From Rhynchobatus australiae (Eukaryota), in the NCBI GenBank assembly GCA_034780895.1, contig JAUZTB010000127.1:57703908-57767907 (forward strand): 64,000 nucleotides of DNA. Reading direction: 5' to 3'. Shown in pieces: positions 1 to 64,000 of the stretch (position 1 is its first letter; each line of letters starts with the position of its first letter). The notes under the pieces were generated by a model. It saw nothing but the letters and a program-made list of their open reading frames with translations. It searched no databases and had not been told where the DNA came from. The translations under genes were made by a program, and so were the position numbers.

Positions 1-750
1 ACAAAGTAAACACTGAGGTACAGAAAGCAATCATGAAATCAAATAATATGTTGACCTTTATTGCAAAGATATGGAAATACAAAAGCAAGAAAATCTTGCT
101 GACATTGTACAAGTTTGTAAGACCTTATTTGAAGAAAGTAAAAGTTCAGTTTAGTTCAGTGCTAAGGAGATACACATAGACTTTCTAAGTTAATTTCGAG
201 GCTGAGGGACCAATCATATGAAAAAAGAATGAGTAGATTTAGTCCATATTCACTGAATTTCAGAAGACTGAGGTGGTCTTATTGAGATGTGGAGAATGAC
301 AGGGGAATACCTGCAGGCCATTTCTGACTCAAGTGTCTCAAAATAGGGGGCATCATCTCTGGATAAGCTACTTTACACAGAAAGGAAGGACATTTTTTAA
401 AAGAAAAAACACAGAAATTATTCTTGACCACAGATAGCTATGGATAGTCAGAGTATCTAGTTAAGACTGATGCAGTCCCCCCTGGAATCAAAGGATATTG
501 GAATCAGGTAGGAAGGTGGGCGAAAAAAAAAGGATAAGTCATGATCTTGTTGAAAGGTGGAGCTGTCTTGAAGAAATAAGTGAACTGCTCCTACTGGTTC
601 TTCTGATGTTATTCAGTTATTAAAGTAATTACTATTCTATTTCTAATCTTCATTGTAAACAAAAGATTAATTGATGATGGGGACCAGTGGGCACCTTGGT
701 CAGCATAGACGAGTTGGGCTAAAGGACCCGTTTCCATACTGTATAATTCC
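1..750 (+). mobile_element. Degraded CR1-type LINE 3' fragments
   Basis: Eroded LYK.LVRP.LE-type coding remnant and CR1 3' tail motifs similar to 63560-64000 and 22400-22660. Confidence 0.6.
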
Positions 751-1384
751 ATAACCCTGATTCCAAATGGCATTGCAAGATCAGTAGATAATTAATATCA
801 GTTATAGCAATGCCCAGTTTCCTGTTTTAAAAGTAGTCAGATCCAAAAACTGAACTCTTCCTCAGTAGCATCCTGTACTCCATCCAACTCATGGCATGAC
901 TGTTTACTTCCCTATGATCTTCATCTCCATCTCAAACCCTTTAAAAGAACCTATTTCTCTCTGTGGCTTGACTAGTATAACCATAGATTCCATAAGTCAC
1001 TTGGCAATAGTTATTCAACCTGTCCAAATCTTTCTTTCCCCAAACCTTGTTTAAGTGGCTTAAGTACATTTGTTGCTATGGCTTGTTCATTTACTGACTC
1101 TGCACCCAGTATATAAGGCATAAATCACAAATAAGGCAGTGGCACTTGAAATGCGATCTACATTGATATCTCATAATATATCCAATGATCTAGCTCTTTA
1201 TTCACATTTATACATTATTTCTGCCATTAAGTAAATGACAAACTGAGGTGGCACGGCACACCATCAATTAAAATAATGAATGAATGCAGTGAAATTACCA
1301 ATAAACAATATTTGACTGAATATTTCTATGTTTTAGTCCAGCAAGAATATGCAACAGTTATATCTATAACAAGTATTACAACAT

Positions 1385-1712
1385 ATCAAAGTTTCTTTGA
1401 CAGCACCACCCAAATTTATGGCCTTTTACCACTGATAGGATGAGGATAGCAAATGCATGGGAAGAAGACTACTTACAAATCTACCACCACAAACAAGTTT
1501 CTCTTCAAGGTGTACATTATTCTGCTGTGGCAAAATATTATCATTCCTTCATTGTTACCAATCTCCCAGCATAACACTTGTGAGGAAGAACCCATCATCC
1601 AAAAGACTGTGGGAATGGAGGAGGTGGCTCACTGCCACCTTCCGAAGAACAATTAGAAATGGGCAATAAATACTAGCCTTGTGTGTGACATCAACATCCC
1701 ACAAATAAACAA
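1385..1712 (+). mobile_element. 3' end of a chondrichthyan CR1/L2-group LINE
   Basis: ...ggaggtggctcactgccaccttccgaagaacaattagaaatgggcaataaatactagcc... is the reverse complement of the copies starting near 20020 and 29990. Confidence 0.6.
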
Positions 1713-3947
1713 AGATCAGTAACTGCATTCCAAACATGACAGCCATTACACCCCTAATGAAAAAAAAATATTCTGCTATGATTTAGGGTATGTGCAAGTT
1801 ATGCAGAATTTGAATTTCACTGAATGACAGAAAATTTCACCACACGAACACCTAAACACATTACAGTAATTCTTTTATATTTGTATATTTAATAAGTAGG
1901 AAACTGTTTATAATTTTTAAATAGTTAACATTTGGATGAACTTCCATTGAAAAACTATTCACTGTTAAAACTGAACATAGCTAAAGATCAAATATGATTT
2001 TATCTCAAGACAAATGCTTTCACAAATACAAGCTGAAAATTGCTTATATTTAATTTTGATATGTGCTAAATATTTAAAACTTAAATATATCCAGAAGAGT
2101 TACTTTATTGATGTATTTTGCAACGAGTAAAATAAAATTGTTTTAGTTAAAATACGTAAAGAATTGGAAGATTAAATAGATAAAAGCAATTGGAGAATTG
2201 CAAATTTTGACACTTAAAAATGTTCTACAGCATTATATATGAACATATTTATTAAAATGTTCATTTCTGTTGATTACTATTTTGTTAAACTGTAACCATC
2301 AATAACAATGTGAGAAGTTTACACATCATGCTAAATAATGCATACAAGTTAGACTAAGTAGAACTGTTTCATGAAAAATCAGAAGTTTGTGACAAGCAGA
2401 GACTACTGTCAAAATATATTCAGACTAGATTTCTTTCAGAGATAGACAAATGTCAAAATAGGGTCAACTAAAAGGTAAAAAAACATGAAGGCTTTGCAGG
2501 AAATAATACAATAGGGCATTCAATTTGCTGATTCTGTGATCCAAGCCCAAAAATGTCAATTCTTTATTTCTATACTATTCACAAAGATGCAGTTTATACA
2601 GTAAAGAAGTGATTGACATTTGTAGAAAATGCTTTTGTGGACTGAAAACAAAGATAATGCGGCATGAAAACATTAATTTTGACTTTTGCCCCAAGCAACA
2701 GAATCATGGTTAACCCTTCTAAAATAAAGTGCTATTCATGTTACAACAAAGATTTTTCCTGTCATAGATGAGAGAAACTTAAAAGTAAATTAAGTAGTTT
2801 AGCTTGAAGCAAATTTTGTCCAGTCAACTGCAGTTTTGACCATGAAGGATATTTATTATACAACAGTGAAGCTGCAGACTTCTGGACAGCATTTTCCAAA
2901 ACATTTATTGAATTGCTCTGTACACCAATACACTGGGTGCACTGGGTTATTATTACAGTCAAAGTTTAAATTTTGCTTGAGCATCCTAACTCAGTTAAAA
3001 CTTAATGCATCATTAATTGGAAAAAATACTGAATTAAATGCACCACAAAATTTTGTTGACAGATTGATAATTTGGTCAGTGCAAGTTGCTTATGCCATCA
3101 TCACTTTCTTCAAAAATGTTGATGATAATATATTCCTAAATTGGGAATTTTAAAATTACTTAACAATGAAAGCTGCAAGAAAGACTAGAAAGAAATCCTC
3201 TATTTCCCAAAGCTACATTTCCTAAAATGGGAGAGACACCAAATGATCAAGAACTATGACGATGAAGAGCCACCAATACAGCTACACAAAATCAATGAAG
3301 CCATAGCAGGGAATATCTGCACAGTCCGGATTCCTGTAAATTTCTGGAAGATAATAGCACAATCATTGTTGATTTGCGCATAACATCATTTCTGCACCAG
3401 AAACAGCTATGAACATGCAAATCAGCATATTTCTGAGCATAGGTGGAGGAACAAACATGTTGTACAAATCAGCCAAGCTGCTGCATCATGCATTTTCTCA
3501 GGTTACAAGATATGAGAGCAGCTCAAGTGAACAATGTTTCTATAGTATCTATGTCCGCCAAGAGAGCAGCACACATGAAATAGTTGACTTTGAACCACAC
3601 AGCATAGCTCCCAAGTTTATAAAACTAACAGGACTGACACTGCCATTTTGAAAAGAGGAAGAGAAGGTGCAATAACTGGATATCAATCTTCAATGCAATG
3701 GTTCAGGTAAAAGAAAGGCATGAGAACTGCTGTGCCAAGACAAAGCTGGGCTTACTATAGATAATGACTTGGATTTAAATGTACTTCACATGATTTCTTC
3801 CACAAGATGAGCTCAAGACTGGATTGAATATGCACAGCGAATGCAAAGTAGGACCAACACATCTTGATTTGAGAGCCAAGTTATTGTGACTTTTGTCCAT
3901 TGAAAAAAAAGATCAATTTGATAAAGGTTATGAAGAAGTTGTGGAAG

Positions 3948-4868
3948 CTGACAATCAATGTAAGTGCACCTTTAGGATGTGTGCTTAGCCCACTGCTCTA
4001 CTCTCTCCACACTCATGACTGTGTGGCTAGGGACAGTTCAAATGCCATCTATGAATTCACCGATGACACCACTGTTGTTGGCAGAATCTCAGATGGCGAC
4101 AAGGAGGCGTACAGAAGTGAGATAGATCAGCTGGTTGAGTGGTGTCACAACAACAATCTTGCACTCAACATCAGTTCAACCAAGGAATTGATTGCAGACT
4201 TCAGGAAGGGGAAGTTAGGAGAACACGCATCAGTCCTCATTGACAGATCAGCAATGAAAAGGGTGAGCAGCTTCAAGTTCATGGGCGTCATCATCTCAGA
4301 GGATCTATCCTGTGTCCAACACATTGATGCAATCATGAAGGCATCACACCAAGGGCTCTACTTCATTAGGACTTTGAGGAGACTTGTTCTGTCACCGAAG
4401 ACTCTTACAAATTTATATAGACTTATGGTGGACAGCATTCTGTCTGGTTGCATCATCACCTGGTATGGAGACTCCAATGTGCAGGATGGAAAGAGGTTGC
4501 AGAGGGTTGTAGACTCAGCCAGCTCCATTACAGGCACAACCCTCCCCACCATCGAGCACATTTCAAGAGATGGTGCCTCACGAAGGCAGCATGCATCATT
4601 AAGCACCCTCACCATCCAGGACATGCCCCCTTCTCATTACTATCATCAGGGAGGAGGTACAGGAGCCTGAGACCCACAGTCAACATTTCAGGAACAGTTT
4701 CTTCCCCTCCACCAACAGATTTCTGAATGATCCTTGAACTCTACCTCATTATTCCTCATTTGCAATATTTTTTGCTAACTTAGAGTAATTTTCATGTCTT
4801 GCACTGTACTGTTGATGCAGAACAACAAATTTCATGACGTATGTCAGTGAATAATAAACATGGTTCTA
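3948..4868 (+). mobile_element. 5'-truncated Rex1/Babar-clade LINE (RT C-terminal half and 3' UTR)
   Basis: ORF 3900-4670 contains APLGCVLSPLLYSLHTHDC and YEFTDDTTVVGRIS (degenerate FADD), then LYFIRTLRR...ILSGCIITWYG. One frameshift and an AATAAA tail. Confidence 0.88.
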
Positions 4869-6184
4869 AGAATTTGCATTTTGACTGTTTTCCTGCCACA
4901 TGCTAGGCTCAAAATCAAAGGGCTGCCTTTCCAGATTCAAGAATAAGATGTCACCTTTAAGTAAAAATGTCTGAAGGAAAAGTAAAATTCAAAGATTTGT
5001 TTTAATAAAAGTGTAATATGTCAACAGGTTACAAATAAAAATTGAGGTAGACAATAAAACAAAAAAGGTTAAGGATACCATCAGCTTTCAATAATCCTTT
5101 TATGATGTTTTCTCCAGCTAAATATTAATAAAAGAACATGGTACTGCCCAACTTCCTACTATTTGCCAAACTGTTGTCTAACTAGAGAATATGGTAACAC
5201 CATACTGGTGATGAATAAAATGGTATAAACAAGAAGGGCTATGACCAGGTGACTCCTGTGCCTCAATTAAATCATTTATGCTTTTTACAGCCCATCGAAC
5301 AGCTCATAATGATGCTTAAATCTGGATTTCAACAATAGTCAGAGATGGAGAGAGGGAGAATTGTAACAAGAGAGGCAATGTGAGGGGCCAGGAATTAACA
5401 GGTACAAATTACAGGTGCAAATTCAGCAGTTCTACAATTGTTCGCTTCAATGCATTTTGTCGCACTGCCTTTCCCACTTTTCACTAAAAAAAAAATCAAG
5501 CAATGTGCAATTAACGGGAATAAATTCAAAGCTATCAGAAAAATTACTGGGAGAATTTATCATTCTCTAACTGATTTTTCTCCAGACAGACAACTTTCTG
5601 TATTCTTCTAATACTGTTTGACAGTTATAATGGTAAAGTAGATCATAAATCAAAGGTCACTGAAGGAGTCATAGCACATTTAATACTAATCAATCTCTAT
5701 CAGTCCAGATATAAAACACAGAAATACAATTATCATGACAGAGAGCACAGATCTGACATGGTAGCATCCATCTTTCAAAAATCTTATTTTTTCATCATAG
5801 TACATATACTAACAGATTATTCTTCAAGAAATGAGAGCATAGAGGGAAAAGAAACACAATACAATTACAAAACCCATATTTTCAAATCTTCAACCACACT
5901 CATTGATTGTCTATGGGGTACCTCACTATAAAAGATTCATGACTGATGATACAACGCCACAGCAAAAACCTGAATAATCAAACTCTGTTATTTCACCATT
6001 CCCTACATAAAAATATGAAGTACCAAAAAAAGCAGGAAAACTGAACAAATCAGGCTTTTGGTGCTGCTGCAGCTACTAAGACCTGGAGTCCTACATGTTG
6101 TACTTCAGAAGTCTTAAAATCCAAAAGTTAACAACCTAATTGTGCTCTGGTTCACTCAATCCTCCTCATTGTTACACCAGCCCT

Positions 6185-7000
6185 TGGGATTAAGGATAAC
6201 TTGGTGCACTCTTGTTCTGCAGATTCCCAAGTGGCTAATGAGGCCAATGTGGGAACCACAGACTAGCAGATGGTGGCTGATGCAATAGATGGGTGAATGG
6301 TTTGAGGTAGCATGCTCCTTCCACCACTTTTGTTAGACTTTTGTGTGCCTTGATGCAGGTCTTCAAAGGCCTCAATCCTATCCCAAATGCTCCTTCTCTA
6401 TTTTATGTGGTCATGGGATAGAGGTTCTCAGGAGTCAGTGAGGATGTAGCACTTCAAGAGACCTTTCAGCGCATTCAAGAATCTTCTCAACTGAATAAAT
6501 ATTGTGCTGGNNNNNNNNNNNNNNNNNNNNNNNNNNNNNNNNNNNNNNNNNNNNNNNNNNNNNNNNNNNNNNNNNNNNNNNNNNNNNNNNNNNNNNNNNN
6601 NNNNNNNNNNNNNNNNNNNNNNNNNNNNNNNNNNNNNNNNNNNNNNNNNNNNNNNNNNNNNNNNNNNNNNNNNNNNNNNNNNNNNNNNNNNNNNNNNNNN
6701 NNNNNNNNNNNNNNNNNNNNNNNNNNNNNNNNNNNNNNNNNNNNNNNNNNNNNNNNNNNNNNNNNNNNNNNNNNNNNNNNNNNNNNNNNNNNNNNNNNNN
6801 NNNNNNNNNNNNNNNNNNNNNNNNNNNNNNNNNNNNNNNNNNNNNNNNNNNNNNGCTGGTGCACTGAAGACAGTGGTGAATTTTATCATCTACATCTGTC
6901 TTTGCTGGATCATAATCAACACCACAAGAAATCATCCTGTGTGCTACTCTTTGGACAGCCATCAGGTGAATGCCAATTTCTCACAAGTACTTGGTAAGGA
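6185..7000 (-). mobile_element. RTE-clade LINE 3' fragment (spans an N gap)
   Basis: Minus translations KTDVDDKIHHCLQCTS and QLRRFLNALKGLLKCYILTDS resemble RTE ORF C-terminal motifs (DIDDEIQHRLQCAS; KRFKDTLKASLKKCNI). Confidence 0.7.
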
Positions 7001-7059
7001 GTTAAGTGAAACAAAGGCGGCATATATATTGCATACATGTATTTTCTGAAACTTGGAGC

Positions 7060-7960
7060 ACTACCAGCATCTCAATATCTCCCTTGCTCCCACCTTCAAC
7101 ATTCTAAATAGACTATTGTTTCAGGGTATAGATTAACTTTCTGATCTCCATCAATATCCTCTTCTCATGGCACCTTTTCACGAAACTGATGATACAATAT
7201 CCCTCCTTTCACATCCAAAGCCCCAAACGCTATTTCCATGAGAAGCACAAGTAATACATGCACCGCTAAATTCAGAATATTCACCACTCACAATGTGATG
7301 TCTTCCCCAAAAGACCAAGTCAGACTGACTGACCACTTTGCAAGCATAATCTTGACCTTCCAATCATCTATCACTTTAATTCTCCATTTCACTCCACTCC
7401 AGTCTTTGCCCCTATTCCAACAAAGTTCAAACTTAAAGAAAAGTACCTCATTTTCCAACTAGGCACATTGCAGTCTTCCAACACCAACACTAATTTTAGA
7501 TAATCAGTGTTAGTATTTCAGGTTTCCAGCATTTGCTCCATGTTCTTCTGGTATTTTCAGAATATGTCTACTTTTACACTTCCACCAGACCAACCTTTAC
7601 GACTCATATCACTATCTTTAACCTTGTCATATCCCTTACTTATTCATTCAATCTCTCCTGCTCTCCCCCCCCCCCACTTCACAACCTTGTCTCCAACNNN
7701 NNNNNNNNNNNNNNNNNNNNNNNNNNNNNNNNNNNNNNNNNNNNNNNNNNNNNNNNNNNNNNNNNNNNNNNNNNNNNNNNNNNNNNNNNNNNNNNNNAAC
7801 ATTGTCTCCAACACCTCCTCGACCTCTTCTCATGAGCATCTCAAATGATTTCAAGTTTTGATGGCAGGTCACTGATTCAAAATATTAACTCTCTCCACCT
7901 CTCCTCTTGGTGCTGCCTGACCAATTTCCATCATTTTTTAAGTTCAGCTTGCCAACATCC
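7060..7960 (+). mobile_element. Old Penelope-like remnant (GIY-YIG region and 3' repeat)
   Basis: Eroded similarity to 33720-34040 (LKEKYLIFQLGTLQ) and to the 3' repeat at 35100-35237. Confidence 0.6.
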
Positions 7961-8319
7961 ACAATACTTGACTCTGACATTGCACACTCTTCTTGGCATG
8001 CAATGTAATCTTGTAAATTTTAAAGTATACATGCAGGAATGTTATTAGTATTTTATTCATTCAAGTGCCATACCACAATTGGTTCTTAAACCTAATATTT
8101 TTCAAATAGAAACCTTTGAACTGATTTATCTTGTCAGACATTTGATCTCATTGCTGAAGAAACACCACATAAACATGTCAAATTAATTTTAATTGTTAAA
8201 CTATTTTAATTTACTTCAATTTACTTCCAACTAACTTAGTTAATGTTGTTTGGAATACAAACCCTGCCAATTAAGTCTTTTGAGCAAGTCTATATTACAT
8301 ATTCTCCATTTCTTTACAA

Positions 8320-8600
8320 CATAGAAAAAGGAAATTTGGCCAATCAAGCCTTACACTGGGTCTCAGATCAATCCCATTCCCCCACTTGTTTCCCTGCAAC
8401 CGAGTTTCTGTCACATGTCCACCAACATATCCCTGATTTACCCGCCAGCTACTTACAACAGGGGTAATTTAAAGTAGACAATTAACCTAATAACCAACAC
8501 ATTTTTGGGATATGGGAAGAAACCACAAAAAGAAACCCACAGAGTCACAAGAAGAACAAGCAAATCCACAGAGAGCGCACCCAAGGTAAGGGTCAAACCC
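8320..8600 (-). mobile_element. tRNA-derived V-SINE/HE1-like SINE
   Basis: ...ttaaccta...ttttgggatatgggaagaaacc...gaaacccacagagtcacaagaagaacaagcaaatccaca... is typical of the antisense V-domain and similar to 50030-50228. Confidence 0.6.
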
Positions 8601-9374
8601 AGTATTTAGTTTGGAATTAACATGGCCATTAAAAGCATACCATGAACTGGGGTTTAATTCCAGAAGGACAGAATAAAATTAGAGACATGCGAATAGTACA
8701 AACATAATTTAAGAAAGGAAAGTGGAACTGAGAGCTCTGAAAACGATTACAAAGGTCTGATCAGGTTGTGCCTCTTTAAAACTACTGTCTGAGGGAAGAC
8801 CTGTTAAAAGGCAGTGTTCCCCTATTTATGGGGAAGGGCACATTTGAAAGCCGGGAGAACATGAGAGCCACCAAGAATCAAAGTGGTAAGTAAGCTTTAT
8901 TTGAATGCTTTGAGAACCTCAAGAAATTAGCAATGAGTGAAGATAATTTTTAATAACGTATTTAAGAGGAAACCAGATAAGTAAATGAGGATGATATGAA
9001 TGGAGGTTTATGCTGAGTGAAAAGAAGGAAGATGACTCAAGTGGAGCACAGCAACCAGCAGAGGCCTGCTCTCAGGTTGTATAGTCAAATGTCATTCTCA
9101 GTACCCCATCCTGTCCCGAAAAAATGGTGGGTGCAACATCTTTTTAAAAATAATGAAACTAGAGAGGAGTACTGATGCTGAGAGTTATAATTTCACTACT
9201 AAAAAATAACAAAAACTTGTATCATCAGCAGTTACATACATGCAGAAGTCTTTAGCTTTGTTTCCTTTTAAGCAAAACTAGATCTTTATTTTGCCTTTGA
9301 GGTTATTGCCGAATAATCCAAAATTCAAGTGATAGTATGAAGTTCAATTCACAGAGCAGTTAGAGAATTTAAAA

Positions 9375-9430
9375 TCAATTCCAAAACGCTGAGAATTATA
9401 GCCTCAATTCCAAAACGCTGAGAATTATAG
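9375..9430. repeat. Perfect 27-bp tandem duplication (period 29)
   Basis: tcaattccaaaacgctgagaattatag at 9375 and 9404. Confidence 0.9.
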
Positions 9431-12400
9431 AGAATATGGCCATGCAATTACAGCATCATAAAAGTTCAGTCCTTTTCAGTCCTACACCCTTTAATTGCTT
9501 TGCAAAATAGTAATCCCATATTTGGGCAAGTGCCCTGACAAGGTTTCCCAGTCTAACACCAGACATGTTCATTTAGACCAGATGTATAATGTACATTCTT
9601 ATAATGAAGTGGATCTAAGGAAAACTCCCAAATCAGAATTTTAGAAATCATTATCAATAGTTGCTATCCAAGATTTTCATTCCTCGTGCCCTTAAAAACT
9701 GGACAATGCCAGTTACTATCCCACAATCAGGTACCTTCCAGGATTTAGCCCACATGACAATACCTGTCATACCGAATCTAAATTCTTTAATCTCAGTCTC
9801 CAATGATATTTTAAGCAGCACAACTGTTATTTTCACATTCTACCTGTTTGTGATGTGAAGTACGATTATCTCACTCCACCCTGTCCTGATGAATTTGCAA
9901 ATGCGTTCAGCCTCATTTAGCAAATGCAATATGCAAGACAACTCAAGCTTTGAATCAATAGGCATGAGATGGGATTTAGATAACCACATATTGATAATAA
10001 AAATATCATTTGTACACTAGATGGATGAAATATACTGTGTGGAAAATGCAAGCTCTTTGATCAGCTCCTTAAATGAACTTACCTGCTAAAAATGCCACAC
10101 ACAGTATAATGTTGCCTGATACTCTGTTTCAGCACTGTTCTTTTGAACAAGTGCTGAAAATAACTGGTAGAATTTCCAAACAACACTACACATTTTTCTC
10201 ATTCAAATACAGGAGTTGTAGTTTGCCTGTTTTAACAGAAGTTCTGTTTATTTGTTGAATCTGAATATAGCTATCATCTGCATTCATCAGGTAACAAGCT
10301 ACACTTAACACATTAGCATTGTGCACATATCCAAAGACATAAAAGAATGATAATGCATTGATGCTGAAAATCAAGGTTCAAATATTATTCTTGTATTTAA
10401 ACTCTGTTAATTGTTTTATTTTATAACTTACTATTATGGCAGCACCATTTAAACAAAATACCTCAGCTCCACTATTTAACAAGACTAGTTATGTTACCTG
10501 GTTAGTGACAACGTTTTCATACTTTCAGTACATCTAAGTTTTAAGAAGTGCGAACACGATAGATAGCTAGAAAACAAACATGCAAAAAAAAACTAGATAA
10601 CTAGGAATAATGCATAAATATTGAGACAAACCTCCAGGTTTAAAACTTCTCCCAACTAAGACCTTTCATAAAACTCACCTCATTGATCAAGGGTTTGGAT
10701 CGCCTGTTCAAATGTGCACTCTTTTGTTGTGGTAATCATCACTTTTGATTGCACTTCTGTAAATGCTTTCAGAGATTAATAACACCTGAAATAAATTCAA
10801 GTTCTAGTTGCTTCTGTTGAAGAATACCTTGGAATATAACTGAAGTGGAATACCCAGTTTGATAACATACCATCTTCTCATGTGGGGTGGCTTAATCTTT
10901 GACCTTAACAATATTAATTCAGCTTCCTTTTGAGTCTGTCATTGACCATTACTCTCACATATATATAGTTCAAGATGGCATTAGACTCAGTTTATATAAT
11001 GCTAATCAAGTTCAGGCCATAAATTAGGGCCATTAAAATTAATCGCATTGCTAATGAAAATGAAGAAGGGAGTTAAAAAATGTTCACAAACACTGGAAGG
11101 ATCTTCATAAATAATTGTACACGTCTAAACAGTTAAAGTGACATCTCCTGGGTAACACATTAGTCTTCATCTACTGTTGTGTGCTGTTTTGCGCATCCAG
11201 GACATATTGCCAACATCTGTGTTCAAATCACAGAACTATCAAGATATTAATGCTATGGAATATTAAGAGCTAAGTTATTCAATCAGGATGTCTCTCTGGC
11301 AAATAATTACACGACAGATAAAAATATCAAACGTGATGTTGCATTTAGATGACAAAATTGCTTTAAGTTAAGCATTCTGTATTATCCTTGGTTCCTGATA
11401 TTCTGAAGTCNNNNNNNNNNNNNNNNNNNNNNNNNNNNNNNNNNNNNNNNNNNNNNNNNNNNNNNNNNNNNNNNNNNNNNNNNNNNNNNNNNNNNNNNNN
11501 NNNNNNNNNNNNNNNNNNNNNNNNNNNNNNNNNNNNNNNNNNNNNNNNNNNNNNNNNNNNNNNNNNNNNNNNNNNNNNNNNNNNNNNNNNNNNNNNNNNN
11601 NNNNNNNNNNNNNNNNNNNNNNNNNNNNNNNNNNNNNNNNNNNNNNNNNNNNNNNNNNNNNNNNNNNNNNNNNNNNNNNNNNNNNNNNNNNNNNNNNNNN
11701 NNNNNNNNNNNNNNNNNNNNNNNNNNNCAAAAAGGTTCATCTTTAAAACTGAACTACATCATCAGAACAGAGATCCTGTGCGAGGTTGTGTAACTGAAGG
11801 AGTCTTTTAACTCACAGACCAAGTTTCCATCTGCTTACACAAAAATATAAATGTTCTCCTTGTACATTAACACTTGGGTGGTGCAAAAGCACAACTGAGC
11901 AATAATGTAAGGATTCAGGCTCTCAATTCTACAACAGCCCTGCACTATCATTGTGCCAGATTTTGAGTCAGCAATGAAACACAAATTCCTCCTCTTAAAA
12001 ACACTGTATGTTGCCCTGCCAAAATCCTACCTTATCACATGTTCTATCCTCCACTAAACTGTTCCCTCGGGCTGAAAATTCTGATAGAATGTTATTGAAA
12101 TGAAATATTAACATTTTCCTCCCACAGAAAATGTCTAACAGCAGATTTTCATAATTTTCAGCCTTTATTTCAGATTTCCAGCATCCGCACTAATTCCCTT
12201 CAGGTAAAATTCTATCACCGTATCGGATGCCATGGACCAAATCACCTCCTTCTATCATATTTTCTGTGCTTTCAAATATTGAAGATTACCATAACAATAC
12301 TCAAGAATGTGTATCAAAATTAATGCTGAGGCTGTGCTCAGTGTTACTGTGCAATATTGACAGAGGCTTCTGGTGTCCACATATATTCAGTTAATCATGG

Positions 12401-14204
12401 AAATCAAAGGCTCCTGTGGTCATACTTGGTTCTTCACAGTGTGAACAAGTTGAAATCATTGAGTACTCACTGGGATGGTATGAACTTCAATTATTTATAC
12501 ACAGCTCTGCTGTAAACATCGGAGTTTAGCACTGTTCAATCATGAGGAACTGAGTTTTTAAATGATATTTTACTGAACAACCTCTTTGGCCTAAAATAGG
12601 AGGTGTGGGATTCTCAATCCCTCAGAAAATATCAAATATGTCCATGTTTAAAATAAAGTATGATTTATATTTCCTGGTTTTTACTTCATGATTTGCTGCA
12701 TGAGAATTCTTCCAACACGATGGCTGACCAGTCTGTCTGCAAATGATACCATATTGAAACTGTTGCTGGGAAAGTCTAAGAAAACACTTCAGAGATCACC
12801 AAATCATTGTGGCCATGTCATTTAAGCAGCAAGCAACTTTCATTCCTCATTGAAAAAAAAATCAAAATCCAGGCCAAAATGTTTCACCAATAAAGCAAAG
12901 AAAATATTCCACATTTTGAGATATGCATCTTCAAGTACAATAGGCAGTGCTATTTTTAAATGCAAAATATAAATAATGTCAAACATAAACAATCAGAAGA
13001 TTATTTTGTATGAATTTACTGGATAGTTCTGAAATTTAACACCAGCATTTTTTTCTTAAAAACTAACAAGATTGGTTGAGTTGAACAAAATGTCATGGCT
13101 TCAGATCTCAATCTGGGACTAAAAGGCATTATGTAAAGATGAGCTGTTAACTTAAGATAATATTGCTTTCTGGAAGGCATCGTCTTTCGGATCAAATGTT
13201 AAGCCTAACAATCCATTAGAATGTGTAAACAGCAACCTGAGCTGGCCCTCTACAGAAGTGGCATCTTTGCCAGCCTTCTTGGTTTCCCCACAGCCTCCCG
13301 CTCTCTACTGGCAATTTCCACCAAGACCATGTTCACTATTATAGACAATGCTGGCACACAGCTTGTCAGGAAGCAAATATGGAAAGAGAAACAGTATTAA
13401 CATTTCAGGTCCAGAATTTGGAAAGAGAGAAAACAGGTTAATTTTCAGTAGTAGAAAAAGCAGAGGATGGACAAGCAGAGCAAAGGGAATATCCTCTGAT
13501 AGGGCAAGACCAAATGAGTTAATGTGGTGGCTAGAATCAGATTATGCTTCTTCGTTTGTATTACATGTTGCTAATTGTAGGGATGTGGGACATGTACATC
13601 AGACTAGTCTGAATACAAAGCAAAATAGACTGAACTTTATTCAAAAATGGATGACTGGCAGAAATAGCCAGTTCTGATACAGACAGACTAAAAGAGCAAG
13701 TTATCTGAAGTTGGAGAATTCGAGATTGACCTTTCCATAATTGGTCTGACTCACTCTCACTTGTNNNNNNNNNNNNNNNNNNNNNNNNNNNNNNNNNNNN
13801 NNNNNNNNNNNNNNNNNNNNNNNNNNNNNNNNNNNNNNNNNNNNNNNNNNNNNNNNNNNNNNNNNNNNNNNNNNNNNNNNNNNNNNNNNNNNNNNNNNNN
13901 NNNNNNNNNNNNNNNNNNNNNNNNNNNNNNNNNNNNNNNNNNNNNNNNNNNNNNNNNNNNNNNNNNNNNNNNNNNNNNNNNNNNNNNNNNNNNNNNNNNN
14001 NNNNNNNNNNNNNNNNNNNNNNNNNNNNNNNNNNNNNNNNNNNNNNNNNNNNNNNNNNNNNNNNNNNNNNNNNNNNNNNNNNNNNNNNNNNNNNNNNNNN
14101 NNNNNNNNNNNNNNNNNNNNNNNNNNNNNNNNNNNNNNNNNNNNNNNNNNNNNNNNNNNNNNNNNNNNNNNNNNNNNNNNNNNNNNNNNNNNNNNNNNNN
14201 NNNN

Positions 14205-14929
14205 CAGTTGGCCATTCAGCACACATGCTCAATCAGCCGTTCAATAAGATCTTGGGGTTGATCTTTTGCCACCTTTCTGAAGAAACCCCATATCTTTTTA
14301 TTCCTTTAATATCTACAAATCTATTGATAATTGATTTAAACATACTCAGCAACTGAACCTCCAAAGCACTAATGTTGGGAATTCCAAAGTTTCACAGAGA
14401 CGCTGCATGAAACAATCTTCATCTTCTTGTCTTCAGTGGCTGTCCCTTATTTTTAGAGCTGGCCAGGTGAAATATCATGCTTGCATCTACACGTTCCACC
14501 CCTGAAAGAAATCTATAAATATCAATGAGATCAACTCTCATTCTTTTAAACAGAGGCCCAGTCTACTTAATCTCTCAACATACCCCACACCTCATTCCCA
14601 ATCCAAGAATAAATCTGATGAATCTTCATTGTATTCCTTCTCTCACAAATATATCCTTCATCAGATTAGTAGACGAGACCTGTAAACGATATCCCAGTTG
14701 CAATCTTACAAGTCTCTATCAAGTAAGACACTTTTATTCTTGTACTCAATATCTATTATGATCAAGGCCAACATACCATTTGGCTTTCTAATTGGTTGCT
14801 GTACTTTACATTAACTTTCACTGATTCATGTACAAGGACATACAAGTCCTTCTGAACACCAGCATCTTTAAATATCCTATCAATGAAAAAAATACACCAC
14901 TTCTCTTTTTCTCCTGAAATAAATTACCT
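14205..14929 (-). mobile_element. Old CR1-type LINE fragment, split by the Gypsy insertion (continues about 18887-18950)
   Basis: Antisense CR1 motifs such as aggccaacataccatttggctttctaattgg and tgtacaaggacatacaagtcc; the sequence reads through the ACCT TSD. Confidence 0.6.
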
Positions 14930-15220
14930 TGTAGCGATCCAGGCCCGCGGGGATCAAACCGCCATCAGCAGCAGTGGACGAACATGCGGGAGCATGTCGC
15001 AGTAAGCGTGTGCGGCGGGCCTTTTCCGGTAGGCCCGATGACATGCCCGGTGCAGGGCTCTGACGTCATGTCCAGCACAGGGCTCTAATGTCACATCCGG
15101 CGCAGCGCCGCAGGTATTTTAAGCACGCGTGCAGTTTTTAACTGACTTAGTGAAAACGTGTTTCGATCAAGTACCAACGACTCCGAGTTTTCTTTCTTTC
15201 ATTTGCCGCAAACGGCAACA
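14930..15220 (+). repeat. 5' LTR (291 bp)
   Basis: TGTAGCGATCC...CGGCAACA; aligns to 18615-18882 and is followed by the PBS. Confidence 0.95.
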
Positions 15221-15221
15221 T

Positions 15222-15235
15222 TGGTGACCCCGACG
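15222..15235 (+). promoter_or_regulatory. Primer-binding site complementary to tRNA-Trp
   Basis: TGGTGACCCCGACG lies 1 nt after the LTR and matches the first 14 nt of the known tRNA-Trp PBS (TGGTGACCCCGACGTGAT). Confidence 0.85.
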
Positions 15236-15263
15236 CTTCTAGACGGCATCTGGGATCAGCGCT

Positions 15264-15956
15264 ATGAGCTCTGACATGCACAACGCAGTCACCCTCAGGC
15301 TCCCGGCGTTCTGGGCCACGCAGCCCCACGTATGGTTTGAGCAGGCCGAGGCCCAGTTTAGCCTCAGAGACATTACTGCTGATGCCACACGTTACTACTA
15401 TGTGGTCAGCTCGCTCAACCAGGACACGGCCAGCCGCATCATCGACTTCCTCCATCGACCACCAGCAGAGGACAGGTATGCTAGAATTAAAGCGCTCCTT
15501 ACCCGGACCTTCGGGCTCTCCAGCCGCGAGCGGGCCTCGCGTCTCTTACACATGGACGGCCTGGGCGACCGGAAGCCTTCCAAGTTGATGGATGACATGC
15601 TGGCATTAATGGACGGCCATAAGCAGTGTTTCCTTTTCGAACAGTTGTTCCTTGAGCAGCTACCAGAGGACCTGCACCCTCTCCTCGAGGGCGAGGATTT
15701 CAGCAACCCCCACAGACTCGCGGCCCGCGCAGACATACTTTGCCAAAGTAAACAGCACGGCACAAGTTCCATCTGCCTGACGGTGACCGCACAACTCGAA
15801 CCCAAGGCCCCGCAGCCGAAACCGCCGGGGCCCACGAGGCTGAGGGAGGAGGAGTCAGAGCAGATGTGCTTCTACCATCGACGGTGGGGATCCAACGCAC
15901 GCCGTTGCCGCCCGCCATGTTCCTATCAGGGAAACACCGGGGCCGGCTGTCGTTAG
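15264..15956 (+). CDS. gag: Gypsy gag (230 aa, open frame)
   Basis: N-terminal LPAFW...WFEQAEAQF motif and C-terminal CFYH-x9-C-x3-C knuckle typical of this Gypsy group; located directly after the PBS. Confidence 0.9.
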   Translation: MSSDMHNAVTLRLPAFWATQPHVWFEQAEAQFSLRDITADATRYYYVVSSLNQDTASRIIDFLHRPPAEDRYARIKALLTRTFGLSSRERASRLLHMDGLGDRKPSKLMDDMLALMDGHKQCFLFEQLFLEQLPEDLHPLLEGEDFSNPHRLAARADILCQSKQHGTSSICLTVTAQLEPKAPQPKPPGPTRLREEESEQMCFYHRRWGSNARRCRPPCSYQGNTGAGCR

Positions 15957-15986
15957 TGGCTTCAACAGCTGGCCATCGTGATAGCC
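15929..15986 (+). promoter_or_regulatory. -1 programmed ribosomal frameshift signal (gag-pol)
   Basis: Slippery G_GGA_AAC in the correct gag phase (CAG GGA AAC), a 5-nt spacer, then a 10-bp stem 15941-15950/15965-15974. The protease lies in the -1 frame. Confidence 0.8.
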
Positions 15987-18523
15987 TTCTTTTCCTGTGG
16001 GACACTAGCTCCGGCCGATGTTTCCTTGTGGACACCGGGGCGGAAATCAGCGTCCTCCCGCCCACCAACATGGACACCCACAATGCGGCCCCAGGCCCCA
16101 AACTTTCAGCTGCGAATGGCATGACCATCCGCACATACAGCACACGCACCATTCCACTGCGTTTTGGGACCAGTTCATTTACCTGGACCTTTACAGTAGC
16201 AGCGGTGTCCAGGCCACTGTTAGGAGCGGATTTCCTATGGGCCAACCGCCTTCTGGTCGACCTTAAGGGCCGGCGGCTGGTCCATGTGGAGACATTTCAG
16301 TCATTGCAACGAGTTTGCCAGGGTACTTGCAAAGTTCCCCTCAATCACGACCCAGCAGTTCTCCACCGCCGCCCCCAAACATGGTGTACAACACCACATC
16401 CCCACGCAGGGGCCGTCGCTAGATGCCCGAGCCCACAGGCTCCCACCCAACAAGCTCCACCTCACCAAGGAGGAGATCCACAAGATGGAGGAGCTGGGGA
16501 TCATCAGGTGCTTGGACAGCCCATGGGCGTCGCCTTTGCACATGGTTCCCAAGGCCGCCGGGGGTTGGAGGCCCTGCGGGGACTATAGGCGACTCAACAA
16601 CACCACGACCACAGACAGGTACCCAGTGCTCCACGTCCAGGACTTTACGGCGAACCTGCATGGGGTGACCATTTTCTCCAAGATCGACCTGGTGAGGGGA
16701 TACCACCAGATCCCCGTACACCCCGATGATGTACCAAAGACGGCCCTCATTACTCCCTTCGGCCTGTTCGAGTTCCTGCGCATGCCTTTCGGCCTGAAGA
16801 ACGCCGCCCAGACCTTCCANNNNNNNNNNNNNNNNNNNNNNNNNNNNNNNNNNNNNNNNNNNNNNNNNNNNNNNNNNNNNNNNNNNNNNNNNNNNNNNNN
16901 NNNNNNNNNNNNNNNNNNNAAGGAGGCCTTAGCGGAAGCAACCCTCCTGGTACACCCGAGAGTTGACGTGCCCACGGCGCTCACAGTTGACGCCTCCGAT
17001 ACAGCGTTCGGCGGCGTCTTGAAGCAGTTTGTCGAGGGCAAGTGGAAGCCGCTTGCATTCTTCAGCTGCCACTTGAGACCATCGGAAGTGAAGTACAGCG
17101 CCTTTGACAGAGAACTCGAGCCCTCTACTTGGTGATTCGACACTTCCGGTACTTCCTCGAGGGAGGGAGTTTCACAGTGTACACAGACCACAAGCCCCTC
17201 ACCTTCGCTTTCGCAAAGGCATCGGACCCGTGGTCAGCTCGGCAGCAAAGGCACCACTCGTTCATTTCAGAGTTCACCACTGACGTCAGGCACATCGCAG
17301 GGAAGAACAACGTAGTCACCGACACCCTGTCCCGCCCCAACGCTCACTCAGTGACCACGGCAACGGTCGGTATTGACTACGAAGCCCTGGCCCAGGCACA
17401 ACAGACAGACGCTGAAATCCCGGCGTATCGTACCACCGTATCGGGGCTCCACCTGGAGGACATCCGGATAGGCCCAGCAGTGGTTCGGCTCCTCTGCGAT
17501 ACATCCAACGGCAGGCCATGACCCGTGGTGCCGGCAACATGGAGGAGACGAGTTTTCGACGAGTTGCACGGCCTGGCTCACCCATCCATCAGAGGGTCCA
17601 TCAAACTGGTCGCAGACAAGTTCGTTTGGCACGGTTTGCGGAAGCAAGTAGGGCACTGGGCCAGGACCTGCATTCACTGCCAGTTGTCCAAGGTCCAGCG
17701 GCACATAAAGGCCCCCCCACAGCCATTCTAGCCCACGCTCGGGAGGTTCAGACACATCCACGTGGACATAGTCAGGCCCCCGCCAGTTTCTCGCGGTGCC
17801 AGATACCTATTCACCATGGTGGACAGGTTCACCAGGTGGCCGGAGGCTATACTGTTGTCAGACACGTCCACAGAGTCATGCGCCAGGGCCCTCATCACCA
17901 GTTGGATTGCCAGGTTCGGACTCCCAACATCACCTCGGACAGAGGGGCACAGTTTACATCCAGCCTGTGGACGGCTCTGGCACAACTGTTAGGTATGAGG
18001 TTACATTGCACCACGGCCTACCACCCGCAGTCTAGCGGCCTGGTTGAGCGCTTCCACAGGCACCTCAAGGGACCCAATTGGTTGGACGAGCTCCCATGGG
18101 TCCTCTTGGGTATCTGCACGGCCCCTAAAGAAGACCTGGGCACCTCCTCAGCGGAATTGGTGTATGGCACCCCTCTAACAGTCCCAGGGGAATTCATCCC
18201 GCAGGCCCAGGACCCTGTGGCGAGACTGGCAGAGGTGCTATCACCGCTGCGGGACAAGGTAGGCAAGATGGCACCTGTCCCTACCTCCCGACACTGCATG
18301 CCACCGTCTTTTGTTCCCAGAGACCTCAGAACCTGCAAGTACGTTTTCATCTGCAGGGGTGCGCCAAGAGCACCACTGCAGAGGCCATACGAGGGCCCAT
18401 TCAGGGTGCTCCAGCACAATGGCTCCATGTGTCGTGGATGTGGGAGGTCGAGAAGAGACGTTCAGGATTGATCGCCTCAAACTGGCTCACGTGGACATTG
18501 AACGGCCAGTTCAGGTGCCCTAG
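15929..18523 (+). pseudogene. pol: Gypsy pol (protease, RT, RNase H, integrase), disrupted
   Basis: Protease FLVDTGAEIS; [13 protein letters not shown]...[14 protein letters not shown]...MPFGLKNA (the YxDD motif presumably falls in the 100-N gap); RNase H TVDAS...YSAFDREL...TDHKPL; integrase HHCC, SDRGAQF, GLVERFHR and GPF. Stops at about 17519 and 17729, plus several frameshifts and deletions. Confidence 0.93.
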
Positions 18524-18595
18524 CCACGCCAGCGGGGCAGACTGCCCAGGAAGGGCACACAGGCTAATGCCCACTTGCCCCCGATGGGCGCTTCT

Positions 18596-18614
18596 GGGGG
18601 AGGGGGGGTGGTGG
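18596..18614 (+). promoter_or_regulatory. Polypurine tract
   Basis: GGGGGAGGGGGGGTGGTGG directly before the 3' LTR. Confidence 0.8.
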
Positions 18615-18882
18615 TGTAGCGATCCAGGCCCACAGGGATCGAACCGCCATCGGCGGCTATGGACGAATGCACAGGAGCACGTCGCGGTAAGCGTGTGCGG
18701 CGGGCCTTTTCCGGTAGGCCCCTGATGACACGTCCGGCGCAGGGCTCTGACGTCACGTCTGGTGCAGCGCCGTGGGTATTTTAAGTAAGTGCGTGGTTTT
18801 TAACTGACTTAGTAAAAACATGTTTTGATCAAGTACCAACGACTCCGAGTTTTCTTTGTTTTATTTGCCACGAATGGCAACA
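18615..18882 (+). repeat. 3' LTR (268 bp)
   Basis: TGTAGCGATCC...TGGCAACA followed by the ACCT TSD. Confidence 0.95.
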
Positions 18883-19482
18883 ACCTCATATTTCTTTTCC
18901 CATTCACTCAGTCCCTTGAAGCCTCTGAACATCCCTTAAATATCTCTACAACCCACCCATGAGAGCCTCCCCTGATTCTACAGTGGATTACCAGCCAAGA
19001 ATTTCACTTCAGAATATCTGTTCACCTGAGGAAAACATTTTTCTCACCGACAACAATGTTATCACAACACAAAAACTCAGTAGATACACACTGGAGGTTA
19101 TATCATATAAAGGAAACATGCAAAAGCAAGGGCAAGAAATTGAAACAAAAGATTTAGAAATAGGAGCAGTGAGCTTGCTGAAATGAGGTGGAATTGGAAC
19201 TTGGCACAAAGGATTATAGATTGACTGAAGGATTTTGTCCTCAATGGAACTGTAATGCTGTGGTATACATGCAGCTATGAAAATGACTATTTATTAGCTA
19301 CATATTGGAAATTAAAAGGTTAATTATATATCTGAGCAGGAGACATACGGGAATGGAAAATGTGAGAAATTGCAGAGAATAAAGGAAGTGGTTAAGAGAG
19401 AGATAAGGATACAAGTAATGAGAGGAAGGAATTCTAAGAAAATTTAAAATAAAACCCAAAAAATGTCAATTTGAGTTTATTT

Positions 19483-19635
19483 TCTTTAAACTCACCAGTG
19501 CCCCATTTCCCATACTCCCATTAAACGTACAAGGGCCCCAATTCCCATGGTCCTTGTAAACTCACCATACCCTATTACACTTGCTCCCTTTAAATTCAAA
19601 AAGGCCCAGTTTCATGTGTTCCATTTAAACTCAGG
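19483..19635. repeat. Degenerate minisatellite, about 35-bp unit, 4-5 copies
   Basis: Recurring ttaaactcacca...gccccatttccca...ctccc units. Confidence 0.6.
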
Positions 19636-20019
19636 AGGTTCAACATGAAAAATAATTACACTATTCTTGACATTGCAATAAATGTTAATTAAAAGGGTGT
19701 TGGAGTATTAATAGGAGTAATAGACAAGAGGTCACAAAATCTGCCAATCTGGAACCAAAATCCGCAGAGTGCTGGATTAATGAAAATTTATTTTGTTTCA
19801 GTGCCTACAAAAACATAGGATATTGGAGAACACAAAAATCCTGAATTGCTTTCAAGTCAGATCAGATATAATACAGAAACTGGTTAAAATGAGCATGGTG
19901 ATAGTAGTAGCAAAATGGCAAATAACATTACTTGAGCAGCTTAAAGAAGCCCATGAACACATGATACACAGCAGCAGCATCACCACAGTATTCCCTTTTC
20001 TTTTATTTATTAATTTTTC

Positions 20020-21190
20020 ATGCTGTGGGCATCACCAACTTGGCCAGAATTTATTGTCCTTCCCCAATGCTTTCAAGGTGATGGTGAAACATTGCAGTCA
20101 TTTCTGGTGAAGGTACTCCTGCAATGCTATAGGGTACTGTGATGATGAATGAAAAGCAATACATTTCTAAGTAAGGACGGTGTACAATTTGGAGGGTAAC
20201 CTGCATGGTATTCCCATAACTTCCTATTCTTGACTTCCTTAGTAATAAAAGCCATAGGTTTGGGAAGTGTCGCTGGAGAAACTCAGGCAAGTAACCGCAG
20301 CTCATTTTGTATGTGGTGCACATGTAGCAACAATGCACCAGTGGTGGAGAGAATTAATATTTAGGGTGGTGGAAAGAGTGCCAATCAAGCAGGCTACATC
20401 AACTTGGATGACATTAAGATACAAGTATTGTAGGAGTTGCACCCATCCAGGTATGCTCCCAACTTGCACTTTGCAGACAGTGGAAAGGCTTCAGAGTACA
20501 AGGAGGCAAGTCACTTCTTTCAGGATACCCAGTTTCTGACCTGCTCTTTTGGTTCTGCAACTGGTCCATTTGAGTTTATGATTCATGGTGTCTGCCCCCA
20601 CGCATCACAGTGTTCATGGTGGAAGACACTGTGATTACGTCTCTCACCTATCATCGAACATCAAGGCTCGGTGGTTAGGCTCTCTCTTGCTGAAAATGGA
20701 ATGGCATTTTGTGACACAAATATTAACTTGCCACTGCTCAGCCCATTTCTCCATGTGTCCTGGGTCTCTACAAGTAGTTGTGAGCAGCTTCATCTTTTCA
20801 AAGGTTTGCAAACAGAATTGTGCATCAGCAAACATCCCCATTTCTGTAGGATGGGCAATGAGGAACTACTGCAGTGATGTCTTTCAGCTAGGTTAATTGC
20901 TCTCCAAAAACCACAAATATCTTGTGCGAGAAATGAGTCCAATCAATGCAATGTTTTCCTCTTGATTCAGTGGCATTGACTTCAGTTTTACCAGGATTCC
21001 TTGATGTTGTCCTAAACCAGATGCTGACAACGTCATGGGCATTACTTTCATCCATCTCTTAACATTTTAGTCCATGTTTGGACAAACACTATGATGAGGT
21101 CCAGAGTCAAGTGACCCTGGCCAAACCCAAATTAGGCATTAGTTATTGCACAATGTGCTGCCTGAAAGCACTACTAACAATACCTTACAA
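20020..21190 (-). mobile_element. CR1/L2-group LINE, 3' portion, degraded
   Basis: Minus translation MEKWAEQWQVNICVTKCHSIFSKRE (RT C-terminus); the tail is antisense to 1385-1712. Confidence 0.7.
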
Positions 21191-22399
21191 TCTTCTTTTC
21201 ACTGTGTATTAGAAATGTATTCCAGATAGATCTTATTCAAATGCTAAATTTGTCAATTTAAATTACCAGCAGCACAAACAGGAGAGTGAACAGATTGCAC
21301 TTCTTGCAACAACTCCCTACATCATTGACATAGATAGAGGAATTTGTGTCTTTATCTTGATGTGCACACATCTAGAGCACTCAGATGCCTTTTCTGTTTG
21401 AACTGGGAAAAAAAGTAAAGAATAATTTATTTTCCCAAAAAGTGCTTCTGTCATGATTTTTGCCACAGCCATCTAGGAAACTATTTCTCAGGAATTATTC
21501 ATCAGTATCTTAATTAGAAAAGGGTACAAATTTACACTCTAGCATAAAGGAAAAATAACTACTGTCTTTTTAGCTTAATCAGAACCTATTAGCTCTCAGG
21601 CTCACCATAATTAGAAACACTGCTGTTGAATGGAACAAGTATTATTTTGCCAATTATAGAATGCTTCCATGCTGCAGTGCATATAGATGTATTGTCTTTG
21701 TGATACCTAATCATAACACAGAAAACATTAACATATTAAGTAAAAAATGCAATACATTCAGTCACAAGGGATCAAAACTCTAATCAGTTTTATTTCAACT
21801 GTTCATACTTATCCGTTAGAAGGATTTAATTTTGATAGATTTGCATGGTAAACAACAGTAATATAAAAATGAAGTTACTACCTCAATCTTTTATGGATCA
21901 TCATTTTGATGAACCCATTTAAATTGGATAAACTTCACATCTATTCATTTTACCATGAAATCTGAGACCTTTATTATTGAAGTCATCCCTTTAAAATTTA
22001 TAGCTTTGGATGTCCATCCATGTTTGTCCTCAGATGACTGTCCAACACCTTAAACCTGGGACCTTATAATAGCACCTGGCACTCCATTGTTCACATAAGG
22101 ATATCTGAACTCTGACCTCTACCTTCCCAAGTTGTTTTTCCACATGGTTACTTAATCCCTGGTCTTGAATAGACAGCCTGAACATATTTGATTTCATTGG
22201 AAATAAACTGAAGATGGTTGTGGGCGTCAAAGGCCTTGGGCTGCTCTCCAATAAAATTAGTTCTAATCATGCAGAAATATCTGCCACTCAACAATATTCC
22301 TTCACCGAAGTTCAAGCTGAAGCTGCCTTGTCATAGATAGCATTGAAAAGATAGAAGATGAAGCCTAGCTTTCCGTATTTGCTCTTCAAATATGCACCA

Positions 22400-22660
22400 G
22401 AGGAGATGTACAGGGCAGAGTTTTTTTTACACAGAATGATGATTGCCTGGAATGTGCTGTTGGGATGGTGGGTGCAAGAGGATACGACAGAGGCATTTAA
22501 GAGGCTCTTAGATAGGCACATGAAAATGCAGTGTCTGGAAGGATATGGTCCATGTGCAGGCAGAAGGAATTAGTTTAATTAGGCTTCATTAGCTTAATTA
22601 ATTCGGCACAACATCATGAGTCGAAGGGTCTGTTCCTGTGCTGCACTGTTCTACGTTCAC
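22400..22660 (+). mobile_element. CR1 (HER1-like) 3' end
   Basis: FFLHRMMIAWNVL...EAFKRLLDRHM followed by the tail gggtctgttcctgtgctgcactgttcta. Confidence 0.8.
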
Positions 22661-25600
22661 CTGGAACGTTCATCTACCAGCACCACCAACTGAACGTTGA
22701 ACCAGACCAGTCATCCGTGACACACACTTCTCCTGACATTTAACATCATCTTACACTTCACGTCATCTTACACACACAACTTGAGGGGTACTTTTGCAAG
22801 GTCATTCCTTTGTAAATGCAACGCAAAGAAGGTTGTCCCTCAACTTCCACTCCTTCAGCAACACACTGTGCAGTATATATAAAGCACTGGATCAACTCTG
22901 AGATTCCTAAAGAACACCTCTCAGTCCTTCAACCTCTACCACGAACAACACTGTGAAAACCCTGAAGTTCTCACCCCAAGCAGTGTACCACAAAGACATA
23001 CATATTTCTCTTTCTTCAAGTACACTGATTCAGAACTCTCAAATGAAACCAGAACTTAAATGGTTAAATTAAAGGAAACAGGAATGTAAACTTGGGTTCA
23101 ATTCACTTGTATTTAAAAGTTGTTTGTGAGGTATCTGAAGTATTTAAAACTGTGCAACAGTATTGAGAGACAGAAGCTATTTCTCCTGGCAGGGTTTTCC
23201 ATAATAAGAGATGAATCTCAAAATGAGAGATCCATTTTCCAGGAATAAAATTAGATGGAAAACTAAGTGATGAGGATGCAAGACAGTAGGGAAGGAATGT
23301 TATTGGATTAAGTGAATGGCCAAGGCCAAGAGTTCAAGTTCTATTACATTCAATAATCTGAGTGCCAAGTAGAGTTTTGGTCTCCCGACCCAGCAGAAAA
23401 TTATACTTGCCCAAAAGGCAATGCAATGGAAGATGAGAAGAATGCAGGGCTTGCATTCCCAAGATCAAAAATGTACAACATCCAGCCTATTGGATGTTTC
23501 CCTCTGGTCTGAGCTGAAGCTCTTGGAAAAGAAATAAAGATCAAGAGCACCTTAACAGAAGGCTAATCTTCCCATCATCCAGCTGGTAAAGGGGCAGTAT
23601 GAAAAATGTAAGCAACATTCAGCAGATAGCAAAGAAGAAATATAGAAATGAATTAGCAGAGGGGGATTGGCTACTCTCCAAACTCTGACAGCCGAGGTTC
23701 ATTCTATTGGGCTTTCAGTTATTCTTTACTCAAATGAGCAGCTGGGAAAGCTCAGGAATGGGTTTCTTTCTCTATCTGGACTCTTTCTCTATCTCACAAA
23801 GCCTCTCTGCCACATAGAACACATTTTACATTAGAATTTCCTACCCAAAATTTGAACTCGTCATACAAAGCCTGCAACTGGTAACTGTCTACCATCCACA
23901 AGTTGTTTAGGTACCAATAGAGTATTTATGCTGCTTGTTTTAGGCATATTCAGGCACTTAGCCATTTATGAATACGGAAAAGAAATAATTANNNNNNNNN
24001 NNNNNNNNNNNNNNNNNNNNNNNNNNNNNNNNNNNNNNNNNNNNNNNNNTGTGGTTCTACCAGAAACCTTGGCAGCGCTGTGGTGAGTGTCCTGTTGATC
24101 ATGTGATGGGATGAGGCTGGGATTAAAATCTTCAGCTTTTTAGTGGAGGGGAAATGTATGGATTTGGAGTGTAGTCAAAGAAGGGACCCAAATGAGGGTA
24201 AAATTTGTAAAAGAATGAATTTGTATCATGAGAAAGTGATGTCCCTCAAAAAAAACAGGGCGAAGGAATAACGTCAGAAATAAAGCAGAAAAAAAATGGA
24301 CAAGCATCAGGTGGTCTATAGGTCTTGGATGGTAAAATACTGTGTTGTTCAAGGCAAGGGCCTGAAAAGTTCAGTTTGCAATGAATGTTGTAGTGCCAAA
24401 GGAATTCAAAAAGGAGATATTAAAAGGCCTAATATTGCAGTTTTAATCCATTTACTGGACAACTGGCAAACAAAAATACAAATTTTGTGTGCACGTTACA
24501 ACCTTTTCCAGAAGGTGCAGAAAACAACAGAAGTGGTCAAGGAGGTAAATTTCCAAATTGTTTCATTACTTTCTAAGAATATCTTGTGAAAGGCTGCACA
24601 TTAATAGCATGTGAATAATTATGTCCTATGGAAGCTCTGAACTTTTCAACGATATTATAAATTGTATGGCTGTTCAGCATCTTGTGCCAGACTTGGAAAA
24701 TGGCAGTTATTGACAGCTTCCCTGGTTTTTCTGGGCATCACTCTCATGACACAAATTCATTATTTTACAATGAAAGGCACAACAAAATTTTTTTTTGCTT
24801 ATACTCAGCTCAGATGGCAAAACTTCTGTGCATCATGACAAATATATGCGAGATTTTCAACTGTTACGTACCAGCAACAATAGAAACTCAACGAGCCATG
24901 AACGTGTTAAAAACTATTTTATTAATAACTACTTGTAATAATAAAAGTAAAAATAAAGATATTGAACATTAACCCCAAGATTAAACTCAAAGTGTGTGTG
25001 TGGCAAATTCCCAAACCCCAATTCTAGGAATAGTTCTCAAAGTTCAGTTCAGCAAGTCATAAGGTAGAACGTGAGCAAAGGCTTTTGCAAAACCGTCGTT
25101 GACTGAAGAGAAAATGTAAAGAGAATTTACAAAATCCACATGTTCCACAATGGAACCCATACGACACCTCAATCTCCGATGATCTCCACTGCTTTGTTCC
25201 GAAGTATCTGCCATTGAATGCGAAGGCATTCGATATGTGACCACCCACAGAAATACCTGCTTTCCATTACAGGTTAACAACAAAGTGGACTCCACTTGAT
25301 TGTTTCAAAAATCCATACATGGATTGTAGTGACAGACACAGCTATTGTCCTTCATCCATTGATACAGAGACCAGTAATCAGTGTCCCTCTCTCTCCGACT
25401 CTGTGCAAAACAGCCAGCATGTTCCAATTATTCTTGCCGTCTTGGAGATAACACACACTTCTACTCTACTATCCAGGTGCCTTAAAGGGACATTCACCAA
25501 ATAGCAACCTGGCTCATAACACAACAAGATAACAGGCCTGGCATGATTTCAAGGACAAACAATGGGTGCAGGCTTGCTTATCAGCCTCCTGATGAAGAGA

Positions 25601-26559
25601 GAGTTTTTAGGGCTGCAGTGGAAGAACTTCATCAACAGTTCAACAGATGGCACCCTTTCAATGGCAGGGGAGCGAAATGAAATTGTCATACATTTCCAGG
25701 AGTAAGCTGGGTGATTTAGAAGCACATCTAGTATTACTGTGTTGTACACTAGCAAAATCTTGATTTGCACAGATATTGGTTTCAAGCAAATATTGTTTCC
25801 TCCATTACCAACTTCATGCTATCTTGCTGACTCAATTATTGACAATTCAAAACACCTTTAGAAGAAACCAAAGCTAAGGGCAATCATATACCTTTAGATA
25901 CAAAAGGGAGGTTGCTGAAGAAGGGTAAAAACCATGAAAAGGTTTGCCATTTTCCATTCAGAGAACTGTACTCATTTAATGGCAGAAGGAAGACCTGTGG
26001 GCATCCCATTTCATGACAGGATACTTTGAAAATATGCTTTGTCAACCGACTTTGCTACCGAGCTTTATAATTGAAATATTCAGCTCCAAGCAAAAGAACA
26101 ATAGATCTGAACTCGCTATCCAAGTCGTATCTTTTCAGATTAAACAAAAGTTCCGTACACAACCACAGAATGGTGATTTTTCTTGATGTTCCCAAAATGA
26201 TCTCCCAGTAGCAGTTCAACACACCATATTCATCTTGAGGAATTAACCTGGCAAACTTGCATTATTTTATTTTAGTTTGTAAAGCTATGGTCATTTTAAC
26301 ATAAGGTTTAGGACCAACATCTTATCTTCCAACTACGAAGTTTGCACCCTTCCTACTCAACAGTGACTTCTCCAATTTTAGATGACTCGCTCTTTCTTTC
26401 AACATCAGATAAGCCATTTCTGCCTGTCATCATTTTGACTCAGTTTTTCTTTTTCTTCTTGTGTAGACTGGCCTGCTGGGCATGTCCCAAAAACTTGCTA
26501 TTAACAATNNNNNNNNNNATACGTTACACAGATAAAGCATAACGTGCTTCTCACTGCCA

Positions 26560-26810
26560 TTCTAACTGTGATATTAACTCATTTGGTCTCATCCTTTCAG
26601 AGATATTCTCTTTGTGCTTACCATTATAATCCCCTCTGCTACTGAAAACTAACTTTTTTCGCCCTTTCTTTTCTGGTTCTGACAAAGGGTTGAAGACCTA
26701 AAACTTTAATTGTTCCTCTTTGCAAAGATACTGCCTGACCAGCTGAGTGCTTCCAGCATTTTCTGCTTTTATTTTAGATTTGCAGCATCTGCAAATTTTT
26801 TGATTTCATT
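26560..26810 (+). mobile_element. Old Penelope-like terminal repeat with eroded hammerhead motif
   Basis: ttctgacaaagggttgaagacctaaaac...gatactgcctgaccagctgagtgcttccagcattttctg, homologous to 35140-35237. Confidence 0.65.
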
Positions 26811-29059
26811 TCCCTTCACAGAAGTGCAAACTTTCAAGCACAGAAATTCATTCCCAACGAAGACTGGCTAATTCAGCAGACATGAGGAATAAAGCTTGTA
26901 TGCGAAGATCAATGTACAAAGAGGCGATGATAATTTAGTTACTAAGCAATCCAAGCATTGAACTAAAATTCAGTGTCATTTCTTTGAGCTTGAATTCTTA
27001 CATATTTCCTATTGAAGTTGTCAACATTTGTCTATGGTAAATGGAGATGTGAGAGGTCAAATGGCTTAAGTTGCTGCTCTTTCAAATGTTCCGTAAATAT
27101 TAGAAATGCCCTTGATAATAATCCAGATTTACAAAATGTTGCCATTTCAAGCACCAATGATGTATATTTTGGGGGAAAATACAAGTACACCAACATGAGA
27201 TGCAAACATCAATACTGTAGTTCCTGGATACCATGTTTTTGCTGCTGACTCTCATGTGATGACGAATAAATTTAAAATCTGTATTACAGTTATCAGACTG
27301 TGCATCACCAAGAACTACATATGAATATTCATTAACTTATTCTGAAATATTTAATTCATACTGCTTTCATTCTTTCAACTTAACTTTGAGGAATTGACCT
27401 GGCAAATTTACATCATTTTATTTCTGTAAGGAAAAACTTATTGCATTTCATGTAACGTCCTTCCAAAGTTGGGTATGTAAAGCATCTGCAATCTCCACCA
27501 ATGCTCCCACAGCAAGTTTCCCCAAGGCAGCAAACAAAATTCTTGAACATTTAATCAACTTGGTNNNNNNNNNNNNNNNNNNNNNNNNNNNNNNNNNNNN
27601 NNNNNNNNNNNNNNNNNNNNNNNNNNNNNNNNNNNNNNNNNNNNNNNNNNNNNNNNNNNNNNNNNNNNNNNNNNNNNNNNNNNNNNNNNNNNNNNNNNNN
27701 NNNNNNNNNNNNNNNNNNNNNNNNNNNNNNNNNNNNNNNNNNNNNNNNNNNNNNNNNNNNNNNNNNNNNNNNNNNNNNNNNNNNNNNNNNNNNNNNNNNN
27801 NNNNNNNNNNNNNNNNNNNNTATCACATAATGAATATTACTTGAAAAATTCAAGTTTAGTGAAAAATAAACTACTTAATTTAAATAGGTTAGAACTCATT
27901 TTCTGATCAAAAGCTATTACAAGTTCTTCTACAAATAACTGAACACGTTTAAACCTGTAAAATACTCAATAAACATTAATTATTCATATGTCTTTCAATA
28001 ATTTTTCCAAAAACTTTGGGACAGATTAATCACCAGCCACTTAAATTTGATTTAATATTGTAAAGGACCGATTCAAAGTTCATAATTCTTTTCATTACTG
28101 TAACTGATTCGTTCCATACTCTGCACCAAACCTGGGTTCTGAGGAAATCTAACTGGTTTTTAAACGCAAAATCTTAAAAAATAAGTATTTTGACCACAAA
28201 GATTGCAACTCCCAACTCTGTAGCAAATAAATCTAATTTTAATTAATTTTTGTCAGGAGTCACTTGGGCAAAGACAATGTTCAAATTTAAGATAAATCAA
28301 GACCATGTTTAATGCATTTGTAATTCAACATGAAATACAAATCGACATTAACTTGCATTCAAAGTTCAGAAAAAATGCCTTCCAACTTCAGTGGAGAATC
28401 TCAAACATTACTGCAATGCATGCTAGCAATGCATTTTATAATCTTACTGAGGAAACTACATGAATATAACATTTAGTAAAGAGCCATTAATCCAAACCAA
28501 GGTTTCCTCAAGTTTTAATGGCATCAACCAACATGATGCTGTACACTGTACTTCAAGATTTGGCAGTTAAATAGTACAATATTACACTTGCAATTATTTT
28601 AAAAAGGAACCATTATTCTTCCCAAAGCTTCCTCTGGTAATATTCAGGCTTAAATTGCTGTTATTTATCCTTAACCATTCTTCAACTCGAAGATACAAAG
28701 AATGAATGCATTGGACTAAATGTTCAAAAGAGCAATCACAATAGCATTACAGTGGGACACAAATTTGTTCCATCAAAGATTCTGCATTTTATCATAATTC
28801 ATTTTTAAAATGTGCTCTGAAAAATGTTACAAACAAGGAATCTCTCCTTGATGAGCCCAGAAAATTCAAAGAAAATGTCTTAAGTTTTTATTGAGCAAGT
28901 TACATTAAATTTAACTTCCCATATAAAAAATTGCAGAAGCAACTGGTAAATATATTACAAAAGAAACAAAATTATCCCATCTAGACTCTGCAGCAAAAAT
29001 TTAATGAACATACTTGCATCCTGAATGAAATTATATTTGCAAAACACAACTGCCTGTTT

Positions 29060-29930
29060 GACATGCCAAGATGCATCACACATGCTTCATTCACTCTACC
29101 TAACCTTGCACCATATCTCTTAATTCTACTTTCAAAAATCTCACAACCTCAGCCTTGAATATACTAAAATGACTGATGATCCTACCTCTTTTCTGCAGAG
29201 AGCCTCTACACAAAATCTCTCCTCACCTCAGTTCCAAAGGAATGACACTTTATTCCGAAAACTAGGCCTCTCAGTTGTAGGTCTTCAATTGGGAAAAAAA
29301 AGTGTCTCAAATATTCACCTTGTTAAGCCCTCCTAGAATCTTCTATGCCTCAATTATATAATCTTTATTTCCTTTAATCGTAATCTACAACCATGTAGAT
29401 TAAACTTGTTGAGTTTATCTTTATGCAATAACCCCTTCATTGCAGAAAGCAATCTGCATTGACACAAAGGCAAGTTTTTTTTAGGAACTGAATCTGAAAC
29501 TGCACAACACTCCTAGAGTTCTCACTCAAGGCCTGCAGCAAGATTTTTTATATGCATCCTTCAACCTCTGTGCAAGGGCTCCATGCTATTTGCCTTCCAA
29601 ACAGCTTGCTGCATTTACTGTATGCTTTGCCTCATGCGACATAAAAATCCCCTCTTAACAACAATTACTTGCTTCAAGGCTTAAAGCTTTATTCATCCTC
29701 CCAGAGCAAATATTTGCCCACATTATCTTCCACATTTCTTTCTGTTTCCATCTTTTTTGCTGACTGTGTCCTCTTTACAGCTAGCTCACTTTTCTAGCTA
29801 ACTGTATTCAAGCTGCAAACTTGAATATGTCATGCTGTCATTTCTCTATCATTAATATGAATTCAGACTAATTCAGAGCCCAGTACAAATGTTTGTGTAA
29901 CAATATGACAGTCTAAAAACCACCCATTTT
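29060..29930 (-). mobile_element. Highly degraded CR1-type LINE
   Basis: Antisense CR1 motifs paralleling 14205-14929. Confidence 0.5.
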
Positions 29931-29989
29931 TCTTGGTGTTGGTAACAAATCTGCTGTTCATGTATTTTGTTTTTCTTATTTCTTAACTT

Positions 29990-30385
29990 TATGAAGGTGT
30001 TGCTGGTAAAAATTAGCTTTTGTCCATCCCTCAGAGCCCTTGTGAAAGTAGTGATGAGTCATCTGCTACACTCCTTCTGATGATAATGCTCCCACAATGT
30101 GGTAGGTAGGGAGTCCTCATACTGAAACCCAGCAACAAACAAGGAATGGTAATATACTTCTAAGTTAGAACATGGAGGGGAAGGTGCAGGAGGTGGTACT
30201 CCCATCTACCTGTTGTACCTGCTGGTAGATGTCACAGATTTGGGAGGTACTGTTGGAGTAGCTGAGGCATGTGACTACAGGGCATATTGTAGATAGCTCA
30301 CGTCACCACAGTGCGCCAGTCGTGGAGGGAATGAATGCTTGGGGTGGTAGTTGGGGCGCCAATCAAGAAAGCCACCTTTCCCTTT
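29990..30385 (-). mobile_element. CR1/L2-group LINE 3' end (same family as 20020-21190)
   Basis: Colinear similarity with 20030-20400. Confidence 0.65.
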
Positions 30386-30392
30386 AAATAAC

Positions 30393-30952
30393 TATCATAA
30401 GTAGGTGGTTAGACTTTCCTTTTACTGGAGATGGCCACTTGTATTGTGGAGGGTAGTGGCTGTCATGTGACAACACTTCCCCTCCCTGGTTGAATGACAG
30501 CACTGCCCCTACCTGATCAGAAGACCCCACCCATCAGTGCACACCTGAACCATTGGTCCCTTTAAGCACCTTTGTACTTGGCCTCAGGCCATTGGCCTGT
30601 TTGAACCACCTGGGCTGGATCACCCAGCCCTCCAGCACTATAAAGAGTGCCACATGTGTTTGGTTCTCTCTCGTTTTGGCTCCGAGGGATGCCTTGTTGG
30701 TAAGCTGTGCACTGTTTAAGAGAAATAAGTTAGGATTCCCGGTAGCGTAGAGCTGTACCTNNNNNNNNNNNNNNNNNNNNNNNNNNNNNNNNNNNNNNNN
30801 NNNNNNNNNNNNNNNNNNNNNNNNNNNNNNNNNNNNNNNNNNNNNNNNNNNNNNNNNNNNGTTTACCTTTAAGTAAATCATTTAACTCTAAGGCTGCGTT
30901 CAGAGTCCTTTACTTTCAAGACCCTTCGAATCTGTTCTCTTCACTCGTAACA
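30393..30952 (+). mobile_element. Probable solo LTR
   Basis: GC-richer block with TATAAAG (30639) and AGTAAA (about 30872), ending ACTCGTAACA followed by CTAT. CTAT also occurs at 30392-30395, but the 5' TG end is degenerate. Confidence 0.55.
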
Positions 30953-32648
30953 CTATTGCCTCACATTTTTGTTACTCGTCCTTTTTCAGCCTACACCTGA
31001 ACATTGTCTAATCTTGCTATATGCAGGAACTGATTATTTGAGGAATTGCAAATGAAATTAAACCTTGCACGATCAGAGATCTCCACTTTTTACCATATTG
31101 ATGAAGGACAGGCATCAATGAAGCAGCTGAAGATGGCTGGACCAATGATACTGCCCCCGAGGAACTCAGCAGAACAGTCACGAGGAAGAATCAAGAACTG
31201 TAGCTGCATAAAGTATATGCACAAGCATCTGTTACACCATGCTATGTTTCTTAATTCTAATCCACATTTATTTCCACAACTCTCACATCTTCTCCAATGT
31301 CTGCCTGATTACAGGCAGATCATACTTTCACATGATGAATGGTAAGATATGGGTTGACACAGAAGAATGGGTGAAAGGGACTGTCTTCGACAATGGAAAG
31401 AATGGTCACATGCAAGGAGCATCAAACACAACCGTCAAATGACTCTATGTGCAGCATCACTAATGGCTTAGAATTGCCATCCAAATTAAAATGTTTGATA
31501 TCCAGCTTTAACCACTCATTGACCCAGTGGGTTTTGAATGAGGTCATCAGTGTGGCCTGACTGAATATATATTAACTTTACATTCATGAGGGTATCCCAG
31601 GCAGCAGCAAGTGCACAAATTGTACACCGGCTTCCTAACATTAAGCCAGCTCCCATTTCCCTTCTGAAAGCTTTGAAGGGGTGCTGGATTTCCTCCTTCC
31701 TGAAGATCCAAATCATGCTGGTGCAGAAAGTTTAGCAGAAGATAGGGCACCTTAACCACTACAGAAAACATGGCTGATGTATACTAAAGGACCCTTCCAG
31801 GCAGAGCACTGCTGCAGAATCCCTGGGCCAAGTGCGCATGTGCAGACACTGTTCCGAGTTACATACAAAATCGTGTTACGAACAGTCTCAAAAACGGAAG
31901 TCATTCGTAATCTGGGGACTTCCTGTAATAATTACAGGAAAAGTTACTCATTTAAACCAACAAATTAACACCAAAATAATCACAGACTTCGTCACCTCTG
32001 GAGATCTCCTCTCTGCAGCCTCCAACCTCATTGTTCCCCAACCCCACACTGCCCATTTCTACCTCCTATCCAAGATCCACAAACCGAATTGCCCCAGGAG
32101 GCCCATTGTTTCTGCCTGCTCCTGCTCCACTGAATTTGTGTCCTTGTATCTCAATTCCATTTTGTCCCCTGTGGTCCAGTCGCTTCCCACCAACAGCCGT
32201 GGCACATTGCATGCTCTCCACCACTTCAACAACCTGTCCCTGACCGCTTCATTTTCACAATGGACAGTCTTATACACTTCTATCTCCCCCCCCCCCATCA
32301 GGAAGGCCTCAAGACTCTCTGCTTCTTTCTTGACAACAGACGCAACCAGTTTCCCTTCACCACCACTCTTCCATCTGGGTAGAACTGGTACTCACTGCTC
32401 ACTCTTGTGACCCTCATAATTTGCCAATTTATTCCCCACCTCCTTCCCTTTATTCCATGGTCCACTGCCCTCTCCTACTGGATTCCTTCTTCACCTGTTT
32501 GCCTCTTCTACCTATCGCCTCTCAGCTTCTTACATCTCCACCCTATCTTCCATCTTCCCCCTCTCACCTGGAATCACCTATCACCTGCCTGTGTGTGCTC
32601 CTCCCCCTCCTCCAACCTTCTTATTCTGGCTTCTGCCCTCTTCCTTTC

Positions 32649-32686
32649 CAGTCCTGATGAACAGTTTTGACCCAAAACATCAACTG
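32649..32686 (+). ncRNA. Minimal type I hammerhead ribozyme motif (degenerate)
   Basis: cagtc-CTGATGA-stem II-AAAAC-ATC-aactg; the GAAA core is mutated to AAAA. Confidence 0.6.
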
Positions 32687-32785
32687 TTTATTTCTCTCCA
32701 TTGCTGCTTCCTGATCTGCTGAGTTCCTTCAGCACTTTTTGTGTTGCTCCAGATTTCAGCATCTGCAGAAGCTTGTGTCTCACCC

Positions 32786-32823
32786 GTGTCCAAATGAAGG
32801 GTCTCGACTCGAAACGTCAACTG
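32786..32823 (+). ncRNA. Minimal type I hammerhead ribozyme motif (degenerate)
   Basis: gtc-CAAATGA-agggtctcgactc-GAAAC-GTC-aactg; GAAAC and GTC are intact, the CUGA box is mutated. Confidence 0.6.
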
Positions 32824-35139
32824 TTTATTTCCCTCCATAGATACTGCTTGACCTGCTGAGTTCCTCCAGCATTTTGTGCGGTACTCGCCCTTAACAACTT
32901 CTCTTTCAGCTCCTCCCACTTTCTCCAGACCAAAAGTGTAGCCATGGGCACTCACATGGGCAGCAGTTATTCCTGCCTTTTCATTGGCTATGTGGAACAG
33001 TCCCTGTTCCAAGCCTACACTGGTAATGCTCCCCAACTTTTTCTCCACTACATTGACAACTGCACTGGTGCCACTTCCTGCTCCCATGTGGAGCTCGTCA
33101 ATTTCATCAACCTCGCCAAGAACATCCACCCTGCCCTAAAATTCACTCGGTCCATCTCCGAGACAGATTACCTACCGACATCTTTTACAAACCCACCGAC
33201 TCCCATAGCTACCTTAACTACACCCCTTCTCACCCTGTCACTTGCAAGGATGCTATTCCCTTCTCTCAGTTCCTCCGTCTCCACTACATCTGTTCTCACA
33301 ATGAGGCTTTCCATTCCAGAACATCCAAGATGTCCTTATTTTTTTTCAGAAAATGGGGTTACCCCCACTGCAATCAATTCAGCCCTCACCCATATCTCCT
33401 CCATTTCCAGCATATCTGCCCTCACCCTATTCCCCACCCACACCCCCATCCCTGACATAACAGGGATTGGGTTCTTCTTGTCCTCACCTCACGAGCCTCC
33501 ACATCCAACATGTCATTCTCCACATCTTCTGCCATCTCCAATGGGATCCCACCACCAGGTGAGTCTTCCCCTCCCCGCTTTCCACAGGGATCGCTCGCTC
33601 CATGACTCCCTTGCATGCTCGTCTCTCCCCATCAATCCCCCTCCAGGCACTCATCCCTAAAACCATCCCAAATGTTACACCTGCCCCAACACTTCCTCCC
33701 TCAACAACATTCAGGGCTCTAAACAGTTCTTCCAGGTGAGGCAGTCCTTTACATGTGAATTCACCGGTGTCATTTATTGCATCTGGTGTGGCCTCCTCTG
33801 CAGCAGTGAGACCTGACGCAGATTTAGGGGATCGCTTTGTTGAGAACCTTCACTCTGTCCGCTGTAACAGCTAGGATCTCCTGGTGGCTAGCCAGTTTCA
33901 TTCCAATTCCCATCCCCACACTAACATGTCTGTCCACACTCTCTTCTACTGCCAAATTGAGGCAAGATTCAGATTAGAGGAACAACACTTCATATTCCAT
34001 CTGGGTAGTCTCCAACCTGACAGCATCAATATCGATTTAATTTCCGGCAACCACTCCCCTTATCCGTCTGGTCCCACGACTCCTTCTCTTTTTCCTCCAC
34101 ATTCCTGCCCATCACCCACACCTTCCTCCCTCTGGTNNNNNNNNNNNNNNNNNNNNNNNNNNNNNNNNNNNNNNNNNNNNNNNNNNNNNNNNNNNNNNNN
34201 NNNNNNNNNNNNNNNNNNNNNNNNNNNNNNNNNNNNNNNNNNNNNNNNNNNNNNNNNNNNNNNNNNNNNNNNNNNNNNNNNNNNNNNNNNNNNNNNNNNN
34301 NNNNNNNNNNNNNNNNNNNNNNNNNNNNNNNNNNNNNNNNNNNNNNNNNNNNNNNNNNNNNNNNNNNNNNNNNNNNNNNNNNNNNNNNNNNNNNNNNNNN
34401 NNNNNNNNNNNNNNNNNNNNNNNNNNNNNNNNNNNNNNNNNNNNNNNNNNNNNNNNNNNNNNNNNNNNNNNNNNNNNNNNNNNNNNNNNNNNNNNNNNNN
34501 NNNNNNNNNNNNNNNNNNNNNNNNNNNNNNNNNNNNNNNNNNNNNNNNNNNNNNNNNNNNNNNNNNNNNNNNNNNNNNNNNNNNNNNNNNNNNNNNNNNN
34601 NNNNNNNNNNNNNNNNNNNNNNNNNNNNNNNNNNNNNNNNNNNNNNNNNNNNNNNNNNNNNNNNNNNNNNNNNNNNNNNNNNNNNNNNNNNNNNNNNNNN
34701 NNNNNNNNNNNNNNNNNNNNNNNNNNNNNNNNNNNNNNNNNNNNNNNNNNNNNNNNNNNNNNNNNNNNNNNNNNNNNNNNNNNNNNNNNNNNNNNNNNNN
34801 NNNNNNNNNNNNNNNNNNNNNNNNNNNNNNNNNNNNNNNNNNNNNNNNNNNNNNNNNNNNNNNNNNNNNNNNNNNNNNNNNNNNNNNNNNNNNNNNNNNN
34901 NNNNNNNNNNNNNNNNNNNNNNNNNNNNNNNNNNNNNNNNNNNNNNNNNNNNNNNNNNNNNNNNNNNNNNNNNNNNNNNNNNNNNNNNNNNNNNNNNNNN
35001 NNNNNNNNNNNNNNNNNNNNNNNNNNNNNNNNNNNNNNNNNNNNNNNNNNNNNNNNNNNNNNNNNNNNNNNNNNNNNNNNTTCGTGCTCCTCCCCCCCTC
35101 TCTCCACCCTTTTATTCAGGCTTCTGCCCTCTTGCTTTC

Positions 35140-35177
35140 CAGGCCTGATGAAGGGTCTCGGCCTAAAACATCAACTG
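35140..35177 (+). ncRNA. Minimal type I hammerhead ribozyme motif (degenerate)
   Basis: caggc-CTGATGA-agggtctcggcct-AAAAC-ATC-aactg in the Penelope terminal repeat. Confidence 0.6.
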
Positions 35178-36683
35178 TTCATTTCCCTCCCTAGATGCTG
35201 CCTGGCCTGCTGAGTTCCTCCATCATTTTTTATGTGTAACAACACTGAAGGTTACATTAAGCAAAGGTATGGGGATACGTCATCCAAAAATAGGGTGAAC
35301 TTTATACTAACCATATATTTACATAATAAATAGAATAAAATTACTTCCAATAAGAGAAAGTTCCAACATATTAAGAGTCTCAAAAAAATATTGTCCAATT
35401 TTCAATGTATCAGAAGATGTGCAATACATCTGTGCCTTCTCATATTTTGGCTGAGGAAGTCTGAAGTTACCAGAAATGGGTCAACACTGCAAAATTCAAT
35501 GCTGCTTGGGGTCCAACTTGTCATGATGAATGGAATAGGCCTGCACATTCAATGCGCTTCAGTAAGTTGGCTTGCAAATAGGAAAGTGGGAACAGGAGCT
35601 TGTGGGGCAAAATCTAGGTTTTTATTTTAAAGAAGTCAGTTTTCAAGGTTGAGATACCAATCAGTCTGGTGAGTGGCGAGCTTGAAATGTCATGGTAGGT
35701 GGAGGAAGGATGAGGAAGGGAAGAAAACAAGATCATAAGACAGTGGGCATCCTGCACCCAGAGGACATAGAGGTAAATGCACAAACATTGAGATCAATGT
35801 ACCAAGTCCCAGACTTCAGTTAGCAATGAGGTTATTGCTGAAATTCTATTGCTAAACAAAGAATTTCAAAGCCAATATATTTAAACAAGCCAGTAAAAAT
35901 ATCAATGAAAATCTCAACTGGTCAGAAGTTGTTCAGAGAGAAAATAGTATCTTCAAAGCTGAATAAAGGACATGAATCAGAAATCCAAATCACATTAAAT
36001 ACTTGTTTGCTTTTGAAAATACTTCATGAGGAAAATAAACTGCCCATAAAACAATTGTGTGTTGATTTAAATATATAACCTTTGGGTTTTAAGAATCAGC
36101 TTCAGTAGGAAACTGGAAAGGAGTTGAAATAAAGAAACGTCTAACAGAGTCAAAGATTCATTCAGGGAAGGGCAGATCCGAAACCACCTGTATTTGATCT
36201 ATGTGATACTGGTGAGATATTTTGGGACTGCCAAGAACTAAAGAGCTTTACGTAAGCTGGGTAGAAAATAAGATTATGATTAGTCCAAAATTACCACTAA
36301 GACATTTCCATTAATGCCTTGATCATTTAAAATCTTTTAAGAAATCAAGAAACAATTGACTAATGGAACAATGAGCTACCCAACAGAGTGACACAAGAAT
36401 CGAAAACTATTTTCACTGAAATGTCCAATTTTTGTACAAAACCATAACTTTCAAGCTCCACAGCCTGAAATTGCAAATCCTTTGCACTAAATTCGCACAT
36501 TCAGATAACACATTCCTCAAAATTCTACTACTTATATTGTTGTCCAATCTTACTGTTAGCTTGTCATTTATTAAGTTGCATGTCCAAAATTTTTCATGAA
36601 AAATCCATAATTATCAAATAATTCACACGATAATTTAAAAAACATTTATATAAAATTATATTTTACATTACAAAAACAGAATA

Positions 36684-37230
36684 GTGGCCCACTATAGAAA
36701 GCATCTTATCCAGATGCATCACAGCCTGGTACAGCAACTGCCTTGCCCAAGAACACAAGAAATTGCAGCAAGTTATGAATGCAGCCCAGTCCATCATGAA
36801 AACCAACCTCCTATCTGTTCACCATTTTCACTGCCTCAGGAAAGCACCCAACATAATCGAGGATCCCTCCCACCCCAGTGATTTTCTCTCCTCCCCCTCC
36901 CATCAGGCAAAAGATACAAAAACTTGAGAATACGCACCACCAGGCTCAAGGACAGCTTCTACCCCACTTTTATAAGACACTTAAATGGACCTCTTTTACA
37001 ATAAAGATGAACTCGATCACTCAAGCAACCTTGTCAGAGCCCTTGCACTTTGTTTGTCTTCCTGCGCTGCACTTTCTCTACAACTGTAACACTATATTGT
37101 GCATTTTTTTTTCCTTTTTGTACCATCTCAATGTACTTTTGTGCAGAATGATCTGTCTGGATGTCATGTAAACAGAAGTCTCGCACTGTATCGTGGTACA
37201 CTTGACAATAATAAAACAATTACCATCCAT
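36684..37230 (+). mobile_element. Rex1/Babar-type LINE 3' fragment
   Basis: IESILSRCITAWYSNC...KKLQQVMNAAQSI, similar to 4430-4530, with an AATAAA tail. Confidence 0.75.
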
Positions 37231-37364
37231 AACAGACATATTACAGGTAGCATTACATCACAAAAGAAAAAGCAAGAGGTTTAGGAAATTTCAGAATTCA
37301 GCAACACAGCACCAAGCAATTAATAAGGAAAGCAAAAGAAGAATTCAAGAAAGACTCTAAATGC

Positions 37365-38390
37365 TTCCATCATCCTCTGGCCCAACTTGTCCAGATTGAC
37401 TGAGATGCCAATCTACGCTAATCCTATTTTCCTGCACTTGGCCCATATTTTTCTATTCACTTCCCATCCACATACCTGTCCAAATGCCTTTTAAACACTG
37501 ATTGTACCGACCTCTATCAACTCTTCTGGAAGCTTGTTCCATATCCCCACCACCCTCTGGGTGAAAAACTTGCCCGAGATTTTCATTAAATTTCTTCCTT
37601 CTCATCTTAAACCTATGGTCTCCAGCTTTAGCCTCCACCCACATTAGGGAAAAGATGGACTACTTACCCTATGCTCCTTATAATTTTATAAACCTCTATA
37701 AAGGTCACCCATCTGCCTCCTGCGCTCTGGTGAGAACAATCCCAGCCTATCCAATCTCTCGTTGCAACTAAAGTCCTCCATCCAGATGAATCTCTTCTGC
37801 ACACTTTCAATCACATCCTTTCTATAGTGTGGTGACCAGAAATCCACACAATATTCCAAGTGTGGCCTAACCAATGTCTTGTACAGCTGCAACATGATGT
37901 CGCATCTCTTATACTCAGTACCCCTGCCATTAAAAGCAAGCTAAACGCTGCCTTCACTGCCCTATCAACTTGTGTCACCATTTTCAGGAAGCTATGAACA
38001 TGTAACCCAAGGTCCCTCTTCTCAGGTCCCTGCCACTTTCTGCATGGTCAGTATTAATGACCAATAACATATTACCTCACACTTGCCTGGATTAAATTCA
38101 ATCTGCCACTGCTCCACCCAACTTTCCAGCTGATCTGGAAACCATCCTCGTGATATATAACTCCATCAATCTTCGTGTTATCAGTAAATTTACTCATCAG
38201 ACTACAGACATTCTCACTCAAGTCATTTGCATTATTACAAATCACCAAGGTCCCAGCACTGATCCCTGCATTACACCATTGGTTATAGACCTTCAGTGAG
38301 GAAAAACAGTCCTCCACCACTATCCTCTACCTCCCATCACCAAGCCAATTTTGGATCGAATTTACTAAAACACCTCGGATCCCGTGTGCT
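37365..38390 (-). mobile_element. CR1 LINE 3' part (RT to tail)
   Basis: Minus ORFs MSKFTDNTKIDG and MLQLYKTLVRPHLEYCVDFWSPHYRKD. Confidence 0.9.
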
Positions 38391-39491
38391 GTAACTTCAA
38401 AGATGACATAGAAAATAGATTGAGAGTCAGTAGTTGAACAAGACTAGAGTTACCAAAAAAGTGAAAAAGTTAATGCAACTGAAAATTGATAAAACTGCAG
38501 GAAGTCTTGACACGTATTTCACGGTTTTGAAAGAGGTAATTATGGAAATAGTGGATACTTTGTCACCTTCCAAAGTTCCAGATTCTAGAACAGTCCCCAC
38601 AGACTAAGAGGTTTCAAATAAAAAACACACTATTTAATAGAGGAGTGAAAGCAGGAAACNNNNNNNNNNNNNNNNNNNNNNNNNNNNNNNNNNTATACAA
38701 GATCATGATGAATGGAGAGACATTATTCCTGTTAGGGTGCAGTTCAATGATTTCTGAATACAGATTTTAAGTTGTAGACAAATATACAAGGGGAATGTCA
38801 GGAAAAACAATTTTAAGCAGCAGTTATGACCTGTAATTCACTCCCTGCAAGGATGGTAGAACCAGAATCTATGCCTAGAAAAGAGAATTGAACAGGCGCT
38901 TAAGAAAAACTTGCAAGACCAACCTGGACCACTCTGTTAAGAGCTTGATGGACTGATTGATCTCCTTTCAATCCAAACAATGCTGTGAATTTTATGATAA
39001 AAGAGAACACCTGCTCTTGCAGATTGTCACATTACAAATAATGGTATTTTGAACAAACTTTAACAGCAGCATATGCATATCTAGATTAAACTGAAAATGA
39101 CACTGTACTGTGAAATTACATGCCAGCTTATACAAGAAAAAAATAATTTGCCTGTAGGACAGAGATGGTCAATATATTATCTACTTAGCACATGTAGCTA
39201 AATTGGGATGCCAGTTACAGATAATTGTATTTCAGATGGATAAAAAAAAACAAGTCATGAAAATTGTTGTTGAGCATGTAGTCTCAAATTCACATATTAT
39301 ACTGTTTGTTGGTAAAACATTAAACCGGAGGGAAAAGTACCAGTGATTTTGATTTTTGACAGATGTACTTCTAATAAATATCTACTGCCATTCAGTAAAT
39401 AAGTAACTGTGTGTAATATGAAGTAGCAATGTAGTTAATCAGTGAAACAAAGTGCAGACGACTTTTCAAAGGGCATTCTACACTTCAACGA

Positions 39492-39967
39492 CTTTCTTTA
39501 ATTTTCAATCTTTTTACTAAATTTCAAATTAATAAACACAACAATAGTAATTATACACATGATACAAAGAGATTGGGATCACAATAATAACAGTTAACGT
39601 ATACAAAGAGTAAAATATATAATCTGAACCAATCTCTTGATAATTGAACATGAAAAAGATTTTAAAAGAAATTTGATTATATGAAAAAAAAACAAAATTT
39701 TAAAAAATTAACAAAAATATAGCAATGATAAACAAAAGCTGGGCTGTCGTATTTCTTCGGTTAAAAGCATTATTATGTCATTAACTCTGCTCCTCTATAT
39801 TCGAATTGAAAGTTATTGAAAAGGATTCTGAAAAGGTCAACTTACATCATATGAAAATGCTGGATAAATGGGCTCCAAGTTTCTTCAAATTTAACCGAAG
39901 GATCAATAGTACCACTCCTAATTTTTTCTCCTTGTTTTTATAACCACTTGAACAATTTATTTGAGCT
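39492..39967 (-). mobile_element. L1-clade LINE 3' end (ORF2 C-terminus and 3' UTR)
   Basis: Minus translation EKIRSGTIDPSVKFEETWSPFIQHFHMM*, followed by a T-rich UTR and an A-rich tail. Confidence 0.75.
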
Positions 39968-40052
39968 NNNNNNNNNNNNNNNNNNNNNNNNNNNNNNNNN
40001 NNNNNNNNNNNNNNNNNNNNNNNNNNNNNNNNNNNNNNNNNNNNNNNNNNNG

Positions 40053-42000
40053 AAGGTACGGTTACTAAATTTGCTGATGACACAATGATAGGCAGAAAAG
40101 TAAGATGTGAAGATGACATTAGGGGGTTTTAAAGGAGCATAGATACGTTAAGTAATGGGCAAAGATATGGCAAATGTAATATGATATGACAAAATATGAA
40201 ACTAACCACTTTGACAGGAAAAACAGATAATCAAATTATCTTGAGTGATCTGGGTGTCCCAGTGTACAAGTGGTAAAAATCTAGAATGCAAGTACAGCAG
40301 GTATTTAGATAACATAACAAAATGTTGTTTAGTACTACAGAAACCGAATATCAAAGTCAGAAATACTGCTTCTGTTTGATAAAGCATTAGTGATACCACA
40401 TTTGGAGCACCATGTGCAATATTGGTCTTATTTACGGAAGGATTACCGCGGGTCACAAGCAATTCAAAGTTTATTGGCCTCGTCTTGGAAATTAGCGGTA
40501 AAAGGGGACTTAATGGAAACAAAAAAAAAATTCTAAGAGGTCTTGATGGTACAGATATGAAGATGATGTTTCCTTTTGTAGGAGAATCCAGAACTGGGGT
40601 CACTTAAAATAAGTGGTCACCCATTTAAAACAGAGATCAGGCAATAATGTTCCTGTGGAGGATTGAGAATCTTTGAAACTCACTTCAACAAGGAATGGTA
40701 GGGCCAGTGTCTTTAAGTATTTTAACAAAGATAGATAGATAAAGCAAGGTGTAAAAAGGTTAGAGGGGATGGGCAGAGGTGCAGAGTTAAAGCTACAATC
40801 AGATGAGCAACAATCTTATCGAATGATGGAAACCGCTTGAGGGGCCGAGTGGGCAACTCCTGTTTCTACTTTGTTTGATTAAGGTACTTCACTAAATTGG
40901 TCTGATGAATAATAAAAAGGAGACTTCATTTTACAGATTCCAAATGGTGGGGTGCTAGTAGGATCAACGTTTAGGCTTCAAGTATTTACAACCNNNNNNN
41001 NNNNNNNNNNNNNNNNNNNNNNNNNNNNNNNNNNNNNNNNNNNNNNNNNNNNNNNNNNNNNNNNNNNNNNNNNNNNNNNNNNNNNNNNNNNNNNNNNNNN
41101 NNNNNNNNNNNNNNNNNNNNNNNNNNNNNNNNNNNNNNNNNNNNNNNNNNNNNNNNNNNNNNNNNNNNNNNNNNNNNNNNNNNNNNNNNNNNNNNNNNNN
41201 NNNNNNNNNNNNNNNNNNNNNNNNNNNNNNNNNNNNNNNNNNNNNNNNNNNNNNNNNNNNNNNNNNNNNATTTCANNNNNNNNNNNNNNNNNNNNNNNNN
41301 NNNNNNNNNNNNNNNNNNNNNNNNNNNNNNNNNNNNNNNNNNNNNNNNNNNNNNNNNNNNNNNNNNNNNNNNNNNTTCAGTATGAAAAATAGAAAAGAAA
41401 GGTACTTTTAAAATGAGCCTGGTAAAAGTTGATTTGTAGAAGGTTTTGAGATCCCTGTAAATGAATTGCTGAAGTTAATAGGGGTGCAATTAATTAGAAA
41501 AGTAAATTATATGCAAATCTTTATTGCATGAATTTGGGAACACAAGCGAAGTCTCAGGGAATTTGTGAGAGCACACCTGGAGCAACTGCACAAAGTTTTG
41601 ATTTCCGTACTTGCTTTAGAATGATGAAATAAAGGTTTGCTACATTTGATTTCAGGGATAAAGACTATTGATTTACAAGGAGAGGTAGATTAGAATAGGA
41701 CAATGTTCTCTTAAATTTAAAAGAATCAGAGGATTTCACTGAAACCTTTAAAATAGTTTGGATTGCTCATGCTTGGGATAAGCTATTTAATACAGAGACA
41801 GAGAAAATTTTCCACTCAGATGGTTCCAAATTTTTCAAGTTATCTAACCCAGAAGGCTGTGAATAGTCTGTCTCTGAATATGTTCAATGTTGAGATGAAC
41901 CGATTGTTAGACCCCAACAGAAACAAGGGATTTGAAGAACAAATTTTGCAAGCAAAAAAGTTTTGTCACAGAAATAGATTGATTTGTAAATGTGAAACAG
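40053..42000 (+). mobile_element. Two successive degraded CR1 fragments, with gaps
   Basis: TKFADDTMIGRKV at about 40065, with CR1 tails near 40860 and about 42000. Confidence 0.7.
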
Positions 42001-44044
42001 GTTCATGAATACAACAAATCTAACCCAGACACCCAAAGGTATTAGAAACTACCTTCACTATTAAACAGTGCACAGCTTTCCTTTCGTTGGTATTTGTGCT
42101 GCTGCCAAGTCAGTTCGACAGTTAATAAATATCTGACAGCCAAAAATTAAAAGCTTACAAGTCTTCAAAATATAAACGTATAACTTGACATAATTTTAAA
42201 CGAAATATCTTTTTGAAATCCATTTCCTCAAATACAGTTTCAAATGTTTCATGCACTTCCACATCTCAAAATCTGGCAATTCTCTATCCTTGATTGTATC
42301 TATAAAGGCAGGGTGATATGTAGCCCACATAAGTGGATGGACATTTGGTTGGACTTGGAAGAAAATTCAGCTATCACAAATGTAATAAGGGTTAAAAGCA
42401 CATCTTTTTACTCAAAACAGTGTTGTCAGCCCAGTCTCCAAAATGAGCAGGTATGTTAATCAGCAAGAAGTGTAAAACAAATGGTCTTGAGTCATAGGGT
42501 TCTTGAGGCCTTGAAAAAATAACAAGAGAAATTTGTTTTTTCTTGGAAATGAGCAAGACTGGTTCAGTTGACAATGTAAAATTCATTAAGAAATAATTAG
42601 TTTTAGAATTGTAGCTGACTGAAATGCACAGATGAGAAAAGCAGCATGGGCTTTCTTGATCACACAAATGTCGGTGGTGAACAAGCTCATCGGACTTCTT
42701 GGACCAGAATCTCAATTGATGCCAAGGACCTCAGATTCTCCAGACCAGTAGCTGTAAATCAGAGTCCTTGACAAGCAGAAAGGCATGAGACTTGTTCTTT
42801 CATCAATCATTTTACACTGTTTTAGACTTACTGTTTTGTAGATCTTATATATATCATCTTATCTCATTATACTTTAAATAAATACCCTATAGCAACCTTG
42901 AAGTGTTCTTTCTCCCTCATTGATCCAAATCCTCGAAACCTGCTTATTTCCCGTTACAACAAAACCTTAACACAAAAATAGAAATACAACCGTAGGCTTG
43001 GCTAACACTCTCAACGTCACCTCAGATGTTGCAGCTTCAAACCCCATTCTGGGAAATCTACTATACAAGGAAGAGATTAGCCTAATGTTTGTAGTTACTG
43101 AAATTCTCAGAACTCTCCATAAACAAGTTGCTTTGCCTTCTGCTAAAGGTGAAGCTTCATCTGTAAGAGGTATTGTCTACTTATCCAGAATGCTCCTTTC
43201 ATGGATAAACTCACAATTTGTACTGTTGGCAATACCTGAACAAGCTGGCTCAAATTTCACCCCTCGATTTTAAAACTAAACAGTTTTACCTGGTTGGCAC
43301 CTTTCCTCAATTAACTGAACACCATACTTATGTCCAAAATTCATAATTTCTAAAGAAACATCGGATTTTGTACTGACTAATCTGAGTGATACATACTGAA
43401 AAGGTTCACTCTTTCTGGTGCAATCCTAAGATGCTACCCTGTTAGTACCCTTGATGAACTCCACAATCAAAGAAGCAACAGCACCAAAATGTGTCAGGGC
43501 ACTCCTTTACTCTAACTGGATTCACGTTATGAAGAACTTCTCACAAATTCAGACAAAGCAAACCATGTCTCCCTTAACCAGCTATCACACAACCTGCCCC
43601 CGTCCTCTGTGCCTGGTAACATTTGCTTTGTGTGTTTATATCAAGGCCAGCAGGATGCTCTTGAAATCATACCCAGGGCTAATGTTATTCTCTCAAAACC
43701 AGATAGAAAGGATTGCATAGAAATGAGGAAACACCAATTAATAAAAACAACTGAAATTTCAGCCAGAGTACAGTGGATAGCAACCTGGAGCATTTTATTC
43801 TTCACAGCATCTGCACCTGCCAGAAAGTGCACTATGGATCAGCAAGGAGTTTGTTTTAAGGATGTGTTTTTCAGAAATGCCAACTGCTCAGACAGCGAGT
43901 ACAACTTTCTAGATCAGAAAGTATGAAAATATTGCAAAACCCATCTCACCCCTTTCCCTTTGTAAATATTCTTATTTTGAAAAAGTACCCCCTCCTTTGA
44001 GATTAATTGGTAGAAAAACAATTTGGTACTGGGAGTGAATATAC

Positions 44045-44380
44045 TTATAGAACACAGAACAGTATAGCACAGTACAGGCCCTTCAGCCCACGATGTTATG
44101 CTGATATCGATAAACAACTAATCCCTGATCAATCTAACCATTCCTTCCAACAGAGCCCATAACCATCCATTTTACCTACTTCCATGTGCCTATCCAAAAG
44201 ACTTTCAAAATGTCCCTATTATATCAGCCTCTACCGCCAACCCCAGCAGTGCATTCCAGGCACCCACCACTCTGTGTACAAAAAAAACTCTCTCTGACAT
44301 CTCCACAAAACTTTCCTCCTCTGAACTTAAACTGATGTGGCCATTGCTGCCCTGGGGAAAAGGTGCTGGCTGTCCATTCT
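44045..44380 (-). mobile_element. CR1 (HER1-like) 3' end
   Basis: atagaacacagaacagtatagcacagtacaggcccttcagccc...gcattccaggcacccaccactctg is antisense to 22400-22660. Confidence 0.8.
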
Positions 44381-46899
44381 ACTTGAATTATTATTGACCA
44401 TAAAAATATAACAGTAAGATTTCTTCTTTCAGATGAATCTATTTTTAATGTGACAAAAAAAAACAAAAAATGCAAATGCAATGTCCCTGTGTACAAGAAT
44501 GGATTTCATTCTTGTTTTTTCATGAACCTGATCCAAGTTTGAATGTGACATTCAGCTCGATAGTTATCACTGATCAATCTCCACAATAGTCACAGTTAAA
44601 TCATTGATTTTAAAAGTCAGTGGTTAAAGCTCCAAGAGAGAAACCACCATTTGGGCATAGTAGCCAGCAGTGATTCAACAAGATTCTACTATGCCTCATC
44701 TATAATGTTAATAAAATAGTAGCAGAAGAGTAAAGCGAAATAGAATCACAAAGTTGAAAAAAGCAGGATGAAGTAGGCAAGAAAATACATTGAGATCAAA
44801 GTCAACTGGTTGTTTCAACTACATTATGCATTTTGGCATTAAATTTCAAATCTAGATCATATTGGCTGGATGAAAGAACCTCTATCTGAAGTATGACAAA
44901 GTTTCACAAAGGAAGATTGAGCTGTTTCAACCCAGTGCACAGAGAGCCTAACCTTACGAGAAGATGTGCTTAATTTGGCACTACAGCAGTATTCCAATAC
45001 AGAAAAGCTTCAAGATAGCTGGCTCAAAAACAAAAATGTTGTACTATTGCAGTACAAGGTGCCCTTCTCAGATTGATTACTCTGATGCACCATGTGCATC
45101 ACAGTGGAGAGATATTTGCTCTGCATCAGTTTTTCTACACGTCGTGGAAATGCCTGATACTGCCTTAGGTAATCTTAAATTCACAAGGAAGTGGTATTAA
45201 AAAAGAGGGAAGATCAAAAACATTAGGTCACAACTGGAGAAAGAATTTAAAACAAGATATTCTGATTTCATTAAATAGCTGACATAGCAGAATTGTACAT
45301 ACCCTGATTGAAGAAAACCTTAAAAATAACAAAGGCAAAATTTAAAAAGGCAACTTCACAAGTGCAGTCAAAAAATCCAAAATCTAGCAAGCAACGTACA
45401 TCTTATGTACAGATTTTTAACTACTGTCAGTTCTCACTTAAATGATAATGCATCGTACTGCAAAATAACAATTCTTGAAATTTAGGTGCTATGGTATAAA
45501 CTTCGAATTTTGAAGAGATTCAGCTTTAAGCTATTCAAATTCTATTCCACCATTTTTTCTGAACCTTGACATTGTTTAAAGAAACAAATCAATGCAGTCA
45601 AATAAAGCAATTACTACATATTGCAGGAACCCAAACCTTAGACAAGCCTTTCAAAATTGCAGTGACAAAGAAGATTGGAGATGACATTGTTTTTTTTTAA
45701 TTATACTTTTAAACCAAATATCCTTGTCCAATTTATTTACTAAGGAACTAATGTGCCTAGCACATTATAGCCATTTTGTATTTAAAAAATTAAAATAGAA
45801 TTCTGAAAACAAAATCAGTGTCTAAGATATCATTGATGAACTCATTGTTGACCTCCAGACAAATGAGTAAGTACTTGTGAGATTTTGCATCATCTATGCA
45901 CAACAATCTGCAAAACATTAAATGTCTGCTTCATATTCAAGAAATGCACTTCCTCAGTCCTATGTAGCCATTTGCATCATTAAAAACTCCAAATAAATGC
46001 TTAATGATTGGGATGGCTGAAATTCAAGTTAATTTTAAATTCATCACTTTTTTCTTTCCTACCCTGGACAATAGCATCAGGTTTGTTCAGAGCATATCAA
46101 GTACACTGACCCGATTAAGATGTAGCAACAATTCTGCCAATCATTGTAGGCAAACCAATCAATTTCTAATTTANNNNNNNNNNNNNNNNNNNNNNNNNNN
46201 NNNNNNNNNNNNNNNNNNNNNNNNNNNNNNNNNNNCATTGTAATTAGTTTACCTTGCAAGTTAATTTACTTTTAACAAGTGAAACAGAATTGCATAGAAA
46301 CTGTGGGAAACAAAGAAATGAGTCCAGTGAGTCTTTGTTGGTGCTCATCCTTCACATCTACAATAATACTAATTCCCAAGAACCATTATTCCTGCATCCC
46401 TTGGATCCTTTACTTCAAATTACCTACTTTATTTTTGCAGATAACATAATCTCTACTTCAACTCTGGTACACTACACAGCCGCGAGTCAGCATTTGAAAG
46501 CATTTTTCCCTGCCGCAAATCACTAGGCTGGCATCCCCATTTTCTCACCCTTGAACCTCACACACTGTACACTAGCACTCCTTACTATTACAAGTATCTC
46601 CATCAAATTATCCATTACTTTCCTCATGAAAATCACATCATCTTCAAGTATTTCATTGAATTGGTGCTCCCTCACACCTGGTGATGTAACGGCGAATCTG
46701 GACTACCATTTTGTTGCCTTTAGAGACCTTGAAAAATTGTTTCTGCGACAGCAATTCTTCACTTAACAATAATCCAGTCATGGTACTTTTGTTTTAGTGT
46801 CATTGACACCATGGGGAGTAAGTATCCTTTCAATGTCACAACATTCGCTATTACACAGTTTGCAGGGGACGAGGTAGTTTGAGCCAGATAAATGTAGAT

Positions 46900-48720
46900 G
46901 CATGTACAGATACTGTATCACATACCCCTCGAACTTAATTTTGCTACATCATGTTGTAGTGAACAGGGTGAGTGAAACATGTGATCAACTGCTTTTTGAT
47001 CACAATTTTGTGATTAAATCTGGGATAAACTGGAGATAGAAATGCTTAATATGCCATGGCAACAAGTCTTGGAAGAAAATAAAGAAACATATCACTTCAG
47101 AAACTAAATTATTAATGTGCTTGATGCTGGAGAATGAATGTTTGATATTGGGAGAATAATTCATGGTAATTCTGACAACATCAAAGAGCACTCGCTATGA
47201 CACCTGAGGGGCTATCACAATGCATCATCCTGGAAAATACGGAAAGGCTCTGACCCATAAGGATTATTGACCAACATCAATGCAATGTGCCTCTTAGAAT
47301 GATTGCCCTTCAAGTAATAGCTTGTATGATGACTTAATACAAGGTGAAAATTCATAGCCCATCGGTTTTAATACCAGTTGTGGCTGGTTCCAACATTTCA
47401 GGATGCTTTACAATTTGCATAACATCGAAGTCACGGATGAAGTGGCTTGGATTGATAGTGAAGCACCCAAAAAAAATCCATGTTGATTTGAAAAGTTACC
47501 AAGGTCACTACAAACAGAGGCGAGCCTTTAACAATGAGACAGTTTTAATGGAAATCATCGGGGACATGTTTTCAAAGAGGAAAAGACTGAGCCAGGATTT
47601 AGACCTGCCAATGATCCCTTAACTCTTCTGCTTGTTGGGAATGCTGCAGAAGATTTCAGGTTTAAGGTCCAAGTGACATACCACTCACAGACATGATGGG
47701 CTTTGAAAGGTTGTTCCAAAAATATTTACATGTTATTTGCCAATCAAGAAAGAAAGCCCATACAACAGGAAAAACTTTTCAAATTGTTTTTCTCTAGAAT
47801 GCTGTCACTGCTTGGGAGGAATAATGTGCCAAGATAAATCTTGAGTTTCTGTATTGCATAATTTAGGTAGCGCTGCAGTTAACCTTGACGACTTATCAAT
47901 AAGTATTAAGGTTGCTTCCCTGCCACCCAATACAACTTCAGTGCCCCTCAGCCCACAGATGAAGGTGCAATAGCAATATTTAAGAGTCATTACTTACCTC
48001 ATATCTGCTCCCAAATCATTAAGAGAGCTGAAGGTAAGCCAACAGTCAGGGAATTTTGGCATAACTATGTCTTCAAGGATGAGGTAAATATTGCTTATTT
48101 TTGGGATGAACTTGCATCAGAATGCACAAATTGTTTGTAGCTCAAAGTGCAGCCTGATTCCGCAAATGACTTCAAAGGGCCTGACAACATTGTTCCCAAA
48201 ATGACAGAAAGTCTTCAACTTTAAAGATGTGGAGAAGGCTGCCGTAGCAGAATTTATATTAAAAAATGGTAGAATTGCTCAAATCCTATCAAGAAAAATT
48301 GTGGAACAGGGATTTAATACGATTAGAAATATGACAAACTGAAGAAAAGCAAATGGTTGAAATACACCCCCTCAAGTGTTAACAACAAAATGATTGCCAA
48401 AAGCTTTTCAACTTATTCATGCAGCAATGGAAGTCTTCACCAAGGACAATCCAAAAAGAGAATACAGTTTCAAAGAGAAGAGTGCAACCAATGATGACAT
48501 TAACTACTATGAAGGTGCTTTACCAAAGAAAAAAAAGCAATATGAATTTTTTTCCAGGCTGTTGAGTAAGAGGCAGAATAAAAGGCTGCAGCTGCATCAA
48601 CTCAAACACTCACCCCTCAATCCCATCCTAACCCAATAAATCACCTTCTAAACCATCATGTTGGAATTGCCCTATTAAAATTTATCTTTTTTTTTACGTT
48701 TTGAAATTTTTTATGTTACT
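46900..48720 (+). mobile_element. Tigger/pogo (Tc1-mariner superfamily) DNA transposon remnant
   Basis: Eroded transposase motifs AFNNETV (FNxDETG), PGFRPANDPLTLLLVGNAAEDFRFK, and VASLPPNTTS...QPTDEGAIAIFKSHY. Terminal inverted repeats were not identified. Confidence 0.8.
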
Positions 48721-48894
48721 TAGGAATGTGCACTATCTGTTCAGTATTTAAACTGATGTTTATTTCTAACAAAAAATGTCAAAAAGAACACTGCTCCAGT
48801 TTATATTATTAAAGAATATTAAATTAATTTGCACCACAGCTTTAACTACGTCACAAAGCTGAGCCCTCTGTTTTTTCACAGCTTCCAGTTTCTC

Positions 48895-49010
48895 AGAATC
48901 AAAATTACAATCACCAACGTACGTGATGTGAAACTTGTTTTGCGGCAGCAATATATTGCAGACATAAAATTACTATACATTAAAGAAATAAATTGTGTAA
49001 TTATGATAGC
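48895..49010 (-). mobile_element. Rex1-type LINE 3' tail
   Basis: Antisense to 4780-4865. Confidence 0.55.
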
Positions 49011-50029
49011 TATTCCAAATGACACTGAATTCCACCTGCCACTTTCTTGCCTTGCTGCTGTTTTATCATATCCCTCAGGATTACTTACAATGCTTCCCTA
49101 ATTCAGGAATGTCAGCAAGTCTGGACACCACATTTTGCAGCTCTTTAACCAAACAATTGATATACACAGTGAACAGACACTGTGCCAGAATATAATTTAA
49201 AATTCAGAGGCTTTCAAACATTCTTACTGCCAGATGACAGAAGTGAAACACTGCATTAATTATTAATAATGCTAGATGTTTTTTTTTTCTTGATTGGTTG
49301 CATATTTCAACAAGGAGAGAATTGATACATCCTTCCTCTCACGACAGATGCTGTGTGGACTTATGGTACAGCTTCACCATAGCTGAATGTTAGATTATAG
49401 ATTAGTGTGAGTTTAGTTACTCAAGTTGAAGTATTCATTGCACAAAATTATTAACTACATAATGTAACAATAGTGTCAAGATCACATAATCAAAGAGAAA
49501 AAATATAAAGGAAAGGAAGTTACTGAGACCGTTTTCTTTAACTTAAAAGCTTTCACAAATGTTTTAAACCGAGCTAAAAAAGTGTGGCCATGGTACAAGG
49601 ACAGGTCATATTTCATCAGGGGAAACAAGATTTTATTCCCATTTTCTTATGACATAGGAAGCCACTTGGCCCATCACGATAAACCAGCTCTTAGAGCATT
49701 CCTATCAATTTAATTCCCTCCATTTGTTATCTCCTGCCTACTACCCTAATACGTAGAAAGATAANNNNNNNNNNNNNNNNNNNNNNNNNNNNNNNNNNNN
49801 NNNNNNNNNNNNNNNNNNNNNNNNNNNNNNNNNNNNNNNNNNNNNNNNNNNNNNNNNNNNNNNNCCTAATACGTAGAAAGATAAATTTTAATAGGGCAAT
49901 TCCAACCTGATGGTTTAGGAGTTTATTTGTAGAGTTAGGGTGGGATTGAGGAATAAGTGTTTGAGTTGATGCAGCTGTAGCCTTTTATCCTGCCTCTTAC
50001 TACCCTGATACCTCCTACTACCAGGGACC

Positions 50030-50228
50030 TATGCCGGGTTAATTGACAATTGCCAATTTACCTACCAACTGGCACGGTTTTGGGATGTGGGAGGAAGCTG
50101 AAACGCCTGGGAAAATTCATGTAGTCACAGGGAAAATATTCAAACTCAATAATGGCAACATCCAAGTCATGATCTAATCCAGGATGCTGGAGCTGTGATG
50201 TAGCAGCACAATCTACTGCATAACCGCA
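50030..50228 (-). mobile_element. tRNA-derived V-SINE/HE1-like SINE
   Basis: ttttgggatgtgggaggaagctg...gtcacagggaaaatattcaaactc...gctggagctgtgatgtagcagc, the antisense head and V-domain. Confidence 0.65.
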
Positions 50229-50234
50229 CCTCCA

Positions 50235-50645
50235 GAAGGGGAGATCAGATAGACTGGGCTTGCTTTCCCTGAAGCAAAGGAAGCTGAATGATACCCAACA
50301 GAAGCATACAAAAATTACAAGGCATAGATAGAGTAGATAGTCAAAATCTTTTTTCCATGGTCGGTGTCAAAAACAAGAGGGCCCAGGTTTAAGGTGAGAG
50401 GAAGGAGTCTGAAAGGTCAGTTCCTTATGCAGAGAGTGGATGATATCTGAAATTCACTATCAGAGGTGGTGGTGGAATCTAATACTATTACTACATTTAA
50501 AAGCCATTTAAGACAGGCATATAAATAGGCAAGGCATAGAAGGATATGGTCCTAATGGCAGCAAATGGGATTAGTGCAGATGTACAAAAAGGTCATATGA
50601 ATCTGATGGGCCAAAGGGCCCATTTCTTGGATGTGCAACTCTGAC
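50235..50645 (+). mobile_element. CR1 3' fragment
   Basis: DRLGLLSLKQRKL...KTRGPRFKVR followed by a CR1 tail. Confidence 0.75.
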
Positions 50646-50919
50646 TCGATGTGAACACAGCATCCTAGGGAATACCCTGATACCAGTACCTTTTGGCAGA
50701 TAAGACAATGAAGTCAATTAAGCTGCTGCAGAGTGGGTTTATTAGAAATAGTTGTCGAAAGATACTGTCTGATTACATTTAGTAATCAGCAGTGAGGGTG
50801 TGTCATAATCACTTCACCTAAGGAAGGAGGAACTGCTTGTTGCACCCATGAGCTTCTGATTGATTCATTAGTAGGCTGAGATAATGAGAATAATGCTGGT
50901 CAAGGAATATTTGCCTCCG

Positions 50920-51440
50920 CCCTCATGACTTGCCTATCTGTTCCCCACCTCCTTCCCTTTAATTCCATGGTCCACTGCCCTCTCCTATCAGATTCCTCCT
51001 CCTTCAGCCCTTTGCCTCTTCTACCTATCACCTCTCAGNNNNNNNNNNNNNNNNNNNNNNNNNNNNNNNNNNNNNNNNNNNNNNNNNNNNNNNNNNNNNN
51101 NNNNNNNNNNNNNNNNNNNNNNNNNNNNNNNNNNNNNNCCACTGCCCTCTCCTATCAGATTCCTCCTCCTTCAGCCCTTTGCCTCTTCTACCTCTCACCT
51201 CTCAGCTTCCTACTTCTTCCCCCCCACCCTCCTACCTTCCCCCTGGACTCAGCCATCAACTGCCTGCATGTCTCCTCCCCCAACTTTATTATTCCAGCTT
51301 CTGCCCTCTTCCTTTCCAGTCTCGACCTGAAACATCGACTGTTTATTTTCCTCCATCGATGCTGCCAGACCTGTCGGACTTCCTCCAGCATTTGCTGTGT
51401 GTTGCTCCAGATTCCAGCATCTGCAGAATCTCTTGTGGCT
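50920..51440 (+). mobile_element. Penelope-like terminal repeat with internally deleted hammerhead
   Basis: Closely similar to 32420-32780; reads cagtc-tcgacctGAAACatcgactg with CTGATGA missing. Confidence 0.8.
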
Positions 51441-52327
51441 CCATATTTGCCAACTCCCTAACATAGGGTTTTAGGCTTACAAAGAGAACAACTGTAACCA
51501 AGATTTCTTTGAAGTTTTACTGATGCTATCCTCAACACCTTGGTTAGCATAAAAAGACTAAGAAGAAGGCAACCTTTGCTGCACGGTGCCCAATGTAGAG
51601 ATACCTTGGCATTTACTTTTGACTGAGCAATCCATCATGAGGGAATCATCACATCTGTCGGAAGTTATTTTTTTATTTTACATTATTATACAGTGATAAT
51701 CAGATAACATTTCTTCACAAACCACTGAATTACTCTTTTTTTGACCCTTTGACCTCTGAATTAAATTAAAAATTTACAACAATAACAGATCTGAAAGTGA
51801 GGCAAACCATTGATGGCCACTTATTTTTTTTAAATGTCTTGAAAGTTTTCTCATTGGTTGATCATGAAAGCTAGTCACCATCAGTTCTGGTCAAATTAGA
51901 GTAACAGCAATAACCTATAACAGGACTTATAGAAAAATAACCTGCACAGAAATAAATTTCTTTTAACAGAAAAAGATCATCAACATATTGGTGCAGTCTT
52001 GTATGTTATTCCAGTGCTTGCAAAGTCAACATATTTGGTTCTGTCAAGCATCAGATTTTTTCTAGTGCCCCTGTACACAGATGTCACAGCACTCACTTTC
52101 ATGTTTATTAACAAGAAAACCTTGCAACCGTGTTAAGTATTACACCTGTCCTTACACCTCCTCTCTCATCACGATTCAGGGCCCTAAACAGTCCTTCCAG
52201 GCAAGGCAGCACTTCACATGTGAATCAATCAGTGTCATTTATTGCATCCTATGCTTCCCGTCTCCGCAACGTTGGTAAGACTAGATGCAGACTGGCATTC
52301 ACTCCGTCGAGCACCTTCACTCTGTTT

Positions 52328-52558
52328 TGTTATTGGTATTGGTTTATTATAGTCACTTGTACCGAGGTACAGTGAAAAGCTCATCTTACAAACCGATCGT
52401 ACGGGTCAATTCATTATACGGTGCAGTTACATTGAGTTAGTACAGAGTGTATTGATGTAGTACAGGTCAAAAAAAACAATAACATTATGGAGTAAAGTGT
52501 GCCAGCTACAGAGAAAGTGCAGTGCAATAAGGTGCAAGGTCACAACAAGGTATATCGT
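52328..52558 (-). mobile_element. Young Rex1-type LINE 3' tail inserted in the Penelope copy
   Basis: tattggtattggtttattatagtcacttgtaccgaggtacagtg... is antisense-similar to 37060-37225. Confidence 0.65.
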
Positions 52559-52858
52559 NNNNNNNNNNNNNNNNNNNNNNNNNNNNNNNNNNNNNNNNNN
52601 NNNNNNNNNNNNNNNNNNNNNNNNNNNNNNNNNNNNNNNNNNNNNNNNNNNNNNNNNNNNNNNNNNNNNNNNNNNNNNNTCCACCTTCTTCGGCCCTTTG
52701 TCACTTCCACCAATCACCTCCCAGCTTCTTACATCATTCCCACTCTCCCTTTCCCCCACCTAGCCATCTTCCCCCCTCACTGGATTCACCAATCACCCAC
52801 CAACTCTTGCTCAACCCCCTCCCCCCACCTTTTGGAACTGGCTATCTCCCTTTCTTTC

Positions 52859-52896
52859 CAGTCCTGATGAAGGGCCTCGACCCAAAATGTCAACTG
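52859..52896 (+). ncRNA. Minimal type I hammerhead ribozyme motif (degenerate)
   Basis: cagtc-CTGATGA-agggcctcgaccc-AAAAT-GTC-aactg. Confidence 0.6.
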
Positions 52897-55785
52897 TCCA
52901 ATTTCCTCGATAGATGCTGCCTGACCGGCTGAGTTCCTCCAGCATTTTGTGTGTTGCTCCAGATTTCTAGCATCTGTAGTCTTTGTGTCTTATGTTTACA
53001 TTTATGTGGAACTTTTCATGATCTCACACCACCCTAGTGCTTTAAAGCCAATAAGAAACAATTGACAGCAAGCAATTAACTCAGCCAAGCCATTTGTAAA
53101 CAATGATAACACTTTCAGGATTAACCTTTAACCTACTTTCTATTTTAGCTTTCTTGTGCAAACAACAGTTATAATTTTTGATGTTATAATCTACACACAC
53201 ATTTGAAGTTAAAACCATGGTAAAGAATTGTATATCAGGTTGCATAGAATACCTTCACCTGCAAGATGTTGGTTAAAATGATACGGTTTGAGAATTGAAA
53301 TTTCTGTCACTTAAGATGGCAGAAACCAAATGTCAAAGATTGAGTTCTCTCGAGCACCACTGGTCACAGACTCAAAGTAACCACTGGATAACAATGGGAA
53401 TTCACCCTAGGAAAAGTCAAGTTTAGGTGAAAGCAGAGACAATGATCTTTCCAGATTCTCCAAAATAGATGAAAATCCTCAATGATTTAATTTTTCTGCC
53501 ACAACATTAATTTACTTATACAGATGGTATTTCCAGATCTAACACTAGGCATTATTCCATAATCTGTTTAAATAAAATTTTAAGCCAACAATGTCCTATA
53601 AAACTGCAATGAACCAACTCTTGTAAGACTAAACAATAAAGCAAATTAGAAATGTGTCCATTGCCTACAAGTTTCTGTAAACTCAATTGAAAACCTGAAT
53701 CCACTTCCTCAATCTGTTGAAAAGTTTTCAATTCAGTGTTATTAAAATTTAAGTACAAAATCCTAAACTGATGCACTTAATATTAAGGCAAATTGCTTTC
53801 GGCAGGACAAAGGGATGCAACAAACCAACAAACACCACCTCAAAGTGTGTGATGCAGATACTGGACAATACAGATGCAAAAAATTGTTTTGTATCAATTG
53901 TTCAAATTTCATTGCACAACTCAATGACTCACAGATCCAAATTAGTGCTCCACCTACTGATTCATACTGTAGTATTACATCCCAAAATAATTCAAATGTA
54001 CAACTGCCACTCCAGCAATAATCCTCGCAGCACACCAGTAGACACGGTCTCCCCTCCTTAAAATGACCTGTGCATTCCTACTCTATTTTCTGTTCATTAA
54101 CCAATCCTCAATCTATGCCAATGTATTGGCCCTCATATGGCACTCANNNAATTTTGTTTAGTCAAATGTCACAAGCTGTATTCCCCAGTGGAAAATGTCT
54201 GAATGGTACTGCATTTCCATTGATGAAGATAGCTTGTAACACTTGTCAGTAGTTACTCAGCAAATTTGACACAATGTTGTAAAAATTATCTTAGAACAGA
54301 GAATTTCTCATAACCAAACTGGCCTCTTCATTAACTAACAAAGTTAAACATAAAACCGTTAAAATTTAGTAAAACAGTTATTTCCAAACACTATTGTAAA
54401 CTATTGTGCTAAAACTGTCTAAAATCAAAAAAGTGTTTATTGATTTGAATTCCTGATCAACAATCCCATCATAAACAGTGTTCTATCAAATGACAATGCT
54501 TAAAATATCGCCTTAACATTTAGAATTTTCAGAATGAATTTCCAAAGATATTTTTGAAGCAAGAAATATTGAGGAACTGCACAATTGCATATTTTATAAA
54601 TGCATGCTGCTTATCTGCTATTTGAATTGAACTGAAAAACTGTACATCTCGTGAATAAAAAAATATTTTAATTTGTCAGAAAAACATTTTGTTTAAGATT
54701 CAATGGAATAATGTGGCTGTTGTATGAATTCATGACAAATCGGTTCAAATATTCATATTTAATTCAAATATAAAAATTCTCAAGCTATTAACCATTCACA
54801 ATAGAATGCCATCTTTTGCTGTGTACTTAAACAACTCAGGAGTACATCAGAAGCATTTTGCAAAAATGTTATCCCTTTGGTAAACTCTGCAATGAAAAGC
54901 TGCCAATGCAGTTAAGGCCTTTTTAAGGAGGAAATTACAGCTCCAGTGACAATGATCTGAAACCTGCTGTAATTTTTGAATATTTAAGGAGTTTTGCAGC
55001 AATATAATTTCTGCATCCATTAGCTGTGCAAGTTATTTCACAGGCAGTAGAAGTAATTAAAATTTTTCAAGGAATACATTCTTACAATAAGAAATAAAAT
55101 ATTCCAAGGAATATTGCTTACTAATTCAAACTGCAATCATGTCACTGCTATGCTTGTTAATGTGCAAATTTGTAGTTTGCTGCTAATGAACCATACCAAG
55201 TCCAATATATATTTTGTCCATTAAATCTAGATCTGCTACATCATAATAGCTGAGAACAAAGTACCAAAAATTTTCTTTTCAAATAATTCATGAGTCCATA
55301 TATTCTAAAAACATATTCAAAGCTTAATGAACATATCTAACTCTGTAAGGACCAAGTTAAAATAGCTGACTAGATTTGTATCCAGTGTATTGTAAATATC
55401 TACAAACATGTTTTTTCAAAGCCTTCATTAAATTCAAGTTTGTGGGAGATAGTATACACAAAATATTGCAATATGTTAAATACTGTTTTTGCTTGTGTTT
55501 AAAATGGGCTAGAATTTGTTGCTAACCACTTGCTATCCACAGAAATGGAAAGCCACAACTTCTGGGATAACCTCATGTTGACCTGCTGGTGAGCACTGTG
55601 CTGATCCAAAATGGCAAGCTCAGGCATGGCAACGTGATCTTGTACAACTTAATGCCAATACATGTGTTGCTCTGAAAAGCCTAACAATGAAATAACTGAA
55701 AACATTGACAGCTGGCTAAACAATACCTCAAAGCTTTGCTTACTGTCAAAACTGCCAGAGACTTCCAAATACTTCTGAATGGCCT

Positions 55786-55893
55786 GACATCATAACCATT
55801 CATAAACTATTAATAATATCACTTAAAAATTCCTAATTCAGATATCATAACCATTCATAAACTATTAATAATATCACTTAAAAATTCATAATT
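55786..55893. repeat. 55-bp tandem duplication
   Basis: ga(c/t)atcataaccattcataaactattaataatatcacttaaaaattc(c/a)taatt occurs twice with 2 mismatches. Confidence 0.9.
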
Positions 55894-58494
55894 ACTTGCA
55901 GCTGTTTCTTTCCATTCAAATGAAATAGACGATGTTCCTCTGCAAATCCAATGGGCAGTAATGATAACTAGAGAACAGCAGGAAGTTAGTATAGCACTGC
56001 TGGACTCCATGTGTCAGGAACCCCAACTCCCTGGCACACACTGTGGGAGGAAAATGCTGGCTTTTCAGTGCTGGCATTTCCCATTAAATTCTAGCTAAAT
56101 ATTTCAATGGCCATTTCTTATGTATCATAATGATCCAACAATTAACCCTCATGATCATTAAACATGTATCAAACTTTTTTTTTTACTTGGCAATAATGGC
56201 TTTGTCAAAGACACATATTTCACTGAAGAGTGAATTTACAGCTGGAAATATGAGATGTTAAAAAGTTTACAGGTGTGATTTTATTTTAGAAAACACAGTA
56301 CCCCCTCCAGGACTGGAAAACAACAACTCTTGGTTAGTGCTTCCTCACTGTACTGCCATAGAGCCTGCTGCTCTCTGGACCATGGGCTCTTTGGGTCACC
56401 AAGACTGGCACAGGACATCTTGACCAGGCAAATTCAGGCGTGAGGATTCCCAATCAACAAAATCCGGCCCAATTTCTGAAGACAATGGTACATAATTATT
56501 TAACACTTGTGTGCATGTGAATAATAAAAACACCTTTTGAATGCAACTTCCAGAGACACCACAAAGTAAGACATTCTTGCTACAAGTAAAACAAAGATAA
56601 TCCATTTTCACACCCAATACACTACACTTTTTTTGGACTACATTTGAAATCTGCCTCCCCCAAAAAACCCAAGTTAGTTTACAAAGTATTTTCCTCATCA
56701 TACTATGCAGTATTTTTGGAGAGAGGAAAACAGAGTTAATGCCACAAGTCACTGAGCGTCCACTGATTCAAAACATGAATTGTTTCTCTCTACACAGAAG
56801 CAGCCTAACTTGCTGACGATTTCCAGGATCAACAGTACTGTGTTTGTATTAAAGCTAAATTACTTATATTTCCAATTCTGCTTGTTTTTTGTTCATTCAA
56901 ATCTTCAAATAATTTTTGTTGATTTATATGGTGATAACGAGATATACAAGATTTTGAATGGGCTGAATGCTAAAAGGAGGCTTCTGCCTCGTTGGGGAAG
57001 GGTTGATGACAAGGATAAAAATAACAGGATAAAGGATCTCTCACTGAAGACTGAATCAAGGAAGAATTTCTTCTTGGAGAGCTGTGAATCTTTGGAAGCC
57101 ACCAAGCCACACAGATGTTTGTAAGGATCACAGGGTGATGCATATAACTTCTGCACTTCTATCCCCACAGTGATTTTGTTTGAATCATAACCATAAAAGC
57201 ATAGCTACACAAAGTAAAATCATGGATGCCCTATCAGCATTAACAATCAAATCTTCATAACCCCTTTCACTGCTGTTTAGTACAACTTATTTATTCCTGA
57301 GGTAAATCCTTGTCCTCTAACTCAAAAATATAAATTGTTTAAACAAGCTATGATCCAATAGGTATGTGATGAGAGAAACATTTTGATCCTTTTTCCTTTG
57401 TAAATCTGAGTTTGTTGGCCTGGATTTTGCTGACATTTCTTAGTCAACTCTGCAACACCAATCAGAATGCAGCCACAATGACAATATTAAAGATTACTCA
57501 ATTAAAAAAATAATACCCACCAATCCATTCCCATTGCCAATGGTCATCTTAAATTTATCAGCTTTCAACGTGATTCAACCTGAAAAATTAAGGCAGCACA
57601 TTGACAAACTACAGTGCATAATTAAGAGGTTTGGATTTAGGGCACATTAAGGTGGAATTAATGTAAAAAGTATCTTGGCTCTAACCCTACTTCATACCTG
57701 ATCTAGAAATGCTCAATACAAACTACAACCAAACAATGAAAATATTCAATTCCACATCATCTTGAATGCCAGGCCTCCACCAATACCCCTACCACCACCA
57801 TATATTAATCAAATAATAAAATGTGTGACAACGCTTAATCCCACATTACCTTAATAAACAGTCAACATTTGCAAGGAAGAATTTTAACTGCTAACACACA
57901 ATTAACACGTGTTTATGGGGGCAGTAAAGAAATGCTATCAGGGAATGATGACCTAAATTTTCCCAGCTAAGGACCATTGCCCACATTCACCAGTCACATC
58001 TATTTCCCCTGAATTTACCTTCTCCAGATCTCCAAGTCGATCTTGCGGGTTCATACCATCCCCAAACAGCAGCAGCAATGCCACAATTGATAAAATGGGA
58101 TGGCATGGCGGAACAGGAAAAGCCACATCCATGAACCACTTCTGAAAATCTTTCACAGCTAAAGCACATTTCAGCTCTGTTCTATCAAGGCTATCAAAGC
58201 TTTCCAATCATATGTGCAAAACCTATCAACATAAAAAAAATTCAAATGACAGTAAGTGACCCCTCAAACTTGCTCCTCCATTCAATGAGTTCATGGATAA
58301 CTTGATATGTGAACTCAGTTCAATTTTCTTCACTTGTCACCATGACTGTTTATTTCCCTATTTCCAAAAATCTATCTGGGCCTCGAATATACTTAATAAC
58401 TCACCATCCTTGGCTCCCTGCAATACAGAATTTCAATGATTCAAACCCTTAAGAAATTTTCCTCACCCCCCCCCAGTCACGAATAAAAGACTAT

Positions 58495-59089
58495 TGTTAA
58501 ATACCAGCAACAACAGAAACACACTGAGACATGTATAAGTGTNNNNNNNNNNNNNNNNNNNNNNNNNNNNNNNNNNNNNNNNNNNNNNNNNNNNNNNNNN
58601 NNNNNNNNNNNNNNNNNNNNNNNNNNNNNNNNNNNNNNNNNNAGATGCAGAGAGATAATAGAGAGTATCGTGGCCATCCACACCAACTACCTGTTTCCTT
58701 CTACAGGTCAACAACCAAGCGAACTCCACTTCTTCATCTCAATGTGTCTGCCATACTCTAGAGCATCCGTGCCATGGCCGTTCACACCAACTACCTGTTT
58801 TCTTCCACAGGTTACTGACAAAGTGAACTCCACCAGATAACTCTCAACAATCCATATGTGGATTGCAGTGACAGTGACAGTTATTGTTTCTCATCCATTG
58901 ACAGAGAAAACAAGCAGGCTGGTGTTTCTCTCTCTCTTTGTTCTTCTGTCTCTCTCTCTCTCCTTCAGACTGACTCTGACTGGTTGTTTCGACAACAACG
59001 TCATGACGTTCTTTATCTTCTATTGACGTAAGCATGCCACACACACGCAATCTAAAAGGGACACTCACTAATAATCCTAGTCCGTAACA
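58495..59089 (-). mobile_element. Solo LTR
   Basis: TGTTA...TAACA termini with a perfect 4-bp TSD CTAT (58491-58494 and 59090-59093). Internal duplication of about 58 bp (58672 and 58776). Orientation is inferred. Confidence 0.8.
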
Positions 59090-60111
59090 CTATTACCCTG
59101 TTGTTTTGGTCCATCAAATTACCCCTTACAGGGAAACCTCATTATATTTATTTTGTCAAGTCAACTCAATTTTATTTTAGTTTTCAGAATCACCAAATAA
59201 ACCAACAAAATCACAAAGACACTTCTGAAAACTTCAAATAATTTAAAAAACATTCTTTACACAAGAAATACCGCAGCTGCCAGAAATGCTCAATAAGTTA
59301 GGCTACTTCTGTGGAAATAGAAATACAGTTAACATTTCAAGTTAAGGACCATCCCACCACCCAAAATATTAACTCATAACTCTCTATAGATGTTCCATCA
59401 CATCCTGAGGATTTCTACAATTTTCTGTGTTTATGTCCACAAGAATCACACAATGCCCATTCCATTGAATAGCCTTTTGAATCCTGCAGCAGATTTAACC
59501 TGGCACATGATCCAAGAGCAGACTCCCAGCAGTGTTAAGACTGGGGCTTCTGCATTTGCTCATGTGTTTTTAAACTTAGAAGCATTTGGACTAAGAAATG
59601 TCAACAAATTCCAGGCCAACAAACTCAGATTTACAAAGGAAAAGGGATTAAAATGTTTCTCTCATCACATACCGATTGGATCATAGTTTGTTTAAACAAT
59701 GTATATTTTTGAGTTAATGAAGACAAGGATTTACCTCAAGAATAAATAAGTTATACTAAACAGCAATGAAAGGGGTTATGAAGATAGTTCTTGATAAGAA
59801 AACATACAAAACATTTAAAATGCAGGTTTGAGCAACTTTTCAATCACAGCTGCAACAAACAGTGATAAACATGGGCAATAAATAATGCTTCACAATTTTA
59901 TCATAATCCAAATGCATGCCCCTCTTAATAAAACTTGCAATGCACAAAGGCCAATTATTTCAAATTGGTCAAATTCATCCAATTATTTTATATATTATAT
60001 TACATGTATATATAAACAGCTGGAGTATTTGAATAAATTCCAACTGATATTAGTCAATAAGCCGATAATGTACTGTTCCAAGAATAAATGAAACTAATCA
60101 GCAGTACTCAC

Positions 60112-60132
60112 CGACACTTTGCTTCCAGTTAT
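60112..60132 (-). CDS. DIAPH2: 21-nt coding microexon (ITGSKVS, phase 0/0), probably the alternative 7-aa insert of the formin DIAPH2 N-terminal GTPase-binding region
   Basis: Minus strand reads ...actgcattaaccactgcattcag|ATAACTGGAAGCAAAGTGTCG|gtgagtact, with a canonical CAG acceptor, a consensus GTGAGT donor and length divisible by 3. The peptide resembles the recalled mammalian DIAPH2 insert IVGSKV(T/L) between ...ATAKS and GGLKNSK... The exon is well supported; the gene name rests on recall. Confidence 0.7.
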
Positions 60133-60220
60133 CTGAATGCAGTGGTTAATGCAGTGTAAATTAATATTGTTGGGAGAGGCAAAAAAAAATTAACAAAACA
60201 GCAACATTATTAGTGAGCAC
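60133..60220 (-). promoter_or_regulatory. Microexon 3' splice region: distal branch point, polypyrimidine tract and UGC enhancer motifs
   Basis: On the minus strand: CACTAAT (around 60209-60215), then TTTTTTTTTGCCTCTCCC, then two TGC motifs within about 20 nt of the AG. No other AG occurs for about 85 nt upstream of the acceptor. Confidence 0.65.
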
Positions 60221-61699
60221 AGCTTTTTGATGCTTAACCATAATGCAGTTTAGTTACAGTATTAGTAATACATTTCAGCCCTGAACAAGATTTTCATGCT
60301 GATCTGATTTAGAAAATATTAAAAACAATATCTTAACTATTTTCTTTGCACTTTCAGCAGGTTTCACAGTGAAATATTACCAATTTTCATGCATATACAA
60401 GGCAAATTATTGGTTCAGAAATTTAATCCCAGCAAAAAACATTACATACAATCCCAATATTGAAAACATATGACACTCATCTCACATGTCTCCTCCACGC
60501 CAAATTGTTCATTGAACACCACTTAGAATTAATAAGTGATGAAGTCACTTCCAGAAAAACCTTGTTATATCACATAGCCCCTTTTTTTTAAGCAAAGTGC
60601 GCTTATCATGCACCAAACCCAAAACAAACTCAGCTTTAGTGGCCCAGAAAATGAATCTGAAATGAACAGTATATGTAAAACATTAACAGGAACAGCCAAT
60701 ATCTCAAATTTTAGTGATTTTTTCAATTGTTATATTTGCTTTACAGTTGTTTATTATGCAAATACTTTATTGCATGTTTGCTTTTTTAAATATGGTTGCA
60801 TGCACTTCTATTTAATTACTGGTTTTGTTGCATTTATTGCATCAAAAATAAAGTCAGCTGCTTTAGTTTATCCTTTTTTTGTTGCTCATTACTGCCAATC
60901 TGACTTCACTAATAGCAGTTTGTGGCTGACAAATTAACTTAGCTTGTTTACTTTATAAAGTTTACTTTATGAAGGTTTTAAATATGACATGGAAGTCAAA
61001 AATAGCCTGGGCTATGTGAAACAGGAAACCGGAGACCATCTGAAATGTTTACCNNNNNNNNNNNNNNNNNNNNNNNNNNNNNNNNNNNNNNNNNNNNNNN
61101 NNNNNNNNNNNNNNNNNNNNNNNNNNNNNNNNNNNNNNNNNNNNNNNNNNNNNGAGACCATCTGAAATGTTTACCAAACCTGGGTTAATACCAAATATCA
61201 TTGGTGAGCTGAATCACACTGGCAGCTATCCTGCAATTCTTCCGGGAACTAGCTGTACTGCATGTATCAGTGTGTTCTGCACTTCTATGCTCACACGTGG
61301 TTGTAAAGGAGTATGGAATTCCAACTGAACTTAATTTTATTTTAATTACATGTTATCAATTAACAGTTGCTAAGTGATTTTAAATATTTAATTTTTGTTT
61401 GAATTGTTTTAAATCAATTTTACAAGATTTCATGAATTGTCGAAGGCCTCAATGGGTCCATTCCTTGAGCTAGCAGCAGAACAGAGACCAAGGTCATGGA
61501 GAGCTATAGATTTAAAGGTCTCATATGGAAGGATAGCACAGGAAGTGGGTCAGACTGAGCATGATTTGGCTCATAATTTTGTGGCATACTGAAGCAGCAT
61601 ACAACTTATCCATTTTGCTTTAAGTTATACAGTGATTTCCAGAGGAAAGCAGAATGACTTTACCTTTTATTGCTAGGTATTAGAAATGGCACTATTCCT

Positions 61700-64000
61700 C
61701 CAGAGAATAGCACGGTAAGGCTAGTGGGAGATTTCAATTTTCCTGGTATCAACTGGGCCACCCAGAGTGCCAAGGGCCTGGATGGGGAGGAATTTATGCA
61801 GTGCATCTGAGATTGTTTCCTCACACAATATATTGAGGAACCTACTTGAGAAGGAGCAATACTGGACCTCCTCTGAGGGCACGCGGCAGGCCAAGTAACT
61901 GAAGTGGCAGTTGGGAAGCGCTTTGGACCCAGCGACCACAGTTCTATCAGTTTTAAAATAGTTATGGAAAAATATAGAACTGGTCCACAGGTTAAAATCC
62001 TGAACTGGAGCAGAGTCAACTTTGAGGACATTAGGCAGGGGTCGACTGGGTGACTTTCTTTAAAGGCAAAGGAACAGTTGTCAAGTGGGGAGCTTTTAAA
62101 AGGGTCATATCAAGAGTCCAGGGACAGCACGTTCCTGTTAGGGTGAAGGGTAGACAGACCAAGTTTAGGGAACCCTGTCTGATGAGAGATATTGAGGCTC
62201 TGGCCAGGAAAGAGGAAGCGCACATCACATTTAGGGAGCTGGGTACAAACGAGTCCCTTGACAGATATAAAAAGTTTAACACCAGGCTTAAGAGGAAAAT
62301 CAGGAGGGCAAAAAGAAGCTATGCGATGGATTGGCAGGCAGGGTTAAAACCCAATCCTAGGAGAGTCTTCAGTTATATTAAGTCAAAGGGTGACCAGGGA
62401 GAGACTAAAAGACCATCAGGGCTGTCTACACATGGAGCCACCAGGGGATGGCCAAGATTTTTAGTGTCTATTTCTCCTCGGCGTTTACTAAGGAGAATAT
62501 CACAAGATACCAGAGAAATGGGGGTAATAAGTCGTGAGGTCTTGGATCATATGCGTATTATGAAGAAAAATGTATTTGCATTCTTGAAGCGCATGAAGGT
62601 GGGCAAATCCCCAGGGCCTGACTAAGTGCACTCCCTGACCTTATGGGAGGCCAGGGAAGAAATCGCAGAGGCTCTTGTAGAGATAGCTGCTTCATCGTTA
62701 GCCACTGGTGAAGTTCTTGAAGATGGGTGGGTGGCTAATGTTCCTTTGTTCAAGAAGGGTAGGAAGGACAGGTCAGCAAACTACAGACCAGAGAATCTGA
62801 CTTCAATTATAGAGAAGTTGTGGAGGGAATTCTGAGGGACAAGATCCACCATCACTTGGATGGTCAAGGCCTTATCTGGAATAGTCAGCATGGTTTTGTG
62901 TGTGGGAGGTCACGTCTAACAAATCTTTGAAATTTTCGAAGAGGTAATTAAGGGGCTAGATAAAGGTAGGGCAGTGGATGTTGTCTACATGGATTTTAGT
63001 ATAGACTTTCATAAGGCCTTTGACACTGTCCCACATGGCAGGTTGATCTGGAAGATGAGGTCACATGGGATTCAGGGGGCGGTAGCAAGGTGGATTCAGA
63101 ATTGGCTCAATGATGGGAAGCGGAGTGATAGTTGAAGGTTGATTTTTTGACTGGAGGCCTGTGCCAAGCAGTGTGCCCCAGGGGTCAGTGTTGGGACCTC
63201 AATCATTCATTATTTATGTAAATGATTTGGATATGAACATACATCGTACGATTAGCAATTTTGCTGATGATACTAAATTTGGGGATCTTGTTGATAGTGA
63301 AGCAGCTTACAATGAATTGCAAAGATCAGTTTGCAATTCCCTTTATCAGTTAGGGAGATGGGTTGAGGAATGGCAAATGGATTTCAACTGAGCTAAGTGT
63401 GAGGTGATGCATTTTGGACAGTCAAACCAGGGTAGAATTTGTACAATGAATGGCAGGGCACCGACAAGTGTTGTGGAACAGAGGGAGCTGGGAGTACAAG
63501 TACACAGTTTGCTGAAAGCCACCATGCAAGTTGACAGGGTGGTGAAGAAGGCTTTTAATATGCTGGCCTTCATCAGTCAGAGCATCAAGTTTAGGAGCAG
63601 GAACATTACGTTGCAGTTATACAAGTTGTTGGTGAGGCCGCACTTGGAGTATTGTGTACAGTTTTGGTCACCGTGTTACAGGAAAGACACTGTCAAGCTG
63701 AAGGGGGTGCAGAACAGATTTACGAGTATACTGCCTGGACTGGAGGGCCTCAGTTAAAGGGAGAGGTTGACTATGCTGGATCATTTTTCCTTGGAACATA
63801 GGAAAATGAGGGGTGACCTCAGAGAAGTTTATAAAATCATGAGGGGTATGAATAAGGTGGACGGTCAGTCTTTTCCCCGGGGTTGGGGAGCCCATAATTA
63901 GAGGTCACAGATACAAGACAAAAGGGTAGAGATATAAGAGACCTGAGAGGTAACTTCTTTAACAGAGAGTGGTGAGTACCTGGAATGAGCTGCCAGAGGA
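61700..64000 (+). mobile_element. CR1 LINE ORF2 (endonuclease C-terminal part and RT), pseudogenised, runs off the window
   Basis: VGDFNFP, SDHS, KSPGPD, NYRP, YMDFS, VPQGSVLGP, NFADDTK and LYKLLVRPHLEYCVQFWSP, with multiple stops and frameshifts. Confidence 0.95.

What the first reader, a model, noticed from the sequence alone, without database searches (positions are those of the whole stretch)
60112..60132. Lone 21-nt microexon (ITGSKVS), likely the DIAPH2 7-aa insert conserved in a cartilaginous fish
Seen: a CAG|21 nt|GTGAGT cassette on the minus strand that the ORF track cannot show; it is the only convincing host exon in 64 kb. Recalled knowledge: mammalian DIAPH2 has an isoform insert IVGSKV(T/L) in its Rho-GTPase-binding region, and DIAPH2 has very long introns. 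Inference: this is the orthologous microexon, so it would predate the split of bony and cartilaginous fishes. Gene models often miss exons this small. The next exon would lie more than 60 kb away, or in an N gap.
Basis: partly seen in the sequence, partly recalled or inferred. Interest (0 to 1): 0.75.

Follow-up and report, generated by a model that had tools for sequence, protein, structure and literature searches.

The report
Ancient DIAPH2 seven-residue microexon
A 21-base stretch with exact splice signals encodes ITGSKVS, matching an optional seven-residue piece of the actin-building protein DIAPH2 already annotated from bony fish to humans, so this is likely an ordinary copy of a known mini-exon, in what is probably a shark or ray, whose function appears untested.

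Summary
Confirmed and largely known. The cassette CAG|21 nt|GTGAGT lies at 60132-60112 (minus strand) and reads ITGSKVS. It has an 88-nt AG-free zone, a distal branch-point-like CTAAT, a U-tract and two UGC motifs. Annotated DIAPH2 isoform pairs differ by a 7-residue insert at one junction (...ATAKS|GGL[KR]N...): ITGSKV[A/T/V/P] in teleosts, ITGSKVV in a caecilian, IVGSKV[T/M/P] in mammals and birds. The window matches the non-amniote forms 6/7 and differs only at the most variable position. The human exon is a published 21-nt micro-exon with 4.8-kb and 118-kb flanking introns. The window fits that (at least 3.9 kb and 60 kb free of DIAPH exons) and shows minus-strand transcription skew. Splice signals alone, or six matching residues alone, are not significant; both at the same boundaries are (about 1e-4). 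Not shown: the flanking exons, splicing in this species, the host clade (recalled from repeats), and whether shark annotations already hold it. Published evidence argues against neuron-only inclusion. The insert falls in the linker between the Rho-binding helices and the DID, so it likely tunes Rho activation; this is untested. Modest interest.

The parts
60112..60132 (-). 21-nt phase-0 microexon encoding ITGSKVS, inferred orthologue of the DIAPH2 7-aa insert (human c.447/c.448 junction)
   Evidence: insert family; human exon
60133..60135 (-). 3' splice site CAG
60106..60111 (-). 5' splice site GTGAGT
60135..60222 (-). 88-nt AG-free zone upstream of the acceptor
60209..60213 (-). distal branch-point-like CTAAT (-81); function inferred
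60172..60200 (-). U-rich/pyrimidine tract ending in TCTC (-45), set back from the AG
60139..60153 (-). two TGC (UGC) motifs at -21 and -9, of the kind bound by SRRM3/4 at many microexons
   Evidence: motif role from passages of bioRxiv 10.1101/2024.09.17.613571
60049..60054 (-). downstream ACTAAT at +58 (QKI-type core; label recalled, from no call)
60133..64000 (-). inferred upstream intron (at least 3.9 kb; human 4.8 kb); no DIAPH exon found
   Evidence: human sizes
1..60111 (-). inferred giant downstream intron (at least 60 kb; human 118.5 kb), with retroelements and 3.7 kb of N; minus-strand T+G skew

Best explanation
The 21 bases encode ITGSKVS between exact splice signals and are very likely the orthologue of the optional DIAPH2 (mDia3) microexon, which when spliced in would lengthen by seven residues the linker between the formin's Rho-binding helices and its autoinhibitory DID domain and so likely tune its activation by Rho GTPases. 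Shown: the cassette and its 3' splice-site layout; the insert's sequence, position and optional use in annotated DIAPH2 proteins of bony vertebrates; its place in the GBD-DID linker by alignment to mDia1 constructs. Inferred: the host gene (flanking exons lie outside the window), the host clade, splicing in this species, and broad rather than neuron-only inclusion. The effect on Rho binding or release of autoinhibition is a hypothesis (about 0.4 on its own). The confidence below is for orthology.
For: Of 342 DIAPH2-type proteins held, 200 carry a 7-aa insert at this junction, 141 carry none and 1 has a 6-aa oddity (the split is biased by my queries). Across 10 distinct 7-mers, I1, G3 and K5 are invariant, S4 and V6 occur in 9 of 10, and position 7, where the window differs, is the most variable. 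Same-species pairs with and without the insert differ in length by 7 aa: Clarias P0410/P0385, Gouania P0415/P0362, Antennarius P0424/P0359, Pogona P0469/P0330, Pan paniscus P0448/P0371. Human 21-nt micro-exon chrX:96018098-96018119 in DIAPH2 (PMC4317164 Supplemental File 1, one row). Human RNA mismatches at c.447+1 (A), +4 (G) and c.448-2 (C) read as Ile, Val ... Thr (PMC8632122 supplement rows); the window likewise starts with A and has C second to last. Intron geometry fits. T+G skew favours the minus strand in 15 of 16 4-kb blocks. The insert aligns to a gap in mDia1 chains 1z2c/3eg5 just after KREMVSQYLHTSK and before the start of DID-only constructs. M115 and Q118 of that helix contact RhoC, and a short linker joins GBD to FH3 (PMC4111664 passages).
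Against: No flanking exon was placed (no genome held). No chondrichthyan DIAPH2 protein was among the named hits listed (120 of 1489; 120 of 850), so the exact ITGSKVS was seen in no protein. A 6-residue match alone is common: 18 exact 6-mer hits to 9 DIAPH proteins in six frames. Conservation in the one related genome is weak: no listed change at 60168-60286 against 23 further out, P 0.03 at best and 0.33 if the 2 unlisted changes fall there. The contig covering the exon has 9 changes, of which only 4 are listed, so identity of the exon there is not established. Position 7 varies freely (A, T, V, P, M, S), as a plain spacer would.
Confidence: 0.94

Rival explanations
1. The cassette is a chance look-alike in intronic or intergenic DNA and is never spliced.
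For: Simple splice filters pass 0.32 cassettes per window by chance. One plus-strand cassette passes the strict filter too. 6-mer matches to DIAPH proteins occur 18 times.
Against: The known insert falls exactly on an AG|21|GT unit, expected 8.7e-5 per window. Even allowing for several hundred other microexons that a reader might have recognised (my estimate), it is also one of the two best-built cassettes of the window. Strand skew and intron geometry agree.
Confidence: 0.03
2. It is a paralogous microexon of DIAPH3 (or DIAPH1) at the same junction.
For: Six teleost DIAPH3 gene models carry an insert at this junction, one of them similar (FFVGSRVIC).
Against: Those inserts have no common sequence, and 5 of the 6 begin with V, as read-through of a GT donor would give (inference). 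60 other DIAPH3-type proteins show none. Of 47 further DIAPH3 cluster members, 36 show none and 11 did not match the pattern. Four DIAPH1-type proteins show none. I-x-G-[SN]-K-[VI] was seen only in DIAPH2.
Confidence: 0.02
3. On regulation only: it is an SRRM3/4-dependent neural switch, skipped outside neurons. This is compatible with the best explanation on identity.
For: The layout (distal branch point and pyrimidine tract, UCUC, UGC at -21 and -9) is that described for SRRM3/4 microexons. The human exon was reported by a study of micro-exons in brain transcripts whose discovery set also held muscle and nerve samples.
Against: The human insert is read in A375 melanoma cells (12 of 12, 7 of 7 and 10 of 10 reads that overhang the junction; this is not a PSI). 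A VastDB-based survey of the 15 mammalian formins found six neural exons in DAAM1 and FMNL1/2/3 and none in DIAPH2 (PMC12056172 section 6). The table of 708 zebrafish neural exons lists diaph2 only for a 63-nt exon. Absence from such tables could also reflect low read coverage.
Confidence: 0.2
4. On function only: the insert is a tolerated spacer with no measurable effect on DIAPH2 activity.
For: It lies in a linker that DID-only constructs leave out. Positions 2 and 7 vary. Both isoforms are annotated in many species.
Against: Length is fixed at 7 and I1, G3, K5 are invariant from teleosts to mammals and in this window.
Confidence: 0.3

Closest known systems
DIAPH2 21-nt microexon of bony vertebrates (human chrX:96018098-96018119 hg19, PMC4317164; RefSeq isoforms such as XP_053361625 Clarias, XP_028315106 Gouania, XP_033800692 Geotrypetes, XP_054962498 Pan paniscus)
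   Same: 21 nt, seven residues, I-x-G-S-K-V core, minus-strand host with room for a short upstream and a very long downstream intron
   Different: Last residue S was seen in 0 of 200 inserts; flanking exons and inclusion not shown here; probably a different vertebrate class
DAAM1 neural microexon (PMC12056172)
   Same: In-frame formin microexon that lengthens a linker and is reported conserved from sharks to humans
   Different: That one lies in the FH2 linker, is 9-10 aa, neural-specific, SRRM3/4-dependent and functionally tested. This one lies in the GBD-DID linker, is apparently not neural-specific, and no test of it was found
DIAPH2 exon 2 (33 nt, RBFOX2-regulated; PMC10730836)
   Same: Alternative cassette in the N-terminal part of the same gene
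   Different: A different exon (chrX 96735758-96735790 in that paper's table)

Membership tests
DIAPH2 7-aa microexon | 21 nt, frame-preserving, canonical AG/GT | tested here: met
   human length
DIAPH2 7-aa microexon | Peptide I-[TVI]-G-[SN]-K-[VI]-x | tested here: met
   ITGSKVS against 10 distinct inserts
DIAPH2 7-aa microexon | Lies between the exon ending ...ATAKS and the exon starting GGL[KR]N on the same strand | not testable with these tools
   no genome held; neither exon is in the window, which fits the human intron sizes
DIAPH2 7-aa microexon | Inside a gene transcribed from the same strand | tested here: inconclusive
   minus-strand T+G skew in 15 of 16 blocks; indirect
DIAPH2 7-aa microexon | Spliced into mRNA in this species | not testable with these tools
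   offered contigs only; a 21-mer is shorter than the 31-letter index words
SRRM3/4-dependent neural microexons | 3-27 nt; distal branch point and pyrimidine tract; UGC near the AG | tested here: met
SRRM3/4-dependent neural microexons | Neural-enriched inclusion and SRRM3/4 dependence | tested here: inconclusive
   no data for this species; published data on orthologues point against
DIAPH3/DIAPH1 paralogous microexon | A conserved insert at the same junction in DIAPH3 or DIAPH1 | tested here: not met
   no chondrichthyan DIAPH3 was available
Cartilaginous-fish genome | Taxon-diagnostic sequence | not testable with these tools
   organism names are coded; the clade rests on recalled repeat types (CR1-like, Penelope/hammerhead-like). 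T at position 2 fits non-amniotes

The most novel reading that the evidence does not exclude
The microexon is a jawed-vertebrate invention unique to DIAPH2: absent from five hagfish/lamprey DIAPH2-like models and from DIAPH1/3, and kept at exactly seven residues since before sharks and bony fish split. It would act as a broadly used, non-neural splice switch, despite a neural-type 3' splice site, that resets the reach between the Rho-binding helices and the DID and so changes which GTPase opens DIAPH2 or how fast.
Probability: 0.25. Interest if true: 0.5.

Novelty: new member of a known kind. Interest (0 to 1): 0.22.

Why it matters
It probably dates the DIAPH2 insert to the common ancestor of jawed vertebrates and anchors an otherwise invisible gene in a 64-kb exon desert. 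That age is expected for vertebrate microexons (shark-to-human conservation is reported for DAAM1 and for many others), so it would not surprise a specialist. The open point is function: the insert sits in the GBD-DID linker of a Rho effector, both isoforms are widely annotated, and my searches found no study of it. Structures and assays built on the short form may miss a common isoform.

Tried and rejected
No whole genome is held, so flanking exons could not be placed. Sequencing runs: no RNA holder listed. Of three contig sets laid, X1 did not cover the exon, X2 was identical over 59810-61050 and may be the source, and X3 was too close and too incompletely listed to test conservation. A degenerate scan for the genomic cassette in metagenome contigs found 0 matches. 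Two searches meant to reach shark or ray DIAPH2 were filled by amniotes and teleosts; the 150 representatives listed had none with the insert. Small alignments to bias a profile were misaligned and not used. RNA fold of the acceptor region was unremarkable (z -0.44). No Rfam match in the window. No TGCATG within 140 nt upstream or 400 nt downstream. An AlphaFold job on an insert-bearing perch DIAPH2 fragment had not finished, so no model is used. Literature: 'IVGSKV' 0 papers; DIAPH2+microexon 2 papers, neither studying this exon; listings showed no study of it. Supplements of PMC7821500 and PMC12626420 (one file not searched) had no diaph2 row. The supplement of PMC12871342, bioRxiv supplements, VastDB and subscription papers could not be seen and may list the exon, also in elephant shark. 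The meaning of the asterisk on the DIAPH2 row of PMC4317164 was not found.

Full report
Observation. The minus strand at 60132-60112 reads ATAACTGGAAGCAAAGTGTCG, preceded by CAG and followed by GTGAGT, and translates to ITGSKVS. Upstream lie an 88-nt AG-free zone, CTAAT at -81, a U-rich tract ending in TCTC at -45, and TGC at -21 and -9. This is the layout described for many vertebrate microexons (bioRxiv 10.1101/2024.09.17.613571, passages).

Chance. The window has 150 YAG|3-30|GTRAG cassettes. Simple filters leave only this one, but 0.32 would be left by chance (24 of 100 simulations). Stricter, after-the-fact filters give 0.023 (7 of 300), and one other cassette, on the plus strand, passes them. 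Exact 6-mer matches to nine DIAPH proteins occur 18 times in six frames. Neither the splice signals nor the peptide is convincing alone. Their coincidence is: a 21-nt AG/GT unit encoding I[TVI]G[SN]KV is expected 8.7e-5 times among the 446 such units. That figure is for one pre-named peptide; allowing for several hundred recognisable microexons (my estimate) still leaves a few percent, before counting that this is one of the two best-built cassettes.

Host gene. No genome is held, so I obtained DIAPH proteins through a fish DIAPH locus found in metagenome contigs, a representative search and a hagfish DIAPH2-like query. Among 342 proteins with the DIAPH2 junction, 200 carry a 7-residue insert between ...QYISATAKS and GGL[KR]N..., 141 carry none and 1 has a 6-residue oddity; the proportions reflect my queries. 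The forms are ITGSKVA (112), ITGSKVT (26), ITGSKVV (7, including a caecilian), ITGSKIM (2) and ITGSKVP (1) in non-amniotes, and IVGSKVM, IVGSKVT, IVGSKVP, IIGSKVP and IIGNKVP in amniotes. The window equals the main non-amniote forms at six positions and differs at the most variable one. Five same-species isoform pairs with and without the insert differ by seven residues in length, so the exon is annotated as optional.

Human data. A supplement row lists a 21-nt micro-exon in DIAPH2 at chrX:96018098-96018119 (PMC4317164; I also saw passages and the legends file). RNA 'variants' in A375 cells at c.447+1, +4 and c.448-2 are what reads carrying an unannotated insert would give (my reading), spelling Ile, Val at the start and Thr at the end (PMC8632122 supplement rows; passages). 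These coordinates give introns of about 4.8 kb upstream and 118.5 kb downstream. The window has no other DIAPH exon (best tblastn E 0.36-0.65 with BLOSUM62, 0.26 with PAM30) in 3.9 kb upstream and 60 kb downstream, though 3,749 bases are N. T+G skew favours the minus strand in 15 of 16 blocks, as in a transcribed intron (own knowledge; inserted elements can also skew).

Paralogues and age. Six teleost DIAPH3 models have unrelated inserts at the same junction, five starting with V; 60 DIAPH3-type proteins there, and 36 of 47 further cluster members (11 did not match the pattern), have none. Four DIAPH1-type and five hagfish/lamprey DIAPH2-like proteins have none, which may be an annotation gap. 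No chondrichthyan DIAPH2 surfaced among named hits, so I cannot say whether shark annotations already hold the exon. The host clade rests on recalled repeat types, not on a test; I put it near 0.85. A related genome is about 97-99% alike here, too close and too incompletely listed to show conservation.

How it likely works. Aligned to mDia1 chains 1z2c and 3eg5, the insert falls in a gap right after KREMVSQYLHTSK and about eight residues before DID-only constructs begin. A review states that the GBD is three helices joined by a short linker to the FH3/DID, that M115 and Q118 contact RhoC, and that Rho binds both parts, possibly in two steps (PMC4111664, passages). Inclusion would therefore lengthen the tether between the two halves of the Rho-binding surface without changing either fold. 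I infer that it tunes GTPase engagement or release of autoinhibition; this is untested, and a neutral spacer remains possible. My structure job did not finish.

Regulation. The acceptor looks like an SRRM3/4 target, but orthologues do not look neuron-only. They are read in melanoma cells, are not among the six neural formin exons (PMC12056172, section 6), and are not in the zebrafish neural table, which lists diaph2 only for a 63-nt exon (PMC12626424, supplement row and passages). Coverage cut-offs could hide it from such tables. An ACTAAT at +58 (recalled as a QKI core) is a lead. The RBFOX2-regulated DIAPH2 exon is another exon (PMC10730836, passages and supplement rows). PMC9870134 and PMC13632457 were seen as passages and did not treat this exon.

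Verdict. Real, very likely the DIAPH2 microexon, a new member of a known kind. Shark-to-human age is ordinary for microexons. What is left of interest is an untested, fixed-length insert at the Rho-activation hinge of a formin. Interest 0.22.

Noticed in passing
window 14931-18883 (+): Gypsy-type LTR retrotransposon antisense to the inferred host gene: paired LTRs (78% alike over one gapped alignment), 4-bp ACCT target duplication, primer-site-like sequence after the 5' LTR, protease, RT and RNase H hits spread over several frames with an N gap.
   Followed up: partly
window 31315-31341 (+): 27-nt cassette with an 87-nt AG-free zone and GTAAGA donor passes my strict filter, but has stops in phase 0 and lies on the opposite strand; probably chance.
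   Followed up: partly
window 35145-35169 and 52864-52888 (+), repeats at 32411-32886, 50920-51441, 52684-52990: Hammerhead-like CTGATGA...AAAC cores within a dispersed repeat family next to Penelope-like ORF fragments (labels recalled); no Rfam match at gathering score.
   Followed up: partly
window 57251-57445 and 59589-59785: A 197-bp, 93% identical inverted repeat pair, 0.3 and 2.7 kb downstream of the microexon donor; could pair in the pre-mRNA.
   Followed up: no
window 3873-4670 (+), 62035-63757 (+): LINE fragments: RVT_1 hit at 3873; CR1-like pieces near the right end (label recalled), which lie in the one block with reversed skew.
   Followed up: no
P0122/P0274 (hagfish) and P0121/P0271 (frog DIAPH3): A 12-residue optional insert just before LDRF is shared by hagfish DIAPH2-like and frog DIAPH3 isoform pairs, suggesting that the N-terminal 'exon 2' cassette predates the DIAPH duplications.
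   Followed up: no
P0035, P0060, P0064, P0073, P0102, P0115: Teleost DIAPH3 gene models with inconsistent 2-9 residue inserts at the same junction, probably annotation artefacts.
   Followed up: partly
L001 666-761 (+): A teleost DIAPH3 DAD exon sits in a contig of the metagenome collection, i.e. probably host DNA.
   Followed up: no
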